Source: an uncultured Gammaproteobacteria bacterium | GTDB taxonomy: Bacteria; Pseudomonadota; Gammaproteobacteria; UBA4575 | Reading direction: 5' to 3' | DNA length: 64,000 nt | Assembly (NCBI GenBank): GCA_951812785.1 | Contig: OX638335.1 | Location: forward strand, 135,630-199,629 | Shown here: positions 1 through 64,000 of the stretch, piece by piece | Layout of the letters: each line of letters opens with the position of its first letter | Position numbering within the stretch: position 1 is the stretch's first letter | Made by a program: the position numbers and the translations under genes | Notes under the pieces: generated by a model | Seen by the model: the letters and a program-made list of their open reading frames with translations, nothing else | Database searches by the model: none | What the model was told of the DNA's origin: nothing

Positions 1-484
1 GATATTCATGATAATGACTTATCTCTCTTTGAGCTTGATCCATACGAGCTTGAATCACCTCATCAGAATCTTGCCCCCTTGCGCGTAAGCGATTCTCCAA
101 TTCTTTCACTGAAGGCGGAAGAATAAATATCGTAGTCGCTTGTGGGTATATTTTTCGTGCTTGCTGGGCTCCTTGCCAGTCGATCTCTAGTACCACGCTG
201 TTACCTATATCCAACTGCCCGCTCACCGCCTGTTTTGAAGTTCCGTAAAAATTGTCAAAAACCCTAGCATGTTCTAGAAAGTCTCCGTTTTCTTCTATTT
301 TATCAAATTCTTGCTTAGGCACGAAATGATAGTGCTCCCCATTTACTTCTCCCGGTCGGGGATCCCGCGTGGTATGAGAAACAGCCACCTTTAAGTTTGC
401 CAACTCTGAGCGAATAACTTTGAGCAAGCTAGTTTTTCCTGCACCCGAAGGAGCTGAAACGATATACAAAGTCCCCTGGGGCAT
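1..484 (-). CDS. gmk: Guanylate kinase, 3' end cut by window edge; N-terminus '[20 protein letters not shown]' (P-loop)
   Basis: Reverse-strand translation of 1-484 gives a GMP kinase sequence: P-loop GAGKTSL, then ...[19 protein letters not shown]..., DWQGAQQ. Confidence 0.85.
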
Positions 485-567
485 AATTTTATGATCTATC
501 TGAGTAAAACATCATTCAAACAAAAGGCCCTAACAATTGCCAGAACACAATAGCCCGCATTGATTAT

Positions 568-1748
568 CTGTAGTAGCTCAGACCTGATCGTACCGTTACC
601 GGTTATTGATAGGAGTCTGTCAGTTTAGATGTGAGCTAAATTCTTTTCAGCCCAAATCAATTTACCATCCATTAACCTGTCCATGGGTATTCTACCACCG
701 CCCATTTTGCCTTGATGAGTGCGTTCATTGTGATCAGTTTCTATCCAGTTGTCTTGATCTTGTTGTCAATCCTCCCTGGTTGAGTACCGTTTTTTCCTGA
801 AGGTAATTTGATAAAACTCATTCAGAATGGTTTTATCAAAGCGCTCACAGATGCCATGGGTTTGCGGTGATCAATGTCGTTAATGGCCAGGTATCACCGA
901 TCGTCATGATGCTCCACGCGCCCACAATATTCTGTGCCTCTGTCGGTTAAACTACGTAGCATCGGCAAGGCATGCTTTTCAAAAAACGGTAGCACCTCAT
1001 CAAAGAGTAGGTCTGCGGCGGTAATCGGCGTCTTAGTCGTGTAGAGTGCCGCAAAGGCGATCTTGCTGTAGGTGTCTACGAACGTTTGCTGGTATAGCCG
1101 ACCAACACCTTTGAGGTGGCCTAGGTAAAACGTATCCTGGCTGCCTAAATAACCAGGATGTGCCGTGTTAATCTCACCACAGGCCTCGTCATCCTGTTTC
1201 TGTTTCTCAAGGGCGGCGATCTGTGCATCGCTTAAGATAATGCCCTCCTTGGCAATTTCTTCTTTGAGTGCTTTGAGTCGTTTCTTGAAGTGCTCTTGAT
1301 GATGGCACAGCCAAACGCAACGCACACCGCTACCAGCGATAAACACACCAGTTCTTGCTGCTTCGATGTTGCCCAACGGCGGGCTGTTCAATCGCTGACG
1401 TAACCCCTGCATGTGCTGTGGGTTCATCCACACGGTTTTTAACATCGGCTGTTCTACGACTCTTGTCAATCCGTGAGTCAATGCCACCTTCTTCAACCCG
1501 CTGTTGATAACGATAGAATGTGTCTCGCGACACCCCCATGACTTGACAGGCGCTAGATACGTTGCCCAGTTCTTCTGCTAAGTTGGGCAAGCCCGCCTTG
1601 TGTTTAATGATTGGATTGTTAGTATGAAGCATGAGAGTTACCTGCCTTTTTGATTTAAAGATTTCAACACCTTTATCAAAACGGGTAACTCTCGCTTTTG
1701 CAACCCTTGTGGATTGCTAATTGTCAGATCGGGTCTGAACTATTACAG
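568..1748 (-). mobile_element. IS481-family insertion sequence, copy 1 (degenerate)
   Basis: Imperfect terminal inverted repeats CTGTAGTAGCTCAGACC / GGGTCTGAACTATTACAG. The interior encodes a transposase with an N-terminal HTH and a DDE core (HPGYLGSQDTFYLG...GVGRLYQQTFVDTYSK...DRGTEYCG; C-terminus ...LNEFYQITFRKK...HNERTHQG). The same element recurs at 56784-57932. No matching target-site duplication was found for this copy. Confidence 0.8.
590..1632 (-). pseudogene. IS481-family transposase split into three or more reading frames
   Basis: ORFs 1330-1632 (HTH N-terminus) and 894-1496 (DDE core, ending ...RVEHHDDR*) are in different frames. The C-terminal 'LNEFYQITFRKK..HNERTHQGKMGG' block lies in a further frame at 590-890. 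Confidence 0.75.
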
Positions 1749-2016
1749 ATAACATGATTATGTACATGGCGGTTCTGACCTGGTGACGTCCTCCTCGAAT
1801 GCTTCGCTTGCCTTGATACTGCCCACTGTCTTTGCCAATGAGGGCGGCGGCTTGCTTGTTATTCATCTGCCCCAATTCTGGTAAATGACTGATCAAGGTG
1901 GTGGTCACGACTTTCCCCACCCCTGGCACACTCTGGAGTTGTTGATCCACTTTCTCGATTTGTTTCTTGAGTGCAGTGAGGATCGGTTTAATCAATCCTT
2001 GCGTATGCTTAGGCAT
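1717..2016 (-). pseudogene. IS110-family transposase, C-terminal ~99 aa fragment only
   Basis: '...LQSVPGVGKVVTTTLISHLPELGQMNNKQAAALIG...' matches the C-terminal domain typical of IS110/IS116/IS902 transposases. The N-terminal ~250 aa are absent, and the IS481 end abuts or overlaps the fragment. Confidence 0.6.
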
Positions 2017-2213
2017 GATCTGTATAAGAAAGCATGAAGATCACTCATGCCTAGGCCTCACTTTACCCGATTGCAAACAAACAAGGTCGTTTACATCAAT
2101 TATTATCCATACAAATTGCTTAGGAATAAGCATCTTAAATTCATCACACAGTTGATTTACTTTTTACTGACTATTGCCTAGATTTATCATAGCGGGCAGT
2201 ATTTATTTTCTAA

Positions 2214-2684
2214 ACCACTATCGGTGATACGCCATATAAGGCAACTGACAAACAAAAATTAGGTGAATTTGGAGAAAATGTAGTTGTAAAACGCTGTCCT
2301 TGCCCGAAGTGTAAGAGAGAAAAAACTCTTAAGAGGATTCCTCTTAACTTTAAGAGTGCAGATTTGGTTTGCGATTTTTGTGGCTTTCTCGCTCAGGTAA
2401 AAGCAAGTCTGTCAAAAGATATTGCCACTTTACCTAAGCAGGTTTTAGGTGCAGCTTGGGGACCTCAAAAGGAGAGAATGAATGCAGCTATTTATTTTCC
2501 CTTATACCTAGTCCTTAAAGCGGAAAAGGAATTAGCTATTTACTATTTGTCTGCCGACTTACAGTATCCAGAATTATTCGTAGCTCGTAAGCCGCTTTCG
2601 TCTAATGCCCGTCGTGCTGGCTGGCAAGGTTTCTACTATGACTTATCAGTTCTGCCCAGTGGCGCAATGGTAAGGTTGGTGTAA
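2214..2684 (+). CDS. Hypothetical Cys4 zinc-ribbon protein with a possible PD-(D/E)xK-like motif; no canonical start codon
   Basis: The frame is open from the stop at 2211. It encodes '..KQKLGEFGENVVVKRCPCPKCKRE...ADLVCDFCGFLAQVKA...'. There is no in-frame ATG/GTG upstream of the TTG at 2364, so the gene may be 5'-truncated together with the neighbouring IS110 relic. Confidence 0.3.
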   Translation, partial: TTIGDTPYKATDKQKLGEFGENVVVKRCPCPKCKREKTLKRIPLNFKSADLVCDFCGFLAQVKASLSKDIATLPKQVLGAAWGPQKERMNAAIYFPLYLVLKAEKELAIYYLSADLQYPELFVARKPLSSNARRAGWQGFYYDLSVLPSGAMVRLV

Positions 2685-2991
2685 ATGCAAGCTCGAATAA
2701 AAGGGTCAGAGTCCTTTAAGGGTTGAATGAATCGAAGCGGGCCTTGAACTATAGAGAATATAACTCGATTCAAGATTGGATAATAACAAAAAATGGCGAC
2801 TCACATTGAGGAAGGGCTGCAAGAGCAAAGGGCGATTAATAGTGAGCTTCTTTGTGTTTGCGACGCATGTCGAACACCTTTTATCGCTAGTTGCTTAAAT
2901 TATACCAAGCAATAAAAAGTGAGTTGTGTGCAATGCGGTGCAGTCAAAACACTTATAGTGCATGTGCGTTCTGGTACAGAGTAACTATAGA

Positions 2992-4506
2992 TCAACTTTT
3001 TAATAAACGATCAAACTGCCGATAAGAAAGCGCTTCGGTTAAATGTTGTTTGTTGACAGTCGTCGATTGTTCTAAATCAGCAATAGTACGTGCAACTTTT
3101 AATATGCGGTGAAATGCGCGTGCACTAATATTTAGTTTATCTAACATGTTTATAAATTTGGTTTGAGTCTCTTTAGATAAACTGCATATTTTTTGTAGCT
3201 CATTTCCAGCTAACAAACCATTTAATTTTTGTTGTCGCTTTATTTGAATGTTACGCGCAGTATTAATGCGTGTTTGTATTTGTTGCCAATTTTCTTTTTG
3301 GCTCTCTTCTTTGTTAAATAGTAAATGGCTGGGTAGTTTGGGAACATTTACCTGTAAGTCAATCCTGTCTAACAAAGGGGCTGAGATTTTATTGTGATAA
3401 CGTCGTAATTGTTCGCTAGAACATTCACATTGTCCATATTCATCAATATCACAGCCTTGCGAACAGGGATTCATCGCGGCGATTAACTGAAAGTGTGCAG
3501 GGAACTCTATTTGTGCGGCGGCGCGTGAAATAGTGATGACACCTGTTTCAATTGGTTCTCGTAGAATTTCTAACGCGCTACGATTGAATTCTGTAAATTC
3601 ATCTAAAAATAAAACGCCATTATGCGCTAAGGATATTTCACCTGGCTTAGGGTTAGAACCGCCACCCGCGAGCCCCATGACTGAAACGGTATGATGCGGA
3701 GCACGAAATGGTCGCGACTGAGGGTGGCGCTGTTGTCCGCTGACGTTGGCGATAGAATAGACACTGCATGTTTCTAGCATTTCAGAGTCATTCAGTGGAG
3801 ACAATAAAGAAGGGAAGCGACTCGCAAGCATGGATTTTCCTGAACCAGGGGAGCCAATCATAAGCACATGGTGCTGCCCGGCAGCTGCTATGCATAAAGC
3901 CCTTTTGGCGTGTTGCTGTCCATAGACATCGGACATTAATGGCGGCGTTAAATCTCTCTGTTCAACGTGTACAACAGGATCAGTCACCAATTTTTTAATA
4001 TTATTTAAATGCGCGCACACATCTAATAAGTGTGATGCGTAAAAGTAACTGTGGTGACTAATTGGAATCAGTTCTTTTTTATTTTCAGAAGAAGTGATTA
4101 ATTTGCTACCGATACATTGACAAGCATGTGCGGCAGGTAAAATACCTATCGTTTTACGTAGTTCACCGCTAAGACTTAATTCACCAAGAAATTCGTAACC
4201 ATGTGTTACATTTTCATTGAGCTGTTTAGAGGCAACAAGTAAGCCAAGTGCAATCGGTAAATCAAATCGACCTCCTTGCTTTGGCAATTCTGCAGGCGCT
4301 AAATTAACGATGATGCGGCGTGCGGGAAATTCGAAGTTAGAATTGATAATGGCAGCACGCACTCTGTCTTTGCTTTCACGCACGGCTGTTTCGGGAAGTC
4401 CAACAATTGAGAAGTTAGGTAAGCCGTTAGACAAATGGACTTCGACAGACACCAGTGGCGCATCCATACCAGTTTGCGCACGACTATATACCGTCGCAAT
4501 TGACAT
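2992..4506 (-). CDS. comM: Mg-chelatase-like AAA+ ATPase YifB/ComM
   Basis: 504-509 aa. N-terminal Lon-protease-like domain, Walker A 'GSPGSGKS', Walker B 'VLFLDEF', C-terminal ComM region. The start is probably the second Met (MSIATVYSR). Confidence 0.85.
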   Translation of the reverse strand: MSIATVYSRAQTGMDAPLVSVEVHLSNGLPNFSIVGLPETAVRESKDRVRAAIINSNFEFPARRIIVNLAPAELPKQGGRFDLPIALGLLVASKQLNENVTHGYEFLGELSLSGELRKTIGILPAAHACQCIGSKLITSSENKKELIPISHHSYFYASHLLDVCAHLNNIKKLVTDPVVHVEQRDLTPPLMSDVYGQQHAKRALCIAAAGQHHVLMIGSPGSGKSMLASRFPSLLSPLNDSEMLETCSVYSIANVSGQQRHPQSRPFRAPHHTVSVMGLAGGGSNPKPGEISLAHNGVLFLDEFTEFNRSALEILREPIETGVITISRAAAQIEFPAHFQLIAAMNPCSQGCDIDEYGQCECSSEQLRRYHNKISAPLLDRIDLQVNVPKLPSHLLFNKEESQKENWQQIQTRINTARNIQIKRQQKLNGLLAGNELQKICSLSKETQTKFINMLDKLNISARAFHRILKVARTIADLEQSTTVNKQHLTEALSYRQFDRLLKS

Positions 4507-4596
4507 ATTTCTCCTAATCATTCTGTGGCGAGTTAGATGTAATTAACGAGCGCTAATTACATGCACCGTGAGGTCTAAGGAAAAATAGTACGAGGT

Positions 4597-4839
4597 TTAG
4601 TCTTTTTCTAATAGGGCGATGCGTTGTTCTAGTCGCTCTAAGCGTTGGCGTGTGCGCTGAAGGACTTCTGTTTGTACGTCGTACTCTTCTCTGGAGACCA
4701 TATCTAGCTTTTGCAACATGCCCTCCAATACCAATTTGAGCTTTTCCTCACCGGTATTTTTAAAGTCACTCATATCACTTGGAAGAAGGTCTTTTAACTT
4801 GGCGATGGTTTCATCGATATATTTTGGATTTATTTTCAT
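4597..4839 (-). CDS. ubiK: Ubiquinone biosynthesis accessory factor UbiK (YqiC family), 80 aa coiled coil
   Basis: 80-aa coiled-coil protein 'MKINPKYIDETIAKLKDLLP...LERLEQRIALLE', typical of UbiK/YqiC. Confidence 0.65.
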   Translation of the reverse strand: MKINPKYIDETIAKLKDLLPSDMSDFKNTGEEKLKLVLEGMLQKLDMVSREEYDVQTEVLQRTRQRLERLEQRIALLEKD

Positions 4840-5072
4840 GGTTCCAAATTAGTAGAAAATAAAGCTTAAGTCTAGGAAGAAGTAAGTTAACTATGGATAG
4901 CACTAAATTAGTGCATGTATGCATTAAGGTGATGCTTCTTGCTTTCTAAAGCAATATATTAATTGACTAAAATTTATTAACTTATTGATAAGTATATATA
5001 TTTTAATGGCACGGGATATGCATTCCTCTCTGAAGTAAATTTATAGAAAAATTTTTAACGGAGAAATACCCA

Positions 5073-5771
5073 ATGAATAAAAAAATTACTGGTTTATTAG
5101 GAAGTATGACACTTGCATCATCAATGCTAGTCGCTCCAGTAACTTCTACTGCTGATGACGCCATTGTGACAGGAAATGCCGGCATTTTATCTGATTACAT
5201 CTTTCGCGGCATATTCCAAGACTCTGGTGTTGGTAATGGTGGTCTAGATATTGAATACGCAGGATTTTATGCAGGCACATGGATAGCTGATGTCGGTGCG
5301 GGAACAGAATATGACTTATATGCGGGCTACGTGTACGAATTTGAAAGTGGATTTTATTTAGGTGCTGGATATACAAGCTATCAATATTCTGATGACTTTG
5401 ATAATGAATATAACGAAGTGAATTTATATGCAGGTACAACATTTGGTGACGTAAGTCTTGATCTTGAATTCACCATTGGTGATTACAATGGTGAATTTAA
5501 TGATGATAACGGAAACATTGAAGGTGATGAGTATGACTTTATGGCCGCAACCATAGGTTATAACGACGCTTACTTAACGTATGGTGACTTTGGTGATGAT
5601 GCAGATGACGCATTAGGTAGCTACTGTGAATTGGGTTACACCATGGAGTTAGGTGGTCTTGAATTAACCGGAGCAGTTGTTCATACCATGGATTCACAAA
5701 TTATCAATAACGATAACAACAATGAAACAGAAGCTTATGTATCTATAAGCTGGGGATTTGATGTTATTTAA
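5073..5771 (+). CDS. Secreted beta-barrel protein (TorF/Gcw_chp-like putative porin)
   Basis: Has a signal peptide. The mature part is rich in G/Y/D with alternating aromatic beta-strands and ends '...SISWGFDVI'. It lies immediately upstream of glnK-amtB. Confidence 0.45.
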   Translation: MNKKITGLLGSMTLASSMLVAPVTSTADDAIVTGNAGILSDYIFRGIFQDSGVGNGGLDIEYAGFYAGTWIADVGAGTEYDLYAGYVYEFESGFYLGAGYTSYQYSDDFDNEYNEVNLYAGTTFGDVSLDLEFTIGDYNGEFNDDNGNIEGDEYDFMAATIGYNDAYLTYGDFGDDADDALGSYCELGYTMELGGLELTGAVVHTMDSQIINNDNNNETEAYVSISWGFDVI

Positions 5772-5945
5772 TTAGAGATACATCCTCAAAGTAATCGTGG
5801 TTGAGGTCTGTTTCTGAACCTCAACCATATGCGGGGAAGTTTTTAGTAAGAGCGCAGATTTTCATTGATTTAAAAATTTCAACCCTAAAAACTTTGAGAC
5901 AGAAATTGCATCTCTAAATAATGGAGAACGAGAAGGAGATAGATG

Positions 5946-6284
5946 ATGAAACTAATAACGGCAATAATTAAACCATTTAAATTGGATGATGTAAGAGAAG
6001 CATTATCTGAAATAGGGGTGACAGGAATTACAGCAACAGAAGTGAAAGGTTCTGGTAGGCAAAAAGGGCACACAGAGCTTTATCGTGGTGCGGAATATGT
6101 CGTCGATTTTTTGCCAAAGATCAAATTAGAAATCGCCATTGATGATGGTTTGCTTCAATCAGCATTAGACGAAATTACTAAAGCGGCAAACACTGGAAAA
6201 ATTGGTGATGGTAAAATATTTGTATCAGAGCTGTCAGAAATTATTCGAATTAGAACGGGTGAATCTGGTGCAGCAGCACTATAA
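5946..6284 (+). CDS. glnK: Nitrogen regulatory protein P-II
   Basis: '[20 protein letters not shown]...TGEVGDGKIFV'. It is adjacent to and co-directional with amtB. Confidence 0.9.
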
Positions 6285-6314
6285 AAATAACACCTATTGA
6301 ATTAGGAGGAAATT

Positions 6315-7562
6315 GTGGAAAATCAAGTAATAGAATTAGCCTACGCACTGGACACGTTTTATTTTCTAGTGATGGGTGCATTTGTAATGTGGATGGCAGC
6401 GGGTTTTGCCATGTTAGAAGCAGGGCTGGTACGCTCTAAAAGTACAGTCGAAATTTTAACGAAAAATATAGCGTTGTATTCAATTGCATGCGTGATGTAC
6501 ATGTTAATGGGTTACAACATTATGTACAGCGGTACAGATAGTACATGGTGGCCATTTGCCTTGGATATTTTAGGAAACACAGATAATTCAGCCGCAGATG
6601 TGATTGCGAGTGGTGGTGATACATATTATTCCGGTCTGTCTGACTTTTTCTTCCAAGTGGTATTCGTAGCAACGGCAATGTCGATTGTTTCAGGTGCAGT
6701 TGCTGAACGTATGAAGTTATGGTCATTCTTGTTGTTTGCTATCGTGATGTGTGGCTTTATTTATCCAGTTCAAGGTTTCTGGAAATGGGGCGGCGGTTTC
6801 TTAGATGCAGCAGGTTTCTTAGATTTTGCAGGATCAGGTGTTGTTCATTTGTGTGGCGCAACAGCAGCACTGGCTGGTGTCATTCTGCTTGGCGCGCGTA
6901 AAGGGCGTTACAGTAAAGATGGTAAAGCAATTGCGATGCCTGGTGCTAATATGCCTCTAGCAACATTAGGCACATTTATTCTTTGGCTGGGCTGGTTTGG
7001 ATTTAATGGTGGGTCTGAGTTGATCGTATCGAATGTTGCTGAGGCGAATGCCGTCGCGCTGATATTTGTTAATACCAATGCAGCCGCAGCGGGCGGGGTT
7101 ATTGCAGCGTTACTAACAGCGAAACTCATGTTTGGTAAAGCAGATCTTTCTATGACTTTAAACGGTGCACTTGCTGGATTAGTATCAATTACGGCAGAGC
7201 CACTAACACCAACGCCATTGCTCGCAACGATTATAGGCGCGATTGGTGGAGTCATTGTAGTATTCAGTATTGTTACCTTGGATAAATTCAAGTTAGATGA
7301 TCCTGTGGGAGCTATCTCGGTACACGGTGTTGCCGGTTTGTGGGGATTAATCGCAGTAGTGTTCTCAAACCCTGATGCCACGATAGGTGCTCAACTCTAT
7401 GGGGCAGTAGTCATCTTCGCCTGGACATTCATCGTTGCAATGATTGCATGGTTCCTTATCAAGCTAGTCATCGGAATTCGAGTCAGCGAAGAAGATGAGA
7501 TGGAAGGTGTTGATATCGCAGAGTGCGGTATGGAAGCGTATCCAGAGTTTGTTAATAAATAG
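6315..7562 (+). CDS. amtB: Ammonium transporter (Amt family)
   Basis: 415 aa polytopic membrane protein with Amt signatures ('DFAGSGVVH', 'GWFGFNGGS'). Confidence 0.9.
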   Translation: MENQVIELAYALDTFYFLVMGAFVMWMAAGFAMLEAGLVRSKSTVEILTKNIALYSIACVMYMLMGYNIMYSGTDSTWWPFALDILGNTDNSAADVIASGGDTYYSGLSDFFFQVVFVATAMSIVSGAVAERMKLWSFLLFAIVMCGFIYPVQGFWKWGGGFLDAAGFLDFAGSGVVHLCGATAALAGVILLGARKGRYSKDGKAIAMPGANMPLATLGTFILWLGWFGFNGGSELIVSNVAEANAVALIFVNTNAAAAGGVIAALLTAKLMFGKADLSMTLNGALAGLVSITAEPLTPTPLLATIIGAIGGVIVVFSIVTLDKFKLDDPVGAISVHGVAGLWGLIAVVFSNPDATIGAQLYGAVVIFAWTFIVAMIAWFLIKLVIGIRVSEEDEMEGVDIAECGMEAYPEFVNK

Positions 7563-7594
7563 TAATACTCCTGGTATTTAAGTGTGCCAACCTT

Positions 7595-7629
7595 GAGCGC
7601 TCTTTGCTAACGCAGAGGGCGCTTTTTTT
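7595..7629. terminator. Rho-independent, probably bidirectional terminator between amtB and speE
   Basis: GC hairpin 'gagcgctctttgctaacgcagagggcgc' followed by a T7 run. Confidence 0.5.
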
Positions 7630-8479
7630 ATGCCTTCAAAAAATTCGGCATGGCAAATGCGGATAAATGAATATCATAATTATAGTATTTGGTATCAAAC
7701 GTTAATTGCTTGGCATCGCTATCACGGATTAAGTGAATATCATTCTTTGCCGCCATCGTGGCTGACCACCAACCAGTGGGGTAAACTGGTTGAGGAAAGA
7801 ATAATGTTTTAGTTTGATTGAATCCTGCGGCTTGCATTTCGTTATGCATAGGTTTGGTAATGGATTCCCAGTGCGCTAATGGTGACTCACTTTGTTGAAT
7901 AACTAAGCCATTTTCAGATAGAGCAGACCAACAATGCTGGTAAAATTGTTTCTGAAATAAGCCTTCAGCAGGACCTATTGGGTCAGTGCTGTCGACAATT
8001 ATAATGTCGATGCTGTTTTTAGCGGCATGTCTCATCCAATCGATCCCATCGCTAAATACAAATTTGACGCGAGGGTCGTTATTAGATGTGCATAATTCAG
8101 GGAAATACTGTTCGGAGAGACGAGTGACATGCTCATCAATTTCAATCTGAGTGATTTTTTCGACCCAATTATGCTGGGCCACTTGTTGAAGTGTGCCACA
8201 ATCACCCCCGCCGACAATCGCGATATGCTTGGGATGCGCATGGCTAAAAAGTGCAGGATGGCTCATCATTTCGTGATACAAGAAGTTGTCACGAGTCGTG
8301 AGCATAATAAATCCATCAAGCACCATTAAATTGCCAAACGTTTTAGTCTTGTATATTTCTATGTTTTGATAAGCTGTCTTTTCTTGGTGAAGCAAGGTGG
8401 AAGTGGCAAGTGAGAATGCAGTACCAATATCAGTAGCATGTTCTGTGAACCAAGAGGAATGTGTATTTTGTGTTTCCAT
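7628..8479 (-). CDS. speE: Spermidine synthase (aminopropyltransferase)
   Basis: '...IAIVGGGDCGTLQQV...IDIIIVDSTDPIGPAEGLF...' matches the SpeE family. It is divergent from speA. Confidence 0.8.
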   Translation of the reverse strand: METQNTHSSWFTEHATDIGTAFSLATSTLLHQEKTAYQNIEIYKTKTFGNLMVLDGFIMLTTRDNFLYHEMMSHPALFSHAHPKHIAIVGGGDCGTLQQVAQHNWVEKITQIEIDEHVTRLSEQYFPELCTSNNDPRVKFVFSDGIDWMRHAAKNSIDIIIVDSTDPIGPAEGLFQKQFYQHCWSALSENGLVIQQSESPLAHWESITKPMHNEMQAAGFNQTKTLFFPQPVYPTGWWSATMAAKNDIHLIRDSDAKQLTFDTKYYNYDIHLSAFAMPNFLKA

Positions 8480-8525
8480 AAAAATTTTCAATAGTGGTAA
8501 ATAACTTAAGTGTATTAATAGAAAT

Positions 8526-10415
8526 ATGGCTAATTCGAATGACCCAGTTTGGACGTTAAAACGAGCACAGGAATTCTACAATATTTCAGTCTGGGGTGAA
8601 GGCTATTTTGAAGTGAATGATCAAGGGCATGTTGTCGCAAAATTAGATAAACATACTGATATTGATTTGATTCAAGTGAGCAAAGAAATATGTGCGCGCG
8701 AATTATCATTGCCAGTGCTCATTAGATTCCCACAAATCTTGCAAGCGCGTGTAAAAGAGTTGGATGCTGCATTTACATGTGCAGCGAAGAAATATAACTG
8801 TAGGTTAAATCATATCCCTTATTATCCGATTAAAGTTAATCAGCAGCGTACAGTCATTGAAAAAATTTTGGCCAGTGATGTTAAAGACATAGGTTTAGAA
8901 GTTGGGAGTAAAACAGAACTACTAGTTGCTTTGGGCCTGCTAGATATTCATCAAGGAAGACTGATATGCAATGGATACAAAGATCGAGCTTATATTAGTA
9001 TTGCTATATATGCGCAGTTGATGGGAATAGATGTATTTATTGTTGTCGAGAATTTGTCAGAGTTAGCAATTATCAAACAAGAAAGTCTGGCATTGAATGT
9101 GTCGCCTAAGTTAGGTATGCGTGTTCGCATGAATAGTGTTGCGAGTGGCAATTGGCAAAATTCAGGGGGAAGAGATGCAAAGTTTGGTTTGGATTCTAAG
9201 GATATTCTTTTATGTTTAAGTCAGTTGAAACAGTGGGGTTGTAATGACTGGTTGCATTTAGTGCACTTTCATATGGGTTCTCAAATTTCAAACCTTGAAG
9301 AGTTTAAATTGGGTTTAAGTGAAGCAATGCAGGTATATGCACAAGTTATTTCACGTGGATTTAAGCTGAGTTGTATTGATGTGGGTGGGGGGCTTGCCGT
9401 TGATTATGTGGGTATGAATGACACTGGATATTTCTCAAGAGCTTACTCAATACAGGATTATGCAGATATTGTAGTCAATACAATTAATCACTTTTGTGAA
9501 AATGCAAAATTGCCTCTACCGACTGTCATTACTGAAAACGGTCGAGCAGTAACAGCTCATCACGCCATGTTGATCACTAACGTACTTGAAGTGGAGAGTC
9601 ATAATCACTTGGACCAGCCAATGATTAGTAGTAGCGAGGGTGATCCGGCTTTACATGAGTTGGGGAATAAGTTCGTTCGTGCGATGAATGAAAATAAAAT
9701 TATTGAGCTTCAACAGATAGATGCTTTTGAATTGTTAATCAATGATAAATTTCTTAATGGTGAGATTGATTTAGAGCAACGTGCATGGGCAGAGGCTATT
9801 TTGCGGCGATGTAGCACTACGTCCCATGACGAGGGGGATATTTCATGCGGTATTGATAAGTACTATTGTAATTTTTCCATTTTTCAATCAATGCCTGATG
9901 TGTGGGGTTTGGGTCAAATTTTTCCTATCGTGCCATTGACGAAATTAAATCAAACACCTTCAACGAAAACACGTCTACACGACTTAACCTGTGATTCTGA
10001 TGGGCAAATAGCGCAATATGCTGTGGATGGAGAATTAAAAGATCATTTACTATTACATGATTTGCATGATGATTGTCAGGGATATCTACTTGGGATGTTT
10101 CTTTTAGGGGCGTATCAGGAAGTGTTAGGCGATATACATAATCTATTTGGCGATACTCATGCATTAAATGTTGAGCAGGATGAGCAAGGCGAATTAAAAT
10201 TCACCGAACTAGAGATAGGGGATTGTGTTAATGAGATGCTCAGTAATATACACCTCAAAGGACAGTTAATTATTGATCGTTGCCAGCAACGTATTGGTCA
10301 GATGGGAATCAGTAGCGTACTGACTAATGGGATGATAGATGAGATAAAAAATGCGTTGTTTGGGTATACTTACCTAGATTCCATTGATCGACCAGCACAT
10401 AGAATAAAAAGGTAA
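8526..10415 (+). CDS. speA: Biosynthetic arginine decarboxylase
   Basis: 629 aa Orn/Lys/Arg decarboxylase class IV with a typical SpeA N-terminus and PLP-binding region. Confidence 0.9.
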   Translation: MANSNDPVWTLKRAQEFYNISVWGEGYFEVNDQGHVVAKLDKHTDIDLIQVSKEICARELSLPVLIRFPQILQARVKELDAAFTCAAKKYNCRLNHIPYYPIKVNQQRTVIEKILASDVKDIGLEVGSKTELLVALGLLDIHQGRLICNGYKDRAYISIAIYAQLMGIDVFIVVENLSELAIIKQESLALNVSPKLGMRVRMNSVASGNWQNSGGRDAKFGLDSKDILLCLSQLKQWGCNDWLHLVHFHMGSQISNLEEFKLGLSEAMQVYAQVISRGFKLSCIDVGGGLAVDYVGMNDTGYFSRAYSIQDYADIVVNTINHFCENAKLPLPTVITENGRAVTAHHAMLITNVLEVESHNHLDQPMISSSEGDPALHELGNKFVRAMNENKIIELQQIDAFELLINDKFLNGEIDLEQRAWAEAILRRCSTTSHDEGDISCGIDKYYCNFSIFQSMPDVWGLGQIFPIVPLTKLNQTPSTKTRLHDLTCDSDGQIAQYAVDGELKDHLLLHDLHDDCQGYLLGMFLLGAYQEVLGDIHNLFGDTHALNVEQDEQGELKFTELEIGDCVNEMLSNIHLKGQLIIDRCQQRIGQMGISSVLTNGMIDEIKNALFGYTYLDSIDRPAHRIKR

Positions 10416-10419
10416 AAAC

Positions 10420-10668
10420 ATGCTTGAACTGGGTTTGTTTTGGATAGGCATCGTGCTTATTGCCACAGCAATTTTTATGCTGTTTTTAGACTCGTTTCAA
10501 TCAAAGAGAATATGGGCTGTTATTAGTTTAATTCTGATAGTACCGTTATTCGTTTATATAATATTTAACTGGTCATTGTTAAATATTCGAAAATTCTTAT
10601 ACTTTCTTAAGAGAGTCGTACAAATAGTGGATGACACTCAGCTATCAGGTAACATTAATAGGCAGTAG
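10420..10668 (+). CDS. Small two-TM membrane protein, hypothetical
   Basis: 82 aa with two hydrophobic helices. It is tightly spaced after speA. Confidence 0.35.
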   Translation: MLELGLFWIGIVLIATAIFMLFLDSFQSKRIWAVISLILIVPLFVYIIFNWSLLNIRKFLYFLKRVVQIVDDTQLSGNINRQ

Positions 10669-10670
10669 TC

Positions 10671-10916
10671 ATGCAGTGTTTTATTTATCGCAGTTGCAAA
10701 AAAACTGATACCTACCTTTATCTTTCAGAAAAAGACAAGCTAAACGAGTTGCCTGAAGGTCTAGATAAACTTCTGGGGCGCTTAGAGTTTGTGATGGAGC
10801 TTGATCTAGGAGAAATTAAGCGACTTCAGAATGCGAATTTAGAAGAAGTAAGACAATGTTTAGAGGAAGTTGGTTTCTATCTTCAGTTGCCGCGGGAATT
10901 ACATGTGTCTGTATAA
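10671..10916 (+). CDS. ycgL: YcgL-domain protein (DUF709)
   Basis: 'MQCFIYRSCKKTDTYLYLSEKD...GFYLQLP' parallels E. coli YcgL. Confidence 0.7.
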   Translation: MQCFIYRSCKKTDTYLYLSEKDKLNELPEGLDKLLGRLEFVMELDLGEIKRLQNANLEEVRQCLEEVGFYLQLPRELHVSV

Positions 10917-11211
10917 GCTACAGAATTTCTTTTGTCGCACGTTTTAATTCAGTTAAGATTTCTTTTTGTAGGTCATCAAGTTTAGCAATACGCTTTTTAA
11001 GATGAGCTGAGTGAATTAGATGTTAATAGATCTTTAACTACAACGAGTGGGTTAGCAGGAGTATACATTGGCAATGTCTGTAGGAATTAATTCTAACGGG
11101 AGCTAAGAATTTTAGCGGGCGATAACTTCTTACTTAATTCAACGACTGTTTCAATGTAAGCAGTTATCTCTCGCCTATGGGTGTAGGTACGCTCTCTACT
11201 GGCATGAAAAC

Positions 11212-12285
11212 TTACTTTTTGTGATTTTTAGCGAAGTTGAGCATACGCATCGTAGAGCGATAAGCCGCTTTGCGGATATCTTCGTCAACAAATATTTCAT
11301 TTTCACCTGTCTCTAATACATGTAATAAATTATGTAATCCATTCATTGCCATCCATGGACAATGTGCACAACTTTTACAGGTGGCACCTTCACCAGCAGT
11401 GGGCGCTTCGATAAATGTTTTGTTTGGAGCCAACTGCTTCATTTTGTAAAAGATGCGGTTATCAGTGGCTACGATAAACGATTTATTCTCTAGACTCTGG
11501 CTAGCTTTGATCAGGGCGCTGGTGGAGCCGACGACATCGGCCATTTCGATGACGTCCTGCGGTGATTCGGGGTGTACCAAAACCGCAGCATCTGGATATT
11601 GTTCAATTACATCGCCTAAAGCGCGTGCTTTGAACTCCTCATGGACTATGCATGAGCCATCCCAAAGTAGCATGTCGGCACCGGTGACTCTCTGTAAATA
11701 ATGACCAAGATGTTTATCAGGCGCCCAAAGGATCTTTTCGTCTTGATCCATTAGGTGAGAAATAATGGGTACAGCAATACTTGATGTGACTACCCAATCT
11801 GCGCGCGCTTTGACTGCGGCGCTAGTGTTTGCGTATACGACAGAAGTGCGGTCAGAGTGCTCATTGCAGAAGTCGTTGAATTGATCCGCTGGGCAGCTGA
11901 GGTCTAAAGAGCATGTTGCTTCCAAGGTTGGCATCAACACACGTTTTTCAGGGGTTAATATTTTCGCTGTTTCGCCCATGAACTTTACGCCCGCAACAAT
12001 CAAAGTCGATGCTGGGTGTTCATTGCCAAAGCGCGTCATCTCAAGAGAATCTGAGACGGTGCCGCCAGTGTCTTCAGCAATCTCTTGTAAGTCCTCATGA
12101 GTGTAATAGTGAGCAACTAGTACAGCATTCTGCTTAATCAATAATTCTTTAATACGATCGATTAGCTCAGTGCGCTTTAATCCCTGGAATTTAGGGATCT
12201 GTGCTTGAATTTCTGCAGTAACAGGATAATTTTCTAAAGGCATAATCTGAGATAAATAGGTTGATGTCTGGGGAATATAATACAC
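11212..12285 (-). CDS. nadA: Quinolinate synthase A
   Basis: Strong identity to E. coli NadA: 'VAHYY', 'SDSLEMARFG', 'GACIVHEEF', '[18 protein letters not shown]'. The true start may be the internal Met (MPLENYP) at 12243. Confidence 0.9.
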
Positions 12286-12491
12286 ATTAAACTGAATATT
12301 AAGGTGAAATATACCTTATTTGCACTATGCTGGTGCGAATAATCGAATAACAATCTCTTTAATTAATATTAAGTAAATATTTTCTAACATAGTGAGAATT
12401 TGCAGTGGCTAAGTTTCTTATAAATAAATTTAGTTTCACTTATAATTAGATGCAATAAAGTTTGTTAAATTGTTAAGGATATGGAATTTAT

Positions 12492-13134
12492 ATGAGTCGA
12501 ATTTACACAATTATATTTTTAGTGTTTAGTTGTTTTTTCACTTCTGCACAGGCAAGTGATGATGCAGAATTTTTTGAAAAAGTGCGTGCCAGCGGAGTTA
12601 GTGAATGATAGCGAATCTATTTTGCTTTCTAGTAATGTCTATTTTTATCCTAATAAAAAAGGTCATGGAATTCTGGCAGGCGGAGGTAGTGACCGAGAGA
12701 AAGGACATATTGTGTTTACCGAAAATGCTCTTTCTGTGATTTCTTGGAGTCGACGTAATAAAACTTATGAAGTGATACATAGAGAAAGTTATTCAGAGCT
12801 GGCTTCAACCGATGTTTCTGGAAATTCGCCCATGGTTCGTTTGGTGACGCAAACCCAACAGTCAGGCAAGTACAATAGTTACGAGCTGATGGATAGCAGA
12901 AATGCATTAACTCCGAATTCGCATAAAACTAAAGAAGCACGCAGTTTGGTTAAAGCGGGGATTGAAGGTTTAGATGTTAAACAAGTGGCGACAGTAAAAG
13001 ATGTGTCTTCGGTTGAAGTCGCTATGCAGAAACAGCGCATGCAAGAGTTGGAAGAAAGAGTTCAGCGTCTTGAGAGTGGTAATGTGTCTAGCAAGCCAGC
13101 TGAGTCTGAATGTGACTGCAAGTGCGGCAAATAA
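12492..13134 (+). pseudogene. Secreted protein gene; the signal-peptide ORF is out of frame with the body; C-terminal ...ESECDCKCGK
   Basis: 'MSRIYTIIFLVFSCFFTSAQA' is in frame 0 and ends at 12606. The 192-aa body is in frame +1 from 12556. The switch coincides with a T6/A5 run (gaattttttgaaaaag). Confidence 0.45.
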
Positions 13135-13159
13135 TTAACTAATAATGTGTGAATAACGA

Positions 13160-13684
13160 TCAGCTGCGAACTTTCAATAAAATCGAATCCATATTTTTAG
13201 CACGTAAACGATTTTGAGTGGTTTGTAGCTGGTCTATATCTTTGCTTGGGCCAACGCGTACACGATGCCAGTTGATGGTATTGACCTTTACTGTCTCAAT
13301 GTTTGTTTCTACGCCCATGAGTGCTAATTGCGCCTTTAGGCTATCCGCTTCGTCACTATTCTTAAATGAGCCAACCTGTAAAACATACTTTCCAGCAGGT
13401 AAAATTTTGTTTGCCGTTGTAGAGGGTTGTTGATCATTTTTGTCTACCACTACTTCTAGTTCAGGTAATATTGTGTAGAAATCAAAAGTCCTTTTGCTGA
13501 CAGGAGCAACAGAGGGTTTTTTTTCCTCTATGTTTGTAGTTTGGGTGATATTGCTTTTCTCATTAATTGAAGGAAGAAAAGTAGCGCTGAGGCCAATAAT
13601 CAAACCAGTGACTAACCAAATCCACCCAGGTAAGGGTTTGGTCCTGGTCGATTTTGTTTTTTTTCGTATTGGTTTTCGTGCCAT
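13160..13684 (-). CDS. ftsN: SPOR-domain cell-division protein (FtsN-like)
   Basis: N-terminal basic tail plus one TM segment, with a C-terminal SPOR domain ('YVLQVGSFKNSDEADSLKAQLALMG'). It sits downstream of argS. Confidence 0.6.
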   Translation of the reverse strand: MARKPIRKKTKSTRTKPLPGWIWLVTGLIIGLSATFLPSINEKSNITQTTNIEEKKPSVAPVSKRTFDFYTILPELEVVVDKNDQQPSTTANKILPAGKYVLQVGSFKNSDEADSLKAQLALMGVETNIETVKVNTINWHRVRVGPSKDIDQLQTTQNRLRAKNMDSILLKVRS

Positions 13685-13695
13685 TGTTTATTTAC

Positions 13696-15447
13696 CTACA
13701 TTTTATCTGGTGCATTCACGCCCAGGATAGCTAAACCGTTTGCCAGAACGTGTTTTGTTGATGCAATTAATAGTAATCGCGCATTTCTTAATGGTTGTGA
13801 ATCAACTAAAAACTGTGTTTCATTGTAATAGCCATGGAATTTTTGTGCGAGTTCACGCAAGTAGTTGACTATTAAGTGAGGTGCATTTTTATCGCATGCG
13901 CTAACAATTAATTCAGGATAGTCGGCGAGCTTTTGCATCAGCGTATGTTCGCTATCTTCGCTGAATAGACCCTCTAACCTGTCTAGATTATTTGTATCTA
14001 GCGTATCTTCGGCTTGCCTTAATACGCTGCAAATTCTTGCGTGTGCATATTGCACATAATACATGGGATTTTCATTGCTGGTCGATTTGGCTAAGTCCAA
14101 ATCAAAATCTAAATGTTGTTCGCTTTTGCGCATCACATAAAAGAAGCGAGCGGCATCAGAACCAACTTCTTTGCGTAACTCACGTAGCGTGATAAATTCT
14201 CCGGAGCGAGTAGACATTTGCTGCTTAACATTGCCACAATATAGTTTGGCAAACTGTACTAACAAGATCTCAAGTTTAGATTCGTCTAGATTGAGTGCTG
14301 TTAAAGCAGCTCTTACTCTAGCGATATAGCCGTGATGGTCCGCGCCCCATATGTTTATTATTTTTGAATGCCCTTTGGAAAATTTGTCAGCATGATAGGC
14401 AATGTCTGATGCAAAATAAGTGGGTTGGCCATTGTCTCTTACAACTACACGATCTTTTTCATCACCAAGTTTAGATGACGCAAACCATAAAGCACCACTT
14501 TTCTCATAAATGTGATTGCTAGCCTTTAATTTTTCAATCACGTCATCAATCTTGTTATTACTGAATAGACTTCGTTCTGAGTACCATTGTTCATAATCAA
14601 CACCAAATAAATACAAATCATCTTTGATGTCTGTAAGTATAATATTGATCGCCAAGTCGAAGAAGATCGCATAGCCTTCGGGTTGTAATTTTTCTTTAGC
14701 AACGGAAATCAATGCATCAATATACTTTTCTTTGTCGCCACCCTCTGGTTCATCTTTAGGTAAGTCGCCACGGAATGAAGCAGGTTCTACCAAGTACTTG
14801 TTGCCATGTGTACGGTGTGCAGTCGCGGCAATATCCCAAATATAATCACCTTTATAGCCGTTGATTGGGAAGGTGAATTCTGTTCCACACAGTTCAAGGT
14901 AACGTAGCCATACGGATGTTGCCAAGATATCCATTTGGCGACCCGCATCATTCACGTAATATTCGCGATGAACCTGGTAACCATTAGCAATGTATAAGTT
15001 GGCAAGTGTGGCGCCATAAGCGGCTCCTCGACCGTGACCAACGTGTAATGGGCCAGTGGGGTTAGCTGATACATATTCAAGGTAAATTGCTTGCTTGTTG
15101 CCATTCTGGTTGTTGCCGAAATTACTTTTCTCAGAAAGAATGCGACTAATTATTTGACTATGATTTTTTTGTGCAATAAAAAAATTAATGAAACCTGGAC
15201 CGGCAATTTCTATTTTTTCAAATAATGCGGATGAGCTTAGTTGATCGCTTAATAGTCCAGCTAACTGACGAGGCGCAAGGCCAAATATTTTTGCAGATAC
15301 CATGGCGATATTGCTTGCGTAGTCACCATGAGTGGGGTCTTTGCTGCGAGTGACTTGAGCTTCACCAGTAAATTCGCCGTGAATTTTATCTTCTGCTGAT
15401 AACTGCTGCATTGCTTCAGTAATTGCTTGAATGATTTGGTCTTTCAA
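13696..15447 (-). CDS. argS: Arginine--tRNA ligase
   Basis: 583 aa with HIGH motif 'PTGPLHVGHGRG' and a DALR anticodon-binding C-terminus. Confidence 0.95.
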   Translation of the reverse strand: MKDQIIQAITEAMQQLSAEDKIHGEFTGEAQVTRSKDPTHGDYASNIAMVSAKIFGLAPRQLAGLLSDQLSSSALFEKIEIAGPGFINFFIAQKNHSQIISRILSEKSNFGNNQNGNKQAIYLEYVSANPTGPLHVGHGRGAAYGATLANLYIANGYQVHREYYVNDAGRQMDILATSVWLRYLELCGTEFTFPINGYKGDYIWDIAATAHRTHGNKYLVEPASFRGDLPKDEPEGGDKEKYIDALISVAKEKLQPEGYAIFFDLAINIILTDIKDDLYLFGVDYEQWYSERSLFSNNKIDDVIEKLKASNHIYEKSGALWFASSKLGDEKDRVVVRDNGQPTYFASDIAYHADKFSKGHSKIINIWGADHHGYIARVRAALTALNLDESKLEILLVQFAKLYCGNVKQQMSTRSGEFITLRELRKEVGSDAARFFYVMRKSEQHLDFDLDLAKSTSNENPMYYVQYAHARICSVLRQAEDTLDTNNLDRLEGLFSEDSEHTLMQKLADYPELIVSACDKNAPHLIVNYLRELAQKFHGYYNETQFLVDSQPLRNARLLLIASTKHVLANGLAILGVNAPDKM

Positions 15448-15509
15448 CGCTAAGTCTCAAGTTAATATAAAGCGCAGCATTGTACCTGAATTTATCAGGA
15501 ATGAATTAG

Positions 15510-17714
15510 TCAGAAATTATCGATAGGGTCGACATCAATACTCCAGCGAACCTTGCGTGTTTCGGGAAGAATTTCAATGTGATTTAAACATGCATCTATA
15601 GATTGGCTGAATAATCCACGTTGATTTGCAACTAATAAAATAAAGGCTCGAAATTGGCCCGCTTTCTTTTCCATGGAAGGGACTATTGGCCCTTGAACAG
15701 ACACCTCAGCTGGGAGTAGTTGTCGTGCAATGTCAGCGACTCGCTCTAGAAACACAAACAAATCTGTGCTGTTTTGGCTGCGTGCACGGATGGCAATATG
15801 GTGTGAAAACGGTGGTAATTTCCAGTTTTCACGTGCTTGTAGTGCTTGAGTTGCGAAGGCGGGATAACCACTGTGTAGCAGTGTTTGCAACAAGGGGTGA
15901 TCAGGCGTGTGTGTTTGTACCAACACCTCGCCTTGAGTGCTGCGCCGACCTGAGCGGCCTGCTACCTGGATTAGTAATTGAGCGCAACGTTCCATGGCGC
16001 GAAAGTCACTGCTATGAATGCCATAGTCGATATCCAATACCCCCACTAATGAGACATCTGGAAAATCATGTCCTTTGGAGAGGATCTGGGTACCAATGAT
16101 AATTTTATGTTTTAGTTGATGAATTTCATCTAATATTTTTTCCAACGAACCTTTGCGGCGGGTTATATCTCGATCTAAACGGATAGTTGAATAATCTGGA
16201 AACTGTTGAGATAACACCTCTTCAATACGTTGGGTGCCATGCCCCACCATGATGAGATTGTTAGAAGCACATTTTGGGCACTGTTCGGGTTTGTACTTAC
16301 TGCTGTCACAATGATGGCAGATTAACTTATCTGTCTTGCTGTGATAGGTCATGTTGGCATCACAACGAACACACTTTGCTACCCAGCCACAATCGTGGCA
16401 AAGCAATGCGGGTGCGTAGCCGCGCCGATTCAGGAATAGAATGACTTGCTTGCCTGCTTCTAAATGAGTATGCATGGCTTTGCATAGTAGGCTGGATAAT
16501 ATAGACCCAGCATACTCAGTTCTCATGTCTGCAAATTGGATTTTTGGCAATAACTCCGAGTGCACACGCTTATTCAAGTGCAAGTGTTGAAACTTTTCTA
16601 ACTTAGCATTGTGGATTGACTCAAATGATGGTGTGGCACTGCCTAATACCACGGGAATCGATAGTTGCTTAGCTCGGTATATGGCAACATCTCTAGCATG
16701 ATAAACAAACCCTTCTTGCTGTTTTAGTGAGGTGTCATGTTCTTCGTCGACAACGATGAGTTTTAAATATGGGATCGGTGTGAATACGGCTAAGCGTGTG
16801 CCCAAGATGATGCGAATCTTACCTTTGCTAATATTCAGCCAGGTCTGTTTGCGTTGTTTCTCGGTGATGTTGGAATGAAGTAAGCCAATAGTCATGCCAA
16901 AATGGGCTTCTAAACGGCTGTATAATTGGGGTGTCAATCCTATTTCGGGAACTAGAATAAGTATTTGCGCTTTTGCGGATTTGAGAGCTTCAGTGATAAG
17001 GCTGAAATATACTTCAGTTTTGCCGCTGCCAGTGACGCCTTCCAATAAGTGAACTGCAAATGTATCTAATGTGGCAAGAATGCTATCACTGACACTGCTT
17101 TGGTCTTCGGTTAGTTGTAGAAAATTTTCTGCAAGCGTTTGTGGCTCATCAGGCGGTTGAATAATTTCAATTTGCTCAATCATCCCACGTTGCTCAAGCG
17201 CTTTGATCATGGTGCTACACCCTGGGAATTGATCCCTAAGTTGTTTCGGCGCTACGCCATGGGTGTGTTGTTGTAACCAAGCATAGATGATCGCCTGTTT
17301 AGGCGCCCGCGCTAGCGTCTTGTTTGGAGTATTAGTGGTGGCTTGCCATCTAAATTCAGTAGATGAGCTGTCTTCATCCTGCTTTGCTTTACGTAATGCG
17401 GGAGGCAATGCGCTAAATAAGGCTGATCCTAAGGGAAATTGGTAATAATGTGCTGCCCAGCGAATTAATGAGAATGATTCTGTATCAAAGATCGCGTAAT
17501 CATCTAGCGTTGCTTGAATGGTTTTTAGTCGGTTTGCATCAATACTAGGCGTGTCGATTAATTTAATGACAATGCCTACTAAAGTATGTTTACCGAAAGG
17601 AATGATTACGCGGCTTCCTGGCTGCAACTCAGTAATAGTGTCTGGAACACGATAATCAAACAATCTTCGTAACGGAGAATCAATTCCGACTTGGGCAAAC
17701 TTCTTTAATGTCAT
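15510..17714 (-). CDS. priA: Primosomal protein N' (replication restart helicase)
   Basis: 734 aa with Walker A 'GVTGSGKTEVY', DEEH box and Cys-rich zinc-binding insert 'CHDCGWVAKCVRCD...CHHCDS...CPKC'. Confidence 0.95.
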   Translation of the reverse strand: MTLKKFAQVGIDSPLRRLFDYRVPDTITELQPGSRVIIPFGKHTLVGIVIKLIDTPSIDANRLKTIQATLDDYAIFDTESFSLIRWAAHYYQFPLGSALFSALPPALRKAKQDEDSSSTEFRWQATTNTPNKTLARAPKQAIIYAWLQQHTHGVAPKQLRDQFPGCSTMIKALEQRGMIEQIEIIQPPDEPQTLAENFLQLTEDQSSVSDSILATLDTFAVHLLEGVTGSGKTEVYFSLITEALKSAKAQILILVPEIGLTPQLYSRLEAHFGMTIGLLHSNITEKQRKQTWLNISKGKIRIILGTRLAVFTPIPYLKLIVVDEEHDTSLKQQEGFVYHARDVAIYRAKQLSIPVVLGSATPSFESIHNAKLEKFQHLHLNKRVHSELLPKIQFADMRTEYAGSILSSLLCKAMHTHLEAGKQVILFLNRRGYAPALLCHDCGWVAKCVRCDANMTYHSKTDKLICHHCDSSKYKPEQCPKCASNNLIMVGHGTQRIEEVLSQQFPDYSTIRLDRDITRRKGSLEKILDEIHQLKHKIIIGTQILSKGHDFPDVSLVGVLDIDYGIHSSDFRAMERCAQLLIQVAGRSGRRSTQGEVLVQTHTPDHPLLQTLLHSGYPAFATQALQARENWKLPPFSHHIAIRARSQNSTDLFVFLERVADIARQLLPAEVSVQGPIVPSMEKKAGQFRAFILLVANQRGLFSQSIDACLNHIEILPETRKVRWSIDVDPIDNF

Positions 17715-17775
17715 AATTGTATGAGTGTTACTTCATGAAGGTTGCCAAAGTTTAGCTTGCATGCCGTTGGCCAAA

Positions 17776-17806
17776 CTATCCACAAAAGCTGTGGATAAAT
17801 GTGTGG
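17776..17806. promoter_or_regulatory. Palindromic DnaA-box-like operator (copy A) upstream of priA
   Basis: 'cTATCCACAaaagcTGTGGATAAatgtgtgg' is two inverted 9-mers matching the DnaA-box consensus TTATCCACA. A near-identical copy is at 24283-24314. Confidence 0.4.
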
Positions 17807-18069
17807 AAAAGTGCCGTAATAAAGCTCAAAAAATGCTGTTGTTTGCTACCTGTTTTTAGATTGCACAAATTACACTCAATTATTAGCGCATAAAAATTAT
17901 ACACTTATGGTAATTTATGCGCAATTAATGACCTCCTATCAAAATTCATATAACTTTAACACCACTTGTGAATAAAATTCTTTAAGAGATGCTCGTATAC
18001 TTGTAGTGAGTGCTCTTCGTCAACCAACCCAAGTTAACGTTCGTTATTAGGGATAAGCCGATCTATTAT

Positions 18070-18661
18070 ATGAGTAAAACACTTATGTGTTTAGAACAAT
18101 GTAATGAGGAAATCGTACTGAAGGTTACACAAGATCAGCATCAGGAACTAGCCGATTGCTACCGCGGCGTAGAGCAGCGGGCATTTCGCATGGTGATGAT
18201 AGAAACACGCCAATTGAGTGATGCGTTGGATATAGTCCAAGATGCAATGGAATCGCTGATGAAAAGCTATATTAATAAGCCTAGTGAAGAATGGCGGCCA
18301 CTGTTTTACCGGATATTGCAAAATAAGATTAAGGATTGGCATCGCTGGGGAGCTGTCAGAGCAAAATTACACTTTTCTAAGTCTGAAAAGGAGAGCGGTG
18401 AGGATTGGTTGGAGTCTCAAGTGGAAAGCCCTCAGCCATCACCTGAGAAAAGCCTTCAAGCTGATATTAAGTATGGATGATCTACAGAAAGCATTGAGTC
18501 AATTATCTCGGCGCCAAAGGCAAACATTTTTATTGCGCGTGTGGGAAGGCTTTAGCGTGAATGAAACTGCGGATATTATGAAGTGCTCAAGCGGAAGTGT
18601 TAAAACGCATTTATCACGTGCGCTAAAATCGCTGCAAAATTTATTAGAAGACATAACTTGA
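18070..18661 (+). pseudogene. ECF-type RNA polymerase sigma factor, interrupted by +1 frameshift near 18470
   Basis: Region 2 lies in ORF 18010-18480. Region 4 ('RQRQTFLLRVWEGFSVNETADIMKCSSGSVKTHLSRALKSL') lies in a different frame (18284-18661). Confidence 0.7.
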
Positions 18662-18993
18662 AACAAACTGAACAAAACAAATTAGCACAGCAGATAAAAT
18701 CTGTGCTTGACCAATCAGTAAAAGATATTGATGCGGATACCCAATATCAGTTGCAACTGGCACGTGTTAAAGCTTTGCAATCTAAGGATGTCGTGAAGCG
18801 TTGGTATCAAAGCAAATCGATATGGGCCAGCGTGGCAAGTCTTGCAAGTGTCTCTGTGCTTGTCGTTTTGATATCTACCAGTCCACTTGAGTATCCAGTG
18901 AGTGGTGTAGACATGATGAGTAATATGGATGGTCTCCTGTTTGAAACAGATGAAAGTATTGAACTGTATGAGCAATATGATTTTTATGTATAG
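18658..18993 (+). CDS. DUF3619-like membrane protein, possible anti-sigma partner
   Basis: 111 aa with one TM segment. It overlaps the sigma gene stop by 4 nt. Confidence 0.45.
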   Translation: MKQTEQNKLAQQIKSVLDQSVKDIDADTQYQLQLARVKALQSKDVVKRWYQSKSIWASVASLASVSVLVVLISTSPLEYPVSGVDMMSNMDGLLFETDESIELYEQYDFYV

Positions 18994-19016
18994 CTCTCAA
19001 CGCGTGAAGTAAATAG

Positions 19017-19451
19017 TTGATGTGTCCATGCAAACTCAATCAAGTTATTTTTTGTTTGGTAACGGGTTTTCTCTCGTTCACGGTGATTGCAGCTGATGTC
19101 ATTCAATGGAAAGATTTAACAGCTGAGCAGCAATCCATATTGTCTACGATAAAGGATGATTGGAATCAACTGCCAGACAAACGCCGAACTCGTTTGAATA
19201 AGTTAACTAAGCAATGGGGCTCGTTGCCTGAGCATAAAAAAAATAAAATACAAACAAGGTTGCAGCGTTGGGGGAATATGTCTCCTGAGGAGAAAAAAGC
19301 TGTCCAAGCGCGACGCAAAAAATTTGAATCTTTATCTCCCGAGGAACGCGCTAAAATAAAACAGAAGTACAAGTGGTACAAACAACTGCCACCAGAACAA
19401 CAAGCTGAATTACGTAAACGATGGCAACAAAAAACTAAAACTACAGAGTGA
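19017..19451 (+). CDS. DUF3106-like secreted repeat protein
   Basis: Has a signal peptide. Repeated 'W..L.P(E)E..' motifs ('RWGNMSPEEKKAVQARRKKFESLSPEERAKIKQKYKWYKQLPPEQQAELRKRWQQ'). Confidence 0.5.
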   Translation: MMCPCKLNQVIFCLVTGFLSFTVIAADVIQWKDLTAEQQSILSTIKDDWNQLPDKRRTRLNKLTKQWGSLPEHKKNKIQTRLQRWGNMSPEEKKAVQARRKKFESLSPEERAKIKQKYKWYKQLPPEQQAELRKRWQQKTKTTE

Positions 19452-19577
19452 CGTATTAAATTATTGTCTGCTTAGTGTTGAATAATAAATTCATAGCCAT
19501 TGTCATAGTATAAAGCTTGCCAGATGAACTGACTATCATTAGAGTAGCACTCGTATTACTAGTGTGGAGTAAGGCTT

Positions 19578-20168
19578 TTGCAGTCATTTTGGCAACAAGT
19601 ATTACGGACAGATGTTTCTGGCATGCCCCTGGAATGGATTGATTATCAGGACGCCACGAAATTGTATTACACCGAACAAGTTGCCTATTCCTGTGGAGAA
19701 CTACTTTATATTGTTCATGGCGGTGTAAATGCAAAGACTGGATCACATAGTAAAATTGAAGTGAATTCAATTATTGCAACCTATGGTAGCAATAATTCAT
19801 TACATGACAGTTATGTCCCCCCGTTAAATAACCAGACTCTTTTTAAGCGTGATGCGCATTTATGTATGTATTGTGGCGAGCGATTTGGTCGGCGCGACCT
19901 GTCTCGCGATCATGTCACACCAATCAGTCAAGGCGGTGAAGATACATGGCAGAATGTGGTAACGGCCTGTAAACGTTGTAATAACCAGAAAGCAAACTAC
20001 ACGCCAGAGCGCGCCGGGATGCAGTTGCTTGCAGTGCCATTTGTCCCTACGCATGCGGAATATATTTATTTGCAAGGGCGTAAAGTCATGGCAGACCAAA
20101 TGAAATTTCTTTTGGCTCATTTCCCTCGTACAAGTCCTTTACACGAAAGATTGCGAAAGTTTTCGTAA
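19578..20168 (+). CDS. HNH endonuclease family protein
   Basis: HNH motif 'CMYCGERF...DHVTPISQGGEDTWQNVVTACKRCNNQK'. The start is possibly the Met at 19623. Confidence 0.7.
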   Translation: MQSFWQQVLRTDVSGMPLEWIDYQDATKLYYTEQVAYSCGELLYIVHGGVNAKTGSHSKIEVNSIIATYGSNNSLHDSYVPPLNNQTLFKRDAHLCMYCGERFGRRDLSRDHVTPISQGGEDTWQNVVTACKRCNNQKANYTPERAGMQLLAVPFVPTHAEYIYLQGRKVMADQMKFLLAHFPRTSPLHERLRKFS

Positions 20169-20221
20169 TCGCGCGAGTCGTTGTATGCTTGTTGGAATCG
20201 GCATACGAATCTTAAGAAATC

Positions 20222-21331
20222 ATGAAGTATTTAGGTAAATCTGACTATAACCACGCCAGTTCGGGAAAAGTGGGTGTTTTAATTACAAATTTAGGAACAC
20301 CTGAGGCAGCAACCCCTTCTGCATTACGTAAATATCTTAGAGAATTTCTTTGGGACCCCCGGGTTGTAGAATTCCCACGGCTACTGTGGTGGCTAGTGCT
20401 GAATTTGGTAATTTTAAGAATAAGGCCGCGCCGCAGTGCAGAGACCTATGCAAAAATATGGACGCAGGAAGGCTCGCCTTTAATGATGCATATTAAGTCT
20501 CAATTGACTGCGTTAAAGCAAAAATTTGCAGCCAATAATCTTCAGCATATTGAAGTTGATTTCGCCATGCGTTACGGCTCCCCATCAATTGAATCTGCAT
20601 TACTTAAAATGCAAGATAAAAATGTTACTCAATTAGTCGTGTTGCCCTTGTATCCTCAATATTCAGGGTCTACTACAGGATCAACATTCGATGCTGTTGC
20701 TAATACATTTTCCAAGTTGCGTTGGATGCCGGAGTTAAGGTTTGTTAATCAATATCTTGATGATGAAAAATATATTGGAGCCTGCGCAAGTCAAATTAAA
20801 CAGTATTGGTCTGCGCATGAACAAAGTCAGATATTGTTGTTCTCATTTCATGGCTTGCCTAAACGATATTTGTTAGCGGGAGATCCGTATCACTGTCAGT
20901 GTTATAAAACAGCAAGATTGATTGCTGAGAAATTGCAGTTAAATAAAGACCAATGGAAGTTAACTTTTCAGTCGCGTTTTGGCCGTGAGGAATGGTTGCA
21001 GCCATATACAGATAAAACGTTAGAGGCCATGGCAAAAGAGAGCATCAAATCAGTTGATGTGTTTTGTCCTGGTTTTTCTGCAGACTGTGTTGAGACTCTG
21101 GAAGAAATCGACATGTTGAATCGAGAAATATTTTTAGACGCCGGTGGCGAGAAGTTTCAATACATTCCCGCATTAAATAATAATGACGAGCATATTGATG
21201 CTATTTATCAATTAGCTATAAATCACATGCAGGGTTGGAATGCGGTGAGTTCCGAATTTGATGCTAAGAATAATGATCAAGAAAAAGCAGTTTCGCAACA
21301 GAGAGCGAAGGAAGCAGGTGCGGTGCAGTAA
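20222..21331 (+). CDS. hemH: Ferrochelatase
   Basis: '...FSFHGLP...' plus the conserved HemH core. It has a ~40 aa C-terminal extension. Confidence 0.9.
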   Translation: MKYLGKSDYNHASSGKVGVLITNLGTPEAATPSALRKYLREFLWDPRVVEFPRLLWWLVLNLVILRIRPRRSAETYAKIWTQEGSPLMMHIKSQLTALKQKFAANNLQHIEVDFAMRYGSPSIESALLKMQDKNVTQLVVLPLYPQYSGSTTGSTFDAVANTFSKLRWMPELRFVNQYLDDEKYIGACASQIKQYWSAHEQSQILLFSFHGLPKRYLLAGDPYHCQCYKTARLIAEKLQLNKDQWKLTFQSRFGREEWLQPYTDKTLEAMAKESIKSVDVFCPGFSADCVETLEEIDMLNREIFLDAGGEKFQYIPALNNNDEHIDAIYQLAINHMQGWNAVSSEFDAKNNDQEKAVSQQRAKEAGAVQ

Positions 21332-21337
21332 AGAGAA

Positions 21338-22234
21338 TTAGTGAGCTGCGAGTTTTTTCCACTTCTCGCGGCGTATATTTCCAAAACCTATTTCATTGAA
21401 TAGTTCATCGAGCTCTGCAAAATCGCATTGGCCTCGTTCAAGCTCATAATCACCATGTAATGTTTCTGCATCACATTTAATTTCAGTCAATTTTTTACAC
21501 AGCAAAATCATTTCTTGATGCTCGTGGATTAAGCTTTGGATTCGTTTGGCGCCACGAATCTTCATATCGCTAATTGCCGGAATATTTTTTAATAAATTAT
21601 CAATTGACTCAAATTTTGTAAGCAGTCTAGCTGCTGTGGTCATACCGACACCAGGAACACCAGGGATGTTGTCTACTTTGTCTCCTGCTATGGCTAACTG
21701 GTCCGCAATTTGATCCGGGCGCACGCCAAAATGCTCTTTGATTTTTTTCGGAGTAAATCTTCTATCTCTGGCGTAATCCCATAGCATATCGTCTTCTTTG
21801 ATAAGTTGGGCTAAATCTTTATCGGCACTAAGAATGACGACTTCGTGTCCCTCTGCGCGAGCACGTGTAGCTGCTGTACCCAGTAGGTCATCAGCCTCAT
21901 AACGATCGCTACTTAACAGTGGGAATCCAATGGCTTCAACAAAGCGTCGACAGTATTCGAACTGTCGTTTTAATTCATCAGGTGCCGGATCTCTATTCGC
22001 TTTGTAGAGGGGATAAATAGTGTTTCTGAATGAGCTGCTGGTAAGGCTCTGGTCGAATGCAAAAGAAAGGTAGGTAGGCTTGGTTTCCTCTAACAGTCCA
22101 GCAACGAAATCAATGAAGCCATACACTGCATTTACGGGTTCGCCATTATCGTTTGTCAGCGAATCAGGCAGTGTGAACCATGCACGGAAGATATAAATAC
22201 TTGAGTCAATTAAGTAAGCAGTAGATTTGGACAT
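21338..22234 (-). CDS. xni: Flap endonuclease Xni / 5'-3' exonuclease (ExoIX)
   Basis: 298 aa. N-terminal 5'-3' exonuclease domain 'YLIDSSIYIFRAWF', H3TH 'GVPGVGMTTAARLL'. Confidence 0.85.
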   Translation of the reverse strand: MSKSTAYLIDSSIYIFRAWFTLPDSLTNDNGEPVNAVYGFIDFVAGLLEETKPTYLSFAFDQSLTSSSFRNTIYPLYKANRDPAPDELKRQFEYCRRFVEAIGFPLLSSDRYEADDLLGTAATRARAEGHEVVILSADKDLAQLIKEDDMLWDYARDRRFTPKKIKEHFGVRPDQIADQLAIAGDKVDNIPGVPGVGMTTAARLLTKFESIDNLLKNIPAISDMKIRGAKRIQSLIHEHQEMILLCKKLTEIKCDAETLHGDYELERGQCDFAELDELFNEIGFGNIRREKWKKLAAH

Positions 22235-22324
22235 ATTTTAAAAAATTAGCAAAGAGATGGATGTTGAAAGTTGTCACCAACATTCAACATCATACTAGAG
22301 TGTTAGAGATCAAGCGTAGTTCTA

Positions 22325-23773
22325 TTACTCGACTATTTTAATAAGCTGGCCAGGAATCGGTTCGCCATTAGGGTACATGCCATTTATTAAACGTAGCTGT
22401 TCTTCAGGGTACGAAGAAAGAGGAGAGTTTTTCGCTAATTTTGCAAATGTATCGCCTTTTTTAGCGGTAGTTAATTTAATTTTACGCGCTTTGGCAAGAG
22501 AGCGCTCATTGCTTCTTAGTTGGCGTAGACTATTCACCGTGGTTAGAAAATCTCTGTCATGCTTTTTAAGCAATGTTGGATCTTTAGCAGCGGCCAAGAA
22601 TTGGTATACCTGTTTGCCTTTAAATACAGCAGCGATACGAGTATCTTGATTACCAAAAGGCGTTTTTGTTCTAGTGATGGCTGTGTAACCTTTAAATGAT
22701 TCTGTCACCACTTCTTGCTCGCTACGTAGATTATTTCCGAACTCGCTTTCAATAAACTGTCTAGGAGATTGGCGTTTATTTAGATCACGTAATGTAATTT
22801 GCATGACCGCATCTTTAGTTTTGTTTGCTGCAATTAATCGGTCAGGTAAATTATCAACTTTCCATCCTAGTGGGAAAGTAAGTGTGATGTCTAGGTCCTT
22901 GTGATAAAACTTATTACCGCGTAAGACGCCATCTTTTTCACTGGCACCTAGTGCCATTCCATTGGTTAGCTTCAAGAATTCGCCATTGTTGTCACGATTA
23001 TTTTTGGAGCGAAATTTATTAGCAGCGCGGATAACTTCTTGTAAGCGTTTGTCATTGGAAGGATGAGTGGAGAACGTGCCATGGTAGGCACGAGGTTCAC
23101 GACCTTCCTCTTTAGCTATTTGTTTATCAAACGCTTCTTGAGACGCAAGAATGCCTACAACATTAATCATCTCTTCGGGGTCGTAGCCAACTCTTGCAAG
23201 ATATTCCGCGCCGAGTCGGTCTGCTTCTAATTCATGTTCTCTACCGTAACTTCTTATCAAAGCTGTTCCAGCGATATTAGTCGCATTAGCTATTTCCCTT
23301 GATCCGGTCGCAATGGCAACTGCAGTGGATAAAATTCCCGCGACCTGCGCAGAGCTTTGTTGGCGCACACCATGTCTTGCAGTGACGTGACCTATTTCAT
23401 GACCAAGCACGCCGGCTAATTCTGCTTCAGAATTTATATAAGCCATAATGCCGCGTGTAATGTAGACATAACCTCCGGGCAGTGCGAAAGCGTTCACTTG
23501 CGGGCTGTCAAGAACGGTGACATGGAATAACAATTGGTCGCGATGACTTTTGGCCGATAGTTCTTCGACTAAATTGCTGACGTATTCTTGTAGAGCGGGA
23601 TCATCGTAAACTGAATATTGCTGAAGAATCTGTTTATGTGCTTTACGACCTAGACTGATTTCTTGTTCTTCAGACATTAGGACAAAATCCTGCTTGCCTG
23701 TCACTGGGTTAGCTGCACAACCCCCTAAGTAAGCTGCAGTAATGAAAATTAACAGTGCGTAAACTTTATTCAT
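22325..23773 (-). CDS. M48-family zinc metallopeptidase lipoprotein with C-terminal LysM domain
   Basis: Lipobox 'LGGCAA', HExxH 'GHEIGHVTARH', C-terminal LysM ('GDTFAKLAKNSPLS...LRLINGM'). Confidence 0.8.
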   Translation of the reverse strand: MNKVYALLIFITAAYLGGCAANPVTGKQDFVLMSEEQEISLGRKAHKQILQQYSVYDDPALQEYVSNLVEELSAKSHRDQLLFHVTVLDSPQVNAFALPGGYVYITRGIMAYINSEAELAGVLGHEIGHVTARHGVRQQSSAQVAGILSTAVAIATGSREIANATNIAGTALIRSYGREHELEADRLGAEYLARVGYDPEEMINVVGILASQEAFDKQIAKEEGREPRAYHGTFSTHPSNDKRLQEVIRAANKFRSKNNRDNNGEFLKLTNGMALGASEKDGVLRGNKFYHKDLDITLTFPLGWKVDNLPDRLIAANKTKDAVMQITLRDLNKRQSPRQFIESEFGNNLRSEQEVVTESFKGYTAITRTKTPFGNQDTRIAAVFKGKQVYQFLAAAKDPTLLKKHDRDFLTTVNSLRQLRSNERSLAKARKIKLTTAKKGDTFAKLAKNSPLSSYPEEQLRLINGMYPNGEPIPGQLIKIVE

Positions 23774-23930
23774 GATGATTCCATCGTTTGACTACAAAAA
23801 TTTTGTACAATTGTATCAGCAAGCCATGATAAAACAGCTTGATAATTAATCATTGGACGAGAGAATGCGTTAGCAGTTCCAAATAGAACTGTAGATAGCG
23901 AAGGTGTGTGAGAGGAGTGCAGCTAAAAGC

Positions 23931-24137
23931 CTATTTTTTTCCGTAGCGACGACGGAATTTATCAACCTGTCCAGCAGTATCTAAGATTTTCTGTTTGCCA
24001 GTGTAGAATGGATGACACTTTGCACAGACATCAATGCTCATTGAGTCATTGCTGTACGTTGATTGCGTCTCAAATGAGTTTCCACAACTACAGTTAATCG
24101 CGACAGTTTTATATTCTGGGTGAATCTCGGGTTTCAT
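23931..24137 (-). CDS. rpmE: 50S ribosomal protein L31
   Basis: '[27 protein letters not shown]...[13 protein letters not shown]'. Confidence 0.95.
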
Positions 24138-24282
24138 CTGTACTGGCCTAGAAAATTGAGCGCGAACTATAATCTATTCTTACTATTTCTGGCAAGTACC
24201 CGATTGATTAAATATAGCCTCTACAGTTAATGTAATCATTGAGTATTTGCGCTAAGTGGTTGTCCAGTTTAGAGTTCGTGAC

Positions 24283-24314
24283 TTATCCACAAAATCTGTG
24301 GATAAAATTGTGTG
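24283..24314. promoter_or_regulatory. Palindromic DnaA-box-like operator (copy B) upstream of rpmE
   Basis: 'TTATCCACAaaatcTGTGGATAAaattgtgtg'. 22 of 24 central positions are identical to copy A at 17776. Confidence 0.4.
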
Positions 24315-24534
24315 TAAATATTCAAAGTAAGGCTATTTCTCGAGTTTCAATAATAGTTTGTTAGATCGTCTAAAATTTGCACACTATTTTAACCTATTGA
24401 TATATAAGGAATAAATTATATTATATCAGTTAAGTGATGGTTTATTTTATGTCTTGTATATACATTTTGCGTAGATCTTTTTTTGCTGTGTATAACATAG
24501 TCCATTCTTGCTAGTTATTTGCTCAAAATTAGCA

Positions 24535-24726
24535 CTATTCATCGGCACGAAAGCAACGAAATAGCGGCAATTCTCCTTCTGAGCGAGAAGTTAATTTTAT
24601 TAAAATTGGCTGGCAACATACCTGACAGTCTTCGTAGTAATGCTGATCAGTATCCAGAGGTTCAAATAAGAGCTCGATGAATTCTCCGCAATAAGGACAT
24701 GAAGCTGTTGTGCTTTCTAGAAACAT
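24535..24726 (-). CDS. CPXCG-motif cysteine-rich small protein
   Basis: 'MFLESTTASCPYCGEFIELL...CQVCCQPILIKL'. Its start overlaps the hemW stop (ATGA). Confidence 0.6.
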   Translation of the reverse strand: MFLESTTASCPYCGEFIELLFEPLDTDQHYYEDCQVCCQPILIKLTSRSEGELPLFRCFRADE

Positions 24727-25892
24727 TATTGATTGGGTAAAAATCGTTGAGTGAGTTCGTCTAGATATTGATAGCCATGAGCGCTGGCACGATAGCGATG
24801 ATGGGCTTGTTCGATCAATCCCTGTTCTATCTGAGTGTTGACCTGTTGTTCTACGTGTGACCAAGGTAACCCAGTGGTGGTGGAAAAGGTATCTGAAGTA
24901 AACCCATCCACGAGACGTAAGTTATTGAGCATAAATTCAAAAATCAACTGATCACTAGTGGCTAGGTGTTGCTGCAAAACGTGAGACTGATTGCTAACAG
25001 CTTGCATATAACTGTCTGGTTGCCTTGTGCGCTGATTGCGTAGGATGCCATCATGAGTGGTGATCTTGCTATGGGCACCTGCTCCGATACCCAGATAATC
25101 ACCATACTGCCAGTAATTAGTATTGTGAACACACTGGGCATGTTCTTGTGCATAAGCCGAGACTTCATAGCGTTGATATTCAGCCCTTTCTAATATTTTT
25201 AAGCCATTGCTTTGAATCTCCCAATTAGTGTCTTCGTTAGGCAGCTGAGGCGGGAAGCGATGAAATATTGTATTCGGTTCAAGTGTGAGTTGGTAATAGG
25301 AAATGTGGCTGACCTCTTGATTGCACGCAGTTTGAATGTCGGTGAATGCCTCTTCGATAGACTGACTGGGTAAGCCAAACATCAGATCTACATTAATATT
25401 CTGAAAGCCAATTTTGTGTGCTGTTTGCAAGGCGTGGATGGCTTCGTCGGCATTATGAATGCGTCCTAATGCAGTCAGATGTTTATCGTTAAAGCTTTGA
25501 GCTCCTATCGAAATACGGTTAATACCTGCTGATCGAAATTCTGCAAATTTCTGATATTCAAATGTGCCTGGGTTGGTTTCCAACGTAATTTCGCATCGGT
25601 CTTTTAGCTGAGTCACATTTGCACAAGTGGATAATATTTTTGCGATCGACTCAGGTGAAAACAAACTCGGTGTCCCACCACCAATAAAGATAGACCGCAC
25701 TTCGCGACCATCAATAAGGGTTGCTGCTTGAGTTAGATCTGCAATTAATTGCTTTGTATACAGGTGTTCGGGAAATTGATTGGGTGCGGTTGCATGCGAA
25801 TTAAAATCGCAATAGGCACATTTGTGGAGACACCAGGGCAAGTGGATATAAATGCTTACTGGTTGTTGCCGCATTAAGTAAGCAGATTTCAT
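24726..25892 (-). CDS. hemW: Radical SAM heme chaperone HemW (YggW)
   Basis: 'YIHLPWCLHKCAYCDFNS' (CxxxCxxC) plus a HemN-like C-terminus. Confidence 0.9.
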   Translation of the reverse strand: MKSAYLMRQQPVSIYIHLPWCLHKCAYCDFNSHATAPNQFPEHLYTKQLIADLTQAATLIDGREVRSIFIGGGTPSLFSPESIAKILSTCANVTQLKDRCEITLETNPGTFEYQKFAEFRSAGINRISIGAQSFNDKHLTALGRIHNADEAIHALQTAHKIGFQNINVDLMFGLPSQSIEEAFTDIQTACNQEVSHISYYQLTLEPNTIFHRFPPQLPNEDTNWEIQSNGLKILERAEYQRYEVSAYAQEHAQCVHNTNYWQYGDYLGIGAGAHSKITTHDGILRNQRTRQPDSYMQAVSNQSHVLQQHLATSDQLIFEFMLNNLRLVDGFTSDTFSTTTGLPWSHVEQQVNTQIEQGLIEQAHHRYRASAHGYQYLDELTQRFLPNQ

Positions 25893-25896
25893 GTGT

Positions 25897-26526
25897 TTAC
25901 ATACGGTTTAGGAATGCTGGAAATTTTTCTGCCAATTCGCGCAATGCTTGACCACGATGACTCAAACTGTTTTTGATTTCAGGTGACAATTCGGCAGAAG
26001 TACAACCAAGGGTGGGGACAAAAAACAGTGGGTCGTAACCAAATCCATTTGCCCCAGTTTCTTGCTCTACAATGATACCTTCCCATGTGCCGCTACATAT
26101 CAGAGGCGTGGGATCTTTTGCGTGGCGCATTAATACAATCACGCACTGGAAGCGTGCTGTTCTTTTTTCTTTAGGGACACCTTTTAGTACAGCCAATAAC
26201 TTATTGTTATTGGCCTGATTGTCACACGGTTGACCTGCATATCGTGCAGAATAAATGCCAGGGGCGCCTTCAAGGTAATCTACTTCTATCCCTGAATCAT
26301 CAGCCATGGCGATTAAACCGGTATGTTCAGCTGCGTGGCGCGCTTTGATTAAAGCATTCTCAACAAAAGTTAAGCCAGTTTCATAAGCGTCACTGATATT
26401 CCACTCTACTTGAGGGACAAGCTCATAAGGCTGGTCGTTAAAAATAGCTTGGATCTCACGCAACTTACCTTGATTACTACTGGCTAAAACGATTTTTTGT
26501 CGAGTTTCTTGAATCATGCAAGACAC
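25897..26526 (-). CDS. rdgB: dITP/XTP pyrophosphatase
   Basis: Ham1 family: '[15 protein letters not shown]', '[21 protein letters not shown]', 'GFGYDPLF'. Its start overlaps the rph stop. Confidence 0.9.
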
Positions 26527-27239
26527 TGTTTTTGTTTTTCGATAATGGAATTAATGCCTGATTTCCCTAGCGCTAGCATTTGTTGTAATTCTTGATCATC
26601 AAAGCAGTGACCTTCAGCCGTTCCCTGAACTTCTATGAATTTTTGCTGCTCAGTCATGACAATGTTCATGTCAGTATCTGCATTGGAGTCTTCTGCATAA
26701 TCAAGATCTAACACTGGATTTTGTTCAAAGATTCCCACAGAGACTGACGCGACAAACCATTGCACAGGATTTTGCTTGAGAGCGCCTGCGTCAACCAGAG
26801 ACTGAATAGCATCATGCAGTGCGACGAATCCGCCACTGATGGAGGCAGTACGAGAGCCACCATCTGCCTGAATAACATCGCAATCGACAGTAATGGTATT
26901 TTCACCTAATAGGCGTAAGTCAACAGCGGCGCGTAGGGAGCGACCAATTAAACGTTGGATTTCTTGAGTGCGACCGCCTTGCTTACCACTGCTGGCTTCA
27001 CGGCGCATGCGTGAGCCGGTTGAACGTGGCAACATGCCGTATTCTGCAGTGATCCAGCCTTTACCTTGATCACGCATCCAAGGGGGAACCCTGGGCTCAA
27101 TAGAAGCGTTGCATAGTACTTTGGTATCACCACACTCTACGAGTACTGATCCTTCTGCATGCTTGGTATAGTTGCGTGTAAATTGAATGTCACGCAGTTG
27201 TTCTGGGGTACGGCCACTAGGTCGTGTGCTGGGTCGCAT
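26514..27239 (-). CDS. rph: Ribonuclease PH
   Basis: High identity to E. coli Rph ('[15 protein letters not shown]', '[16 protein letters not shown]'). The start is taken at MRPSTRPS. Confidence 0.9.
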
Positions 27240-27324
27240 AGATTTCTCCATATTGTCGAAGGCGCGCATTATACGAAATTTAGCTAGGCCCGGTAGAATA
27301 ATTAAGAATTATTAAGGAGATAAC

Positions 27325-28192
27325 ATGCTTAAAAGCATGACCGCGTTTGCGCGTGTCGATGAGAACCATCCAAAGGGTAATTTTGTATGGGAAGTGCGTT
27401 CGATTAATCACCGTTATCTAGAGGTTGGCTTTCGCTTGCCGGAAGAATTGAGGTCATCTGAATTTGACTTGCGCAAGCAAGTACAGAATTTATTGAGCCG
27501 AGGAAAAGTGGATTGCACATTCCGTTTGAAAGCGACTGCAAATTCTGATGTTAACTTAAGCATTAATGAAAAATTGCTCGACAGTTTATTGGAACAAACA
27601 CAAATTTTACGCAAGAAATCACCAGACATCGCTGCGCCTAATCCAGTGGAGTTGCTTAATTGGCCCGGTGTAACAGAACAAGCACAAATTGACCAATCAG
27701 AATTGACTAAAACAGCTAAACAATTATTTGATCGAGCAATTAAGTCGTTAATCAAAAATCGAAAGATGGAAGGTGATCGAATGCGTGAACTGATTGCGCA
27801 ACGTGGTAGTCAATTATAAAGTATTGGTCGCGACTGTTCGGGAATGTCGCCCTGAAGTGTTGTCTGCAATAAGAGCTAAGCTAACGACACGTATAGAAGA
27901 GATGAAGGTAGATATAGACTCCAATCGTTTCGAGCAAGAGTTGGTTATGATTGCGCAGAAGTTGGATGTTGATGAAGAGTTAGATCGTTTGGATAGTCAC
28001 TTAACTGAATTAGAAGATGTATTAGCTAGTAACAAACCGGTAGGACGACGTTTAGATTTTCTTATGCAGGAATTAAACAGGGAAGCGAACACATTGAGTT
28101 CAAAATCGGCTGACATTGTGACAACACAAGCTGCTGTTGATATGAAAGTGAATATTGAGCAGATGCGCGAACAGGTGCAGAATATTGAATGA
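27325..28192 (+). CDS. yicC: YicC-family protein, apparently split by a single-base frameshift near 27800-27830
   Basis: The N-terminal 164 aa (27325-27819) and C-terminal 132 aa (27794-28192) align collinearly to E. coli YicC (ending '...IEQMREQVQNIE'). Confidence 0.8.
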
Positions 28193-28377
28193 TTTTTCTG
28201 ATTGTTTCTAAGTCTTTCATTCCACACTTAAGTCCCATAAATAGGGGCTTTTTTATTTCGCCCTGTTTATAAGTGTCACTCTATGTTTCAAAATAGTGGT
28301 GACATAAAAACGTGCCACCACTGAAAATCAGCTAATTATGGCTTTCTGTCACCACTCATTAGTAAAGAGGGGGCAGC

Positions 28378-29657
28378 ATGGCCGCAAAACTAAACGACAA
28401 ACAAGTTAAATCGCTTCTACGCAAAGGAGAGCCGGGACGTTTCGCCGCTGGTAGCGGGCTTTATTTCCGTGTCAGCAATGAAGGCTCCGGCTTTTAGGTG
28501 GTTCGCTACACTGCCAAAGGTAAGCGCCGCGAGATTACCCTAGAGAAATACCCTAGAGAAATACCCAGAGCTATCGCTGGCGAACGCCGCAGCAGAGACC
28601 GCAAGGTTAAAAGCCGATGTTAAGCAGGGCATTGACCCGCTAGCAGAAAAGAAGCGCCCGGACGGGGTAAAGATTCAAACCGTTAACGACCTGCCCACTG
28701 ATTGGCTCAAGAACGACATAGAGAAACGGCTAAAGCACCCCCGGATTCCCCGCCGAGTTTATGAGAACGACCTGGCCCCCCGCTTCGGTGAGTTATCCCT
28801 AAACCGTGTAAGCCCCCTTGATATACGCCACGCTATTGAGGCCATAGCCGCCGACGGGCGGCCTACCGTTGCCAATGACGCGCTAGGCTACTGTAAGCAA
28901 CTTTTCCGCCACGGCATCCGCTTAGACTTGATTAAATCCAATCCGGCGGACGCTTTCACAGTTCACCATGCGGGCGGAGTCGAACAGAGCCGGAGCCGAG
29001 CGCTATCTATCGACGAGCTAAAAACGGTATTCCAGATATTCCGAGATAACTCCGACCAGTTCACCCGAGAGAACTACCTGGCCGCTGCATTGCTGTTAGT
29101 CCTGGGCGTTTGTAAAGGCGAGCTAATCGCGGCTAAATGGAATGAGTTTAGCGACGACGGCAAGCTGTGGAATATTCCCGAGGAACGTAGCAAAACGGGC
29201 GTAGCTATCACTATCCCGCTTCCTTCCGTTGCTACCGACTGGCTCCAAGAATTGCATATGAGGGCATGTGGTTCGGAGTACGTATTCCCCGCTCGTCGTG
29301 CAAGTAAGCGCCGGGGCTATATCAGTGACGATACGTTAAACCATGTACTGGCTAAGCTCTTTGGTTTAAAGGTGCGCCCTGGGGAGCCACCCGCTAACAA
29401 GCTAAGTGAGGCGGGCATGGAGCACCTTGACTATTCACGACTTACGCCGAACGTGTCGAAGTTTATTAGCGGGTGCGGGTGTTGCCGGTCACGTTGCCGA
29501 GCGCTGCCTTAACCACAAGCTAAAAGGCGTTGAAGGTATTTACGACCGCTACGACTACCTCGACGAACGCCGCGAAGCATTACAAAAAATAGCCGACCAA
29601 CTCGCGCCAGCTATCAACCCTAGATCGAACGTAACTAGCTTTAGAAAGGGGGCTTAA
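28378..29657 (+). pseudogene. int: P4-type tyrosine integrase with three or more lesions
   Basis: N-terminal DUF4102-like 'LYFRVSNEGSGF' is followed by an in-frame TAG at 28495. A 13-bp tandem duplication 'ctagagaaatacc' x2 at 28541-28566 shifts the frame. A further shift near 29400 puts the catalytic C-terminus 'HDLRRT...GVEGIYDRYDY' in a separate frame. Confidence 0.85.
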
Positions 29658-29661
29658 GATC

Positions 29662-30246
29662 ATGGCTATGGATAACGAAACAGGCCGATTATATGAGCCA
29701 TTGTTACACCGTGGCGGAAAGATCATAGAGCGTAAAAATGTTTCTCTAAGCGATTCGGGCCGCTATATGCGCTGGATTGCCGAAACGCTGGCAGATTCAT
29801 TTGACCGCAAGCGCCGCCCTCCGTACCAGCTTCTAATGGAGCTAATCCCTGTGTTAATGGAAGCAGCCGAAAAAGCGGAACTTGCGGACGAATTGCACAG
29901 GCTTAGAGAGAATAACGTAGACTCTACGCGAGCCTTTGAAAAGGCAAAGGACGAAGCGCTTAACTCGTTGCTTTCTGGCTTCGGCTTGATAACACAAAAA
30001 GGTGGCGCAACAGGGAGCGCGGAAAAACAAGAGCGGCAGAGGTCGCCGGCTAGCTGCTTCTTTCTGGGAAGTCATAAAGTTTATGGACGAACTCAAGAAC
30101 GGCAGCGAATCCGGGCTTTCTACTCGGGGAGCAGCAAAGCAAGCCGCCGAAGCCTTCGGGATTGGCGAATCGACGGCCCGCCGCTACTGGACTCAATACG
30201 AAGAACTTCTTTTGCAAAACGAAGAGTAAGAACCACGCTCCTATAA
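29662..30246 (+). CDS. Hypothetical island protein; C-terminal HTH-like segment is in the overlapping +1 frame (30002-30229)
   Basis: ORF track only: a 194-aa ORF and a 75-aa ORF overlap in different frames. They may be one frameshifted gene or two genes. Confidence 0.3.
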   Translation: MAMDNETGRLYEPLLHRGGKIIERKNVSLSDSGRYMRWIAETLADSFDRKRRPPYQLLMELIPVLMEAAEKAELADELHRLRENNVDSTRAFEKAKDEALNSLLSGFGLITQKGGATGSAEKQERQRSPASCFFLGSHKVYGRTQERQRIRAFYSGSSKASRRSLRDWRIDGPPLLDSIRRTSFAKRRVRTTLL

Positions 30247-30329
30247 CTGGCTCAAAAGGTCGTATTTTTTCGAGCCAGCCGCCCCCGCAACAATGAGCAC
30301 CATGTAAGAACAAACAGCATGGTGCAGAA

Positions 30330-30527
30330 ATGAATACACAACAGCAAACCAACCCCGACCGCATTATCGCGCGCGCCCAATTCCGCGAGCTTACTGGTGT
30401 AAGTCGTACTACAGAATATTGCTTAAACCAGGAAGGAAAGCTCCCCGCCCTCGTTGAAGTTAACGGGCGCGTCCTGGGCTACCTAGAATCCGCTTATAAC
30501 GCTTGGCTTAAGCAATATTCAGCTTAA
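30330..30527 (+). CDS. alpA: AlpA-family phage regulatory protein (excisionase-like HTH)
   Basis: 65 aa '..FRELTGVSRTTEYCLNQEGKLPALVEVNGRVLGYLESAYNAWL', the AlpA/Xis HTH pattern. Confidence 0.7.
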   Translation: MNTQQQTNPDRIIARAQFRELTGVSRTTEYCLNQEGKLPALVEVNGRVLGYLESAYNAWLKQYSA

Positions 30528-30576
30528 GGGACGTTGAGCGATTAGCCAAGCTCCGTAACGCCGGGAGAGCGTTCTA

Positions 30577-32157
30577 ATGCAGCAGCTCCCCGAGGCACTA
30601 CAACCACTAGCCGTTTATCCTCAGTTCATACTGTGGAAGTTGGCAGAAAGAAACGGTAAGCGCGTAAAGCTACCCATTGATTATAGAACCGCAGCCGTTG
30701 GCGATGCGCCCGTGTTTACAGCGGCCATAGACAGCCACTTGAGCAGGTGCGACGAGAACCAATAACAAGCGTTACTTATCGCACTGGCCACCAGCTACTA
30801 GCTCCCACTCAGCAGGCCGAACACTTCGCGGGGTGCGTGTATATGCGTGATCGCCACCGGGTATTTACTCCCGACGGTGATCAACTCAACCCTGAACGAT
30901 TTAACGCCACCTATGGCGGCTATAGCTTCATTGTGAGCGAAGACAGCAAGACGACGCGTAAAGCTTGGGAAGCCTTTACCGAGTCACAAACCGTTAGCTA
31001 CCCGTGGGCGCATGGTCCCTGCTTCCGTCCGGAAACGCCAACGGGGGAGATAATCACCGAGGGCGGGCGGCTTGTGAATATCTACGTGCCTGCTCAAGGC
31101 GAGAAAATAGCCGGTGACGTTACGCCGTTCCTAGACCACGTAAAACGAATGCTACCGCAAGAAAGCGACCAAGAAATATTCCTTTCATATTTGGCCGCTT
31201 GCATACAGAAACCCGGCGTTAAATTTCAATGGTGCATTGTAATGCAAGGCGCGGAAGGTAACGGGAAAACCGTTTTTTACCATGTGTTGGCCTATGCCCT
31301 GGGCGAGCGTTACGCACACCTACCGAATGCGGCGGAGATAACCAACCCTTTCAATAGCTGGCTAGAACAAAAGCTAATTATCGGTATTGAGGAGCTACAC
31401 ACGGCGGGCCGCCAAGAAGTGGTCGACACACTTAAGCCAATGATCACCAATAAGCGGATAGAAATACACGGTAAAGGCCAGGACCAGAGAACCGGAGACA
31501 GCCGCGCTAACTTCATTATATTTTCAAACCATTAAGGACGCGGTACTTAAAAGCGAAAACGACCGCCGCTATTGCGTGTTCTATACGGCACAGCAGGAAC
31601 CGGGCGACCTCGAACTTAACGGAATGAACGGCGACTACTTCGCCAGCTTGTACGAGTGGTTAGCGTGTGGCGGCTTCGCCCACGTTGCCCACTACCTAGC
31701 TAGCCGCACCGTAACCGTGGACGTAATGGCCCGCGCTCCTGTTACCAGTAGTACCGCCGAGGCCGTCCGTTCTAGCTTAGGTGTAGCCGAGCAGATTACC
31801 CAAGAAGCTATAGACCTTGAGGAATGGGGATTCCGTGGCGGCCTAATCTGCACCAAAGCAGCCGGGGAGCTACTGAAAGCCAACGGCAAGAAACTAAGCC
31901 CCCAGAAAGTGGCGGGCGTACTGGTAAACCTTGGCTACATCAAACACCCAGCACTGGTGAGCAGTGACGGAAAGGTAAGTATTGACGGAGTTAAGCGCCC
32001 TTTATACGTAAAGCGCGGAAACCTAGCCGCCGGACTGTCTTCCCCTACAGCCGTGGCTGCTACTTGGAAGCGGGCACAGGAGGAAGGGCGCGCGGTTCCA
32101 ACTAGCGGAGCGTTCCGAGCTAGTTCCATCTTCTCGGAACCCCCGAAAGCCCCGTAA
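30577..32157 (+). pseudogene. Prim-Pol/D5-like primase-helicase (P4 alpha-like) split across three frames
   Basis: N-terminal Prim-Pol 'YPQFILWKLAERNGKRVKLPIDYRTAA' (30577-30765). Central helicase Walker A 'QGAEGNGKTVFY' (30747-31535). C-terminal part 31576-32157. Frameshifts lie at ~30750 and ~31535. Confidence 0.7.
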
Positions 32158-32568
32158 TTACTAGCTTTAACTCTCTTTAGTTCCAAGGTTCCAAGTAATT
32201 AATAAATAAGAGAGAGAAGTATAGAGAGAGGGCGTAGCGGCTACCCCTTTGGCGGCTACGGGAAGAACTGGCGGATAAGTGGAACCACTCGGAACCGCAG
32301 TGCAAAAACGGCGGAAGCCCAATAGTGACGGGGCTTGTAGCGGTTCCGTCCCGAGTTAATCAACTCGGAACTTTTAACAAAATATTTAACCCGGCCCAGT
32401 TAGCGGCCAACTAATAAACCGGAGCGGTAAAAAATGACCCCGAAAGAGCAACAAGCATTTTTGAAGATGATTTAAAGACATTGAAGCGATGCGGGCCGAC
32501 GTAGCAGAAATGCAAGTCACCATTAACTCAATGATCGGAGCAAACGACAACAAAGGAGATACGGAATA

Positions 32569-33202
32569 ATGAACAACTTACAGAAGATTCAAAACTTAGC
32601 CGCTAGCGTCCGTGATAGCTTGGCAACCCTGAAACCCTCTAGCGGCCTTGATGACCTCGACGCTATCGCCAAGGAGCGCTCCTTTATTGCGCGAAAAGCT
32701 CGACCTGCTCACCGACGCAGAAAGTACAGAGCGTGAAAAACTCGAAGCAGAAGAGGCCGCCGCCAAAGCAAAACAGCGCCAGGCTCTACTCCTAGATATC
32801 GCGAAGCAAACCGAAGCGGCAGCGATCAACTACCAGGAGCTAACCGACCGCGCCACCTCGATGGTTAGGGAGCTGGTAGCGGTACTGGCTAAACGTGAGC
32901 AGGTATTCAGTCGTCAATCCGTTGGTCTGAATGCGCCGGAAATCCGCGAGCTTTTGAGCCAGGAAGAGCAGAGCGAATTATTGTCGAAGCTAGATAGCTC
33001 GACGGTTGGCGTTTACCCCGGCAATTTTGGTAATAACTGGCGCGAAGCGGTAGCCCTAACCTGTGCAGATAACGCAAACCTACGCCGCGACCTTTACGAG
33101 CTGGTAAAAACCCCCGCTCAATATCAAGACAACCCGCTAGCCGGTGGGCGTCCATTGCTGGCAGACACAGCCCGCAGCCTAGCCGCTAGCGAACCGGCAT
33201 AG
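32569..33202 (+). CDS. Hypothetical coiled-coil island protein; the N-terminal 26 aa are in a different frame from 32648-33202
   Basis: 'MNNLQKIQNLAASVRDSLATLKPSSGLDDLDAIAKER' (frame 1) continues plausibly into '..LLREKLDLLTDAESTEREKLEAEEAAAKAK' (frame 2). Confidence 0.3.
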
Positions 33203-33445
33203 CATACCAAGACCCCCACTATGGCAGCCACACCAGCTCATTCAAGGGGCGACCGCTATCAAGCAGACCTAAGCGCCCCCGGCAAAGTAATTGACCTAAA
33301 CGCCGAGTAACAACCCCGCCCGCTTCGGCGGGTATTAATGGAGACAAGACAATGACAGACCTTAAAGCCAGTAACCCCGCTCTTTACGAATTGGCCCGAC
33401 GCAACGGCGTGACAATGCCCACCAGCAGCACAATACCTGCCAACC

Positions 33446-33975
33446 GTGGAACCTATGACGTTAGACGAGCTTAAGCAGTCATACCCAGGCTTATACGTTG
33501 AATGTATTGCCCTCGGCGTCAATCGTGAAAGAGAGCGCATTCTGACTACGTTACCTGCAAGCGGTAACAGCGCCCGCGAACGCTTTGCCCTTGAGTGCGT
33601 CCGCGATGGTAGCGCCATGACAGAGACCGCAAAAGCTCGCTATCTCGTTATGACTATGGAAGCGGCCCGCAAAGATAACGCCAGCGCCTAGGTAGTAGCC
33701 GCTATCGAAAAGCGCCTGGGGGGTGAGTTATGAATCTTGAACAGCTACTACAAGAATCACCAGAGCTTTACGCGGCCATTGTTGAAGAGGGTATCCGGTT
33801 GGAGCGAGAGCGGGCACTCGCACACCTCGACACGGCTCGGTGGTACGACTCATTGCAGGAAGCAACCGAGGCAATACGGACAGGTGAACCCGCTGAATCA
33901 GACGAAGCGCTAAACCACCATTACGCAGCCGTTGAGGATGAACACGACAAGCTAGGGCGTTTGAGGGTGCGCTAG
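33446..33975 (+). CDS. Two tandem paralogous small ORFs (81 aa each; 33446-33691 and 33730-33975)
   Basis: 'LDELKQSYPGLYVECIALGVNRERERI' versus 'LEQLLQESPELYAAIVEEGIRLERERAL' — similar sequence and length, so a tandem duplication. Confidence 0.3.
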
Positions 33976-34235
33976 TGGACGATCTACAGCCAGACTGTAA
34001 CGAGTACAAAATGGCCTACCTAAGCCGCTTTATGAGTGACCGGGCTATGACAGCTAAAATCCCTGGAGACTTCCAGAGGCGGCAGGTAGCGGAACGGCTA
34101 TGGGGGCAGCGAGCTTGGGCGAAAGGTGCGGGGCGTTTTGTCTACGTGTGTATGCCCGGTACGGCACAGATCGCTAGCTTGAAGCGGCCAGAAATTTCAA
34201 CATCAATATACGGGGAGTTTGCACCGTGCACATAA
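33975..34235 (+). CDS. Hypothetical island protein (86 aa)
   Basis: ORF only. The codon bias fits the high-GC island. Confidence 0.25.
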   Translation: MDDLQPDCNEYKMAYLSRFMSDRAMTAKIPGDFQRRQVAERLWGQRAWAKGAGRFVYVCMPGTAQIASLKRPEISTSIYGEFAPCT

Positions 34236-34636
34236 TCAGCAAAGCCGAATTTGCGAGACAAGCGGGTGTTACGTCGTCGGCTATCTCTAAGGCATTAAAC
34301 ACCGCGCTAAAAGAAGCGCTTAGCGGAGACGGGATAGACGCCGACCACCCCGCCGCAATTCGATATTTATCCAGGTGTGGTCATGTAGGGCGGCCACATG
34401 GTGGCGGGAAATCAGACCTAGCGGCCTATGTGGTTTCCCGCTCGGACGAGCTACGAAAGCTAGAAAGAAACTTAACTAATGAAGCAGCCCCACTGGTTAA
34501 GAGTATTTCAGATAATCTTTTTCATTTAGGCTTTGAAGCGGACAGAATGAAAGCTGGAGACCGTAGCGAACGGATCGCATTCATTAAAAGGAATCTCGAC
34601 TACCTACAAAGCTTAGCGGGGGCGAGCCAATGCTAG
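34226..34636 (+). CDS. Hypothetical HTH-containing island protein (136 aa)
   Basis: N-terminal 'MHIISKAEFARQAGVTSSAISKAL' is HTH-like. Confidence 0.3.
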   Translation: MHIISKAEFARQAGVTSSAISKALNTALKEALSGDGIDADHPAAIRYLSRCGHVGRPHGGGKSDLAAYVVSRSDELRKLERNLTNEAAPLVKSISDNLFHLGFEADRMKAGDRSERIAFIKRNLDYLQSLAGASQC

Positions 34637-35030
34637 TAACCGCCACGCTAACGCTATTAGAGCTTTCGATACACTCCGCTTGCTATATGGCTCTAGGTCT
34701 CATGTTCGGCTACGTCTTAGGGGTGGCCGACACATGGAACCGATAACCCTAGAATTGCAGAGCACCACAAAAGAAAGCCCAGAGAGGTCGTTACTCGTAG
34801 AAGTATTACTCTTGGCGGTTGTTGATTCGCTAGACGGGGAGGTGCGTAAAGTAAACGACTACGACCAGGAGTTAGCCAGAGTATGGCTTGAGCGCTCCCC
34901 AGTGTGCCGGTACTACTGCATACTTGTCGATATAGATTATCAGGCCATGATTGACCGGCTAAATAAACACTGGCGACATTGCTAGCACCATAAGCTAAAA
35001 TTACCGCATTTTACTAAGGATAAACTGCTT

Positions 35031-35463
35031 ATGGCATTAACTTTTCACCCGAAGCCAGGGACGATTCTAATGTGTGATTTTAGAGCGGGGTTTAAAGCCC
35101 CGGAAATGGTGAAAGTTAGGCCTGTTGTTGTAGTTTCCCCAAAGAGAAAACATTGCTCCGGCTTATGTACTGTAGTCGCTATTAGCACAGTAACGCCCAC
35201 TACTATCGAAAATTGGCACTACCAGGTCCCTAAAAGCGAGTATGCCGCAAATCCAACGATTCCAAGCTAAGGACTCTTGGGTAAAAGATGATATGATTTA
35301 TCGTGTCGGTTTTGACCGTCTAAACCTGATTGAAATTGGCAAAGAGCCGGGAACGGGTAAGCGTCTGTACTTCAGGCAGGGCTTAGGTAGAGAGCAAATG
35401 AAGAGTATATATTCTTGCGTTCTTCACGCCTTGAACCTTGGGCATTTACCCCAACATTTGTAA
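35031..35463 (+). pseudogene. MazF/PemK-like toxin-fold protein split by frameshift at ~35245
   Basis: 'MALTFHPKPGTILMCDFRAGFKAPEMVKVRPVVVVSP...SGLCTVVAISTV' resembles the PemK/MazF N-terminal half. The C-terminal continuation is in the +1 frame (35242-35463). Confidence 0.45.
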
Positions 35464-35821
35464 CCAGTCGGAACTACGCTATAATTGACGTGAGCGCTCA
35501 CGGGTATATACTAAATAGTGTTCCTGCGCTGCTTCGGCATCAGGCTTTTAAGCCTACCAGAACACGGTAGCTAGCTACGGTAAAGGCGATAACAAGCTCA
35601 CTGTAGCTATGAATTTAGGCTCCGAAAGGGGCCTTTGTCATTTCTGGCGTATAGAAAAGTTATAAGCGGCGCACACTCCGAACAAAAGGTGACAGATTTG
35701 GAGACAGACACACAAAGCAGACCAAGCAAAAACCTCTACAAACCCCTTGAATACTTGCAATTACGCCGCACACACAACAAGCAGGTGCAAAACATAGAAT
35801 GATGATTTGGGGAAAATAACT

Positions 35822-36304
35822 ATGGACTTAAAAATACTATGCACCGGAGGTACTTTTGATAAGGTTTACTACGATGCCTTAAGTGATTATCAAATTGGAG
35901 AGCCGCAAGTTGAATGGATTTTAAAACAGGCGGGTGTGAATTTTAGTTATGAGATAGAAAGTATCCTTAAGAAGGATAGTTTGGAAATTACTCATGAAGA
36001 TCAAGAACATATTGTTGCAAAAGTGAAAACTGAACGATGCAATAAAATTGTCATCACCCATGGCACAGACACGATGGTTGAGACTGCACAGACATTACAA
36101 AATGTAAAAGATAAGACAGTAGTGTTGGTCGGTGCGATGCAACCAGCAAGGTTTAAAGATAGCGATGCAACTTACAATATTGGATTTGCAACATCGGCAG
36201 CAAGTATTTTGTCTTCGGGCATCTATATTGCAATGAATGGGCAATTATTTAATGCGGATGAAGTGAAAAAGAATCGTGATGCAGGCCGCTTTGAGAATAA
36301 ATAA
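35822..36304 (+). CDS. Short asparaginase-family protein (N-terminal domain only)
   Basis: 'MDLKILCTGGTFDK...ITHGTDTM' are the asparaginase N-domain motifs. At ~160 aa the C-domain is absent. Composition returns to host-like. Confidence 0.55.
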   Translation: MDLKILCTGGTFDKVYYDALSDYQIGEPQVEWILKQAGVNFSYEIESILKKDSLEITHEDQEHIVAKVKTERCNKIVITHGTDTMVETAQTLQNVKDKTVVLVGAMQPARFKDSDATYNIGFATSAASILSSGIYIAMNGQLFNADEVKKNRDAGRFENK

Positions 36305-36319
36305 ATTTGTTTAATTGGA

Positions 36320-36396
36320 CTTGAAATAAAGATTATTACCTCCATATTTAAAGCATAACGGTGAGGCTTGAATTGTTAAATTGATGCCCCGATATA
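36320..36396 (+). promoter_or_regulatory. Two tandem sigma32 (heat-shock) type promoters upstream of ibpA
   Basis: P1: CTTGAAA-N14-TCCATATTT. P2: CTTGAAT-N13-CCCCGATAT. Consensus CTTGAAA...CCCCATnT. Confidence 0.5.
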
Positions 36397-36413
36397 ATAG
36401 TTAAGTAATAAAT

Positions 36414-36848
36414 TTGAAGATAATTATGTTAGCAAGAATGAATGTACAACCAATGAATCTTTGGCGCGAATTTAATGACATGGAGGATTGGTTGTCCGCC
36501 GCAAATGAGCAGCATGAAACAACTTCGCGTTGGGTGCCTACTGTTGATGTGGTCGAACAACAAGACCAGTATGTATTGAAAGCAGACCTCTCGGGCATTG
36601 ATCGCAAAGATATTGAAATAGTGTTTGAGGATGGTGCGTTAACCTTAAAAGGTGAACGTAGTGAAAGCATTGATGATAGTCATGACGGCTATAAGCGCGT
36701 TGAAAGATCTTATGGCTCTTTCCAAAGAACTTTCCGTATGCCAGATAATATCGATGCAGAATCAATCACCGCGAAAAGTGAGCATGGTGTACTCGAAGTG
36801 CATGTGCCGAAGCAGGAAAAAGCACATAAGAGAATTGAGGTGCAGTAA
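36414..36848 (+). CDS. ibpA: Small heat-shock protein (Hsp20/alpha-crystallin family)
   Basis: Alpha-crystallin domain 'PTVDVVEQQDQYVLKADLSGI...GVLEVHVPK'. Confidence 0.85.
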   Translation: MKIIMLARMNVQPMNLWREFNDMEDWLSAANEQHETTSRWVPTVDVVEQQDQYVLKADLSGIDRKDIEIVFEDGALTLKGERSESIDDSHDGYKRVERSYGSFQRTFRMPDNIDAESITAKSEHGVLEVHVPKQEKAHKRIEVQ

Positions 36849-36937
36849 TCGCTTATGTAATGATTAGTTAAGCGTGACTTAAGGAACGATGGCGCCGCGT
36901 TAATTCGCGGCGTCTTTGCTTGAAAAAATCAAAAAGT

Positions 36938-37846
36938 ATGGAATATAAAGACTACTATAAAATTCTTGGTGTAGAGCGAGATGCAAGTGAGGCTGATATT
37001 AAAAAGTCTTATCGTCGTCTTGCGCGCAAGTTTCATCCGGACGTGAGTAAAGAACCTGATGCAGAAAAGCGTTTTAAAGAATTAGGTGAAGCTTATGAAG
37101 TGCTTAAAGATGCGCAAAAACGACAATCGTATGATCAATTAGGTGCGAACTGGAAAGCAGGTCAAGATTTTAACCCGCCCCCTGGGTGGGACAGTGCTGG
37201 ATTTGGTGGTTTTGGGAATCAGGCAGGCGGTTTTAATAACGCTAGTGGTTTCAGTGATTTTTTTGAGAGCATGTTTGGTGCGAGTTTCTCTCAATCAGCA
37301 GGGGCGGGACAGCATGCATTTAGTCAAGCAGGGCAAGATCAAACGGCAAAAATTGATGTGTCGATTCGCGATGCATTTAATGGTGCGAGTAGAACGCTTC
37401 GTTTAAGTGGCAGCAAATCTTTACAGGTTAAAATTCCTAAAGGCATTACAACAGGTAAAAAAATCCGTCTGAGCGGGCAGGGCTCCCCGGGGGTTAATGG
37501 TGGCGCTAATGGTGATTTGTATTTAGAAGTGACGGTGGTTGACGATGCTGAGTTTGAGCTTAAAGGCAAAAATGTTTATGTCAATGTAAACATTGCTCCG
37601 TGGGAAGCGGCATTGGGTGAAAAAGTTCCTGTTACCACATTAGATGGTCAGGTTGAAATTAAAATACCAGCTAATTCGAAAAGTGGCCGCAAAATGCGTT
37701 TGGCAGGAAAGGGCCTGCCTGGTAACCCAGCGGGTGACTTGTATGTAAACTTGGTGATAGCTACACCGGCTGCTGATAGTGATGAACAAAAAGAATTTTA
37801 TCAGCGCATGAAATCTACATTTCCATTTGACCCGCGGGCAAAATAA
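36938..37846 (+). CDS. cbpA: Curved-DNA-binding protein CbpA (DnaJ-like co-chaperone)
   Basis: J-domain 'DYYKILGV...HPD', G/F-rich linker and CTD1/2. No zinc finger, so CbpA rather than DnaJ. Confidence 0.8.
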
Positions 37847-37920
37847 TTTGTGAATATGGAACTGAATATTAATTATTAACTCATAAGCCTTTGAAGATAG
37901 AATAAACAAAGCAATTAATT

Positions 37921-39282
37921 ATGGATAAAAAAATATTAGTGGCTTGTCTATCCATATATATTGGATTAACAAGCATTGCTACGGCTGGTTTGCCGGTAAG
38001 TGTTGATGGCGAAGCATTACCAACATTGGCACCCATGTTAGAAAAGGTGACGCCAAGTGTTGTCAATATCGCTACCTCGGGGACAATTGTTCAGCAGAGT
38101 CCATTATTTAATGATCCGTTCTTTAGAAGATTTTTTGATGTGCCCGAACAAAGGCGGCAGCGTAAACGTACTGGTTTGGGGTCAGGGGTTATTCTTGATG
38201 CAAAAGAAGGTTACATTGTCACTAATAATCATGTGATTGAAAAAGCAGATGATATTGTGGTGACGTTAAGTGATGGTAGAAAATTAGATGCGACTATTGT
38301 CGGTCGAGATCCTGGTGCTGATGTTGCTATTATTCAAGTCGAGGCAAAAAATCTCACGAAAATTAAAACAGCAAATTCAAACGACTTGCGGGTTGGTGAT
38401 TTTGTCGTCGCAATAGGAAATCCATTTGGTTTGGGACAGACAGTGACTTCGGGAATTGTTAGTGCATTAGGACGCAGCGGTTTAGGTATCGAATCTTATG
38501 AGGATTTTATTCAAACTGATGCATCCATTAACCCGGGAAACTCCGGTGGCGCTTTAGTTAATTTGCGCGGTGAGTTGATTGGTATTAATACTGCGATTGT
38601 TGGTCCGAACGGGGGTAGTGTGGGCATTGGATTTGCTATTCCGGTGAACATGGCGCAGCAAATTATTTCGCAATTAATTAAACACGGTGAAGTTAAACGA
38701 GGCCGCTTAGGTTTTACTGCACAAGATTTAACGCCAGAGCTAGCAGAAGCATTTGATATTGATCAACGTCATGGTGTTGTAGTGGCTAGAGTTGAAGAAG
38801 ATTCTGCAGCTGAAAAAGCAGGTATGCGTGCGGGTGATGTCATTGTTTCAGTCAATGGTGATTCAGTTGAAGACTCAGCAGATGTGCGAAACATGATTGG
38901 TTTGATTCGTGTTGGTACAAAAATCGAGATTGATATTATTCGCGGCAGCAAGAAAAAGAGGCTAGTTGCAAAAATAGCAGAGAAAAAATCAAAAACGATG
39001 GCAGGCAAAAAATTATCTAGCAAGTTCGCTGGTGCCGAGTTGACGTTAACCGAAGTAGAGCAGCGCAATGGTGAAGCCACGCAGGTGATATTGATTTCAA
39101 AGTTAGAGCCAGGAAGCTCTGCTGCTAACTCGGGGTTGCGTAGTGGGGATATTATTTTATCAGTAAATAAGCGTTCAGTAAGCAATTTTAAAGAGATGGA
39201 ACAGGCGATTAAAATTGAATCACGTGGCTTACTGTTAAACATCCAGCGTGGCAATCGTGGATTATTTATCTTAATTAGGTAG
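37921..39282 (+). CDS. degQ: Periplasmic serine endoprotease of the DegP/DegQ (HtrA) family
   Basis: Signal peptide, trypsin-like catalytic 'GNSGGALVN', two PDZ domains. Confidence 0.85.
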   Translation: MDKKILVACLSIYIGLTSIATAGLPVSVDGEALPTLAPMLEKVTPSVVNIATSGTIVQQSPLFNDPFFRRFFDVPEQRRQRKRTGLGSGVILDAKEGYIVTNNHVIEKADDIVVTLSDGRKLDATIVGRDPGADVAIIQVEAKNLTKIKTANSNDLRVGDFVVAIGNPFGLGQTVTSGIVSALGRSGLGIESYEDFIQTDASINPGNSGGALVNLRGELIGINTAIVGPNGGSVGIGFAIPVNMAQQIISQLIKHGEVKRGRLGFTAQDLTPELAEAFDIDQRHGVVVARVEEDSAAEKAGMRAGDVIVSVNGDSVEDSADVRNMIGLIRVGTKIEIDIIRGSKKKRLVAKIAEKKSKTMAGKKLSSKFAGAELTLTEVEQRNGEATQVILISKLEPGSSAANSGLRSGDIILSVNKRSVSNFKEMEQAIKIESRGLLLNIQRGNRGLFILIR

Positions 39283-39291
39283 TGCTATTAA

Positions 39292-39525
39292 TCACCCTCC
39301 CGTGACTGGGGGGAAAAACGCTACCTCATCTCCATCGTGAACGTTTTCATTAAAATCAACATATTCCTGGTTGAGAGCAGCCAGGATGTTTGCAGGTATA
39401 GCGTGCTGATAAGTGCTTAGATTCCATACATCCTCAACGGTTAAAGTCGGCTGAAACTCTAGCTGTGTTTCGCCGCTGCCAAGTTGCTCACGCAAACTGG
39501 CAAAAAATCGTACATTAATTGTCAT
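39292..39525 (-). CDS. moaD: Molybdopterin synthase sulfur-carrier subunit
   Basis: 77 aa ending in Gly-Gly ('...AFFPPVTGG'). Confidence 0.8.
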   Translation of the reverse strand: MTINVRFFASLREQLGSGETQLEFQPTLTVEDVWNLSTYQHAIPANILAALNQEYVDFNENVHDGDEVAFFPPVTGG

Positions 39526-39595
39526 TTTCGAAATAATTCTAAACAGTGAGTTGGTGTATCATTGGGCATAAATACTACCAAACATAAATATAATA

Positions 39596-40075
39596 ATGAC
39601 TCAGTTAACACACTTTAACACAGCAGGTGAGGCCCACATGGTAGATGTGGGTGAAAAGCCTTTAACACAACGCATTGCCATTGCAGAAGGTCGTATTGGA
39701 ATGCATGCCGATACGCTAGCACTGATTCAGAAGGGCGGCCACAAAAAGGGTGATGTGTTGGGCATCGCTAGAATAGCCAGCATTATGGCGGCAAAGAAAA
39801 CTTCTGACCTTATTCCGTTATGTCATCCATTACAGTTGTCGTCGGTCAAGGTGAGTTTTTCCTGTGAGTCTGAATCTAACCAAATACATTGTACTGTAAC
39901 GGTGAAGACCACCGGTCCTACAGGCGTTGAGATGGAAGCTTTAACAGCCGTACAAATAGCTTTATTAACTATCTACGATATGTGTAAAGCAGTTGACCGT
40001 GGTATGACAATGTCAGGTATCCAGTTGTTAGAAAAACAAGGCGGTAAGTCCGGAGTTTGGGTAAGAGAGCAGTAA
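39596..40075 (+). CDS. moaC: Cyclic pyranopterin monophosphate synthase
   Basis: '...[17 protein letters not shown]...', conserved MoaC fold motifs. Confidence 0.9.
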
Positions 40076-40113
40076 TCGTTAGGATAAAATATAAGGTTGA
40101 GGAGCAGTTAAAA

Positions 40114-41952
40114 ATGAAAATAATCAAGTATCTAGTTATCGCGTTAGTTATATTATTAGTAGTATTTGTAGCTGGCGCAGCCATATTGGTGGCGACAGTC
40201 GATCCAAATGATCACAAGGAAAGTATTGTTGCTGTAGTTAAGGATGCCACTGGGCGTGATCTAAAATTAGAAGGTGATATCGGATTTACATTTTTCCCCA
40301 AGTTGGGAGTAAAGCTTGGTCAGGCTGAATTTAGTAACGCTAAGGGTTTTGGAAATGAGCCATTTGCAAGTATTGATAAAGTCGGTGTCAGCGTTGACTT
40401 ATTAAGCTTGTTAAAAATGAAAGTGCAAGCAGATACGATTGAGCTAAAAGGGTTAAGAGTTAACTTGCGGAAAAACAAGAATGGCAAAACAAACTGGGAT
40501 GACCTTTCAAGTAACTCAAGTGGTGCTAGCAGTGATGCTGCATCAAGTGATAGTGCTAACATTGGTTTAGAAGTAGCGGGGATTCACGTAACAGACTCAC
40601 AAGTTGTTTATGATGATCAGCAAGCAGGCAATAAAATTACCTTAAATCCAATCAAGCTAAAAACCGGTTCTATTGGCAGCGGTAAACCATCAAAAATAAC
40701 GGCTCAGCTTGGTTTTAATCAAACTAATCCTGCGTTAACTGCAGAGGTAGAATTGAATACCAATGCGCGCTTGAATATAAGTACAGCGGTTTATGAGTTG
40801 ACTAATCTTGTGTTAGCAATAGATGCAAAAGGCGATACTTTGCCAAATGGTGCATTGAGTCTGAAAGTAAATAGCGATGTTGAAGCGAACTTAAAAAGTG
40901 AATCATTAAGCTTGGATCCTATTGATATTAGTCTTGCGGATGTCGCGCTTGATGGGAGTCTAAGTGTTAAATCATTCTCTAAACCAAATGTTAAATTTGC
41001 GTTGCACTCTAATGAAATTGATTTGGCAAAACTAGTGCCCGCCAGTGATAGTTCAAGTCCATCGTCAAATACAAGTTCTACTTCGGAAGCAAATTCTGAT
41101 GCGAAAATTGAATTGCCGATTGATATGCTGCGTTCATTGAAAATTGATGGTTCTCTTAATGTAGGAAAATTACTTGCTTCAGGGTTAACTATGACAGATA
41201 TCACTGCCAAAATTGATAGTAGGGGTGGAGTGATAAATCTAAACCCATTAACAATGAAGCTATATAAAGGTGTGTATAAAGGCAGTGCAGGTTTAAATGT
41301 AAGTGGTAAAACTCCAAAGTACTCAGCGAGTAGTGATTTAAAAAACTTGGCTATAGAAGGTTTGATGGAAGATCTATCTGAAGATGGGAAGTCGATTATT
41401 CGTGGTAAAATACAAATGGCCTTTAATGTCACAATCTCTGGTGATCAACCTTCGATGCTAACTAATCGTCTTAATGGCAATGCAAGTTTTAAAGCGGCTG
41501 AGGGTGCGTTACAAAGTGAAAAGCTTGCGCAAAACGTTGAGAAAGTAATCGCCTTCTTGAAGGGGAGAAGTCCTAAGCCTGCTGGTGAAGAACTCGTGTT
41601 TGATTCCTTGGCCGGCACATTTAACATTCAAAATGGTGTGGCTAAGAATGATGACCTGAAATTGATTACGCCTTTAATTTATGCCAACGGTAAAGGTGAT
41701 ATCGATATAGGTGAGTCTAGTTTGGACTATGTCATGGCAGTTGGTTTGTCTGAAGAGCTAGGTAAGGCAGCGATTCCAATCACTATTAAGGGACCATTTG
41801 AAAAACCTAAATATGGTGTTGATTTCAAAGCAGCGCTAAGTGAGAAACAAAAACAAGTTGTAGAAGAAAAGAAAGAAGAAGTAAAAGAAAAAATTAGCGA
41901 GAAAGTTAAAGATAAGTTAGGCGACAAACTAAAAGGCATTAAGCTGTTCTAG
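40114..41952 (+). CDS. AsmA-family outer-membrane biogenesis protein
   Basis: N-terminal TM anchor 'MKIIKYLVIALVILLVVFVAGAAILV', long beta-rich periplasmic body, C-terminal Lys/Glu-rich tail. Confidence 0.7.
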   Translation: MKIIKYLVIALVILLVVFVAGAAILVATVDPNDHKESIVAVVKDATGRDLKLEGDIGFTFFPKLGVKLGQAEFSNAKGFGNEPFASIDKVGVSVDLLSLLKMKVQADTIELKGLRVNLRKNKNGKTNWDDLSSNSSGASSDAASSDSANIGLEVAGIHVTDSQVVYDDQQAGNKITLNPIKLKTGSIGSGKPSKITAQLGFNQTNPALTAEVELNTNARLNISTAVYELTNLVLAIDAKGDTLPNGALSLKVNSDVEANLKSESLSLDPIDISLADVALDGSLSVKSFSKPNVKFALHSNEIDLAKLVPASDSSSPSSNTSSTSEANSDAKIELPIDMLRSLKIDGSLNVGKLLASGLTMTDITAKIDSRGGVINLNPLTMKLYKGVYKGSAGLNVSGKTPKYSASSDLKNLAIEGLMEDLSEDGKSIIRGKIQMAFNVTISGDQPSMLTNRLNGNASFKAAEGALQSEKLAQNVEKVIAFLKGRSPKPAGEELVFDSLAGTFNIQNGVAKNDDLKLITPLIYANGKGDIDIGESSLDYVMAVGLSEELGKAAIPITIKGPFEKPKYGVDFKAALSEKQKQVVEEKKEEVKEKISEKVKDKLGDKLKGIKLF

Positions 41953-41977
41953 CAAATCTTTAGCGAGACCCTTTTTA

Positions 41978-42565
41978 GTGAGAGGTTTCTTGTGTGTGCT
42001 GTGGTTGTTAGTATCCGTAGCACACCCCAGCGTGGAAACAGAACCCGTCACGGTTGAGGTAACGCGAGATACCAGCAAGGTTTATCATTTCAGCATGAGG
42101 TTTGTTGCAAATGCAGCACCCCATCAAGTATTTACTATTATCACTAACTATAATCATCTTTCTGAATTGAACCCGTTGATTAAATCTAGTCGACTATTGC
42201 CATCAAGTTCTCCTACGAATTTCTCTGAAAACTCCCCTAGGATTGATCGTGTTGAGTTGATCACAGAAGGCTGTATGTTATTTTTTTGTAAAAAAGTCAT
42301 TCGTGTAGAAGATGTTAGTGTTAATGAAAATTTAGATATTAAGACAGTGGTAGTGCCTTCGATGAGTGACTTTAAGTCAGGGAATACCAGGTGGACATTC
42401 ACGCCTGACGGAGATAAAACGATAGTTCGTTATACTGCGACTATGCAACCAAGTTTTTGGCTGCCGCCATTTGTAGGTCCATATGCGCTTAAAAAGCAGA
42501 TTCGATCTCAGCTTCAATACACAGCGCATAAAATTAATTTTTTACTCGCTTCTGATGCACACTAA
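41978..42565 (+). CDS. Secreted SRPBCC/START-like hypothetical protein
   Basis: Signal peptide. ~170 aa. Family assignment is tentative. Confidence 0.35.
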   Translation: MRGFLCVLWLLVSVAHPSVETEPVTVEVTRDTSKVYHFSMRFVANAAPHQVFTIITNYNHLSELNPLIKSSRLLPSSSPTNFSENSPRIDRVELITEGCMLFFCKKVIRVEDVSVNENLDIKTVVVPSMSDFKSGNTRWTFTPDGDKTIVRYTATMQPSFWLPPFVGPYALKKQIRSQLQYTAHKINFLLASDAH

Positions 42566-43604
42566 TCTATCATTCGCTGAACGCGTTTTAGCGTGGGCTG
42601 CCGATTATGGGCGTAAGCAATTACCTTGGCAGCAACAACGAACTGCTTATCGCATATGGGTATCGGAAATCATGTTGCAACAGACACAAGTCGATACAGT
42701 TATTCCATACTTTGAAAAGTTTATGCAAGCATTTCCCACAATGAGTGCACTTGCTAAATCAAAGCAAGATGAGGTTTTACATTATTGGTCAGGGTTGGGT
42801 TATTACGCGCGTGCACGTAATTTGCATAAAGCGGCACAATTAATTTGTGATAATTATCAAGGCAAATTTCCAACAAATATTGATGACGTGATAGCACTTC
42901 CAGGCATTGGCCGTTCTACGGCAGGCGCTATTTTGTCGCTTAGCTTTAATCAAAAACATACGATTCTTGATGGCAATGTAAAGAGAGTGTTAGCAAGGCA
43001 TCAGGCAATCGAAGGTTGGCCTGGGAGTACAAAAAATGAAAAATTATTGTGGGTTGTCGCCAGGCAGCAAACTCCTGAAACTAACAATGCACGATACACA
43101 CAAGCAATGATGGATTTAGGAGCAATTTTATGCACAAGATCTAAACCCAACTGTAAGCTATGCCCTGTAAGTAATGATTGCCTCGCGTTAGAGAAGGGCA
43201 GGCAAAATGAATTGCCACATTCAAAGCCTAAAAAGCAAATTCCTATACGTAAAACGGTCATGTTGGCAGTGACCAGTGAGCAGGCTGGATTGTTAATGCA
43301 GCGCCGACCTAATCAAGGAATATGGGGAGGGTTATGGAGTTTTCCTGAGTTTGATAGTGAGGAGAGTGCACTAGACTGGTGTTCAAGAACACTTCAGCAA
43401 GCGCCAAGAAATTATCAGACATTGGATCAAGTTAACCACACTTTCAGTCATTTTCGATTACAAATAACACCTATTTCGATCAAAATTAACACCCCTATAC
43501 ACTGGGTAATGGAAGCAGATGAATGGGTCTGGTATAAACACGGCTCTTCACAAGTGGGTTTGGCTGCACCTGTGAATCAATTGATTAAACAACTAGCAAT
43601 TTAA
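42555..43604 (+). CDS. mutY: Adenine DNA glycosylase
   Basis: HhH-GPD 'LPGIGRSTAGAI', FeS cluster 'C..x6..C..C..x5..C' ('CTRSKPNCKLCPVSNDC'), NUDIX-like C-terminus. Confidence 0.9.
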   Translation: MHTNLSFAERVLAWAADYGRKQLPWQQQRTAYRIWVSEIMLQQTQVDTVIPYFEKFMQAFPTMSALAKSKQDEVLHYWSGLGYYARARNLHKAAQLICDNYQGKFPTNIDDVIALPGIGRSTAGAILSLSFNQKHTILDGNVKRVLARHQAIEGWPGSTKNEKLLWVVARQQTPETNNARYTQAMMDLGAILCTRSKPNCKLCPVSNDCLALEKGRQNELPHSKPKKQIPIRKTVMLAVTSEQAGLLMQRRPNQGIWGGLWSFPEFDSEESALDWCSRTLQQAPRNYQTLDQVNHTFSHFRLQITPISIKINTPIHWVMEADEWVWYKHGSSQVGLAAPVNQLIKQLAI

Positions 43605-43613
43605 GGAGTCACC

Positions 43614-43886
43614 GTGGCTAGAATGGTGCAATGTGTTAAGACAGGTAAAGAAGGTGAAGGACTAGATTTTCCGCCTTATCCTGGAGATTTAGGCAAACGA
43701 ATCTACGAAAATATTTCTAAAGAAGCGTGGGAGTCCTGGGTGGGGCATCAAACGATGCTTATCAATGAATACCGATTAACGCCAGTCGATCCTAAAAATC
43801 GTAAATTTCTTGAAGAAGAAATGGAGAAATTTTTATTTGGTGAAGGGTCAGACATTCCCAAAGAATTTGTCGCTTCTAAAGAGTAA
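43614..43886 (+). CDS. yggX: Fe(2+)-trafficking protein YggX
   Basis: '[42 protein letters not shown]'. The mutY-yggX pairing is conserved. Confidence 0.9.
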
Positions 43887-44048
43887 AGGTTGACTCATTC
43901 GCCGGGACCCGGTTTAATGTCGCCCTTTCTATCAGCGAATATTTCTAACTTCCTGATTTAAAACGAATATGAGTTCTAATTTATTAGAATAAAGGATCAG
44001 CGATTTAACTATCGCGCCAAGGATGGATCTAAACTCATATCAGCATCT

Positions 44049-44124
<76 letters not shown>

Positions 44125-44312
44125 TTAGCTTTTTATCAGTAAAAAAATCTTCTAACACCTTGAAAGGCAAACTAGTTTTAGCGGTTCGATAACCCTCTCC
44201 ACGCACATAGGTAAGACGGTCAGCAAAAGCAAGTTTTAGTACTGCTCTTTTGTCTTCTCATCGCTCAGAAGCCCAGAGTTTATAGGGGTTTGAGAGAAAT
44301 CCCAAAGCGGTT

Positions 44313-44900
44313 ATGAATAATGATAAGAAACCTCCAGCGCGGCCAACAGTAGCGCACAAAATAGAAGAAACGCAGAATAATTATTACGTTCAGGCGCTAA
44401 TGAGCGAGAGTGACGATGCCGAGCAAGGTGGCCTCAATATTAACGCCAGCGGTCGTAATAATTCTAGCTACACCAATTCATCCAAAAACAAAAAAGCTAG
44501 CGATCAAGTTTTCGATATCTTGATGCAGAATGATTTGGCCTTACAGCTTGCAGCCTCGAATGAACGATTGGCTAATTTAGAAGAAAAATATGGTGAAGAC
44601 TTTGATTTGAATATTCTCGCCGAGTTTGCGAATGATGAAGACTACAAACGCATCGCATCCATTCAAGATATCAATGCACGGCGCGATGCTGTTGCTGGGT
44701 TTGTAAAAGAAGGTGTCGAGAATGGCACCATTGACCCAGATAAATTACAGACTATTGATCCTGATGGTTGGTCAAAAGAGCGCACCGAAAACATGGATAT
44801 TAGGAAAAATTATGAGCATCAATATGAGCTCAAACAAGATCTAGAAATTGATAGCCCTAGCGCTAGCGTTAATCTTTCGGCGCCAGCACCATCGTTTTAA
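44313..44900 (+). CDS. Hypothetical acidic protein (195 aa)
   Basis: ORF only; no recognisable domain. Confidence 0.3.
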   Translation: MNNDKKPPARPTVAHKIEETQNNYYVQALMSESDDAEQGGLNINASGRNNSSYTNSSKNKKASDQVFDILMQNDLALQLAASNERLANLEEKYGEDFDLNILAEFANDEDYKRIASIQDINARRDAVAGFVKEGVENGTIDPDKLQTIDPDGWSKERTENMDIRKNYEHQYELKQDLEIDSPSASVNLSAPAPSF

Positions 44901-45462
44901 ATCACTATTTTTTCCATGTCGCTTTCTCAGCCATTGCAAACTCTTTCCATTTATTGAAGCCTTAATTTGAACATTAATAAAAAAAATCAACTTGGCTTCG
45001 TAAACTAGGTATCTTGCTTTTTCCTGTGCTTCACCAGGCTGTAAAGAATGGTCGTGAAGTAAAGTGCCACTGGCATAAAAGCTCATTGCGCTACCCGGTT
45101 TTTGATGTTGCTCTATAAAAACTTTAGCTTTTAAGCCATTATTTTTGTAGAGTTCGATGAACCATTGCTCAAGTTGGTCTATCGGTACATCTTTAAGACC
45201 TGTGCCTACATAAAGAGCAATACCAACATCACTTCTTTGGTCGCAAGAATATTCATAGGCTAAAAATGATGTTTCAGTATCAAGCAGGGCTTTACGAATT
45301 TCTTCTTTATGTTCATCCGTGCAGTTATCGTTAAACATGCCTGCATCAAGACCGTAATAAAGGGTTGGCTCATCCTTATCCAAGGTTTGTGCTGTACCCA
45401 TAAAAATACTTGCGCTAAGTCCAAGAATCAGGCACTTAAAAAAAGAACCTTTTTGCTAATGT
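44841..45462 (-). CDS. Secreted hypothetical protein; the signal peptide is restored only if the T7 run at ~45440 is read as T8
   Basis: 'MDISKKVLF' is in one frame and 'FKCLILGLSASIFMGTAQTL...' in the next. The junction is exactly at 'ttttttt'. Confidence 0.35.
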
Positions 45463-45639
45463 CCATTTGAAATAATTTAGCAAAAATCCATTACTAATAA
45501 GTACTTGATATCTAAAGAAAAGGAATTTGGATGAATAGAAAAATGTGCGCACCCTTAAAAGGTTCGTTTTTGTCTATGATATGGAAACTTCCTTTGTGCT
45601 ATTCAGTACAAAACACTTTCAAACAGGAGATTAATCCTG

Positions 45640-46146
45640 ATGCGATATGGTTATGTGCGAACGTCGACTAATAAGCAGCTAACTGACAGGCAAGTGAATG
45701 AGCTTGAAGGTGAATGCGATGAGGTCGTGATTGAAGATGGTGTGTCAGCGTGAAAGAAAAACCGTCCCAAATTCCAAACTTTGCTTTTAAGTTTAAAATC
45801 CGGCGATGAATTTGTTGTCATTGCGTATGACCGCACATTTCGATCAGTAATTGAAGGTTTGCATACTGTAGATGAATTAACAGCACGAGGCGTGATATTA
45901 AAATCACTAACGCAAAAACTTGATGTTACGACACCTGACGGGCGTTTGTTTTTTACTCTGACGATTGCCATTGGTGAATGGGAAGTGAATAATCTGAGTG
46001 CGCGAACAGTCAGCGGCCTAAAGGCCGCTATTCAGCGCGGTGAAAAATTAGGTCGGCCTCGTAATGGTGAAGACCTGCGCCAGCGCAAGAAATACCGTGA
46101 CACTGAATTGACGGTACAAAAAGAGACTATCCGAACAAATGCTTAA
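45640..46146 (+). pseudogene. Small serine recombinase (resolvase/invertase family) with in-frame TGA at ~45748
   Basis: RBS 'aggaga'. 'MRYGYVRTSTNKQ' (catalytic Ser), '...EDGVSA*KKNRPKFQTLL...DEFVVIAYDR...' collinear with Hin/resolvase. The stop replaces a conserved basic residue. Confidence 0.65.
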
Positions 46147-46619
46147 ACACTTAAAGATAACCCTACACGCAGATGCGCAGACATCTGTATTAACCCAGTG
46201 TAGGAATGGATGGAATTAGAAATCACTATGGGGCTGGCATGAGTGATACAAATGACATCAAGAGTCTCAATGATATTCCGATAGAAATCTTGAGAAAAGA
46301 AGGTTGGGCGCTTGATCATGTTTTTGTAGGCGAGCTTGAAAATACGATGCCTTCTTAATGCCTTGAGGTAATAACCAAACCAGCGCATATCAAAATCATC
46401 CGTGAATACATCATCAATTTCAGGAAGAGGGTAAGGCTGCCCTAGCTCATCGACAATTTCACCGTCATAGTCTCGAATGGCATCAGCTATTGCATCTAAC
46501 CAATCTCTTCGGCGAATCTCCATATTGCGCACCGCAATCCAAAGTCGATGGTAGTAGCTAGTCGATCTCAATTCTTCCTCGGTTGCCACCCTTATTATAT
46601 TTCTTTCCTTAGCCAACAT
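46143..46619 (-). CDS. Hypothetical protein (158 aa), convergent with the recombinase
   Basis: ORF only. Confidence 0.25.
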   Translation of the reverse strand: MLAKERNIIRVATEEELRSTSYYHRLWIAVRNMEIRRRDWLDAIADAIRDYDGEIVDELGQPYPLPEIDDVFTDDFDMRWFGYYLKALRRHRIFKLAYKNMIKRPTFFSQDFYRNIIETLDVICITHASPIVISNSIHSYTGLIQMSAHLRVGLSLSV

Positions 46620-46841
46620 AATGCCTCCCTAGCAATTAAATTAAAGTCAAAGTAATAAATAATCTTAACAGCGGTTATGTTAAAACTTGGGAAAAATAGA
46701 ATGAGGAATTGGGGAAGCCTTGGCTGTATTACGTTTTCATAATGTAATACATATGCGCACGTCAATACGATAGTATGCTCTTGTGCTAAAAATAAGAAAT
46801 TTTGTATGCGCTATGTTTTTTGTCTTCTAATTAGATCTGTT

Positions 46842-48940
46842 TTATTTAATCGGAATCTCAACTGATAATTCATCACCAATTTTTGTCGCACCCTTTTTAG
46901 CAATTATTTTAAATTTAATTTTTGTGTTTGATTCAAGATTCCGTAAAGTAAACTTTACAGACGAATTATCCTTTACTGTCACAATTGATCCGGGCTTTAA
47001 TACGATTGAAGTATTAGAAATTTTATCTTTAGCTGAATCCATGTCGGCACCATCAAGAGTAACTTCTACATAATCTGCTAACTTAATCTTATTTACTTTC
47101 TCAAAATTAAAGTGAAGAGTGATTGAACCAGCACCCTTGTCCTGTGTTACTTTGCTTGCGCCAGAATTAACTTTTACTAAATGTTTTAAAGGTGTAACCA
47201 ATCTTTGGTAGAAAATATCTTCATATATTTGATCATTATTTAATGACAAACTACTGCCTATAACTTTATTGGAGTCATCTAAATAAATATCATTGACCCC
47301 TAGAGCTGCCAACGAAGGGAAATCAAGTGCTAATGAGGTATTACTATTACTAGGCACTAAAGTTAATGGTCTCGTAATATCTTTCAATTGAATTTTTAGC
47401 TCTGCTGTTATTTTCGAAGGGTTTAAATTTTTCCCATTTTGTAAAATGATACTAGATTTTGTCTTTGTGTTATCATCAAGCACAACTAATTGACTAGATG
47501 GTGGTAATTGCTGCTTATTAATATTCAATTCAAACTTGGTCGCTGAATATGGAAATTTTTGTGTCATTGATACCAGGTCTAGCCAAATGTTTTTATGATA
47601 AACCCCACAGGGCAAAGTCCTGCCGCTACAGGGACTAACCTTTGTATTTTCAGCAATTTTATTCAAGATACGCTCAAAACCATCATAGTTATTCCCATAT
47701 ATTTTACCTAACAGATAATGAACCTCTGCGCTTTTTGGTTTTGTTTCTATATTCAAATTGCTCATCAATATGCTTGTTGCTTCAGCAATAGCATTTGCCT
47801 CAGATTTTAATAATGGTAGTTCTATACCTGTTTCCGCGTTTCGAGCCGACCATCTTTTTGTAGCCATTCGTCATCAGCAAATAAAAGTAATGTGACATAA
47901 TGAGTTCTTGGAATTGCAGAATAAGCCGATGATGCCTGAGTTGCTGCTCCAAATCGGGCTGAAATTGTATTATCTGTAATTTGTCCGACAGTGAATATAC
48001 TATTTTTATCATTAGCTAGTATGCTATCAATTTCCTGCGCACGGCGTCCTAAGCCAAACCCGGTTCCTACTCCAGTTCTTACCGCTGACAAAGCTACAGA
48101 CAGTGCGCGTATCGATTCTGCAACACGATTGCTATTAGAGTTTTCTAGGTTATCGGTCACAAAAATTGGCAGGACAATAACTCTATCTGGGACTGACTTT
48201 TCAAATGATTCGTCATCAACTGCCGATAACAATGAAATAATACTTTTTGATTCGTTTGGTTCATTTTGCGCAAAAAAACCTAACACTGAATATATGTCGT
48301 AAGGAACATTTCTAGCGTAAGGTAAAACTTGGAGTTGGAGTCTTACTAGAAAAGCTGTTTTGTTTTTATAAGTTGCCACATCCTCGATATACCTATTAAG
48401 AATTTGAACTTCTTGGTAAAGAGATGTTGCAGCGGTATATTGTAATATTGGATCATTTGCAATTTCCTTTGGTCTTTCAACGTTAGAAACTGGGGCAGAA
48501 TTATTTTCCAAGATCTTAGTTTGTTCAGGTACTTCGACTGATCCTTTCTCTTTGCTATCTAGAACAGTTGTGGTGGTTGTCGTTGTTGGCTCTTTCCCCG
48601 TAGTTTCCTGTGTTATTGCTTCTATTGATTCTGATGATGTCTTTTTTGATCCTGCCAAACCTATAGATACAGAGCCAACTAATGCATCTAAAATTCGTTG
48701 TTCGGCAATACTAGTTGTAGGTAATGACTTAGCAAGTGCTTGTTCTGCTGTAATAGTAAAATTTGGTGTTAAAGGCTCAATATACTTTTCTCAAGGCGCT
48801 ACTTGAACAATAGACAAATTTACAGATGCCAATTGGCCTTGGCTCTCAACTGTTACAGACTTGGTTTTATTTGTATTCGTCGCGCACCCAATACACACGA
48901 ACAGCCCAAAGCCGACACACACTATTGTTTTTATGATCAT
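46842..48940 (-). pseudogene. Large lipoprotein (~700 aa if contiguous) with in-frame TGA after the signal peptide and an A5-run frameshift
   Basis: 'MIIKTIVCVGFGLFVCIGCATN...SIVQVAP' then TGA in the same frame (rc of 48791-48793), then '..EKYIEPLTPNF...TTTTTTT...' (47822-48658 frame). Adding one A at the A5 run ~47855 would fuse it to ORF 46842-47867. Confidence 0.45.
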
Positions 48941-49023
48941 AACTAGTGATTATCAATCTTATTATCTTTATTTATCATTAACTATATGAAGTCATTATGG
49001 TATAATTACATATTACAACCACT

Positions 49024-50198
49024 TTGGATATAATTTGTTATATGGCAGGTTTTACTAACCATCGTTGGTCTCAAATCTTTGATAAATTAAACAGCAATCC
49101 TAGTAAATTTGGATTACCAGTCCGTAGAAATAAGTCTATTGATCTAGGATCATTTAATGCGCTCAAGCTTGGAGATGTTTCAAATAGCTCAAAAAGATGG
49201 GATTTCCTTACGAGAATAGCTTCAGGATTTGACTTGTTGGCAATTCAAGAGGTTATGGATGATCTTTCTGGTATTCGCCGTCTCCATAAATCTTTAGGTT
49301 CGGGATATAAACTGATTATTTCGGATACCACCGGCGCAGCACCGGGTTCGAGAGGCTTAAAAGAACGTTTGGCTTTTCTTTATCGAACATCTCGGATTGA
49401 GCTAAAAGAACTTGTCTCTGATATCACTTACGATCGCTCAATTATTATTTCTAAGCTCAGAGAAGATATAGATATTTGGAATTCTTTTTTCCAACACATT
49501 GATGATACAAATACTGACAGGGTGAAAAACAAAAGTCACTTGCAGATTTCTCGCTCCCAGAATTTTTAACTTTTATTCGCACTCCTTACTGCGCTTCATT
49601 TTCTATAAAACCAAAAAATAATGCTAAACCGATAGAGTTTCTTGGTGTCACTGCACATACTTTACATGGCAAAAGCAAGAGCGAGCGCACACGTGAATTT
49701 TTTGCATTATTAGAATGGCTAGTACTTAGGGCTAAGTCAGCTAACACAATGTATTTCAAAAATATGATATTGATGGGTGACCCAAATATACGGCTATCTG
49801 ACATTACCCAAACCCTTAATAACTTAAATAGCTCTTTACTCTCGGGTAGAGATGATAGCCAAGTTAATTTCCCATTTTTACATGTTCACCCAGATCAAAG
49901 ATCGCTTTTTGGTACAAATGCCCGAAGCGATGAAACATTTGACCATATTGCTTTCTTTATTGACCGGAATGGACGTCATCTACCATCAACAGGTGACAAT
50001 CGACAAGCAGGTCAACAGGGTCTAAATGACTATGATTTTGGTGTTTTCAATTTTGTTGAACTCATTTCTCAGGCTATTCATAACCTAAGCTTTCACGAGC
50101 TTACAAAGGCTCAGCAAAAGAGTCTTGTCAAAAATACAAAGGCCGACATATCGGACCACTTACCTATATGGGTAAGACTTCCTATTTCTGGGGCCTAA
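49024..50198 (+). CDS. Endonuclease/exonuclease/phosphatase (EEP) family protein, frameshifted at an A-run ~49530
   Basis: N-terminal 'FDLLAIQEV' and C-terminal 'SDHLPIWVRL' EEP motifs. The middle ('NAKPIEFLGVTAHTLHGK') is open in the second frame from 49515. Confidence 0.55.
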
Positions 50199-50329
50199 CC
50201 ACTCCTGCCAATATCTTTGGTGCAATACTAAATGCAGTTGCAATACAATGAAATTCACTTCACGCTTCACGCAAGCTGTGCTTTGTAATACCACTCAAAA
50301 ATTTAAACAATTTTTGGTGATTACAAAGC

Positions 50330-50650
50330 GCTTGGCAAGCAAAACCCGCTGCGCGTTTTGCGTTGCATCATTTCCGGCTTATGGCTTAGTTCGGCATCAA
50401 GCCTTCTTGCGCCAGCTATATCAAATTCCACGTTTACCCAAGTAGTTTGGATAAACATGCAATTCGATATAGAAAAAACTCTCTCGGCGAGGCCAAGGGT
50501 TCCATGCGACAGTGCGCCCTACGGGCTTTGCTTTGCATGGATACCATGCTCTTAATTTTGGATCGCTTCCCGATGGGTCAAGGGGCCGAGTTCTCGCCAA
50601 AGGCTGCGAGCCGCACCAACCCCTTGACCCATCTTGTAGCAAGGAATTTG
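50330..50650. other. GC-rich (~52%), highly self-complementary element within an AT-rich island; candidate structured RNA or relic
   Basis: Perfect 14-bp inverted repeat 'gatgggtcaagggg...ccccttgacccatc' (50581-50632) enclosing two mini-hairpins. Further stems: 'ccatgc...gcatgg' and 'gcaaaac...gttttgc'. No convincing coding frame. Confidence 0.3.
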
Positions 50651-50780
50651 GTTAAATCCCAGATTATTAACCTGAGAATTCTCGAAAATCGTCGATAAAC
50701 CTATGAATTTTATCTATTTTGCGCTACCTTAGCACTCTGTAACATTTATTGTTATCAGCATACAAAGAGTCAAAACTGTT

Positions 50781-51461
50781 ATGGCAAATTTGCTTAAAAC
50801 ATCTACATTTCTTGGCACGCTCAACGAATTTGAAGAAAAACACGCACCCAAAGAGCTTTACTATGAGGGCGATGCAGATCTTTTACATGAAGGCATAAGA
50901 ATTTCTATAGTCGGTTCTAGAAAAGCATCTGACGAAGGCATTCGCCGAGCACGTAGTTTCGCGACTGCATGTGTAAATCATGATATTACAATTGTGAGTG
51001 GTCTCGCCGATGGTATCGACTCTATTGCTCATGAGACTGCGATTGCACAAAGTGGCAAAACGATAGCAGTTTTAGGTACTCCTTTAGACAAAGCTTACCC
51101 GGCTAAAAATAAAGATTTATTAGAGCGCATAAAGAAAGAGCATCTAGCAATTTCACAGTTTCCTATTGGCTACCCCTTCAAAAAAGAAAACTTCCCAAGA
51201 AGAAATAGGACAATGGCCTTAATTTCAGACGCAACGGTGATAATCGAGGCAGGTGAAAAAAGCGGTACTCGTCACCAAGGCTGGGAAGCACTTCGTTTAG
51301 GCCGTCTTGTATTTATCATGAAAAATATAGTAGATGATGAAAACTTAACATGGCCGAAAGAAATGATTGAATATGGCGCACAGGTATTAAGCCGGGATGA
51401 TATGCCTGATGTTTTTTACGACATTCCAAGTTTTACAGCTGGGGCTTCGGTTGCTTTCTGA
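50781..51461 (+). CDS. shosA: DprA/Smf-like SLOG-domain protein (ShosA-like)
   Basis: DprA Rossmann-domain motifs 'IVGSRKAS', 'IVSGLADGIDSIAHETA', 'TIAVLGTPLDKAYP', 'FPRRNRTMALISDATVIIEAGEKSGT'. It lacks the SAM and winged-helix domains of true DprA. Confidence 0.65.
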   Translation: MANLLKTSTFLGTLNEFEEKHAPKELYYEGDADLLHEGIRISIVGSRKASDEGIRRARSFATACVNHDITIVSGLADGIDSIAHETAIAQSGKTIAVLGTPLDKAYPAKNKDLLERIKKEHLAISQFPIGYPFKKENFPRRNRTMALISDATVIIEAGEKSGTRHQGWEALRLGRLVFIMKNIVDDENLTWPKEMIEYGAQVLSRDDMPDVFYDIPSFTAGASVAF

Positions 51462-52098
51462 AATTGAATACGCAACATTTTGTAATTACTCGCCTAGAGG
51501 TACATCAGATTTATCTATTCACTCTAAAAAAGTTTGTGGGGCATTCAAAAACGGCAACATTGACACTTTAAATTCCACACTACCATACTTTAGTCAGCCA
51601 TCTGCTACTATTCTGTCTGCCTTTCTTAATCCACAAATAACATTAGTGCCAGTTCCCAGAAGTGCTCCATTAACAGATGGTGCCTTATGGCCATCTTTAG
51701 TAATAGCAGAATTCTTACAACGAAACGGATATGGACACGAGGTTTTACTTTGTATTAAAAGAAAAACTGCTGTTAGAAAGTCTTCTAGTTCTGCAAGCGG
51801 CAACAGGCCAGAAGTAAGCGAACATTATGAAAGTCTTGAAATAGAGCAACAACTCTTAGTGCCTGATGAGATTACTCTGATTGATGATGTTTTAACTCAA
51901 GGCAGAACAACTATTGCTTGCGCCTTAAGACTTGAAGAAGTTTTTCCAATGACAAAAATTCGAATTTTTGCAATGATGAGAACTCAAGGCTTTAAAGATG
52001 ATATTGACGAAATGGTGGAACCTATTTGCAATATTATAAATTATTATGAACCAAGCGGAAAACATATAGAAAAGACGATTAGCCTCATTGCTTTTTAG
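51397..52098 (+). CDS. shosT: Phosphoribosyltransferase-domain protein (ComF-like PRTase; ShosT-like)
   Basis: PRPP-binding motif 'ITLIDDVLTQGRTTIACA'. N-terminal Cys/His-containing segment. Overlaps the upstream gene by ~50-65 nt. Confidence 0.6.
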   Translation: MICLMFFTTFQVLQLGLRLLSEIEYATFCNYSPRGTSDLSIHSKKVCGAFKNGNIDTLNSTLPYFSQPSATILSAFLNPQITLVPVPRSAPLTDGALWPSLVIAEFLQRNGYGHEVLLCIKRKTAVRKSSSSASGNRPEVSEHYESLEIEQQLLVPDEITLIDDVLTQGRTTIACALRLEEVFPMTKIRIFAMMRTQGFKDDIDEMVEPICNIINYYEPSGKHIEKTISLIAF

Positions 52099-53335
52099 AA
52101 AAATTAGAGAACATAAAAAACATGCTCTTTTGACTATTTAGCTTCAACGTATCGCTTGGTTTAATTGTGTTAGCCTGTCTACGCTTTCCACCTGCTTCTG
52201 TAATAACCTCCATATCTGGGTTCTCAATAATCATTTCATGAATATCATCGCTATGAGCAGGTGTTTTACTATATGCTGTCGCATAAAAATCTTGGACTAA
52301 CAAAGCATCCCCAGATTCCGCAATAAACCTTGGAATATCATCGTATAAGTTTTCTTTAGCAGATTGTCGTGAATCATCATCAAATAAATACAACATGCCT
52401 TCCTCTTTGGGATCGTAAGAAAGCATATGCAAACCTGCGCGACCAAAGTGAGCCTGCGGCAAAGCATTTCTATGAAGAATATCGTTATAAGCTTGTCTTG
52501 CACGATATCTATTTGCAAAATGCATAAACCAGTATCGCCAACCCTTAGGATTCTTAATTGAGAATGGGCTTACATAAGACGCGCAATCTTCTAAATGCAT
52601 ATAAACAATTTTTTCAGCTTCCCCCATCCATTGCTTCTTTTCTAAGAGATTGGCATCAGATAACAAAGCATCAATTTTGGTTTTTACTTCTGGTTCTAGA
52701 GGCACACCAGATGCTTCTTTCTTTTGTGATAGAAATGTAAGCATGCTGCTAATCATGAACGTAAGCAGTATTTCTGCTGAATCCCATGACTTCATAATAT
52801 CTTTTATAATGTCAGTAGAAACAAGTGAATACCCGCATTGATCTAAATTAAAAAGCACATTGCTACATCTAGCAGAAAGCAATTTCTGTTTTACTTGAGG
52901 GTAGAGCAGTTCAAATTTTGAGTTAAAAAACTCTAATTCAACATATAGATTTTCGTTCTCATCTTTGATCGCTGCTAGGAAGGGGGCAGTGTTAGCGCGA
53001 AGCAGTTCTATAGCTTGTTTATTCTCGTCATTTAATATTAGCAAACATTCAATTTGAATAGGACGAATGCCTTGAGATTGCCGATGTAGGTTTATCTCTT
53101 TTGTTGTATTTTTTAAAACATCTAAAAATATAAGTGGTGAACCAAAACTGTTGCACTTATACAATCCCGCGCCACAAAACCCATCTACAATTGCCAATCT
53201 AAATTTTTCTCTCTTTGGCAGTTGGCATCTAATAATTAAGTATTCTCTAAAATATTGCGCAAGAATTTTATGCTTTTTCTTTGTATGATCTTTGAGTTCG
53301 GGACCATGTTCCCAATCATAATTTTTTGTCTCCAT
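52085..53335 (-). CDS. tcmP: Three-Cys-motif partner protein (TcmP-like)
   Basis: 416 aa. Immediately downstream of and co-directional with the three-Cys-motif gene. Family recalled from memory, not confirmed by search. Confidence 0.5.
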   Translation of the reverse strand: METKNYDWEHGPELKDHTKKKHKILAQYFREYLIIRCQLPKREKFRLAIVDGFCGAGLYKCNSFGSPLIFLDVLKNTTKEINLHRQSQGIRPIQIECLLILNDENKQAIELLRANTAPFLAAIKDENENLYVELEFFNSKFELLYPQVKQKLLSARCSNVLFNLDQCGYSLVSTDIIKDIMKSWDSAEILLTFMISSMLTFLSQKKEASGVPLEPEVKTKIDALLSDANLLEKKQWMGEAEKIVYMHLEDCASYVSPFSIKNPKGWRYWFMHFANRYRARQAYNDILHRNALPQAHFGRAGLHMLSYDPKEEGMLYLFDDDSRQSAKENLYDDIPRFIAESGDALLVQDFYATAYSKTPAHSDDIHEMIIENPDMEVITEAGGKRRQANTIKPSDTLKLNSQKSMFFMFSNFSKKQ

Positions 53336-53352
53336 GCTTTGTAGTCCCCCAA

Positions 53353-54168
53353 CTATGCAACACGATTTTCAACTATAGGCATTTCATCCCAAGTTCTCCC
53401 TCTATATTCACGTCCATTCGCTTTTTTAGAACGCTTTTGATTATCTTTGCCCCACGCGCCCCATTGTTTGAAGAAAAAAGCTGTTTTATATTTTAAACAT
53501 TGTCTATGAATTTGATCGATCCATTCTTCTTTTATTGGCCTTGCCTTATATCCACTCTCACCCCCAACAATTGCCCAGTGAATTTTATTAAGATTTACGG
53601 CACTAACTTTATCTATTAGTGGCTCAAAGGAAATAAAACGAATTGCAGCTGGTGTTTTACGTAAACAGTTAATTCTATTCGCAGCATCAGCATTTTCGAC
53701 ACTAGTGCCTAACCATACATTGGGCAGCACCAATTTAATCTTATTTGAGACCAGTTCTTTCATGCGCTCAGGGCGTTTAGTTAGAATCTGGTAGTTATGC
53801 TGCGGTGTTTCTTGCATGACACGCCACACTGATATCACAAACTCATCACTAACTTTCTCATGAAACAGATCACTCATTGAATTCACAAATATTTTGCGAG
53901 GCTTTTTCCACTTATACGGAATCAGTAGTGACGCTTCATCTTCTCTGACAACACCATTCCAAGTGACGTTTCCCCCTTTTTTTTGTGTAAGCCCTTTATA
54001 TTTATTAACCCCCATTGCTTCTAATCTTCGCGCCATCTGCATGGCATAGCAGTGCTTACAACCAGCGCTGGCTAGAGAACAACCTGCTACAGGATTCCAA
54101 GTCGCATCTGTCCATTCAATTTGTGTTTCTGCCATTTTATTCTCAAACGAGCCTACAATTAGACGCAA
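53353..54168 (-). CDS. Three-Cys-motif protein, phage Gp37/Gp68 family (DUF5131)
   Basis: 'WNPVAGCSLASAGCKHCYA' Cys triad near the N-terminus; '...WAIVGGESG...' Gp37/Gp68-like core. Confidence 0.6.
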   Translation of the reverse strand: MRLIVGSFENKMAETQIEWTDATWNPVAGCSLASAGCKHCYAMQMARRLEAMGVNKYKGLTQKKGGNVTWNGVVREDEASLLIPYKWKKPRKIFVNSMSDLFHEKVSDEFVISVWRVMQETPQHNYQILTKRPERMKELVSNKIKLVLPNVWLGTSVENADAANRINCLRKTPAAIRFISFEPLIDKVSAVNLNKIHWAIVGGESGYKARPIKEEWIDQIHRQCLKYKTAFFFKQWGAWGKDNQKRSKKANGREYRGRTWDEMPIVENRVA

Positions 54169-54365
54169 TTATTCCACCATAAAGACAAATTAGATACCCT
54201 ATTTAAAGTGATTTATTAATATTAACAACAGCTTTAAAGTTAGCCCAAATCAATATCTCTTGACCGATTTTTAGGTTTAGCCTTAATTCTCTCCTTGAAT
54301 TCTGCAATTCGTCTATCGCCGATCTTTATCTCTTTATACTGGTCAATATCAGAAGACATTCTTAA

Positions 54366-54479
54366 TTCATTGCTCTTCTTGAATTTCTGCAATCGTTCAT
54401 TGCGAAGATCTCGTCTTTGAGTAGGTGCAGTGCTAGATTCTTAGCACCACCGCGCTGATTGCCCTGCAAAATCATTTAT
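54366..54479 (-). pseudogene. MobA-type (ColE1 MbeA-like) relaxase, N-terminal 37-aa stub
   Basis: 'MILQGNQRGGAKNLALHLLKDE' parallels the MbeA N-terminus 'MIVKFHARGKGGGSGPVDYLLGKD'. It terminates after 37 codons. Confidence 0.35.
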
Positions 54480-54892
54480 CATCACTCACTTTCAAGCCAA
54501 GAGCCATCAGTAAGGTATCTCGCATAATCAATATGGTTTCATGCGCTTCTTGTAGTTGCCGCTCTGCATCTTGGGAGACATCTAATGTTCCCATGTTCAC
54601 TGATTTTGCGAGTTGATTTAGATTTGAAGAAAGTCGGGATTGCCCCAGCGCAGCTAGCAACGTTGCATACTGCTTTTGTTCAATGTGGGGTTTTCTGTGT
54701 ATACGACGCTTTTGTTCCTTATCTTTGAGTAAGCATTCCCTTATACTATGTACCAAGTGGTTTGTTACCCGCCAATTGTTCTAAATAAGCGCGTTCCTCT
54801 TCGGTAAAGCGAAGACAGAAAGGAGCTGCCCGTTTCTTACTCTTATATGTAGAGTTAGATGCTGAGCGAAATGTGGCATAAACCGCGCTCAT
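54472..54892 (-). pseudogene. mobC: MobC-family mobilisation protein, frameshifted
   Basis: N-terminal 'LRFTEEERAYLEQLAGNKPLG' (one frame) and C-terminal 'HSIRECLL...LSSNLNQLAKSVN' (another frame); both are MobC hallmarks. Confidence 0.55.
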
Positions 54893-54959
54893 GGTTGCGG
54901 TTCCTGTGGGTCTTGGAAGAAAGGCACATGGTTCTCAAGATAATCATTAGCAAAATGCG

Positions 54960-55215
54960 CATAACGTAATACCATCTCCATACAGCCTCATCCACCAAGT
55001 TCCATTAATGCTTGTAAACTAGTCCCGTTTTGTATGTGCTAAGAAGCCCAAGTATGTCTAAGATCGTGCCAACAAATCTGTAATGCCAGCACGTTCACAT
55101 GCTTTCTTAAATGCTTTAGTTGGTGTTCTTAAAACAGGTTTTCCTTTATAACAAAAGACATACTCTTCATTTACATTTAAACATTCACTGAGAACATTCA
55201 TTGCCCTCCAATCTT
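54960..55215 (-). pseudogene. Tyrosine recombinase, C-terminal fragment with stops and frameshift
   Basis: 'FKKACERAGITD' / 'HDLRHTWAS' / 'LQALMELGG..VLRYAHF' (box II and C-terminus), spread over two frames with stop codons. Confidence 0.5.
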
Positions 55216-55373
55216 GCTCTCTAATTCAATAAGTACTTACCACATATAAAGCTCTATTTAGATCATTAGACTTATGTCTAATAGATGCGATTTTGGTCAT
55301 ATGTAGGCTATAAACCATATCGATTTGCCATTATTTCTATATACATTGTTGCAATTATGTATGGAGGTATGAA

Positions 55374-55937
55374 ATGAAGGAAAATAAATCGAATATCCCA
55401 GAGTGGGTCAAATGGATTCATCTTGGTTTAGCATTTTTTGGGATTACAGCGTATCTAACCGGTGAACTAGCGGAACATTCAAATAGCTATGGTTATTTGC
55501 TACACGCTTATCTAGGTCTGACTGTCTTATTCTTTATGCTAAGTAGATCCTTGTATGGAATCTGGGGCTCATATGCTTATAGATTTTCAAACTGGTTTCC
55601 CTACAAAAAGTCATATTTGAATACTATAAAAGAGGATCTAAATATCCTTACAAGGTTTAAACTACCTGAACGTCAAGATCATCGTGGGCTAGCGGGCCTG
55701 GTCCAAGCATTTGGGTTAGTGATTTTTAGTTGGATGTCGATTACCGGAACGATTATGTTTGCAATAAACGTATCTGATAATTCAATTATTGCAGAGCTGC
55801 ATGAAGTTGGAGAAGGGTTGATTCCGTTGTTTTTAGCACTTCATTTAGGAGCAGTTGCTTTGTATGTAATTTCTGGCCAAAATTTATTGACTAGAATAAT
55901 GCCTAGTCGTGATAAAGAAAAAGGAAATATTACTTGA
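55374..55937 (+). CDS. Cytochrome b561-like membrane protein
   Basis: Four predicted TM helices with conserved His residues (H-x13-H pattern). Tentative. Confidence 0.45.
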   Translation: MKENKSNIPEWVKWIHLGLAFFGITAYLTGELAEHSNSYGYLLHAYLGLTVLFFMLSRSLYGIWGSYAYRFSNWFPYKKSYLNTIKEDLNILTRFKLPERQDHRGLAGLVQAFGLVIFSWMSITGTIMFAINVSDNSIIAELHEVGEGLIPLFLALHLGAVALYVISGQNLLTRIMPSRDKEKGNIT

Positions 55938-56407
55938 ACTATTTTCAGCAATTAAAAAAATACATTCCAGTTGTTGTGCTGGGATTGGCGAGTATCTTCT
56001 TTTTGTACGATATTATTACGGATATATTAAAGAACGAAGAAAGTTTCCCACATCTAATCATTGAAGGATTCATATTTCTAGCAACTACTATCATTCTTAC
56101 ACAAGAAGTTTTGCGGGTAATACTACTGAGAAAAGATTTGAGACTAGAACAAGGTAAAGTAGTACGGCTCTCAGGAGAGCTTAATAGTGTAATCAAAAAA
56201 GATTTTGAAGAATGGAAACTTACCGAAAGTGAAAAGGAAGTGGCAATTTTATTGATAAAAGGATTATCGATGAATGAAATTGGTGAATTGCGGGGTGTAA
56301 AAGAAAAGTCAGTTCGTCAGCAAGCAACAAGCATCTATGCAAAATCTAAATGCCCAAACAGACACGAATTAGCAGCAAAGTTTATTGAAGATTTGTTGAA
56401 CATTTGA
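55934..56407 (+). CDS. Membrane-anchored LuxR-type HTH regulator
   Basis: Two N-terminal TM segments plus C-terminal 'LTESEKEVAILLIKGLSMNEIGELRGVKEKSVRQQATSIYAKS'. It overlaps the b561-like gene by 4 nt. Confidence 0.6.
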   Translation: MNYFQQLKKYIPVVVLGLASIFFLYDIITDILKNEESFPHLIIEGFIFLATTIILTQEVLRVILLRKDLRLEQGKVVRLSGELNSVIKKDFEEWKLTESEKEVAILLIKGLSMNEIGELRGVKEKSVRQQATSIYAKSKCPNRHELAAKFIEDLLNI

Positions 56408-56636
56408 TGTTGATGAGTTGTTTTAGCCGGGAGCAGAAAATTAATGATTAAGATTGGTGGATGTAACGATGGAAATGAAAAGGAAGCCATACAATATTTA
56501 AATAAGTCTTTATCTGGTAGTATATTTTGGTAGCCGAGAAGAGGACAGGGGATCTTCATCGCTAACCTTGATAGTTAATTATTAATAAGAAATTTGATGC
56601 GTCAATCATACTAAAGTATTGGCTTTATAAAATTCG

Positions 56637-56783
56637 CTAATTTATGTGATTCATAGACATCCTTTCAATGAGCTGGATGACTATGGACAAATGAATCAAA
56701 TAAGGTTGAATGCGGTGGCAAGACAATTAAACGAACGTCCGAGATAAACTTTGGACTTTGAAATGCAGGAAGAACGATTTAAT
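56637..56783 (+). pseudogene. IS30-family transposase, C-terminal fragment with nonsense codon
   Basis: 'ELDDYGQMNQIRLNAVARQLNERPR*TLDFEMQEERFN' is the IS30 C-terminal signature (..LNNRPRKTL.F.TP.E.F). Confidence 0.5.
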
Positions 56784-57932
56784 CTGTAGTAGCTCAGACC
56801 TGATCGTACCGTTACCGGTTATTGATAGGAGTCTGTCAGTTTAGATGTGAGCTAAATTCTTTTCAGCCCAAATCAATTTACCATCCATTAACCTGTCCAT
56901 GGGTATTCTACCACCGCCCATGTTGCCTTGATGAGTGCGTTCATTGTGATCAGTTTCTATCCAGTTGTCTTGATCTTTTGGTCAATCCTCCCTGGTTGAG
57001 TACCGTTTTTTCCTGAAGGTAATTTGATAAAACTCATTCAGAGATGCCATGGGTTTGCGGTGATCAATGTCGTTAATGGCCAGGTATCACGGATCGTCAT
57101 GATGCTCCACGCGCCCACAAGATTCTGTGCCTCTGTCGGTTAAACTACGTAGCATCGGCAAGGCATGCTTTTCAAAAAACGGTAGCACCTCATCAAAGAG
57201 TAGGTCTGCGGCGGTAATCGGCGTCTTAGTCGTGTAGAGTGCCGCAAAGGCGATCTTGCTGTAGGTGTCTACGAACGTTTGCGGGTATAGCCGACCAACA
57301 CCTTTGAGGTGGCCTAAGTCACCAGGATGTGCCGTGTCAATCTCACCACAGGCCTCGTCATCCTGTTTCTCAAGGGCGGCGATCTGTGCATCGCTTAAGA
57401 TAATGCCCTCCTTGGCAATTTCTTCTTCGAGTGCTTTGAGTCGTTTCTTGAAGTGCTCTCGATGATGGCGCAGCCAAACGGAACGCACACCGCTACCAGC
57501 GATCAACACACCTCTCTTACGGAGTTCATTGCTGCTTCGATGTTGCCCAACCGCGGGCTGTTCAATCGCTGACGTAACCCCTGCATGTGCTGTGGGTTCA
57601 TCCACACGGTTTTTAACATCGGCTGTTCTACGACTCTTGTCAATCCGTGAGTCAATGCCACCTTCTTCAACCCGCTGTTGATAACGATAGAATGTGTCTC
57701 GCGACACCCCCATGACTTGACAGGCGCTAGATACGTTGCCCAGTTCTTCTGCTAAGTTAAGCAAGCCCGCCTTGTGTTTAAGGATTGGATTGTTAGTATG
57801 AAGCATGAGAGTTACCTGCCTTTTTGATTTAAAGATTTCAACACCTTTATCAAAACGGGTAACTCTCGCTTTTGCAACCCTTGTGGACTGCTAATTGTCA
57901 GATCGGGTCTGAACTATTACAGTTAATCAATG
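56784..57932 (-). mobile_element. IS481-family insertion sequence, copy 2 (degenerate; internal deletions relative to copy 1)
   Basis: Same ends as copy 1, flanked by 5-bp direct repeat TTAAT. The transposase ORF 57087-57806 (239 aa) lacks segments present in copy 1, and its C-terminus is out of frame. Confidence 0.8.
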
Positions 57933-58310
57933 TGTTGCATCGACCAGTTGAAGTCGCAATTGTGTGTGTTTTGTACTTCTAGCTTTTGTTTGTGACTTTT
58001 CCAATCGCGCAGCTGATTACCGATGTTGCTTTGGTCTTGAGATTGTTTGATCCTTTTTTTCCTGTCTCTGGATAACCTAAGTTAGTGAGTTTTTCACTAA
58101 TAAGATTATGGATCTCACTGTCACTGCTAGATTACTTGTGACAGTGACTATTTTCTTTTTAATATTGACTTGTATGTCTTCAACTCCCTTTATTTCTTTT
58201 AGTTTTTTTGGATAGTATTTTCACATCCGCCGCATCGTATATTTCCAACTTGGAAAGTATGTTTCATTTTTTCGTCTCCTAATCTATTTGGTGTTTTAGG
58301 TGAAAGTTAA

Positions 58311-59624
58311 TCATGAGTTTTGGGTTGATCTAATGGGTGAGCCAAATTCAGGATTAGAACTCACACGTTTTGCGACAGTACCCTCAGGTGCGTGGTACCA
58401 ACCAGGATCACTAAAATCACCTTTTGTTAAATTATCTCGGACTTTCACTGTCGTAAACATTCCACCCATTTCAATATTTCCATAAGGGCCTTTGCCAGTC
58501 ATCATGGCGAGAGTATTTTCTGGTCCAGTATGATGTCCCATGTCAACATGGTCTTGATGTTCAGCCATCCCATAGCGACCCATTGGCATAAAACCGGGGA
58601 GTAGTTGTTGAATTTCTTTATCAAGCGTTGTTTGATCCACACCTAATGTATTGGGAATACCATGACCCATCGCATTCATTGTGTGATGAGACATATGGCA
58701 ATGAAAAGCCCAATCACCTGATTCAGCAATAAACTCAATATCTCGTGTTTGTCCAACACCTACAATTTCAGTTGTTTCAGTGCGCCACACTGATTTTGGC
58801 CAACGGCCACCGTCAGAACCTGTCACAGAAAACTGTACACCATGCATGTGAATGGGATGATTCCACATTGATAAATTACCTATGCGGACACGTACGCGTT
58901 CACCCGTCCGTGCAACAACAGGATCAATTGCTGGGAACACTTTACTGTTAAAAGTCCATAAATCAAAATTTTGTAATACAGAAGGGTCTGGTCGGTAAGT
59001 GCTAGGATGCATGGCCCAATTGTGGGTAATTAAGCAGTAATCACGATCTATTGAAGTTTTTTCGCCATTACGAGGATGAATGATAAACATACCCATCATA
59101 CCTACCGCCATTTGTACCATTTCATCAGCATGTGGATGATACATGTGTGTGCCATGTTGTTTTAACGTAAATTCATATACAAACGTTTCATTAGGTGCAA
59201 TTTGTGGTTGCGTTAAACCACCAACCCCATCCATGCCGCTTGGAAGCAATAATCCGTGCCAATGGATAGTCGTGTGTTCTTTCAATTGATTAGTCACAAA
59301 AATCCGAATGCGGTCACCTTCAACAGCCTCGATAGTTGGGCCAGGTGTTGTTCCATTGTACCCCCAGCATTTGGCAATACTGCCGGGTGCAAATTCATGT
59401 TCAATTTCTTCCGCAACCAAATGAAACTCTTTGACGCTATTATTCATAGTATAAGGCAGTGTCCATCCATTTAATGTTTTTACTGGTGTGTAGTTAGTGG
59501 GTGTCTTATCTGTTTTTTTAATCGTGGTTGATGTTGCTAAAGTTTCAGCAGTAACTTTAGGTGCGAAAGAGGCTGCAAGAGTGCTCGTGCCAGCGACTGT
59601 TAAAAATTCTCTACGTGAAGTCAT
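58311..59624 (-). CDS. Multicopper oxidase (CopA/CueO-like), Tat-secreted
   Basis: Tat signal 'SRREFLTVAGTS', cupredoxin His clusters 'HWHG', 'HPIHMHG', 'HCHMSHH'. Confidence 0.8.
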   Translation of the reverse strand: MTSRREFLTVAGTSTLAASFAPKVTAETLATSTTIKKTDKTPTNYTPVKTLNGWTLPYTMNNSVKEFHLVAEEIEHEFAPGSIAKCWGYNGTTPGPTIEAVEGDRIRIFVTNQLKEHTTIHWHGLLLPSGMDGVGGLTQPQIAPNETFVYEFTLKQHGTHMYHPHADEMVQMAVGMMGMFIIHPRNGEKTSIDRDYCLITHNWAMHPSTYRPDPSVLQNFDLWTFNSKVFPAIDPVVARTGERVRVRIGNLSMWNHPIHMHGVQFSVTGSDGGRWPKSVWRTETTEIVGVGQTRDIEFIAESGDWAFHCHMSHHTMNAMGHGIPNTLGVDQTTLDKEIQQLLPGFMPMGRYGMAEHQDHVDMGHHTGPENTLAMMTGKGPYGNIEMGGMFTTVKVRDNLTKGDFSDPGWYHAPEGTVAKRVSSNPEFGSPIRSTQNS

Positions 59625-59648
59625 GATAAATTCCTTATGTATAATTTG

Positions 59649-61076
59649 TTAATGATGGTTATGCACATTGTTCTGCTCCAACGACACATCATTAATTATG
59701 TTTTGAACGTTGAAAGAGTCTGAGTATTCTGATGAAGGTAGTGACAGTGAGTTGCCCGCTGCGTGCATCAGGTTTGAATAAGCAATCCAGTAATCACGTA
59801 AGGCTTTAATTAAGCCAACATAGCTTTCATATTCTTCCTGTTTAGTGTCGAGTAATTCGAATGTACCAATGAGCATAAAATTTTCTTCTTCTTGTGCTCT
59901 TGCGACGATATTTGATTGTGTGGGGATAAAGTTTTGTTGGTATTCGTTAACAAGTGCTCGTGCGTGATTAGTCATAAGGTAATTCGTATATACCTCATTA
60001 TTAATCTCGTAAGATAGTTGTCGAACGTCGAGGATGGCTGTTTTAAGCTCACTCGATTGACGCAGCTTCTTATCAGTGTGTTGTGTGAAAATAGGGAGTT
60101 CCCACTCAAATACTGGCCCAGTCAATTTAGCGCCATCGGTCTCACGTTCTCGTTCTATACCAATATCAAGATCACCTAAGTATCGAGACCATTTTGTCAT
60201 ACCTAATTGTTTGGCAAGGCGGTCTACCTTTGACATTGATGCAACAAGGTCCAATCTGGATTTCGTCGCCGTCGCATTTAATGACTTGATATCTATTTCT
60301 GTGTTTAGTGGCAATCGAAGATTGGAAGTGATTTGCCATGAAGCATCCATTGGTAAACCGAGAATATTAGCGAGATTTTTGCGCGCACTTAATACGTTCT
60401 CAGTTGCATCAAAAGACTCAAATAATGCATAAGACGCTTTAGCACTTTCTTCAGATAATTCTCGCTGACTCATATTGCCAGCATGATAATAACGCTGGGC
60501 TAGTCGAGAGGATAATGTTGCTGTTTGATACTGATGTGTTTTTAATGCTTGTATTTGAAGTGCTGCCGCATAATTGTAATAACTTCTTTGCACTTGATTG
60601 AGGATGTGTAATACATCAGCAGCAATTGATTGTTTCATCGCTGCAAATTGCGATTCAGCGAATTGTTTGCGGGCAGGCAGTGTAATCAGGTCTGATAATG
60701 AAGTGATAAAACTAAGTGTTATCAGATCCCGCTCACCTGGCTGGTTAGAGTCTAGTTGTGAAAATGAGAAAATTGGATTGCGAATGCGGCCTGCTTCGTA
60801 TACCTCTGCAGCGGCGATGCCCAATGAGGCATATGTTTTGTGAAGCTCAGCGTTATTGATCAGTGCTAACTGTATCGCAGTGCTTATTGATAAGGGTTGA
60901 GATAGCAATGATTGTGTGAGCGACTCTAAAGCATCAGATTTATGTGCAGAGGTGATGACATTTTTTTGCGCGAGCAAGTCTGCGACATCACTCATGCCAT
61001 TATCTTTAGGGATAGAAGTGCATCCCATGACTATAAAAATAAATCCTACTAAGGATAATTTCTTAATTCTATTCAT
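59649..61076 (-). CDS. TolC-like outer-membrane efflux factor (OMF) lipoprotein
   Basis: Lipobox 'VMGCTS', two OEP repeats. It is adjacent to the multicopper oxidase. Confidence 0.75.
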   Translation of the reverse strand: MNRIKKLSLVGFIFIVMGCTSIPKDNGMSDVADLLAQKNVITSAHKSDALESLTQSLLSQPLSISTAIQLALINNAELHKTYASLGIAAAEVYEAGRIRNPIFSFSQLDSNQPGERDLITLSFITSLSDLITLPARKQFAESQFAAMKQSIAADVLHILNQVQRSYYNYAAALQIQALKTHQYQTATLSSRLAQRYYHAGNMSQRELSEESAKASYALFESFDATENVLSARKNLANILGLPMDASWQITSNLRLPLNTEIDIKSLNATATKSRLDLVASMSKVDRLAKQLGMTKWSRYLGDLDIGIERERETDGAKLTGPVFEWELPIFTQHTDKKLRQSSELKTAILDVRQLSYEINNEVYTNYLMTNHARALVNEYQQNFIPTQSNIVARAQEEENFMLIGTFELLDTKQEEYESYVGLIKALRDYWIAYSNLMHAAGNSLSLPSSEYSDSFNVQNIINDVSLEQNNVHNHH

Positions 61077-61174
61077 AATAGTAACCCTATGAATTATTGC
61101 AGCATGAGCAATGAGATCTCATACTAGAGACGAATTCCTAAGCGAACTAGAAACTCAGGCTTTTAAGTAAAGAA

Positions 61175-61552
61175 TTAAGAAAAAGTGATAGGGGGGCGAA
61201 TCAGTGGGGGAGATTGAAATGAATCAAATTGATTGACTTGATCTATGCTTAATTGTGAAGTAGATAAATTAATGGCCGGCTTAGTGTAGATGCTTAGTGC
61301 AAACACGTTGGTGCTAGCACTTAAGCAGCCTACTGTATCCTTACAATCACATGGACAGTCCGCTGGAAGTGATGAATTGCTGGCAACATTAAGGTCATCA
61401 CTGTTATCACAATGGTCGGTAGATGCTAGCTCAATTTGTATTGTGGTTGGCTCGGAGTTGTCTGTACAGTATACATCAATAATATTGGCAATACTCGTTA
61501 CCGGGAGTGCGAGTACTAATAGGATGATAGTCCATGTGCGCCAAATTCTCAT
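61175..61552 (-). CDS. Secreted Cys-rich small protein (CxxxC, 'CPCDC')
   Basis: Signal peptide. 8 Cys in ~100 aa of mature protein. It follows the copper cluster. Confidence 0.35.
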   Translation of the reverse strand: MRIWRTWTIILLVLALPVTSIANIIDVYCTDNSEPTTIQIELASTDHCDNSDDLNVASNSSLPADCPCDCKDTVGCLSASTNVFALSIYTKPAINLSTSQLSIDQVNQFDSFQSPPLIRPPITFS

Positions 61553-62039
61553 AATGTTTAGATTAGCTTATTATTGAAAGTTCAACAACCGGTGTAAAAT
61601 GAGTGGAAGCAACTCCAAAATTTCACTCTGCTAATCATATGGATGATATGAGCGAGTAATCTTAGAGTAACAGCTTAATATGGTCTAGTTTAGAAGTCGC
61701 TGATTATAATCAAAAGAGTAATGGTTTTTTTGGGAGGCACGCTTAAAGCAAGTATGCATGCAATTTCATTATTAGATTGATTATAATAAAGCTATGAAAA
61801 TTATTTGTGTTTGGATTTGCTGAGTAATTCCAGAATACATATTGCGATCATATCAATTTTTTATTAGCGATAAGTATTCTTTGTGCGCCAAATGCCTCCC
61901 TTATAGTTGTATTTTCTACACTGTTTCTATATGCATTATTCCCTATAAACGTGTTCATCAAACAAATATTTGAATGTGAGTAAATACCCTTGACGAATAT
62001 ATTCGTCAGCATATTCAAGTTTAAGTTTATTTAAATCAG

Positions 62040-62397
62040 TGCCTGATGAGATAAAAAATGATAAGAATGTAATACTAATTGTGTCTGATGCGTACGGTGA
62101 AGGTAGCGCAGTTGCTGCTGCGGCTTCTGAGTCTGGTGAGACGGATGTAACTATTAAAAAATTTATTCCTGTAGAGAAGCTACTGAAGTGTTAAAAAAGG
62201 TCCCTGTTGATATCATCACTAGTATTGATGTGTTAGAACATGTATTTGATCCTGTAAACCTCTTAAGGGGAATCAATCACTTTTTGAGCGAAGATGGTTT
62301 GGCCATTATGGTAACGCCCGATAGAAAAACATTTTTTGCGAGTCTGCTAAGGTGGCGATGGTGGCGTTATAGAATCGCTTATATTGGTGGTGTGTAA
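62040..62397 (+). pseudogene. Class I SAM-dependent methyltransferase remnant
   Basis: C-terminal 'DIITSIDVLEHVFDPVNLL...G' (MT type-11 motif) is in ORF 62188-62397. The upstream part is degenerate, with a stop in the motif-I region. Confidence 0.4.
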
Positions 62398-62698
62398 GAA
62401 AACACCATGGTTGTCTCTTATGAAAAATTCTGAACCAGAAAAACTAATTAAAAAACACGAAAAGCTCGTTCATTCAGATATGATGAAAGTCACGTCACAT
62501 GTACAGCGCGAAGCTGGCAAATGGATTGTTAACACCTTGATGGTTGAAGGTTGCGATGTGCCATTCAGATATAAACGACAAGTTCAGTATAAAAGTTTAA
62601 AAGGGCAGTGTGTGAATCTTACTTATTATCCAACGAAAGAATTGATTGCCGGTATAGAAATGGAAATTATGAACGTGGTCAGGATAAAGGTATCTTAA
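62384..62698 (+). CDS. Hypothetical protein (104 aa)
   Basis: ORF only. Confidence 0.25.
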   Translation: MVVCKKTPWLSLMKNSEPEKLIKKHEKLVHSDMMKVTSHVQREAGKWIVNTLMVEGCDVPFRYKRQVQYKSLKGQCVNLTYYPTKELIAGIEMEIMNVVRIKVS

Positions 62699-62790
62699 TA
62701 ATAGATATATAAAGTGGTAAATTACCTGATGGATTCAAAGTAGTATTAACAATTTTAATTGTCCTCAAAGAGTTTATTTAATATAAATCT

Positions 62791-63348
62791 TTACTTACTT
62801 TCATCTCCCTCGCTATATTCTTCTAAAGTAACGTCTTGCATTGAGTAACCAGCAAAGCCTTGCTGACTATCTTTGCTTTCTGTGCTTAATACGCCTTTAG
62901 CCCAAACGGCATAGTCTAGCCATTCTTGATTGAGAGCTAGTTTGGAGACGATATAAACTATTTGGTTGGATGGTGGTGGGGGTGTATGAATGCATGCGCC
63001 AAAGTATGGAACTAATAAGAAATTCTGAAAAGTTTCAGTATCAAAGTCAAAATCAAGTGGGACGATAAAGCCAGCGATTTTGACTAGCTGATTATTCAAA
63101 TTAGGGACAATGGGTGCAGAAGCTAGAGCGGATCTTAGTTCATCATAAGCAATTTGTGCTTCTTCTGTATCATCATCAAAGTTAAAGCTATCAGAAGCAC
63201 TAAAGTTAGTGTTTCCTATGTTATCTAATAACGACTCCATGTAACCTTCAGGCATCATTTCATCCCATTCGAGAATGCGAGCATCACTCGCCAGTGAAAA
63301 ATAACTTGTAGTAACTAAAAAGCAAAAAATATATAAAGTTAGCCTCAT
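62791..63348 (-). CDS. DUF3299-family secreted protein
   Basis: Signal peptide and the conserved 'LVPYFGACIHTPPPP' block. It is typically found with FtsX-like ABC permeases. Confidence 0.6.
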   Translation of the reverse strand: MRLTLYIFCFLVTTSYFSLASDARILEWDEMMPEGYMESLLDNIGNTNFSASDSFNFDDDTEEAQIAYDELRSALASAPIVPNLNNQLVKIAGFIVPLDFDFDTETFQNFLLVPYFGACIHTPPPPSNQIVYIVSKLALNQEWLDYAVWAKGVLSTESKDSQQGFAGYSMQDVTLEEYSEGDESK

Positions 63349-64000
63349 GACCGAATCGTTAATCCATCTTGTAAAGTATTTCTATAGGCATTAAATGCGG
63401 GTATTAATGATATAAGTAGGCCAGCAATTAATATACATACGAGTAACATCCATTGAAATGTAGAGAGTGGTGTCAGTACCATAGCTATACCATATGAGCT
63501 ATATAAAATAGGACTTAGCAGTATTATAGATAAATATAGAAGCACAATGCCTAGTATCATGCTAAATACTATTAGTAATTCAGTTTCTATTATCATTAAC
63601 AAAGAGATATCTAATGGTGATGCTCCGACTGATCTTAACACCGCTAATTCACGTCTGCGTGAATTGAGATTGGTGAGTATGATGGCAAGCATACTAAATA
63701 AGGCGGTGATTATTACAAAACCAGATATTAGTAGTAAGATTTTTTCTATGATTCCTACAACTTTCCACAATTCAAGTAATGCGACGCTAGGTAAAATAGC
63801 TAGCAAAGGTTCTTTTCTATAATCGTTGATAGCTCTTTGTATATTAAATACATCATGCTTGCTTTTTAACTTAACTAAGAATGCTGTAATCGATTGGGTT
63901 TGAAGAGCAATGTCTTCAAGTTCTATATCTTTGGCAGAAAAATTGGTCTTGTTGGAAATGCCGTGTTCCCAACCAATATGTATTGCTTCTAGTGATTTCA
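63345..64000 (-). CDS. FtsX-like ABC transporter permease (MacB/LolE family), 5' part beyond the window
   Basis: C-terminal FtsX domain with 3 TM helices ('AVLRSVGASPLDISLLMIIETELLIV'). The frame stays open upstream to the window end. Confidence 0.7.
   Translation of the reverse strand, partial: KSLEAIHIGWEHGISNKTNFSAKDIELEDIALQTQSITAFLVKLKSKHDVFNIQRAINDYRKEPLLAILPSVALLELWKVVGIIEKILLLISGFVIITALFSMLAIILTNLNSRRRELAVLRSVGASPLDISLLMIIETELLIVFSMILGIVLLYLSIILLSPILYSSYGIAMVLTPLSTFQWMLLVCILIAGLLISLIPAFNAYRNTLQDGLTIRS

Follow-up and report, generated by a model that had tools for sequence, protein, structure and literature searches.

The window, a stretch of 64,000 nucleotides from an uncultured gammaproteobacterium, contains a mobile-element block of 7.6 kb (28172-35803) that is bounded by att repeats. 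The block carries genes for a P4-type integrase, AlpA, a primase-helicase and a PemK-like protein, and most of its genes are broken (Table 1). Lesions were called against L081, the closest intact relative.

Table 1. Features of the block and its target gene in the window (int, integrase gene; icg, int-contiguous gene).
Feature	Position	Strand	Basis or lesion
Host yicC, integration target	27325..28192	+	Pfam YicC_N and YicC_C on two ORFs
attL core CAGGTGCAGAATATTGAATGAT	28172..28193	+	Direct repeat; compared with L081, L083 and the L086 empty site
Intrinsic terminator (hairpin and T-run), element-supplied for yicC	28230..28260	+	Terminator scan
P' arm with arm-type repeats	28274..28353	.	Inverted repeat; comparison with relatives
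Integrase pseudogene, P4-type tyrosine recombinase	28378..29657	+	Domain matches after repair
icg slot, L083 type, frameshifted near 30000	29662..30229	+	tblastn
alpA, excisionase/regulator family, intact, 65 aa	30330..30527	+	Pfam Phage_AlpA
Remnant of 58-aa gene (orf58)	30529..30577	+	138-bp deletion took start and most of body
Primase-polymerase/helicase pseudogene	30577..32157	+	Lesions against intact relatives
orf44 remnant	32434..32569	+	+1 T at 32471
orf246 pseudogene, conserved core gene of the family, predicted coiled coil	32569..33310	+	Family alignment, structure model
orf128 pseudogene	33352..33740	+	+1 A at 33450, +1 G at 33718
orf86 homologue, open, 81 aa	33730..33975	+	In-frame 15-bp deletion
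orf76 homologue	33975..34235	+	3' end replaced via 86-bp deletion at about 34188
orf136, intact, helical, N-terminal HTH-like segment	34226..34636	+	ORF list, comparison with L081
orf83, intact	34734..34985	+	ORF list, comparison with L081
PemK/MazF-fold pseudogene	35031..35463	+	+1 A at 35232
Conserved non-coding stretch, candidate small structured RNA	35512..35648	+	Conservation
P-arm tandem arm-type sites	35688..35706	+	Comparison with relatives
attR core CAGGTGCAAAACATAGAATGAT, displaced native yicC 3' end	35782..35803	+	Direct repeat

The integrase gene starts 185 nt from attL, and the repaired protein matches Arm-DNA-bind_3, Phage_int_M and Phage_integrase in Pfam. It carries a TGG to TAG amber change at 28495-28497, a 13-bp tandem duplication near 28536-28561 and an extra G at 29429. 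The N-terminus of the adjoining icg product lies in the frame of 29662 and the ORF at 30002-30229 supplies the C-terminal HTH part; in tblastn, residues 82-130 of L083 orf148 align to 30044-30199 in a different frame. AlpA scores 22 bits against a Pfam cutoff of 21, and its gene differs from that of L081 at 17 synonymous and 7 non-synonymous codons with no indels.

The primase-helicase of the intact relatives is ~790 aa long, with PF22763, DUF5906 and VapE. In the window a 790-bp deletion at about 30704 has removed approximately residues 43-306, which hold the NrS-1-type primase-polymerase domain and the HBD. A 3-bp deletion and an extra T at 31532 add to the damage, and the helicase still matches DUF5906/VapE. 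Further downstream, orf246 has an extra T at 32683 and a CAG to TAG change at 33200; the structure predicted for its product is a long coiled coil, for which no PDB fold was matched. The repaired PemK-like protein matches PF02452 (PemK_toxin) with 40.6 bits against a cutoff of 23.1 (E = 3e-10), and the intact version in L081 is matched by phrog_15698. The candidate RNA stretch is preceded by promoter-like sites, contains a terminator hairpin (35617-35634) and has no match in Rfam.

A sequence-only reading of this DNA had named the integrase, AlpA, primase-helicase and MazF/PemK-like toxin, and the Pfam matches agree. The amber codon, duplication and frameshift that it described in the integrase are all present, as is the split in the toxin-fold gene. 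Its description of the small ORFs as phage-like gains no support from PHROG families. It was right that the primase-helicase lies in three frames, but the first break is the loss of the whole primase-polymerase domain rather than a simple frameshift. That most genes are inactivated also holds, but its list was incomplete: icg, orf58, orf44, orf246, orf128 and the 3' end of orf76 are broken too.

The target of integration is yicC itself; as previously noted, there is no tRNA target. The same reading had missed clear att repeats: 28172-28193 and 35782-35803, spaced 7610 bp apart, form an imperfect direct repeat of 22 nt that agrees at 19/22 positions and consists of yicC's final six codons plus stop. 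The left part of the attL core is host sequence and the CAGAATATTGAATGA part is element-type, the last five or so codons and the stop of the window's yicC now being element-derived. The attR core agrees with CAAAACATAGAGTGA, the native end of yicC in the relative that has the empty site. The element starts at 28172, in the yicC stop region, and not at the integrase ATG at 28378. The terminator 3' of the yicC end is conserved in L081 and L083. Alignment shows yicC to be a pseudogene, with a single T inserted at 27817, and a relative's YicC used as a tblastn query breaks at codon 164/165. A host ECF sigma factor gene is also frameshifted.

The GGTGACA heptamers, once offered as att candidates, are instead conserved arm-type sites and not the crossover site. 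The P' arm has one copy at 28298-28304 (+ strand) and an inverted one, TGTCACC, at 28347-28353 (GGTGACA on the - strand), a second tandem copy having gone through a 12-bp deletion at about 28296. Tandem GGTGACAGnnTnGGTGACA with inverted TGTCACC was found in 5/5 elements compared. In the P arm GGTGACA lies at 35688-35694 and the second copy has mutated to GGAGACA (35700-35706); the unmutated pair, GGTGACAGATTTGGTGACA, is present in L081, L083, L088 and L092. Arm repeats are kept in all relatives compared.

The GC of the block, 0.52 against 0.40 for the host, had been correctly reported as higher than that of its flanks. Host 1-kb windows have a mean of 0.402 (sd 0.031, maximum 0.488) and those of the island a mean of 0.522, with 89% above the host maximum. 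GC3 behaves likewise, ranging over 0.31-0.40 for host genes and 0.43-0.68 for those of the island.

Comparison with the region downstream of yicC in relatives, proposed in the sequence-only reading, yielded an empty site. The empty site is in L086 (GCA_033344735.1), which has identical synteny (rph, yicC, asparaginase-like gene) and a YicC 88% identical; there the asparaginase-like gene starts 30 nt 3' of yicC. Eight independent intact relatives (L081, L083, L088 and L091-L095) lie directly 3' of yicC in other marine bacteria, bringing the family members integrated at yicC to nine of nine. The intact relatives have primases 58-96% identical and 13 genes in about 8.4-9.7 kb. Repeats of the host's own yicC end flank them in 4/4 checked (L081, L083, L088 and L092), while the downstream host genes differ, being gmk-rpoZ-spoT in unrelated hosts and asparaginase-hsp20 in the window.

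We are fairly confident that the block is what remains of a small site-specific integrative element, now decayed and immobile, of a family that targets the last yicC codons and is built like the PICI/PICMI satellites. The empty site and the eight relatives at the same site bear out the earlier view that the block is an integrative element of foreign origin, organised like a satellite and fixed in place next to yicC. Judged by its sequence, the window copy should be unable to excise, because the integrase gene has taken three hits and one arm site is deleted and another mutated, and unable to replicate, because the primase-polymerase domain is deleted. To call the island unusual was an overstatement: islands and satellites are often found in a decayed state, and the literature records the 3' end of yicC as a hotspot for integration (PMC5704250, PMC8409611, PMC8978831, bioRxiv 10.1101/2022.07.18.500453). 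The case is a clear one, but fairly ordinary.

The family might be an integrative mobilizable element spread by conjugation rather than a phage satellite, which we consider unlikely. MGIVflInd1, MGIVchUSA1, MGIVmi1 and SGI1-like islands target the yicC 3' end, also by tyrosine-recombinase integration and in Gammaproteobacteria (PMC5704250, PMC8409611). Because these islands move by conjugation, the yicC site alone does not point to a satellite; PICIs at yicC are documented too (bioRxiv 10.1101/2022.07.18.500453). Conjugative spread would also suit the lack of any recognised packaging gene, no match to a protein family with a packaging or capsid-redirection function (terS, rpp, ppi, sid-like) having been found. 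However, the Vibrio MGIs and SGI1-like islands are 18-37 kb long and encode RdfM-type excisionases along with oriT mimics or genes for mobilisation and mating-pair formation (PMC5704250, PMC8409611), whereas the window family measures 8-10 kb, and in Pfam no relaxase, MobI, mating-pair or RdfM-like gene was found in any member. An oriT mimic may still be present. The order int, icg, alpA, primase instead fits PICMI/PICI (PMC10803314) and the E. coli yicC island.

By analogy, the satellite-like family most likely spreads by helper phage, because its gene order (int, icg, alpA, small ORF, primase) and its lack of capsid, terminase, relaxase and transfer genes are those of PICI/PICMI. The 13 L081 genes include no capsid, tail, lysis or large-terminase gene in Pfam, PHROGs or NCBIfam. 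The ancestor of the remnant was probably a phage parasite. Against a satellite it counts that neither a helper phage nor a packaging signal nor a copy from virions was found, and that the conserved genes 3' of the primase have no recognisable function. The sole match in IMG/VR was a 41% identical phage polymerase.

Four to five small genes remain open despite the heavy decay, and the remnant could be partly domesticated, with alpA, orf86, orf136 and orf83 serving the host, for example as antitoxin or regulator, while the rest decays. The place of orf83 directly upstream of the broken PemK-fold gene is the usual antitoxin position, and orf83 may encode the partner of the PemK-like protein. It matches nothing in Pfam, PHROG, NCBIfam or PADLOC, and no antitoxin of a recognised family was found directly upstream of the PemK-like gene. 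Domestication is nevertheless quite improbable: the open genes are short (65-136 aa), several chance escapes are to be expected at 15 lesions per 7.6 kb, and 6/8 changes of orf136 in the window lineage fall at codon positions 1+2, unlike purifying selection.

Counted against L081, about 15 lesions are disabling. Eight are +1 frameshifts and two are nonsense codons, and the others include the 13-bp duplication and the losses of 790, 138 and 86 bp; the two arm sites lost or mutated come on top of these. It is highly improbable that the lesions are assembly or sequencing artefacts and that the cell itself carries an intact element. All 11 single-base indels in well-aligned parts are +1, ten of them extending an existing base or run, and some sequencing chemistries give the same spectrum; the frameshifts in the two host genes could be read in the same way. 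Yet 12 of the 13 host genes in the flanks keep their full length in a single frame, so errors would need to be concentrated about 18-fold in the island, where the 15 lesions compare with 0.84 expected from the flanking genes (P = 3e-14). Nor could homopolymer errors account for the two nonsense substitutions, the 13-bp duplication or the deletions of 790, 138, 86 and 12 bp. Independent signs of neutral drift are the relaxed codon-position pattern, with 34% of changes at positions 1+2 in the window lineage against 24% in the L081 lineage, and a GC>AT bias of 225:115 against 151:121. The base composition of the window copy is drifting toward that of its host.

There is practically no chance that the block is ancestral core DNA of odd composition, for which only its fixed position speaks: the relative's empty site rules this out, and the duplicated yicC end, the same element in unrelated hosts with other downstream genes, and GC and GC3 far beyond the host range all stand against it.

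On the reading of a site-specific integrative element, the P4-type integrase of intact members, with its N-terminal arm-binding domain, would recombine attP with the yicC 3' end. The attP would mimic the last five or so yicC codons and the stop, followed by a terminator, and because it copies the gene end, yicC would remain whole on integration while the native end moved to attR. The GGTGACA repeats flanking the core would organise the recombination complex, and excision would be directed by AlpA and probably also by the icg product. The NrS-1-type primase-polymerase, fused to a DUF5906 helicase, would then copy the excised circle. The right end would hold variable cargo, seen as a PemK-fold protein in the window and a dCTP-deaminase defence gene in one relative.

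More tentatively, and at somewhat less than even chances, the window copy could be the fossil of an undescribed marine phage-satellite family defined jointly by five features. These would be strict targeting of the last yicC codons by an attP that restores the end of the gene and brings a terminator with it; the NrS-1-type primase-polymerase/helicase; the coiled-coil orf246 with the paralogous orf128/orf86 pair, which might affect helper-phage assembly; a conserved structured small RNA adjoining the P arm; and a swappable right-end slot for defence genes.

The annotation of the source genome is settled in one respect: the roughly 7.6 kb that follow yicC belong to a dead mobile element, whose ORF fragments need to be labelled pseudogenes, one example being the 171-aa P0247 on the 2.16-Mb contig of the genome. 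The element is a clean example of a target gene surviving integration as attP brings a replacement gene end and terminator. Neutral mutation in this host has also left a modest natural record in the decayed copy: roughly 1% substitutions, biased GC>AT, along with insertions of single bases and large deletions. A marine, low-GC branch now joins the elements using the yicC 3' end.

Among known systems, phage satellites (PICI sensu lato) share with the family an integrase, a regulator and a replication module without capsid, tail, lysis or large-terminase genes. The VEIMEs, virion-encapsidated integrative mobile elements of seawater, are likewise small marine elements with integrase, AlpA and primase/helicase integrated in bacterioplankton genomes, but they are defined as concatemers recovered from virus particles (PMC9618062), and no virion-derived copy of the family was found in IMG/VR. 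PICMIs, the phage-inducible chromosomal minimalist islands of Vibrionaceae, have a core of int, alpA and primase, the latter of DUF5906 or DUF3987 type in the SatelliteFinder model, and are reported to contain pseudogenes frequently (PMC10803314). The family has the same co-located int, alpA and primase of this type, a gene overlapping or abutting int (4-nt overlap in L089, gaps of 1-4 nt in other members), a small ORF between alpA and the primase gene, no capsid or terminase, and marine hosts. PICMIs differ in integrating downstream of fis rather than at the yicC 3' end (9/9 members) and in having about 6 genes in about 6 kb, against 13 genes in 8.4-9.7 kb in the intact relatives; the family also has extra conserved genes after the primase (orf246, orf128, orf86).

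The E. coli yicC island uses the same yicC codons and is flanked by a gene-end repeat, its integrase is homologous over the full length (43% identity, E = 6e-96), it shares the order int, hypothetical gene, small HTH/AlpA gene, primase and small ORFs, and it is similar in size (about 6.5 kb against about 8.4 kb). It has no GGTGACA arm repeats and carries unrelated downstream genes. Its replication module is a zinc-binding primase-helicase with a DNA primase family protein, in contrast to the NrS-1-type primase-polymerase fused to DUF5906, and it resides in enterics, whereas the hosts of the window family are marine, low-GC gammaproteobacteria.

The block belongs to a family of satellite-like integrative elements specific to yicC, and this member, at the gene's 3' end, is dead. 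The sequence-only reading had taken it for a foreign integrative, satellite-like element, mostly inactivated, and was right in substance; the observation is here confirmed and sharpened. The claim that its GC lies markedly above that of the flanks was borne out: in 1-kb windows the host averages 0.402 (sd 0.031, maximum 0.488) and the island 0.522, with 89% of island windows above the host maximum. GC3 is also apart, at 0.43-0.68 in island reading frames against 0.31-0.40 in ten host genes, and no comparable GC departure was seen elsewhere in the 64-kb window. The P4-type integrase, AlpA, primase-helicase and PemK-like gene described earlier all gave Pfam matches, the first and last of these after repair.

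A repeat search found the ends of the element, where previously no clear att repeats had been recognised. A 22-nt direct repeat, 19/22 identical with its copies 7610 bp apart, bounds the block. The attL copy is formed by the final six codons of yicC and the stop, so the element sits inside the 3' end of yicC itself. This explains the lack of a tRNA target, which had been correctly noted; the only tRNA, a tRNA-Phe, is 8 kb away and was rejected. From the yicC stop to int, elements of different hosts keep a conserved sequence, terminator hairpin included, which argues that attP brings both a replacement gene end and a terminator. Sequence comparison suggests that crossover occurs within a 9-nt block, GCAnnTnCA, that attL and attR share exactly in each host.

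Comparing the region downstream of yicC in related strains had been proposed as a way to find an empty site, and a homologue search with the repaired YicC as query provided one. The search returned the window's own 164-aa fragment at 100% along with numerous intact relatives of 288 aa, 86-91% identical, and led to GCA_033344735.1, a gammaproteobacterial MAG with a 2.4-Mb contig of 0.40 GC. Its gene order is that of the window (hemW, rdgB, rph, yicC, asparaginase-like gene, hsp20, cbpA, degQ, thiS, moaC), with the asparaginase-like gene only 30 nt past yicC. The terminus of its yicC, ...CAAGTACAAAACATAGAGTGA, agrees with the attR copy, CAAAACATAGAATGA, and disagrees with the attL copy, CAGAATATTGAATGA. 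The native terminus is thus of the attR type, so attR keeps the displaced native end and the current end of yicC was delivered by the element. Among the matches listed for a contig search with Rph, relatives were at most 71% identical and gave no empty site. Exact-match look-ups with the host proteins Rph, DegQ and the YicC N-fragment gave no hit; for Rph, the start codon that had been assumed differs from that of the relative's gene.

The host yicC is itself a pseudogene. The att core is 375 nt downstream of the inserted T, and the frameshift is independent of integration, as element-bearing relatives keep yicC intact. An ECF sigma-factor gene also seems frameshifted, which would bring the host pseudogenes in the window to two.

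The GGTGACA heptamers that had been offered as weak att candidates did not hold up in that role, as the true cores are 85-125 nt away and the copies are arranged like arm sites. Window-wide the motif is not enriched (9 observed, 4.8 expected), and three of the nine copies are at the island ends. Between the yicC stop and int, all five elements compared carry a tandem pair, GGTGACAGnnTnGGTGACA, with an inverted TGTCACC 35-50 nt further on. In L081, L083, L088 and L092, loci carrying intact relatives, another such pair precedes the attR core by about 90 nt. Integrases that have an arm-binding domain use arm-type sites arranged in this way, as is established for those of the lambda and P4 types, and by analogy the repeats are putative arm-type sites for the element's integrase. 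In the window copy one left-arm (P') repeat has gone with a 12-bp deletion at about 28296, and one right-arm (P) repeat is mutated to GGAGACA.

Searching with the repaired primase-helicase identified the intact family: proteins of about 790 aa with an NrS-1-polymerase HBD, DUF5906 and VapE, the best of them 96% identical. Wherever a locus includes left flank, int lies about 200 nt downstream of the YicC C-terminus. The next gene after the element is gmk in L083, L088 and L092, instead of the asparaginase-like gene of the window, so these are different hosts. Both ends were sought and found in these three and in L081, and in each a repeat of the host's own yicC end borders the element; a search for the attR of L089 found none within the locus. 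Copies also occur in Vibrio mediterranei and V. hannami (WP_239921218.1, WP_277825215.1). The relatives' genes are all full-length and in a single frame. The set begins with int (421 aa), a contiguous or overlapping gene (icg, 148-184 aa), alpA (63-65 aa), orf58 and the primase-polymerase/helicase (790 aa), and continues with orf44, orf246, orf128, orf86, orf76, orf136, orf83 and the PemK-fold gene (143 aa). One metagenome contig, L095, has a second, divergent integrase (40% identity) and an opposite-strand AlpA-like gene directly downstream of the family member, which suggests two elements in tandem at the yicC site.

Features of the window element, its host genes and related loci
Feature	Sequence	Position	Details
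ECF sigma-factor gene	window	18010-18661	region-2-like in 18010-18480 frame; Sigma70_r4 in 18284-18661 frame
yicC	window	27325-28192	one T inserted at 27817 (TTA-AAA to TTATAAA); stop after codon 164
attL	window	28172-28193	CAGGTGCAGAATATTGAATGAT
int	window	from 28378	amber codon (TGG to TAG) at 28495-28497, tandem 13-bp duplication near 28536, +1 G at 29429; repaired: Arm-DNA-bind_3, Phage_int_M, Phage_integrase
icg	window	29662-30229	frameshifted near 30000
alpA	window	30330-30527	intact; AlpA match barely over Pfam cutoff
orf58	window		138-bp deletion, start included
primase-helicase	window	30747-31535 (DUF5906 + VapE match)	790-bp deletion (residues ~43-306), 3-bp deletion, +1 T
orf44	window		+1 T
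orf246	window		+1 T; CAG to TAG
orf128	window		+1 A; +1 G
orf86	window		15-bp in-frame deletion, frame open
orf76	window		86-bp deletion removes 3' end
orf136	window		intact
orf83	window		intact
PemK-fold gene	window	35031-35463	+1 A; PemK_toxin match with halves rejoined
conserved non-coding stretch	window	35512-35648 (+)	
conserved non-coding stretch	L081	8345-8480	
conserved non-coding stretch	L083	15920-16055	
conserved non-coding stretch	L092	7476-7612	
attR	window	35782-35803	CAGGTGCAAAACATAGAATGAT
orf128/orf86 paralogues	L091	6699-7338	
orf128/orf86 paralogues	L092	5506-6145	
orf128/orf86 paralogues	L093	6109-6751	
second integrase, AlpA-like gene	L095	15629-17048	
defence gene	L088	15173-16741	
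yicC island	L098, E. coli PD4 (NZ_CP074007.1)	327161-333306	
primase	L081		96% identity; 8.7-kb contig
primase	L083/L084		86% identity; 60-kb contig
primase	L088 (GCA_942490945.1)		58% to L081's, 65% to repaired window protein
primase	L089/L090 (GCA_942490785.1)		64% to L081's, 65% to repaired window protein
primase	L091, L092, L093, L095, L096		74-84% identity; metagenome contigs

Global alignment with L081, and tblastn with the icg of L083 for that gene, put the disabling lesions in the window copy at about 15, in 8 to 9 of the 13 genes. The amber codon, 13-bp duplication and frameshift reported for the integrase are all present, the primase-helicase does lie in three frames, and the toxin-fold gene is indeed split. 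The largest deletion in the primase-helicase takes out the entire primase-polymerase domain and the HBD.

Reading these lesions as real decay calls for caution. In the well-aligned parts against L081 (28193-35781) all 11 of the 1-nt indels are insertions, 10 of them lengthening an existing base or run, and there are no single-base deletions. This one-sided spectrum could reflect host mutational bias or sequencing chemistry, as some chemistries also yield such a spectrum. However, 12 of 13 flanking host genes (9.05 kb), compared with a relative, are full length in one frame, only yicC being split, and the flanking-gene rate predicts 0.84 lesions for 7.6 kb, where 15 were found (P = 2.6e-14). 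The nonsense substitutions, 13-bp duplication and large deletions are also unlike homopolymer errors. Save for the duplication, the larger events against L081 are all deletions. Counted in bases over all events, about 1040 nt were deleted and about 24 nt inserted, the deletional bias usual for bacterial pseudogenes.

Real decay gains independent support from substitutions polarised with L083 as outgroup. Changes at codon positions 1/2/3 number 56/35/176 in the window lineage and 25/13/121 in that of L081, with GC>AT to AT>GC ratios of 225:115 and 151:121. A simple mixture estimate, taking the selected pattern from L081 and assuming a flat neutral pattern, assigns about 64 window-lineage substitutions to a neutral phase, roughly 1% of 5.9 kb. 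Set against the 8-13% divergence from L081, this makes the inactivation relatively recent, though not brand new.

The window copy is also a mosaic. It is nearest L081 in int (90% nt) and from the primase through orf76 (92%), while the icg slot between these L081-like neighbours is of the L083 type. The right module (34182-35800) is 92-93% identical to L081 and L083 alike, whereas identity to L083 drops to 76% in the middle. The family therefore swaps modules between its members.

No function emerged for orf58, orf44, orf246, orf128, orf86, orf76, orf136 or orf83 from PHROGs, Pfam, NCBIfam or PADLOC. The orf246 family is small (15 clusters, Marinobacter halodurans and Vibrio hannami among them), and its predicted model, an 86-residue helix with a small helical domain (pLDDT 79.6), has no PDB neighbour with E < 1. 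As orf86 is about 36% identical to the C-terminal part of the orf128-homologous ORF in L091-L093, the two are paralogues, kept throughout the family as a tandem pair. A conserved non-coding stretch, with promoter-like hexamers upstream and a terminator hairpin, separates the PemK-fold gene from the P-arm sites. Its fold is stable (z = -3.3), and the 38 predicted pairs are unbroken in all four sequences, two with compensatory changes, making it a candidate small RNA of the element; the island has no Rfam match, even at E = 1.

Scans of the 13 genes of L081 (Pfam, PHROGs, NCBIfam) turned up no capsid, tail, terminase, lysis, relaxase or mating-pair families, nor do the precomputed Pfam hits for the other relatives' genes include any. 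We recognised no packaging function among the family genes and found no virion-derived copy of the family in IMG/VR, both of which weigh against a firm satellite call. Island DNA gave only short, weak matches to phage and plasmid records. The right-hand cargo slot of L088 lacks the PemK-fold module and contains instead an anti-phage defence gene, a dCTP deaminase of 522 aa (PADLOC, E 2e-171), which fits the cargo habits of satellites. As a candidate lineage of marine satellites the intact family has some interest; the window remnant has little.

An integrative element of PICI/PICMI-like architecture is well supported, and dependence on a helper phage seems likely by inference. The family order of int, abutting gene, alpA, small ORF and primase is that of PICMI, whose excision and replication require int, alpA, the int-overlapping gene and prim, and for which DUF5906 is one of two accepted primase families (PMC10803314). 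In L089 int overlaps the next gene by 4 nt, as is typical for PICMI. The best-known yicC islands, MGIs and SGI1-like elements of 18-37 kb, move by conjugation (PMC5704250, PMC8409611), which also weighs against a firm satellite call. PICIs in yicC are already in the literature (bioRxiv 10.1101/2022.07.18.500453). In E. coli PD4 the same yicC codons are occupied by a 6.5-kb island with dinD as its other neighbour and the same layout (int, hypothetical, HTH, primase). A repeat of the yicC end, CAGATTCAGAACAT(T/C)GA(G/A)TA, flanks this island, and its integrase is 43% identical to the family integrase over the full length.

Follow-up and report, generated by a model that had tools for sequence, protein, structure and literature searches.

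Results

A mobile-element-derived block at the 3' end of tRNA-Phe

The window, a stretch of 64,000 nucleotides from an uncultured gammaproteobacterium, carries a tRNA-Phe gene followed by the features listed below, some of them recognized by comparison with L082 (ENA ERZ25767047 ctg39019), an intact element at tRNA-Met.

44049-44124, +: tRNA-Phe(GAA) (ARAGORN; Rfam tRNA 72 bits)
44060-44308, -: large serine recombinase remnant, last ~60 codons with one in-frame stop (homology to L082)
44313-44900, +: ORF of 195 aa, putative gene (no family match)
44841-45401, -: ORF of 186 aa (no family match)
45640-46146, +: small serine recombinase (resolvase) pseudogene (Pfam Resolvase 6e-30 on X-patched translation)
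46143-46619, -: ORF of 158 aa (no family match)
46842-48658, -: split gene, ~620 aa in all, now in two overlapping ORFs (278 and 341 aa; homologue matches)
49024-50198, +: possible endonuclease/exonuclease/phosphatase (EEP)-like gene, split (frame reading; weak Pfam Exo_endo_phos2, E 0.039)
50240-50700, no strand assigned: highly structured non-coding region with multiple hairpins (MFE, shuffles, homology)
50781-51461, +: ShosA-like DprA-fold protein, 226 aa, Rossmann domain only, predicted antitoxin (PADLOC ShosA 4.1e-74)
51451-52098, +: ShosT-like PRTase, ~215 aa if started at TTG 51451, predicted toxin (PADLOC ShosT 7.3e-24)
52085-53335, -: TcmP (three-Cys-motif partner protein), 416 aa, methyltransferase fold and wHTH (NCBIfam TIGR04474 190 bits, cut-off 53)
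53353-54135, -: DUF5131 (phage Gp37/Gp68 family) radical-SAM-like protein, 260 aa from ATG 54135 (Pfam DUF5131 1.5e-102)
54362-54475, -: relaxase (MobA) stub, 37 aa (homology to the N-terminus of the L082 relaxase)
54472-54892, -: MobC/NikA-like relaxosome accessory gene, frameshifted (on joined frames, Pfam NikA-like 4.5e-4, MobC 1.2e-3)
54889-55222, -: tyrosine recombinase C-terminal fragment, ~110 codons (Pfam Phage_integrase 1e-12)
55374-56407, +: cytochrome b561-like (187 aa) and LuxR-type regulator (157 aa) genes, intact (Pfam Ni_hydr_CYTB 6e-17, GerE 1e-5)
56658-56789, +: IS30-type transposase C-terminal remnant with a K-to-stop change, cut by the IS481 insertion (translation, motif reading only)
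56782-57926, -: IS481-family element, decayed by deletions and nonsense codons (Pfam HTH_29 6e-16, rve weak)

Alignment of the window with L002, L003, L005 and L012 shows identity through the CCACCA of tRNA-Phe and divergence beyond it, and the synteny with L001/L002, at 70-88% amino-acid identity, reaches tRNA-Phe and then ends. The left island junction is the CCA end of the tRNA (44124), as proposed in an earlier sequence-only reading that placed the start of the island exactly at the tRNA 3' end and suggested comparing tRNA-Phe-adjacent regions of relatives. This comparison defines the left edge, and the block is absent after the tRNA-Phe of L002, where 10 kb of 3' sequence gave zero matches to the window up to position 64000; the comparators comprise one usable genome, which is not of the same species. 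Integrase-like sequences lie directly 3' of tRNA-Phe in L002, L022 and L059. The name pheV that had been given to the site is an E. coli name; the locus order here is mutY-yggX-tRNA-Phe, in a gammaproteobacterium of ~41% GC.

The right end had been placed at 56783, which is merely the IS30/IS481 junction; mobile DNA extends to at least 57926, the end of the decayed IS481 copy. A search of the window found no attR or second island boundary, and the block may be a single element or an accreted mosaic. These observations support the conclusion that foreign DNA derived from mobile elements has been inserted at the tRNA-Phe 3' end.

Decay of the mobility genes

The frame of the large serine recombinase reads antisense into tRNA-Phe. 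Over 44060-44308 it is 77% identical in nucleotides to the 3' end of the intact 519-aa recombinase gene of L082, which abuts tRNA-Met in full length, and the two translations align (e.g. ...EDKRAVLKLAFADRLTYVRGEGYRTAKT...); the gene abutting tRNA-Phe here is mostly deleted. It contains gcggttcgat (44181-44190), a 10-nt match that had been read as part of a degenerate copy of the tRNA 3' end (44181-44200). The string is there, but it falls in codons of the recombinase remnant (GYRTAK) and is conserved as such, so that its reading as an att repeat is rejected.

The resolvase pseudogene does carry the in-frame TGA attributed to it, at 45751, and its C-terminal HTH is apparently absent. The tyrosine recombinase survives, as claimed, only as a C-terminal fragment, with damage worse than had been described: one frameshift and two nonsense codons (W to stop). 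Its stop overlaps the mobC start, and its last 30 codons are also kept upstream of mobC in L082. The frameshift reported in MobC lies near 54746-54750, and this gene is 64% identical in amino acids to the NikA-like gene of L082. The MobA stub matches just the N-terminus of the 427-aa L082 relaxase, the homology stopping ~24 codons in, near 54403. The nonsense codon of the IS30 remnant is present, the IS30 assignment being by motif reading only, and a Pfam search of these 48 aa gave no match. A second decayed IS481 copy, 93% identical, lies at 566-1752, and each copy has its own deletions. The view that every mobility function is broken thus holds for all the genes it named, each a pseudogene or a stub, but it had missed the large recombinase remnant and the decayed IS481 copy. 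These lesions support the conclusion that the mobility machinery of the island is dead.

Split genes, other reading frames and a structured element

The three small ORFs (44313-44900, 44841-45401 and 46143-46619) gave zero matches in Pfam, NCBIfam, PADLOC and PHROGs. In the split ~620-aa gene, the 341-aa ORF aligns to residues ~340-700 of ~700-aa proteins and the 278-aa ORF to residues 129-326 of P0362 (41% identity, E 3e-51); at their junction, 47822-47869, ~10 codons appear to have been deleted and the frame shifted. The EEP-like gene is frameshifted at a T5 run near 49560, a homopolymer in which an assembly error could be responsible. The cytochrome b561-like and LuxR-type genes overlap by 4 nt. 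As this pair and the three small ORFs are intact, intactness is not specific to the defence-like modules.

The region 50240-50700 has an MFE of -154 kcal/mol (z = -6.3 against shuffles) and shares a ~31-nt block and a hairpin with L082, L085 and L086; an Rfam search of this region gave no match. By sequence comparison, this region represents a diverged copy of a multi-hairpin element, conserved and covarying, from related mobile elements.

Two full-length gene pairs

The PADLOC profile search that had been suggested matches both cargo pairs, with the ShosA, ShosT and PDC-M30/M41 models. The ShosA-like protein matches Pfam DNA_processg_A (1.5e-56), is under the NCBIfam dprA equivalog cut-off (166 vs 191 bits) and has the modal length of its family (7274 homologues, mostly 226 aa). 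The homologues of the ShosT-like PRTase have 208-209 aa. This protein keeps 19/19 invariant residues, the DDV..G PRPP loop included, and its AF2 model (pLDDT 92) has ComF as the best Foldseek match (7p0h, 1e-4), with ShosT 8zvc at 1.4e-4. Its last ~9 residues deviate from the family consensus, and its 3' end and that of TcmP share 14 nt. Mobile elements in L081 and L091 carry the same pair in the A-then-T order, the genes overlapping by 11 nt, and the L091 copy adjoins a T4SS and ParDE. In terms of domain content, the DprA-like/PRTase pair reads as a full-length short form of ShosTA, devoid of the PPase and SAM domains.

TcmP matches PDC-M30A (5e-25), its length lies within that of its homologues (410-419 aa), and its AF2 model (pLDDT 81) gives class-I SAM methyltransferase matches. 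The DUF5131 protein covers positions 1-243 of the 243-position Pfam model and matches PDC-M30B/M41B (~1e-100) and PHROG 2045 (5.5e-93). The two proteins are 84% (DUF5131) and 73% (TcmP) identical to their L082 orthologues, and the genes form a recurrent two-gene cassette in varied contexts. A published listing of radical-SAM subgroups includes DUF5131 (PMC9477430), and in S. meliloti DUF5131/TcmP lies near the Hna defence gene, SMa2243 beside SMa2245 (PMC12445080). By its model matches, the pair is the PADLOC candidate PDC-M30. Both pairs had been described as full-length and overlapping: the first point stands for both, and ShosA and ShosT overlap by 11 nt with the TTG start used in L081 and L091, but DUF5131 and TcmP are 17 nt apart and do not overlap.

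Discussion

The stretch from 44125 to at least 57926 is probably one or more eroded integrative mobilisable elements that entered at the tRNA-Phe 3' end and in which two modules still look functional. By homology with L082, the original backbone would have had a large serine recombinase gene directly against the tRNA, as well as a resolvase; its far end would have held a tyrosine-integrase/MobC/relaxase operon, and the structured non-coding element and the DUF5131-TcmP cargo would have completed it. In the present sequence, only the last ~60 codons of the recombinase gene are left, and a deletion that reaches the DUF5131 promoter region has removed the relaxase beyond ~24-37 codons. Point and frameshift lesions affect the resolvase, the integrase and MobC, and also two IS elements and two cargo genes. 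The element is now immobile, the short ShosTA-type and DUF5131/TcmP pairs remaining functional-looking. For the ShosT-like PRTase, the prediction is PRPP binding and a poisoning of nucleotide metabolism, and for the ShosA-like protein an indirect counteraction via ssDNA/RecA-linked repair. If the short form works as E. coli ShosTA does, phage infection would block antitoxin replenishment and lead to cell death or arrest. DUF5131/TcmP would be a nucleic-acid-modifying conflict module made of a radical-SAM-like enzyme and a methyltransferase-fold/wHTH DNA-binding partner, with a role that could be defence or anti-restriction. Such modules would persist as useful, addictive or late-arrived.

The sequence-only reading took the asymmetry between broken mobility genes and intact cargo as a sign of selection for the cargo. 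The intactness fits, but the asymmetry is weaker than claimed because at least two non-mobility genes (~620-aa and EEP-like) are also broken, and selection, toxin-antitoxin addiction and later arrival fit the intact cargo equally. It is very improbable that assembly errors in a long-read metagenome-assembled genome account for many of the pseudogenes and that the island is less decayed than it appears. The window comes from a contig of 2.16 Mb, the related records are of long-read MAGs and the EEP-like frameshift is within a T5 run, but the lesions are mostly nonsense substitutions, multi-codon deletions and truncations of hundreds of codons, found in the recombinase remnant, the relaxase, the integrase, the resolvase (TGA) and both IS481 copies, and the core genes of the window can be aligned with those of relatives over their full length. 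Assembly errors do not typically take the form of nonsense codons and large deletions. It is rather doubtful that both pairs are recent, separate insertions into an already dead island, which would make their integrity uninformative on selection. Both are self-contained two-gene cassettes found elsewhere in unrelated contexts, and the ShosT 3' end, non-consensus and overlapping that of TcmP, resembles a fresh junction. Moreover, in L082 the structured element is directly downstream of TcmP, and here the 1.3-kb ShosAT pair lies between them; this arrangement suggests that ShosAT was inserted there later and may be younger than the backbone. However, no insertion scars, repeats or recombinase accompany ShosAT, GC content is uninformative (0.36-0.41 vs 0.41 for the host), and DUF5131-TcmP belongs to the L082-type backbone and is therefore probably as old as its decayed neighbours.

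Retention of the ShosAT-like pair by post-segregational addiction, loss of the antitoxin killing the cell, rather than by host benefit, is unlikely. In ShosTA, a type IV toxin-antitoxin system, the PRTase is the toxin (PMC11961720, PMC12961424), and homologous short pairs adjoin other TA modules and lie on conjugative or mobilisable elements, but addiction guards the antitoxin and not the toxin: inactivation of the toxin first would be neutral, yet the toxin keeps all its invariant residues. Addiction also leaves the intact DUF5131-TcmP pair unexplained. It is rather unlikely that this second pair serves the mobile element itself, by anti-defence (anti-restriction) or DNA modification, and is not a host defence. 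In L082 the pair is ~370 nt from ardA, divergent, inside a mobilisable element, DUF5131 is a phage family (PHROG 2045, Pfam 'Gp37/Gp68') and TcmP combines a methyltransferase fold with a wHTH. Against this, PADLOC classes the pair among its defence candidates (PDC-M30, PDC-M41), the pair also occurs outside mobile-element backbones, beside defence-like helicases (PMC12445080), and a dead element would gain nothing from anti-restriction, yet the pair is intact here.

The eroded mobilisable element that we favour resembles L082 in its insertion exactly at a tRNA 3' end with a recombinase gene reading into the tRNA, in the tyrosine-integrase remnant and mobC-relaxase arrangement, in the presence of a resolvase, and in the DUF5131-TcmP cargo, the structured element and the flanking IS481 copies. 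It differs in its target (tRNA-Phe, not tRNA-Met), in the death of all its mobility genes, in missing the T4CP, ArdA and HigBA/PemK-Phd modules, and in its extra cargo (ShosAT, the split 620-aa gene, the EEP-like gene and cytochrome b561/LuxR). DUF5131/TcmP shows no structural difference from PDC-M30/PDC-M41, both genes being adjacent, on the same strand, full-length and high-scoring, the label 'defence' of these candidates reflecting genomic association only.

ShosTA of E. coli (Millman 2022) is a type IV toxin-antitoxin anti-phage system, the mechanism of which has been addressed by Pu 2025 (PMC11961720) and Yang 2026 (PMC12961424). The pair described here likewise consists of adjacent PRTase-fold and DprA-fold proteins with a conserved PRPP-binding loop, on mobile elements and in defence islands. 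In contrast with E. coli, ShosT is here PRTase-only, without the 164-aa N-terminal pyrophosphatase domain, ShosA has neither the SAM domain nor the unstable C-terminal tail and scores nearer S. pneumoniae DprA than E. coli ShosA, and the DprA-like gene comes first and overlaps the next. Because these parts are absent and no sequence similarity of the short ShosT-like protein to the solved E. coli ShosT is detectable, the degron-based trigger model of E. coli ShosTA may not be transferable to the short form. The pairing of a DprA Rossmann fold with a ComF-type PRTase fold also recalls DprA and ComFC of natural transformation, but the DprA-like protein lacks the SAM and C-terminal domains and is under the dprA cut-off, and the pair lies in a mobile island and is patchy across phyla on mobile elements. 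In conclusion, the most unusual item of the island is the multi-hairpin element at 50240-50700, absent from Rfam, and the locus as a whole is an ordinary decayed defence island, which follows a common pattern and represents no new kind of system.

Left junction and extent of the island

In this work we examined the DNA that follows the tRNA-Phe gene, in a window of ~41% GC, a composition that sets it apart from Escherichia coli. The genes at the left junction are:

42483–43604: mutY, upstream of tRNA-Phe
43614–43886: yggX, upstream of tRNA-Phe
44049–44124: tRNA-Phe(GAA), single copy (ARAGORN and Rfam)

Among the species-representative genomes scanned, the closest relatives by YggX are two gammaproteobacterial MAGs, L001 and L002 (88–89% identity), and core genes of the window are collinear with theirs by tblastx as far as the tRNA. 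The yggX–tRNA-Phe arrangement is found in L002 and also in L003, L005, L010, L012, L016 and L019. Nucleotide alignment shows full identity through ...GGCCACCA and immediate divergence after it, which places the left junction exactly at the tRNA 3′ end, where the sequence-only reading had set it. Unrelated genes follow tRNA-Phe in L002, and tblastx found no match between the 10 kb 3′ of the tRNA in this genome and the window up to 64000. The island is therefore not at the same locus in L002, in a comparison with a single genome from another species, as L001 stops short of the tRNA. The tRNA-Phe gene is directly followed by integrase-like sequences in L002, L022 and L059, and this site is a hotspot in the lineage.

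Mobile DNA reaches at least 57926. Mismatch searches and repeat finding within the window revealed no attR: the last 17–25 nt of the tRNA do not recur anywhere downstream at up to three mismatches, and the sole repeat-finding match (44172–44190, 19 nt, 79%) is coding sequence. Segment GC is 0.35–0.49 in the island, compared with 0.41 in the flanking core genes. Just past an IS481 copy, at 58311–61076, are genes for a multicopper oxidase and for TolC-like efflux across the outer membrane; they are possible metal-resistance cargo, and may or may not belong to the island. Elsewhere in the window, a 7.6-kb stretch (28192–35806) has no counterpart at this position in the otherwise collinear L001 and L002, and may have been inserted into the core region as well.

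Decay of the mobility genes

The features of the island to which we refer are:

45640–46146: small serine recombinase with a TGA at 45751 (Resolvase, 6e-30)
46842–48658: gene of ~620 aa, split into two overlapping ORFs
49024–50198: weakly EEP-like gene, with a frameshift at a T5 run near 49560
50240–50700: structured element
50781–51461 (+): DprA-like ShosA
51451–52098 (+): PRTase ShosT
52085–53335 (−): TcmP
53353–54135 (−): DUF5131 (Gp37-Gp68) three-Cys protein
54362–54475: MobA relaxase, a 37-aa stub
54472–54892: MobC/NikA-like gene, frameshifted
54889–55222: C-terminal fragment of a tyrosine recombinase (Phage_integrase, 1e-12)
56658–56789: IS30 C-terminus remnant with a nonsense codon, identified by motif reading only
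56782–57926: decayed IS481-family element

All mobility functions had been described as broken, and each lesion was recovered by six-frame reading and Pfam searches on stop-patched translations. The tyrosine recombinase fragment additionally carries one frameshift and two W-to-stop codons. The integrase, the relaxase and the accessory protein of the IME are thus all pseudogenes or stubs, and the element does not qualify as a functional IME. The split gene at 46842–48658, the halves of which match residues 129–326 and ~340–670 of ~700-aa proteins, the EEP-like gene and the IS481 element, which interrupts the IS30 remnant, had all been missed. ORFs 44313–44900, 44841–45401 and 46143–46619 have no match in PHROGs, Pfam, NCBIfam or PADLOC.

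A second IS481 copy, at 566–1752, is 93% identical to the first, with separate deletions and stops in each. The two copies are in the same orientation, ~55 kb apart, and have TCTGTAGTAGCTCAGACC and GGTCTGAACTATTACAGA as terminal inverted repeats. Sub-threshold matches to Rfam psRNA2 lie beside IS481 copies (57809–58024 in the window; 307–411 and 21038–21207 in L082, the intact comparator described below); they are weak, ~24–27 bits compared with a gathering score of 65, and are probably IS-end sequence, not an sRNA.

Relationship to an intact element

The closest TcmP homologue with a known context lies in L082 (ENA ERZ25767047, ctg39019; a 3.3-Mb contig), within an intact mobilisable element composed, in order, of genes for a NikA-like protein, a 427-aa relaxase, HigBA, a resolvase, PemK/Phd, ArdA, DUF5131, TcmP, a T4 coupling protein and a 519-aa large serine recombinase. 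The gene for this last protein stops within a tRNA-Met gene, ~44 nt inside and antisense to it, so that the recombinase C-terminus would change on excision. Features common to the window and this element, and arranged in matching order, are the end of the recombinase at the tRNA, DUF5131 (84% amino acid identity), TcmP (73%), the NikA-like gene (64%), ~24 codons at the start of the relaxase, a tyrosine integrase tail (in each case with a stop that overlaps the start of mobC), a hairpin block that is conserved, and flanking IS481 copies. At its distal end the L082 element has a further CCCACCA joined to a ~230-nt 3′ fragment of the recombinase gene (the two places in L082 are 1760–1990 and 20724–20988), which implies tandem accretion of such elements at tRNA genes, there tRNA-Met.

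The window looks like a relative that has undergone two large deletions, with point lesions elsewhere. One deletion would have removed nearly the whole large serine recombinase gene, the other would have extended from relaxase codon ~24–37 to just upstream of DUF5131, and point lesions would have struck the remainder of the island backbone. We also considered that an older tyrosine-integrase island had been displaced by a newer one, and dropped this idea because the integrase stop overlaps the mobC start; together with the presence of the same integrase tail before mobC in L082, this overlap indicates that integrase, MobC and relaxase form one operon.

The region 44056–44312 is 77% identical to the 3′ end of the L082 large serine recombinase gene, and its minus-strand translation matches the recombinase C-terminus residue for residue, with one in-frame stop (...SER*EDKRAVLKLAFADRLTYVRGEGYRTAKT...). 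A degenerate copy of the tRNA 3′ end (‘gcggttcgat’) had been noted here. These nucleotides are the antisense of Y-R-T-A codons and are kept in both L082 copies, where the adjoining tRNA is tRNA-Met, with a different T-arm. Their conservation beside another tRNA shows that they are codons left over from the recombinase of the island itself, and not an att repeat. A recombinase gene does therefore lie beside the tRNA, as a 3′ remnant only.

The ShosA/ShosT-like pair

Both cargo pairs had been reported as full-length, which is borne out by family-typical lengths and by Pfam, PADLOC and NCBIfam matches; PADLOC across the island retrieved ShosA/ShosT and PDC-M30/M41. PADLOC models assign the DprA-like protein to ShosA (PDLC03961, 4.1e-74; Pfam DNA_processg_A, 1.5e-56) and the ORF after it to ShosT (PDLC03962, 7.3e-24). 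The 7274 ShosA-like homologues, found in Alpha- and Gammaproteobacteria and Nitrospira, are 65–75% identical and overwhelmingly of exactly 226 aa, and by this measure the predicted window protein is full-length for its family. Canonical DprA, which acts in natural transformation, is defined by an NCBIfam equivalog cut-off and a full architecture that the window protein does not reach (TIGR00732, 166.3 bits for a cut-off of 191.15; NF008007, 131 bits for a cut-off of 495); the protein scores nearer to Streptococcus pneumoniae DprA than to the solved Escherichia coli ShosA.

The homologues of the PRTase partner are 208–209 aa long. In L081 and L091 its start precedes the end of the DprA-like gene by 11 nt, and a TTG start at 51451 gives the window ShosT the same geometry. 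The operon-style overlap ascribed to both pairs is thus present in ShosA/ShosT, and not in DUF5131/TcmP, which are separated by a 17-nt gap (19 nt in L082). The window PRTase keeps 19/19 invariant residues, including the DDV..G PRPP loop (D145, D146, V147 and G151), and only its last ~9 residues are off consensus; at this end the gene overlaps that of TcmP, which is convergent with it, by 14 nt. Sequence searches found no solved relative of this protein, the solved ShosT included; its AlphaFold (AF2) model (pLDDT 92) has a PRTase fold, and its best PDB matches by Foldseek are Helicobacter pylori ComF and ShosT-PRPP (8zvc), at ~1e-4.

E. coli ShosT is a 424-aa protein with an N-terminal PPase and a PRTase domain, and in E. 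coli ShosA a SAM domain at the N-terminus is followed by DprA and an unstable C-terminal tail (PMC11961720). In contrast with these multi-domain proteins, the window proteins are single-domain, of 215 and 226 aa, and the PADLOC ShosA match begins at profile position 95. On predicted domain content, the window pair is a minimal single-domain form of ShosTA. As a clean natural example, it could show which parts of the E. coli system are dispensable among PPase coupling, the SAM domain and the C-terminal degron. Elsewhere the pair is also found in mobile contexts: Tn/resolvases beside QatABCD, a T4SS with ParDE, and a relaxase with NikA. In Roseibium polysiphoniae (L090, 8001–9960) a 226-aa ShosA-like gene is followed by ~1.3 kb without a called gene, and this genome may lack the PRTase partner or have it in decayed form.

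The DUF5131/TcmP pair and the structured element

The DUF5131 protein matches PF07505 over its whole length (positions 1–243/243, 342.7 bits, 1.5e-102) and PADLOC PDC-M30B (2e-98). TcmP matches TIGR04474 (189.7 bits for a cut-off of 53) and PDC-M30A (5e-25), and PADLOC labels the pair as candidates PDC-M30/M41. TcmP homologues are 410–419 aa long; in its structural model (pLDDT 81) TcmP adopts a class-I SAM-methyltransferase fold, with DGFCGAG as methyltransferase motif I, and Pfam identifies a C-terminal wHTH. Among radical-SAM enzymes, DUF5131 is listed as a subgroup (PMC9477430). The same two genes are found together in settings that have nothing else in common: next to ArdA in an IME, with a PLD-helicase-S24 gene alongside, flanked by housekeeping genes, and close to a fragment of an integrase. 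In Sinorhizobium meliloti, TcmP is close to the Hna defence gene, SMa2243 lying beside SMa2245 (PMC12445080). A literature search found no functional or experimental study of DUF5131/TcmP. These observations add to the evidence that the pair is self-contained and widely mobile as a unit of two genes, and make it worth testing for function.

The 460 nt that separate the EEP-like gene from ShosA fold far better than shuffled sequences (z = −6.3), and in L082 the gap that follows TcmP (z = −5.5) has a hairpin block in common with them. A first metagenome pattern scan gave no match; further pattern scans found homologues in L085, L086 and L087, the last a high-GC contig. The copies are:

Window: 50240–50700
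L082: 11285–11552 (−)
L085: 1250–1520
L086: 2787–3075
L087: 2030–2270 and 5627–5713

The element is a multi-hairpin structure of ~260 nt with compensatory base changes and variable loop insertions, present in related mobile elements. It covaries across distant taxa: RNAalifold on four copies predicted 39 pairs, and compensatory changes occur in 10 of these. A covariance model built from the conserved 3′ core (R1) finds the untrained second copy in L087 (E 7e-11) and misses the window copy, which is divergent or decayed in this core. Its neighbours vary; in L085 they are an SMC-like ATPase and a pair resembling TacAT. Rfam scans of the window, L082, L085, L086 and L087 returned no family, only spurious miRNA-like hairpin matches, so that this conserved structured element of mobilisable islands lies outside Rfam. 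An integron attC, a retron msr/msd and known ncRNAs were rejected, as there is no IntI or reverse transcriptase gene nearby and no Rfam family. An ssDNA origin or promoter is one possibility for the element, an ncRNA another. We regard as tentative, and rather unlikely, the idea that the radical-SAM-like DUF5131 and TcmP, with its methyltransferase fold and wHTH, constitute a new nucleic-acid-modification conflict system, beside an undescribed element that may mark a cargo-insertion site or serve a single-strand function in these mobilisable elements that target tRNA genes.

Does the cargo reflect selection?

The island is real and dead, with two pairs intact. The contrast between broken mobility genes and intact cargo had been read as selection to keep the cargo. 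The intactness of the pairs stands; by itself it is no proof of selection, because genes unrelated to mobility have decayed too, because cytochrome b561/LuxR genes and three small ORFs are also intact, and because ShosTA-type modules are toxin–antitoxin pairs that resist loss. The nearest homologues of the island proteins are 60–84% identical in protein, so that synonymous sites are saturated for dN/dS. TcmP and the structured element are adjacent in L082 and ShosAT appears between them in the window, which suggests a later insertion of the ShosAT pair.

Two leads are of modest interest: the minimal form of ShosTA, and the candidate DUF5131–TcmP pair with its neighbouring structured element. 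Mobile elements commonly land at tRNA genes and lose their mobility genes, leaving defence or toxin–antitoxin cargo behind, and the island described here is an ordinary, well-documented object of this kind: a decayed tRNA-associated mobilisable island with defence or toxin–antitoxin cargo.

Follow-up and report, generated by a model that had tools for sequence, protein, structure and literature searches.

Within the 64-kb window analysed here (the whole stretch of DNA, of which the feature under study is a small part), a GC-rich, repeatedly palindromic spacer lies between an EEP-like gene and shosA, and the question is whether this DNA serves the genes beside it or came to the locus as part of something else. 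The spacer is located in an island (44.2–54.2 kb) with a tRNA-Phe gene at 44049–44124, the sole Rfam match in the window, and a truncated resolvase ORF at 45781–46146. On its 5′ side are two ORFs (49024–49569 and 49749–50198) one weakly matching the N-terminal and the other the C-terminal half of an EEP-type MnuA nuclease, which together look like a split gene. On its 3′ side it is followed by ShosA (50781–51461) and ShosT (51397–52098), and by a TcmP-like/DUF5131 pair on the minus strand (PADLOC PDC-M30/M41; 52085–54168). Exact-protein look-ups for the window genes returned no record, and a search for att repeats of the island found none. No rep, mob or T4SS genes adjoining the spacer were found by tblastn, and queries with pBBR1-type Rep and RepA proteins gave no tblastn match within the window.

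The GC content of positions 50330–50650 is 51.1%, as compared to 38.2% for the island and 41.5% for the whole window; about 8.5% of all 321-nt segments of the window equal or exceed the spacer. The contrast is real, but smaller than stated in the earlier note, which had put the island at about 33%. The palindromes listed there are all present: perfect 14-nt arms at 50572–50585 and 50620–50633 (two matches, against a chance expectation of 0.2), a CCATGC/GCATGG stem (50502–07 / 50535–40) enclosing GCCC-TAC-GGGC, and a GCAAAAC/GTTTTGC stem at 50339–61. The letters of two further mini-hairpins (cgag-tt-ctcg and ggc-tgcga-gcc) are also present, but comparative data favour a different pairing of this part, namely a GCUC/GAAC helix with a GCC-UUU-GGC hairpin. 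As had been claimed, no sensible ORF exists, since the ORFs of the spacer comprise only 45–83 codons and overlap each other. Folding of 50320–50660 (341 nt) gave –147 kcal/mol for the minus strand (z –8.9 relative to dinucleotide shuffles) and –119 kcal/mol for the plus strand (z –4.05), so that both strands beat the shuffled controls, as the note's folding check had called for. The proposed covariance-model scan, when run, yielded nothing in 50000–51000 better than E 1.7; Rfam 15, searched at gathering and permissive thresholds, had no match in the spacer, in 15 loci of the right-module family described below, or in the left-module loci. The spacer has a mosaic make-up, its portable non-coding modules coming from the backbones of mobile elements, and falls into three parts: a left module, an AT-rich middle hairpin, and a right module. 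The left and right modules represent conserved structured families which apparently have not been described so far.

The right module (approximately 50473–50645, minus strand) comprises three hairpins, H1 to H3. H1, the conserved core (50562..50645, minus strand; supported by covariance model and pair counts), contains the perfect 14-bp stem and the GCC-UUU-GGC mini-hairpin, with an inner helix GCUC/GAAC and two U·G pairs that never vary. It thus has all the features of the H1 of the family, a hairpin of about 70 nt in which the stem GUCAAGGGG/CCCCUUGAC and two U·G pairs are accompanied by an inner helix and by a mini-hairpin that varies. H2 (50498..50545, minus strand) has the stem GGUAUCCAUGC/GCAUGGAACC around the mini-hairpin GCCC-GUA-GGGC, and H3 (50473..50497, minus strand) is a terminator-like CUUGGC-CUC-GCCGAG hairpin followed by AGAG-U6. 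H3 is the window's form of a CGGCGAG motif of the family, with CGCCGAG located within 50483–50497. Read along the minus strand of the window, the order in the family is H1, a linker of 20–30 nt, H2, and the CGGCGAG-type motif in H3; an automatic scan recovered this order in 27 of 34 cluster representatives, the remainder carrying variant motifs. Nearly every cluster representative that was examined has an H2, frequently with an inner mini-hairpin, yet the stem sequences of H2 are unrelated between lineages. In this family, the sequence of H1 is conserved, while the later hairpins keep their structure as their sequences change.

In an alignment of 28 sequences, 99.2% of the cells of the H1 pairs are paired, and four pairs show compensatory change, a result reached by none of 500 shuffles and by no slid register. 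The basal pair 15-86 occurs as C-G, G-C, A-U and U-A; pair 38-67 is U-A in two relatives (L035 and L075), and pair 37-68 has changed from C-G to U-A in the window alone. Eleven of the 14 outer-stem pairs are invariant, in part because the sequences were found through exact words and BLAST, a way of sampling that partly forces such invariance. The window copy preserves pairing through compensatory, AT-shifted changes. A covariance model of H1 (R1), built from 27 relatives with the window left out, matched the window at 50562–50645 on the minus strand with 71.9 bits (E 4.5e-17), as compared to 17 bits on the plus strand, and found no second copy in the 64 kb.

Over its full length, the right module of the window belongs to a family that is widespread and has no name so far. 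The H1 core shares 80–87% identity with unannotated intergenic DNA in 64 plasmids from Xanthomonas, Pseudomonas, Aeromonas, Klebsiella and Agrobacterium. A scan for exact 20-mers in one genome per species gave 74 loci with about 67 true copies, mostly in Betaproteobacteria (Bordetella, Achromobacter, Alcaligenes, Thauera) and in Pseudomonas. The module also occurs in six IMG/VR contigs; it was absent from a collection of phage genomes, and the H1 variant specific to the window had no match in a metagenome scan. Among 5,426 complete E. coli genomes and their plasmids, no chromosome matched, and 36 plasmid matches were obtained, 31 at 60–80% and five at 90–95%. The matches listed at 60–80% are small plasmids of Esc strains, and the one inspected is a laboratory construct with the pBBR1 Rep. 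A literature search with sequence words of the module retrieved unrelated primers only.

Four contexts recur among the loci that carry the module. In about 32 ICE-like or small-plasmid loci, the genes virB5, a hypothetical gene, eexN and virB6 are arranged on the minus strand; the distance from the end of virB6 to H1 is 80–370 nt in most of them and about 0.5–1.7 kb in a few. Small pBBR1-like plasmids (2.7–3.0 kb), with genes for an HTH Rep of 198 aa and for a Mob_Pre relaxase, have the module between rep and mob, about 420–450 nt upstream of rep. It is also carried by RepA_C-type plasmids of 16–19 kb, the RepA-type hosts including Agrobacterium and Xanthomonas; in pAt3 and pLMG965-1, repA is followed by direct repeats of 40–51 nt which are probable iterons, then by 0.45–0.6 kb of further DNA, the module, and a convergent virB6. 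In all loci with an identifiable replication gene, be it that of a pBBR1-type Rep or of a RepA_C-type RepA, this gene is on the H3 side of the module. In loci of the L015 group, a KfrA_N gene is found on the H1 side; the ORF on the H3 side has no family match and therefore cannot be called a rep gene, and the putative Reps of L006 and L015, which match neither Pfam nor NCBIfam, were excluded from the rep genes. The initiator gene or iterons that characterise the family about 0.4–1.6 kb away on the H3 side have no counterpart in the window, where this side is occupied by the left module and the split EEP-like gene. Two loci contain paired copies: in pLMG965-1, two inverted 208-bp copies that are 99.5% identical flank virB6-eex-virB5, and in L073 two adjacent copies are inverted relative to each other. 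The orientation of the module relative to relaxase genes is mixed, fitting transfer in the Mob_Pre plasmids and pAt3 and being opposite in VirD2-like and MOBQ loci; a role on the transferred strand therefore lacks general support. An oriT of one relaxase family was rejected, as MOBV, MOBP and MOBQ relaxases all accompany the module, and in no uniform orientation.

The pBBR1-type replicons connect the module to a familiar origin. A natural Klebsiella pBBR1-like plasmid aligns with an E. coli vector carrying the pBBR1 Rep at 68% identity over 225 nt, and model R1 matches a pBBR1-type vector at E 2.4e-5; because of this alignment and the model match, the module can be called part of the "pBBR1 oriV" of vector maps. 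The pBBR1 oriV region, known from a Bordetella bronchiseptica plasmid and from pBBR1MCS-type vectors, thus has an H1-H2 hairpin array homologous to that of the window. H1 of pBBR1 itself retains no more of the stem than GTCAAGG/CCTTGAC, and its interior differs; the natural pBBR1-like plasmids carry a canonical H1 at the same distance from rep as pBBR1. Unlike pBBR1, the window lacks rep and mob genes of the pBBR1 type. An AT-rich block of the window next to the module, GAGAATTCTCGAAAATCGTCGAT (50668..50700), aligns with GAGAAATTTTCAAAATTGATCGAT beside H1 in pBBR1-like plasmids (alignments A1 and A2), and tentatively the two blocks may correspond to each other. To our knowledge, the role of the module-bearing part of the pBBR1 origin has never been defined. 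The origin was called poorly characterised in a 2025 preprint (bioRxiv 10.1101/2025.10.16.682956). The oriT of pBBR1 is located within the mob promoter, outside the annotated origin, and deletion of the mob promoter region decreased the rep transcript about 2^7-fold (PMC13436267).

The left module (50270..50420, plus strand) consists of a hairpin P0, a TTGGCAAG box, a hairpin P1, a CGTTGCATC box and a tail that ends in TGCGCCAGC. P0 is formed by CAAGC (50272–76) and GCTTG (50330–34) and encloses an inner 10-bp stem (50280–89 / 50320–29) with an AT mini-hairpin; P1 (50335–50366, plus strand) has 13 pairs, including the GCAAAAC/GTTTTGC stem. The window has both hairpins and both boxes that define the family, in which P0 takes the form CGCAAG(A/C)UG...CUUG; the extra AT-rich hairpin is found in the window and in L106. 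The module shares 80% identity over 74 nt with the Rhizobium ruizarguesonis plasmid pRlX4, R. etli pRsp8C3a is matched as well, and L090, L106, L139, L155, L182 and L188 are additional homologues. A metagenome scan with the left motif gave 120 matches, five of which are true homologues; about 114 are chance matches, recognised by the missing complementary stem. A match to the motif core on the viral contig L089 was discarded as an ordinary terminator. In alignment A7 (eight sequences), P0 folds in all eight, and 97.8% of the cells of the P1 pairs are paired, with five compensatory pairs and a covariation score reached by none of 500 shuffles. The compensatory changes support the structures of both the left and the right module. 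Alphaproteobacterial members share about 300 nt more, which are absent from the window. The gene located 0.2–0.5 kb downstream on the same strand varies between loci (DUF3800, Fic, restriction-endonuclease/helicase-like, excisionase-like HTH plus helicase-like), and genes upstream are recombinase-like or TraG-like; with the exception of the annotated DUF3800, all of these were named from motifs recognised by eye. As a conserved hairpin family, the left module is unrelated to the right one, and the two did not co-occur in any other locus.

The middle hairpin (50416..50472, minus strand), an AT-rich inverted repeat of 26 nt with 85% identity (arms 50416–41 and 50447–72, 5-nt loop), was absent from the list of the earlier note. 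Of its four positions without Watson-Crick pairing, three read G·T on the minus strand and A·C on the other strand. A search gave no homologue. On the minus strand it contains TTATCCAAA, which resembles a DnaA box.

As to the strand on which the right module acts, folding with RNA parameters favoured the minus strand in 30 of 34 cluster representatives, by –9.4 kcal/mol on average (Wilcoxon p 1.6e-6, for sequences which are partly dependent on each other). With DNA energy parameters, the strands of the window fold about equally. The inner mini-hairpin of H1 ends in a triloop in 20 of 29 scored variants, and C(GNA)G triloops were counted 12 times on the minus strand versus once on the plus strand. 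Both the G·U/G·T wobbles and the GNA triloops favour the minus strand for the right module. RNA hairpins usually prefer GNRA or UNCG tetraloops; C(GNA)G triloops, as in d(GCGAAGC), are reportedly, according to Hirao et al., a hallmark of extra-stable DNA mini-hairpins. The GNA triloops therefore made us lean toward a role of single-stranded DNA.

The earlier note had considered a structured ncRNA linked to the adjacent cassette, a recombination site, or a relic of foreign high-GC DNA. Structure, conservation and lack of coding capacity are borne out by the shuffles and the compensatory changes; the link to the cassette is not. That an ncRNA belonging to ShosTA (or to the EEP gene) regulates it would agree with the position of the spacer 130–450 nt upstream of shosA and with the left module preceding defence-type genes in other elements. 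However, ShosA and ShosT are absent from all right-module loci examined, the closest ShosA homologues (74–75% identity) have neither module, their upstream spacers of 116–200 nt showing no similarity to the element, and shosA and the fold of the right module are on opposite strands. We regard this relationship as highly improbable and infer that the right module is not a regulator of ShosTA. None of the neighbours in the window (ShosA, ShosT, EEP-like, TcmP-like, DUF5131) occurs in about 75 other right-module loci. Foreign high-GC origin is supported, as the relatives reside mostly in plasmid or ICE DNA of 60–74% GC, but the spacer is not a piece of a gene. Given that rep and mob genes are missing from the window, this copy was probably left behind by a plasmid or ICE backbone on which ShosTA reached the tRNA-Phe island. 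Whether this leftover has become inert, as backbone DNA decaying after integration, is a separate matter. The failure of tblastn to detect rep, mob or T4SS genes beside the copy, the split EEP-like gene, the truncated resolvase gene, an undetectable att repeat and the absence of the exact window variant from the metagenome scan would all be expected of a relic. Yet all three hairpins are intact, H1 departs from the consensus by compensatory changes (C-G to U-A), H2 still pairs at a lowered GC content, and the score of 71.9 bits falls within the range of the plasmid copies; decay is regarded as quite unlikely.

The identification of both families is well supported, and a mechanism is what we infer from it. 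The right module is best read as a portable accessory to plasmid replication or establishment, with specificity for one strand. More specifically, and with a probability that we place slightly below even, it may be an accessory single-strand initiation signal of the ssi, G-site or sso type which acts as the folded minus strand. This proposal is made because the module is non-coding, has several hairpins, is strand-specific, moves like a cassette between unrelated replicons, and is located beside the origin outside the iterons. Once the duplex has been opened at an origin nearby, or the strand has arrived by conjugation, the hairpins would remain folded despite SSB coating, and the complementary strand might be started there by a host enzyme, be it primase, a primosome or RNA polymerase. 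The dissimilarity to classical E. coli ssi signals, the mixed relaxase orientation, the about equal folding of both strands under DNA parameters and the partly sampling-related invariance of most H1 pairs would speak against this, and the window copy has no replication gene nearby. In addition, the terminator-like H3 of low-GC members and the decrease of the rep transcript of pBBR1 fit an RNA. A cis-acting RNA transcribed from the minus strand is a serious alternative, although on balance a rather unlikely one; such an RNA could lead the rep mRNA of pBBR1-type plasmids, end the virB operon of ICE-like loci as a 3′ UTR or terminator, or enter an origin as a pre-primer or regulator. It would account for the preference of RNA-parameter folding for the minus strand, both in the window (z –8.9) and among the representatives, for the two invariant H1 pairs being U·G on that strand, for the terminator-like H3 with its U-run in the window and, by inspection, in L082 and L085, and for the co-oriented virB6 ending 80–370 nt upstream of the module in most of the 32 loci. 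The loss of rep transcript by about log2 –7 upon deletion of the pBBR1 mob promoter (PMC13436267) would correspond to read-through toward rep. However, a conserved sigma-70-like promoter upstream of H1 is absent, the loops are mostly GNA triloops and not GNRA or UNCG tetraloops, no Rfam family matches, and the RNA would have to play a different role in each context (leader, 3′ UTR, antisense to repA). In a third reading, the module is a site on double-stranded DNA, for example an operator, a cruciform, or a site of recombination or inversion, at which a protein reads the inverted repeat GTCAAGGGG...CCCCTTGAC. The stem sequence is indeed conserved rather than covarying, inverted copies exist in pLMG965-1 (near-identical) and L073 (an adjacent pair), words like CCCTTGAC recur upstream in some loci, and serine recombinase genes are present on several host plasmids, besides the resolvase fragment in the window (45781–46146). 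But pBBR1-type plasmids encode only Rep and Mob, and no protein is common to all contexts; the strand asymmetry of wobbles and GNA loops is unexpected for a duplex, and the length-variable inner hairpins and H2 preserve pairing, not sequence. A duplex site is very unlikely.

pBBR1 replicons underlie thousands of broad-host-range constructs, and a discrete, conserved hairpin module can now be recognised in their origin region; backbones of unrelated plasmids and ICEs from alpha-, beta- and gammaproteobacteria contain it as well. The host range, copy-number control or establishment after transfer of these replicons could in part be due to it. GC-rich palindromic spacers in defence islands can be footprints of the delivering plasmid instead of regulators of defence genes. 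A second family that could be curated as a structured motif is the left module. A broader proposal, which we consider unlikely, is that both modules are new structured, host-recognised classes that mark the junctions of backbone and cargo, the right one being a broad-host-range priming signal or ncRNA that aids promiscuity and is shared by unrelated replicons including pBBR1. If that were true, the modules might also be points of homology or recombination at which cargo, ShosTA for instance, is swapped, because of the paired or inverted copies in pLMG965-1 and L073 and of their junction positions.

Comparison with known systems helps to delimit the right module. By eye, no GTTRRRY/RYYYAAC pair as in integron attC sites was seen at the stem bases, nor an integrase gene nearby. 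A Xer (cer/dif) site was rejected by eye, as only GGTGCG resembles a XerC arm and a XerD arm is missing. Like intrinsic terminators and 3′ UTRs, both modules occur just downstream of a co-oriented gene in many loci, and the P1 and H3 hairpins precede U-rich tracts in some members; unlike terminators, their flanks are conserved across bacterial classes beyond the stem, the extra hairpins are conserved too, and most high-GC members have no U-tract. Frpo single-stranded DNA promoters are folded single strands of conjugative or mobilisable elements, as is proposed for the right module, which moreover has a –35-like TTGAC word in the duplex stem of H1. In contrast to Frpo, no –10 element is found at 16–18 nt in the window or in the relatives inspected, the relaxase orientation is mixed, and no gene consistently follows the module. 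A sigma-70 promoter from the TTGAC of H1 was rejected for either strand for want of a –10 element.

A close likeness is to ssi and sso signals, namely the G-site of plasmid R1, the phiX- and G4-type ssi of F, R6K, R100 and ColE2, ssoA and ssoU of rolling-circle plasmids, and the palindrome of pHW126, pIGRK and pIGMS31. These signals and the right module have in common a lack of coding capacity, a length of 150–300 nt, several hairpins, a strand-specific fold, a position beside but outside the minimal origin, and a cassette-like mobility between unrelated replicons. The likeness does not extend to the sequence: no RSB or CS-6 motif was recognised in the right module, and no F, R1, R100, R6K or ColE plasmid was among the matches from the 5,426 E. 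coli genomes. The plasmids pHW126, pIGRK and pIGMS31 resemble the small pBBR1-like plasmids in encoding an HTH Rep and a pMV158-type Mob, and carry a non-essential ssi-like palindrome upstream of rep, loss of which leads to multimerisation (PMC6854812; bioRxiv 10.1101/2022.12.05.519187). The dispensable palindrome of such similar plasmids is a further reason for reading the right module as an initiation signal. So is its geometry, since the succession of rep, probable iterons and module resembles that of repA, oriR and G-site in plasmid R1. By analogy with the G-site of R1, the minus strand of the module would be the leading-strand template for the fork that leaves the origin.

Paired copies of the right module, the family of hairpins H1-H2-H3 found in plasmids and ICE-like loci, occur on plasmid pLMG965-1 of Xanthomonas citri (L081), where two copies of 208 bp each (1156–1363 and 4275–4482), sharing 99.5% identity, are inverted to each other and enclose a virB6-eexN-hyp-virB5 segment. 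The arrangement may make this segment a mating-specificity cassette that can be inverted or exchanged. In the Crenobacter intestini locus L073, two H1 hairpins, i.e., the conserved core of the module, are arranged head to head at 4225–4310 (minus strand) and 4362–4448 (plus strand), separated by a gap of about 50 nt.

The alphaproteobacterial copies of the left module, the plus-strand hairpin family, extend into about 300 nt of additional conserved non-coding sequence (L004, 4075–4430; equivalents in L182, L188, L155, and L139). Within the extension lie another GCCGTTGCATCAC box as well as CAGTCAGGG..GCGTTCCTGC repeats and GACCAACC..GGATTGGATG; a search of it against Rfam gave no match. Left module and extension may together form a larger undescribed element. 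Genes of a RES toxin and an Xre antitoxin directly adjoin the modules in three unrelated loci, being located to the left of the right module in L021 and L033, and to the left of the left module in L090; this may reflect coincidence or a common junction preference.

In the AT-rich hairpin which lies between the two modules in the window, one arm harbors a DnaA-box-like 9-mer, TTATCCAAA (50445–50453, minus strand), matching the DnaA-box consensus, TTATCCACA, at 8 of 9 positions.

A search of the island at tRNA-Phe for an att direct repeat did not identify one. The ORF at 45781–46146, close to the tRNA end of the island, spans only positions 58–144 of the Pfam Resolvase domain and is a truncated serine recombinase. 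The “EEP gene” (49024–50198) consists of two ORFs instead of one; these show only weak matches to the N- and C-terminal halves of the NCBIfam MnuA membrane nuclease (E values of 6e-5 and 3e-4, respectively), and neither ORF had a match in Pfam. The split gene is probably a pseudogene.

A defence cluster near tRNA-Phe (50781–54168) comprises ShosA/ShosT and, convergent to them, a TcmP-like (GMT-wHTH)/DUF5131 pair matching the PADLOC candidate systems PDC-M30/M41. ShosA of the window (226 aa) aligns to positions 95–287 only of the 303-position PADLOC ShosA model. Since most of its closest homologues among the matches listed are likewise about 226 aa long, it looks like a member of a short ShosA subfamily.

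Follow-up and report, generated by a model that had tools for sequence, protein, structure and literature searches.

A short-form ShosTA-like pair of DprA-like and phosphoribosyltransferase genes on a gammaproteobacterial genomic island

The shosTA gene pair was reportedly first described by Kimelman in 2012. For the comparisons in this work we used the E. coli ShosTA of APEC O1, KTE181 and P2-like prophages (PDB 8ZVA-8ZVD and 9VZO). The characterised ShosA protein has a SAM domain and the characterised ShosT protein a pyrophosphatase (PPase) domain (PMC11961720, PMC12961424). In E. coli, most of the toxicity of ShosT comes from its phosphoribosyltransferase (PRTase) domain and not from the PPase domain (PMC11961720), so that a toxin consisting of a PRTase only is plausible. 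The PPase domain is accessory, the R56A mutant being only marginally less toxic (PMC11961720), and toxicity was reduced or abolished by the D331A/D332A and K280E substitutions (PMC11961720, PMC12961424). As for ShosA, two arginines (R139 and R234) are essential for both ssDNA binding and antitoxin function, the R261E variant is still functional, deletion of the SAM domain destabilised the protein, and the interface with RecA is an AlphaFold 3 prediction backed by mutants (PMC12961424).

The window analysed here is a 64,000-nucleotide stretch of contig OX638335.1 from an uncultured Gammaproteobacteria bacterium (GCA_951812785.1), in which an earlier note, made from the sequence without database searches, had pointed to a ShosTA-like pair formed by a DprA-like gene (gene 1) and a PRTase gene (gene 2). 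The results showed that the pair is a short-form variant of the known ShosTA, a recognisable relative and not a new kind of system, and we estimate a probability of about two in three that it is a short-form ShosTA member in the functional sense as well, that is, a two-gene, type IV-like toxin-antitoxin or abortive-infection module carried on a genomic island.

Other described systems resemble the pair in part. PsyrTA/RqlHI likewise combines a DprA-like antitoxin with a PRTase-domain toxin, but PsyrT bears a RecQ-like helicase. PsyrT has no match in gene 2 and a weak one in only 1 of 61 sampled members of its family, and the score of gene 1 against PsyrA (1.7e-30) is far weaker than that against ShosA. 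Type III-A retrons share a PRTase-fold effector in a defence context, and 2 of the 61 family members weakly match the PADLOC model PRTase_III-A (1.6e-05); gene 2 itself does not match this model, no reverse transcriptase domain was found in the neighbouring reading frames, and msr/msd RNA is likewise absent nearby, with no match to an Rfam retron family. Unlike the DprA and ComFC genes of natural transformation, which belong to competence loci, genes of the type found in the window are joined in a single overlapping operon and occur on plasmids, on islands and in prophage-like regions.

The DprA-like gene, the PRTase gene and their overlap

Two overlapping reading frames had been reported on the forward strand, and both were found where noted, at 50781-51461 (226 aa) and at 51397-52098 (233 aa as the longest reading frame, from an ATG at 51397). 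Gene 1 (50781..51461, +) encodes a putative antitoxin and ssDNA binder, and its description as a DprA Rossmann (SLOG) domain alone was borne out: Pfam PF02481 (DNA_processg_A) covers residues 20-203 with an E-value of 1.5e-56, the SLOG match being weak, and the reading frame cannot be extended upstream, which leaves no space for a SAM or winged-helix domain. The earlier note had also proposed a comparison with ShosA and ShosT profile models. The PADLOC model for ShosA, PDLC03961, matched gene 1 at 4e-74 (248 bits, model positions 95-287 of 303), a model that is not specific and does not separate ShosA from DprA, since the Smf/DprA control of E. coli K-12 scores 3.5e-58 (195 bits); the E. coli-type ShosA model PDLC02997 matched at 2e-20. 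Among the models for canonical DprA, TIGR00732 gave 5.5e-49 and 166 bits, under its cut-off of 191, and NF008007 gave 131 bits against a cut-off of 495. The AlphaFold (AF2) model of gene 1 has a pLDDT of 91.2 and superposes on S. pneumoniae DprA (3uqz) with a TM-score of 0.82 and on ShosA (8zva) with 0.76, and a sequence search of the PDB likewise returned canonical DprA at 1e-27 and ShosA at 1.5e-19.

At the level of single residues, R47 and R141 of gene 1 align with the two ssDNA-binding arginines of ShosA, R139 and R234, and both are invariant in the gene 1 family, while ShosA R261 aligns with W168. The residues of E. coli ShosA that contact RecA (K200 and R206) or lie in the dimer interface (L181 and F182) are not conserved in the alignment, where gene 1 has A108, L114, A89 and Q90, respectively; the basic residues K109, K111 and R116 lie nearby. 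The earlier note would have counted full DprA architecture and competence-operon synteny in relatives against its reading. The relatives turned out to be of a uniform length of about 226 aa (about 120 close homologues listed) and always next to a PRTase gene, and a competence operon was present in none of the loci examined. Public records label these homologues "DNA-processing protein DprA".

Gene 2 (51451..52098, +; 215 aa when read from a TTG at 51451) encodes a short, ShosT-like PRTase and putative toxin. Its PRPP-binding loop, read from the sequence as ITLIDDVLTQGRTT (51871..51912, +), holds D145 and D146 in the numbering from that TTG. Across 61 diverse members of the family, D146 and G151 never vary, and D145 and T149 are nearly invariant. 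By hhalign, D145/D146, K110 and S111 align with D331/D332, K280 and S281 of E. coli ShosT, at a probability of just 24%. R119, also invariant in the family, lies in the same loop as ShosT R285 and would be its counterpart. The PADLOC ShosT model PDLC03962 matched gene 2 (7e-24, model positions 72-215 of 237) as well as all 61 sampled family members, E. coli ShosT itself scoring 1.8e-53, while the E. coli-type ShosT model PDLC03012 gave no match to gene 2. ShosA and ShosT of E. coli from a P2-like phage (10W) match the same two broad PADLOC models and are likewise encoded in the order A then T.

The structural model of gene 2 (pLDDT 92.6) is a single PRTase-fold domain with residues 210-215 disordered, and the solved structures nearest to it were ComF and E. 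coli ShosT, clearly above the housekeeping PRTases. Structure prediction was needed for this link, as searching the solved structures by sequence, with gene 2 and with its family profile, gave weak PRPP-loop matches to APRT, PyrR and OPRT and found neither ShosT nor ComF. The description of gene 2 as a ComF-like PRTase with a PRPP motif agrees with the fold, the loop and the nearest structures. None of the ComF models of NCBIfam matches gene 2, and the four-cysteine zinc finger of ComFC is absent. Gene 2 and its relatives are about 205-220 aa long. Apparent reading frames of 300-580 aa, with an N-terminal domain ahead of the PRTase, were seen in loci L039-L061 and were rejected as read-through for lack of stop codons, as is typical of high-GC DNA; the true proteins have ~210 aa. 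No relatives of gene 2 were found in phage records.

The overlap of the two genes had been put at 50-65 nt. Lengths of 65 nt (ATG 51397) or 53 nt (ATG 51409) proved to be a property of the longest reading frame, and the start supported by homologues gives an overlap of 11 nt (51451..51461, +), bounded by the gene 2 start codon TTG and the gene 1 stop codon TGA at 51459-51461. This start (LLSEIEY) was chosen because homologues begin with M/L/V-LSEIPY. Of 43 related loci, 27 have an overlap of exactly 11 nt, and the codon at the aligned start position in these 43 loci is TTG in 22, GTG in 15 and ATG in 6; gene callers also placed an 11-nt overlap in L001-L003 and L080-L082. The arrangement probably reflects translational coupling with a weak start codon. 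It differs from that of E. coli ShosTA, whose genes lie one base apart, in contrast to the 11-nt overlap and TTG or GTG start of window-type genes.

Taken gene by gene, the likeness to ShosTA consists of an operon of two genes that opens with the DprA-like gene and continues with the PRTase gene, retention of the PRPP-loop aspartate pair and of the K-S motif by the toxin and of both key ssDNA-binding arginines by the antitoxin, and mobile or defence surroundings. [quoted passage not shown]

Pairing, distribution and genomic surroundings

The pairing is not due to chance: the two genes form a conserved module and are adjacent in all 43 related loci that hold both, drawn from many phyla and including 38 of the 68 genome loci, and the order of DprA-like gene and PRTase gene is that of ShosA and ShosT in E. 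coli. These loci lie on small plasmids and in defence or mobile islands. Three further close relatives begin at a contig end, with their upstream side missing, and the other loci hold more distant relatives with no DprA-like reading frame within 6 kb. A related subgroup of solo PRTases, at ~30% identity, was found at 21 loci behind relaxase and coupling protein genes, again with no DprA-like gene within 6 kb, indicating that a DprA antitoxin does not always accompany members of the PRTase family. The subfamily comprises 764 clusters at 50% identity and extends over Proteobacteria, Bacteroidota, Acidobacteriota, Planctomycetota and one archaeal MAG. On a 16.8-kb Paracoccus plasmid the pair lies directly behind RepA-ParA and ahead of a Type ISP R-M gene; elsewhere it was found beside Tn3 elements, resolvases and a TIR protein, near QatB and a KAP NTPase, near ParDE, near EcoRII/Vsr and an integrase, near HigBA, and near prophage and SRA-McrA genes. 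An intact homologous operon is present at 2271-3567 of Paracoccus sediminicola plasmid p6.

The defence-island-like context that had been suggested for the pair is supported: the pair sits in an island behind tRNA-Phe and adjoins a TcmP/DUF5131 pair (PADLOC PDC-M30), a candidate system. A second copy of the tRNA-Phe 3' end, which would mark the end of the island, was not found within the window, and a promoter and terminator scan returned no more sites than in shuffled sequence. Part of the adjoining structured element, which had been called unexplained, matches a non-coding hairpin on 64 plasmids (hairpin region 50558-50633), and the element does not accompany the pair elsewhere, there being no second copy in the window and none upstream of the pair in other loci. 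Rfam searches at gathering and at permissive thresholds assigned no family in the window or in three plasmids with the shared hairpin, the element had no match in phage records, and nothing relevant to the hairpin sequence was found in the literature. We conclude that the DprA-PRTase module does not include this element.

Alternative readings of the pair

The pair might instead serve mobile elements as an ssDNA-handling module that descends from DprA and ComFC, the partners in competence. Its two proteins would bind and protect ssDNA that enters the cell or is being replicated and pass it to RecA, so aiding the establishment or recombination of a plasmid or ICE, and would not be a toxin and an antitoxin. 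ComFC is known to bind ssDNA and to interact with DprA in S. pneumoniae and C. jejuni (PMC9005727), gene 1 is as near to canonical DprA as to ShosA or nearer by both the PDB search and the superposition given above, the solo relatives of gene 2 stand directly behind genes for T4CP and a MobA/MobL relaxase, some copies of the pair are plasmid-borne, and upstream of the window copy there is a hairpin common to mobilisable and conjugative plasmids. We nevertheless regard this as unlikely, though deserving some weight: gene 2 lacks both the zinc finger of ComFC and a match to any NCBIfam ComF model and is matched by the broad ShosT profile, a location beside rep/par and R-M genes on a small plasmid, and beside other toxin-antitoxin and defence genes, is what addiction or defence cargo typically shows, translational coupling through a weak start suits the dosage control of a toxin, and the plasmid-type hairpin is absent beside the pair in other loci. 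The wider proposal that the pair and the solo relaxase-linked PRTases together are a mobile-element version of DprA-ComFC, processing ssDNA in transfer or replication, appears quite improbable; should it hold, the plasmid-type hairpins upstream in the window could be an oriT or a single-strand promoter that activates the pair on ssDNA entry. A weaker version would have the PRTase act directly on ssDNA or on nucleotides that ssDNA releases, the DprA-like protein serving as the ssDNA sensor. That the two genes are simply the ordinary competence dprA and comF of the organism is very improbable. The match of gene 1 to dprA models and the public naming of its homologues would fit this, but gene 1 stays below the TIGR00732 cut-off and lacks the SAM and C-terminal domains, gene 2 fits no ComF model, and the relatives are spread over phyla, on plasmids and in islands, never with a conserved housekeeping synteny. 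The window copy lies in the island behind tRNA-Phe.

A different question is whether the window copy is intact, as gene 2 ends in codons that do not follow the reading frame of its family, a feature not noticed in the first reading. Three-frame translation against ~100 family C-termini showed that the aberrant 3' end (52059..52098, +) fits the loss of one nucleotide from the A-run 52059-52062. As assembled, the frame reads KHIEKTISLIAF and enters the convergent TcmP gene by 14 nt, while the +1 frame reads KTYRKDD followed by a stop codon TAG at 52080-52082, in agreement with the family C-terminus GKTxRxP, whose R and P are nearly invariant. The window copy may thus be impaired by this terminal frameshift unless it is an assembly error, and since other genes in the window are frameshifted too, either an assembly error or real decay may be the cause. 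The stronger reading, in which the window copy has lost its activity and is what remains of a ShosTA-like module that is decaying, with 3' damage to its toxin gene, within a degraded island, seems doubtful to us. The loss of the conserved C-terminus, an adjoining EEP/MnuA-like nuclease gene that is broken by a frameshift at an A-run, and a resolvase fragment in the same island are consistent with it. Core genes elsewhere in the window, however, are also split (YicC at 27325-28192 and an ECF sigma factor at 18010-18661), which points to indel errors in the assembly as much as to decay; moreover, the damage is confined to the last ~7 residues of gene 2, all family-invariant residues up to position ~203 are intact, and gene 1 is full length.

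Proposed mode of action and its meaning

For the short-form ShosTA reading, we infer toxicity, neutralisation, a trigger and phage defence by homology with the E. coli system. Gene 1 would be translated first and gene 2 would follow by coupling through the 11-nt overlap and the weak TTG, which would hold the toxin below the antitoxin. As a PRPP-dependent phosphoribosyltransferase, gene 2 would act on some acceptor, perturbing nucleotide metabolism and damaging or blocking DNA replication, and gene 1 would counter this damage indirectly, probably via ssDNA binding and recombination or repair and not by binding the toxin. Phage infection may then tip the balance towards the toxin, either through host shut-off with loss of the antitoxin or through phage ssDNA intermediates that titrate it, and the infection would be aborted.

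In general, the finding is incremental and leaves the picture of ShosTA unchanged. If the short form acts like E. coli ShosTA, the PRTase domain alone would suffice as a toxin and a bare DprA Rossmann domain as an antitoxin, and the latter, if true, would narrow where the acceptor substrate and the mechanism of neutralisation must lie. As a feature for dosage control, the conserved 11-nt overlap and its TTG or GTG start are simple and open to testing, and the solo PRTases in the backbones of conjugative elements raise the question of whether the PRTase clade is always toxic. Given the size of the subfamily, the short form may be commoner than the form studied so far.

Architecture of the overlapping genes

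The first gene of the pair (gene 1) is a plus-strand ORF of 226 aa at 50781-51461, of which residues 20-203 were matched by the Pfam family DNA_processg_A with an E-value of 1.5e-56, and a SLOG match was found below the Pfam threshold. As the ORF leaves no room for an upstream extension, the protein consists of the DprA Rossmann domain alone, lacking both SAM and winged-helix domains, just as it had been read from the sequence. Against the dprA equivalog TIGR00732, gene 1 reached 166 bits and so fell short of the 191-bit cut-off, and its AlphaFold model (pLDDT 91.2) was superposed with TM-scores of 0.82, 0.80 and 0.76 on S. pneumoniae DprA, H. pylori DprA and E. coli ShosA, respectively. The arginines of ssDNA binding and antitoxin activity are kept, R47 corresponding to ShosA R139 and R141 to ShosA R234. 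Conservation is higher in the gene 1 family, whose nearest relative is 75% identical, than in the gene 2 family, where the corresponding figure is 61%.

The second gene (gene 2), on the same strand, has a longest ORF of 233 aa at 51397-52098 and gave no match in Pfam or NCBIfam. The PRPP loop ITLIDDVLTQGRTT is present at 51871-51912, and the predicted structure (pLDDT 92.6) shows a PRTase fold, the best two solved-structure matches being H. pylori ComF and E. coli ShosT with Foldseek E-values of 9e-5 and 1.2e-4, respectively, in agreement with the ComF-like PRTase proposed earlier. Most of the 167 homologues found are 208-209 aa long and begin with MLSEIPY, a start which corresponds in the window to the TTG at 51451 (LLSEIEY), 11 nt short of where gene 1 ends. 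Of the 43 loci carrying both genes (from the set L001-L038, L047, L051, L062, L072, L073 and L079-L082), 27 have an overlap of exactly 11 nt, and the aligned start codon of the PRTase gene is TTG at 22 loci, GTG at 15 and ATG at no more than 6, i.e., TTG or GTG in 37 of 43, across phyla. The genes thus do overlap as the earlier note had claimed, but its figure of 50-65 nt was due to upstream in-frame ATGs, and what is conserved is a weak start codon within an overlap of 11 nt. Such an arrangement probably reflects translational coupling that would hold the gene 2 product below the gene 1 product. Automatic gene calls often choose an upstream ATG for the PRTase gene of the pair.

While the C-terminal motif of the family is SGKTxRxP, the gene 2 product in the window terminates with SGKHIEKTISLIAF; in the +1 frame, KTYRKDD precedes a stop at 52080-52082, and one extra A in the run at 52059-62 would bring back the family C-terminus. 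In the assembled sequence, the frameshifted end thus lacks an arginine that hardly varies in the family, and it extends 14 nt into the gene converging on it. An EEP/MnuA-like nuclease gene just upstream of the pair is likewise broken into two plus-strand ORFs (49024-49569 and 49749-50198), with a frameshift near the A-rich stretch at ~49525-49540 and a downstream frame that runs on through 49570-49750. Core genes are also split into overlapping plus-strand ORFs, namely YicC (N- and C-terminal halves, 27325-28192) and an ECF sigma factor (18010-18661), whose frameshifts do not lie at long homopolymers. The split core genes suggest either an indel-prone assembly or genome decay, which bears on how the gene 2 frameshift is read.

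Relationship to ShosTA and the ssDNA-handling alternative

In the HMM comparison proposed by the earlier note, both genes matched the broad PADLOC models, gene 1 matching ShosA PDLC03961 at 4e-74 and gene 2 matching ShosT PDLC03962 at 7e-24; the latter model also matched 61 of 61 sampled gene 2 family members (best 2.6e-26). The experimentally studied E. coli ShosTA, for which the reference was taken from a P2-like phage, gave 2.4e-85 and 1.8e-53 on the same ShosA and ShosT models, and the E. coli-type models PDLC02997 and PDLC03012 matched the E. coli proteins, but the window proteins weakly or not at all. The housekeeping Smf/DprA of E. coli K-12, used as a control (L075, 2437-3561, minus strand), scored 3.5e-58 on PDLC03961, and a lone match to this model cannot separate a defence antitoxin from an ordinary DprA. 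Because the ShosA model is unspecific, the assignment rests on the ShosT match, the structure and the gene pairing. A PDB search with the gene 2 family profile, by sequence alone, did not find the ShosT chains, and hhalign gave a probability of only 24% for the family against ShosT, with K110-S111 (numbered from the TTG at 51451) aligned with K280-S281 and D145/D146 with D331/D332. The ShosTA reading proposed earlier was upheld at the family level, and at that level the results support the pair as a short-form ShosTA variant; the SAM and PPase-like domains of the studied system are absent here.

The window pair shares with E. coli ShosTA the gene order, ShosA and then ShosT. E. coli ShosT consists of a PPase-like domain (1-164) and a PRTase domain (165-424), and E. 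coli ShosA of a SAM domain (1-94), a Rossmann domain (95-313) and a tail (PMC11961720, PMC12961424), whereas the window pair lacks both accessory domains, is highly divergent in sequence, does not conserve in gene 1 the RecA-contact and dimer residues of ShosA, and has the frameshifted gene 2 end. Deletion of the SAM domain destabilised E. coli ShosA (PMC12961424); H. pylori DprA, whose structure was compared here, is an example of a DprA protein without SAM. Since the toxicity of E. coli ShosT was abolished by D331A/D332A in the PRTase domain (PMC11961720, PMC12961424) and hardly affected by R56A in the PPase domain (PMC11961720), a PRTase-only toxin is credible by analogy.

Alternatively, the pair may serve mobile elements in the handling of ssDNA. 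At 21 loci, mostly in Steroidobacteraceae MAGs (L039-L046, L048-L050 and L052-L061; e.g., L040, 3374-6642), a ~210-aa relative of gene 2 with ~30% identity, which matches ShosT at ~1e-14, is directly preceded in conserved synteny by T4 coupling-protein and MobA/MobL relaxase genes, and no DprA-like ORF was found within 6 kb of these solo PRTases, even by profile at E<=1. An N-terminal domain apparently fused to the solo PRTase in long ORFs was rejected as a high-GC read-through artefact. The solo subgroup weakens the view that all PRTases of the clade are toxins dependent on a DprA antitoxin and, together with the ssDNA binding of ComFC and its interaction with DprA (PMC9005727), keeps the ssDNA-handling explanation alive, which we nevertheless consider rather improbable for the pair in comparison to a short-form ShosTA.

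The island and its structured element

The island carrying the pair begins beyond MutY and the tRNA-Phe directly following it (44049-44124); a second copy of the tRNA 3' end was not found in the window. The island includes a truncated serine-recombinase (resolvase) ORF (45781-46146), the broken nuclease gene described above, a weak MobC-like ORF (54472-54756), and, convergent to the pair on the minus strand, genes for TcmP, a three-Cys-motif partner protein (TIGR04474, GMT-wHTH; 52085-53335), and a DUF5131 protein (53353-54168). In PADLOC, these two match PDC-M30, a candidate defence system (A, 5e-25; B, 2e-98), and also PDC-M41B, a result that bears out the defense-island-like context described earlier. 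Three minus-strand island ORFs at 46143-46619 (158 aa), 46842-47867 (341 aa) and 47822-48658 (278 aa) had no match in Pfam or PADLOC, nor had the latter two in NCBIfam. Elsewhere in the window, the block at ~28000-35000 has a G+C content of 0.49-0.56 in comparison to ~0.40 otherwise and a strong positive AT skew, and contains an integrase fragment (28928-29512), a VapE/DUF5906 primase-like ORF (30747-31535) and several short ORFs without a family match; the block probably represents an integrated element of foreign origin, which may be degraded.

The spacer upstream of the pair (50200-50780) folds far better than its shuffles, more strongly on the minus strand (z of -9.4 versus -5.6), into several separate hairpins, and had no match in Rfam. 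With an identity of 80-86%, the strongest hairpin (50558-50633) resembles a non-coding one that 64 plasmids share and in which ~60 nt hardly vary; 54 of these plasmids are typed as mobilisable or conjugative, and their hosts include Xanthomonas, Pseudomonas, Aeromonas, Klebsiella (a 3-kb plasmid) and Agrobacterium (pAt3); a second piece (50331-50404) matches Rhizobium plasmids. The pair lacks this upstream element in the other loci, where the spacer measures ~100-300 nt. We take the element to be a plasmid or ICE backbone relic, which may be an oriT or a site of single-strand initiation; it does not belong to the ShosTA-like module.

Distribution and contexts of the family

Clustered at 50% identity, the short PRTase family comprises 764 clusters at E<=1e-30, with lengths almost always of 205-220 aa, and no gene 2 relative was encoded in the phage records searched. 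Of the 68 genome loci, 38 have a ~226-aa DprA-like ORF immediately upstream in the same orientation, and three more close relatives begin at a contig end. Relatives with a DprA partner were found, among species-representative genomes, in Alpha- and Gammaproteobacteria, Bacteroidota, Acidobacteriota, Planctomycetota and one Cenarchaeum MAG. On a Paracoccus plasmid of 16.8 kb the pair follows RepA-ParA and precedes a Type ISP R-M gene, and on a Roseivivax plasmid it lies between IS3, a Tn3 element, resolvases and a TIR protein; other loci are found near QatB, KAP NTPase and ArdC, near ParDE, near EcoRII/Vsr/Dcm and an integrase, near HigBA, and near a terminase and an SRA-McrA gene. The contexts of the related pairs are mobile or defensive. 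Existing defence-system HMMs already recognise the pair in the window, and by analogy with E. coli ShosTA its gene 2 product may be toxic, gene 1 may neutralise it, and the pair may defend against phage.
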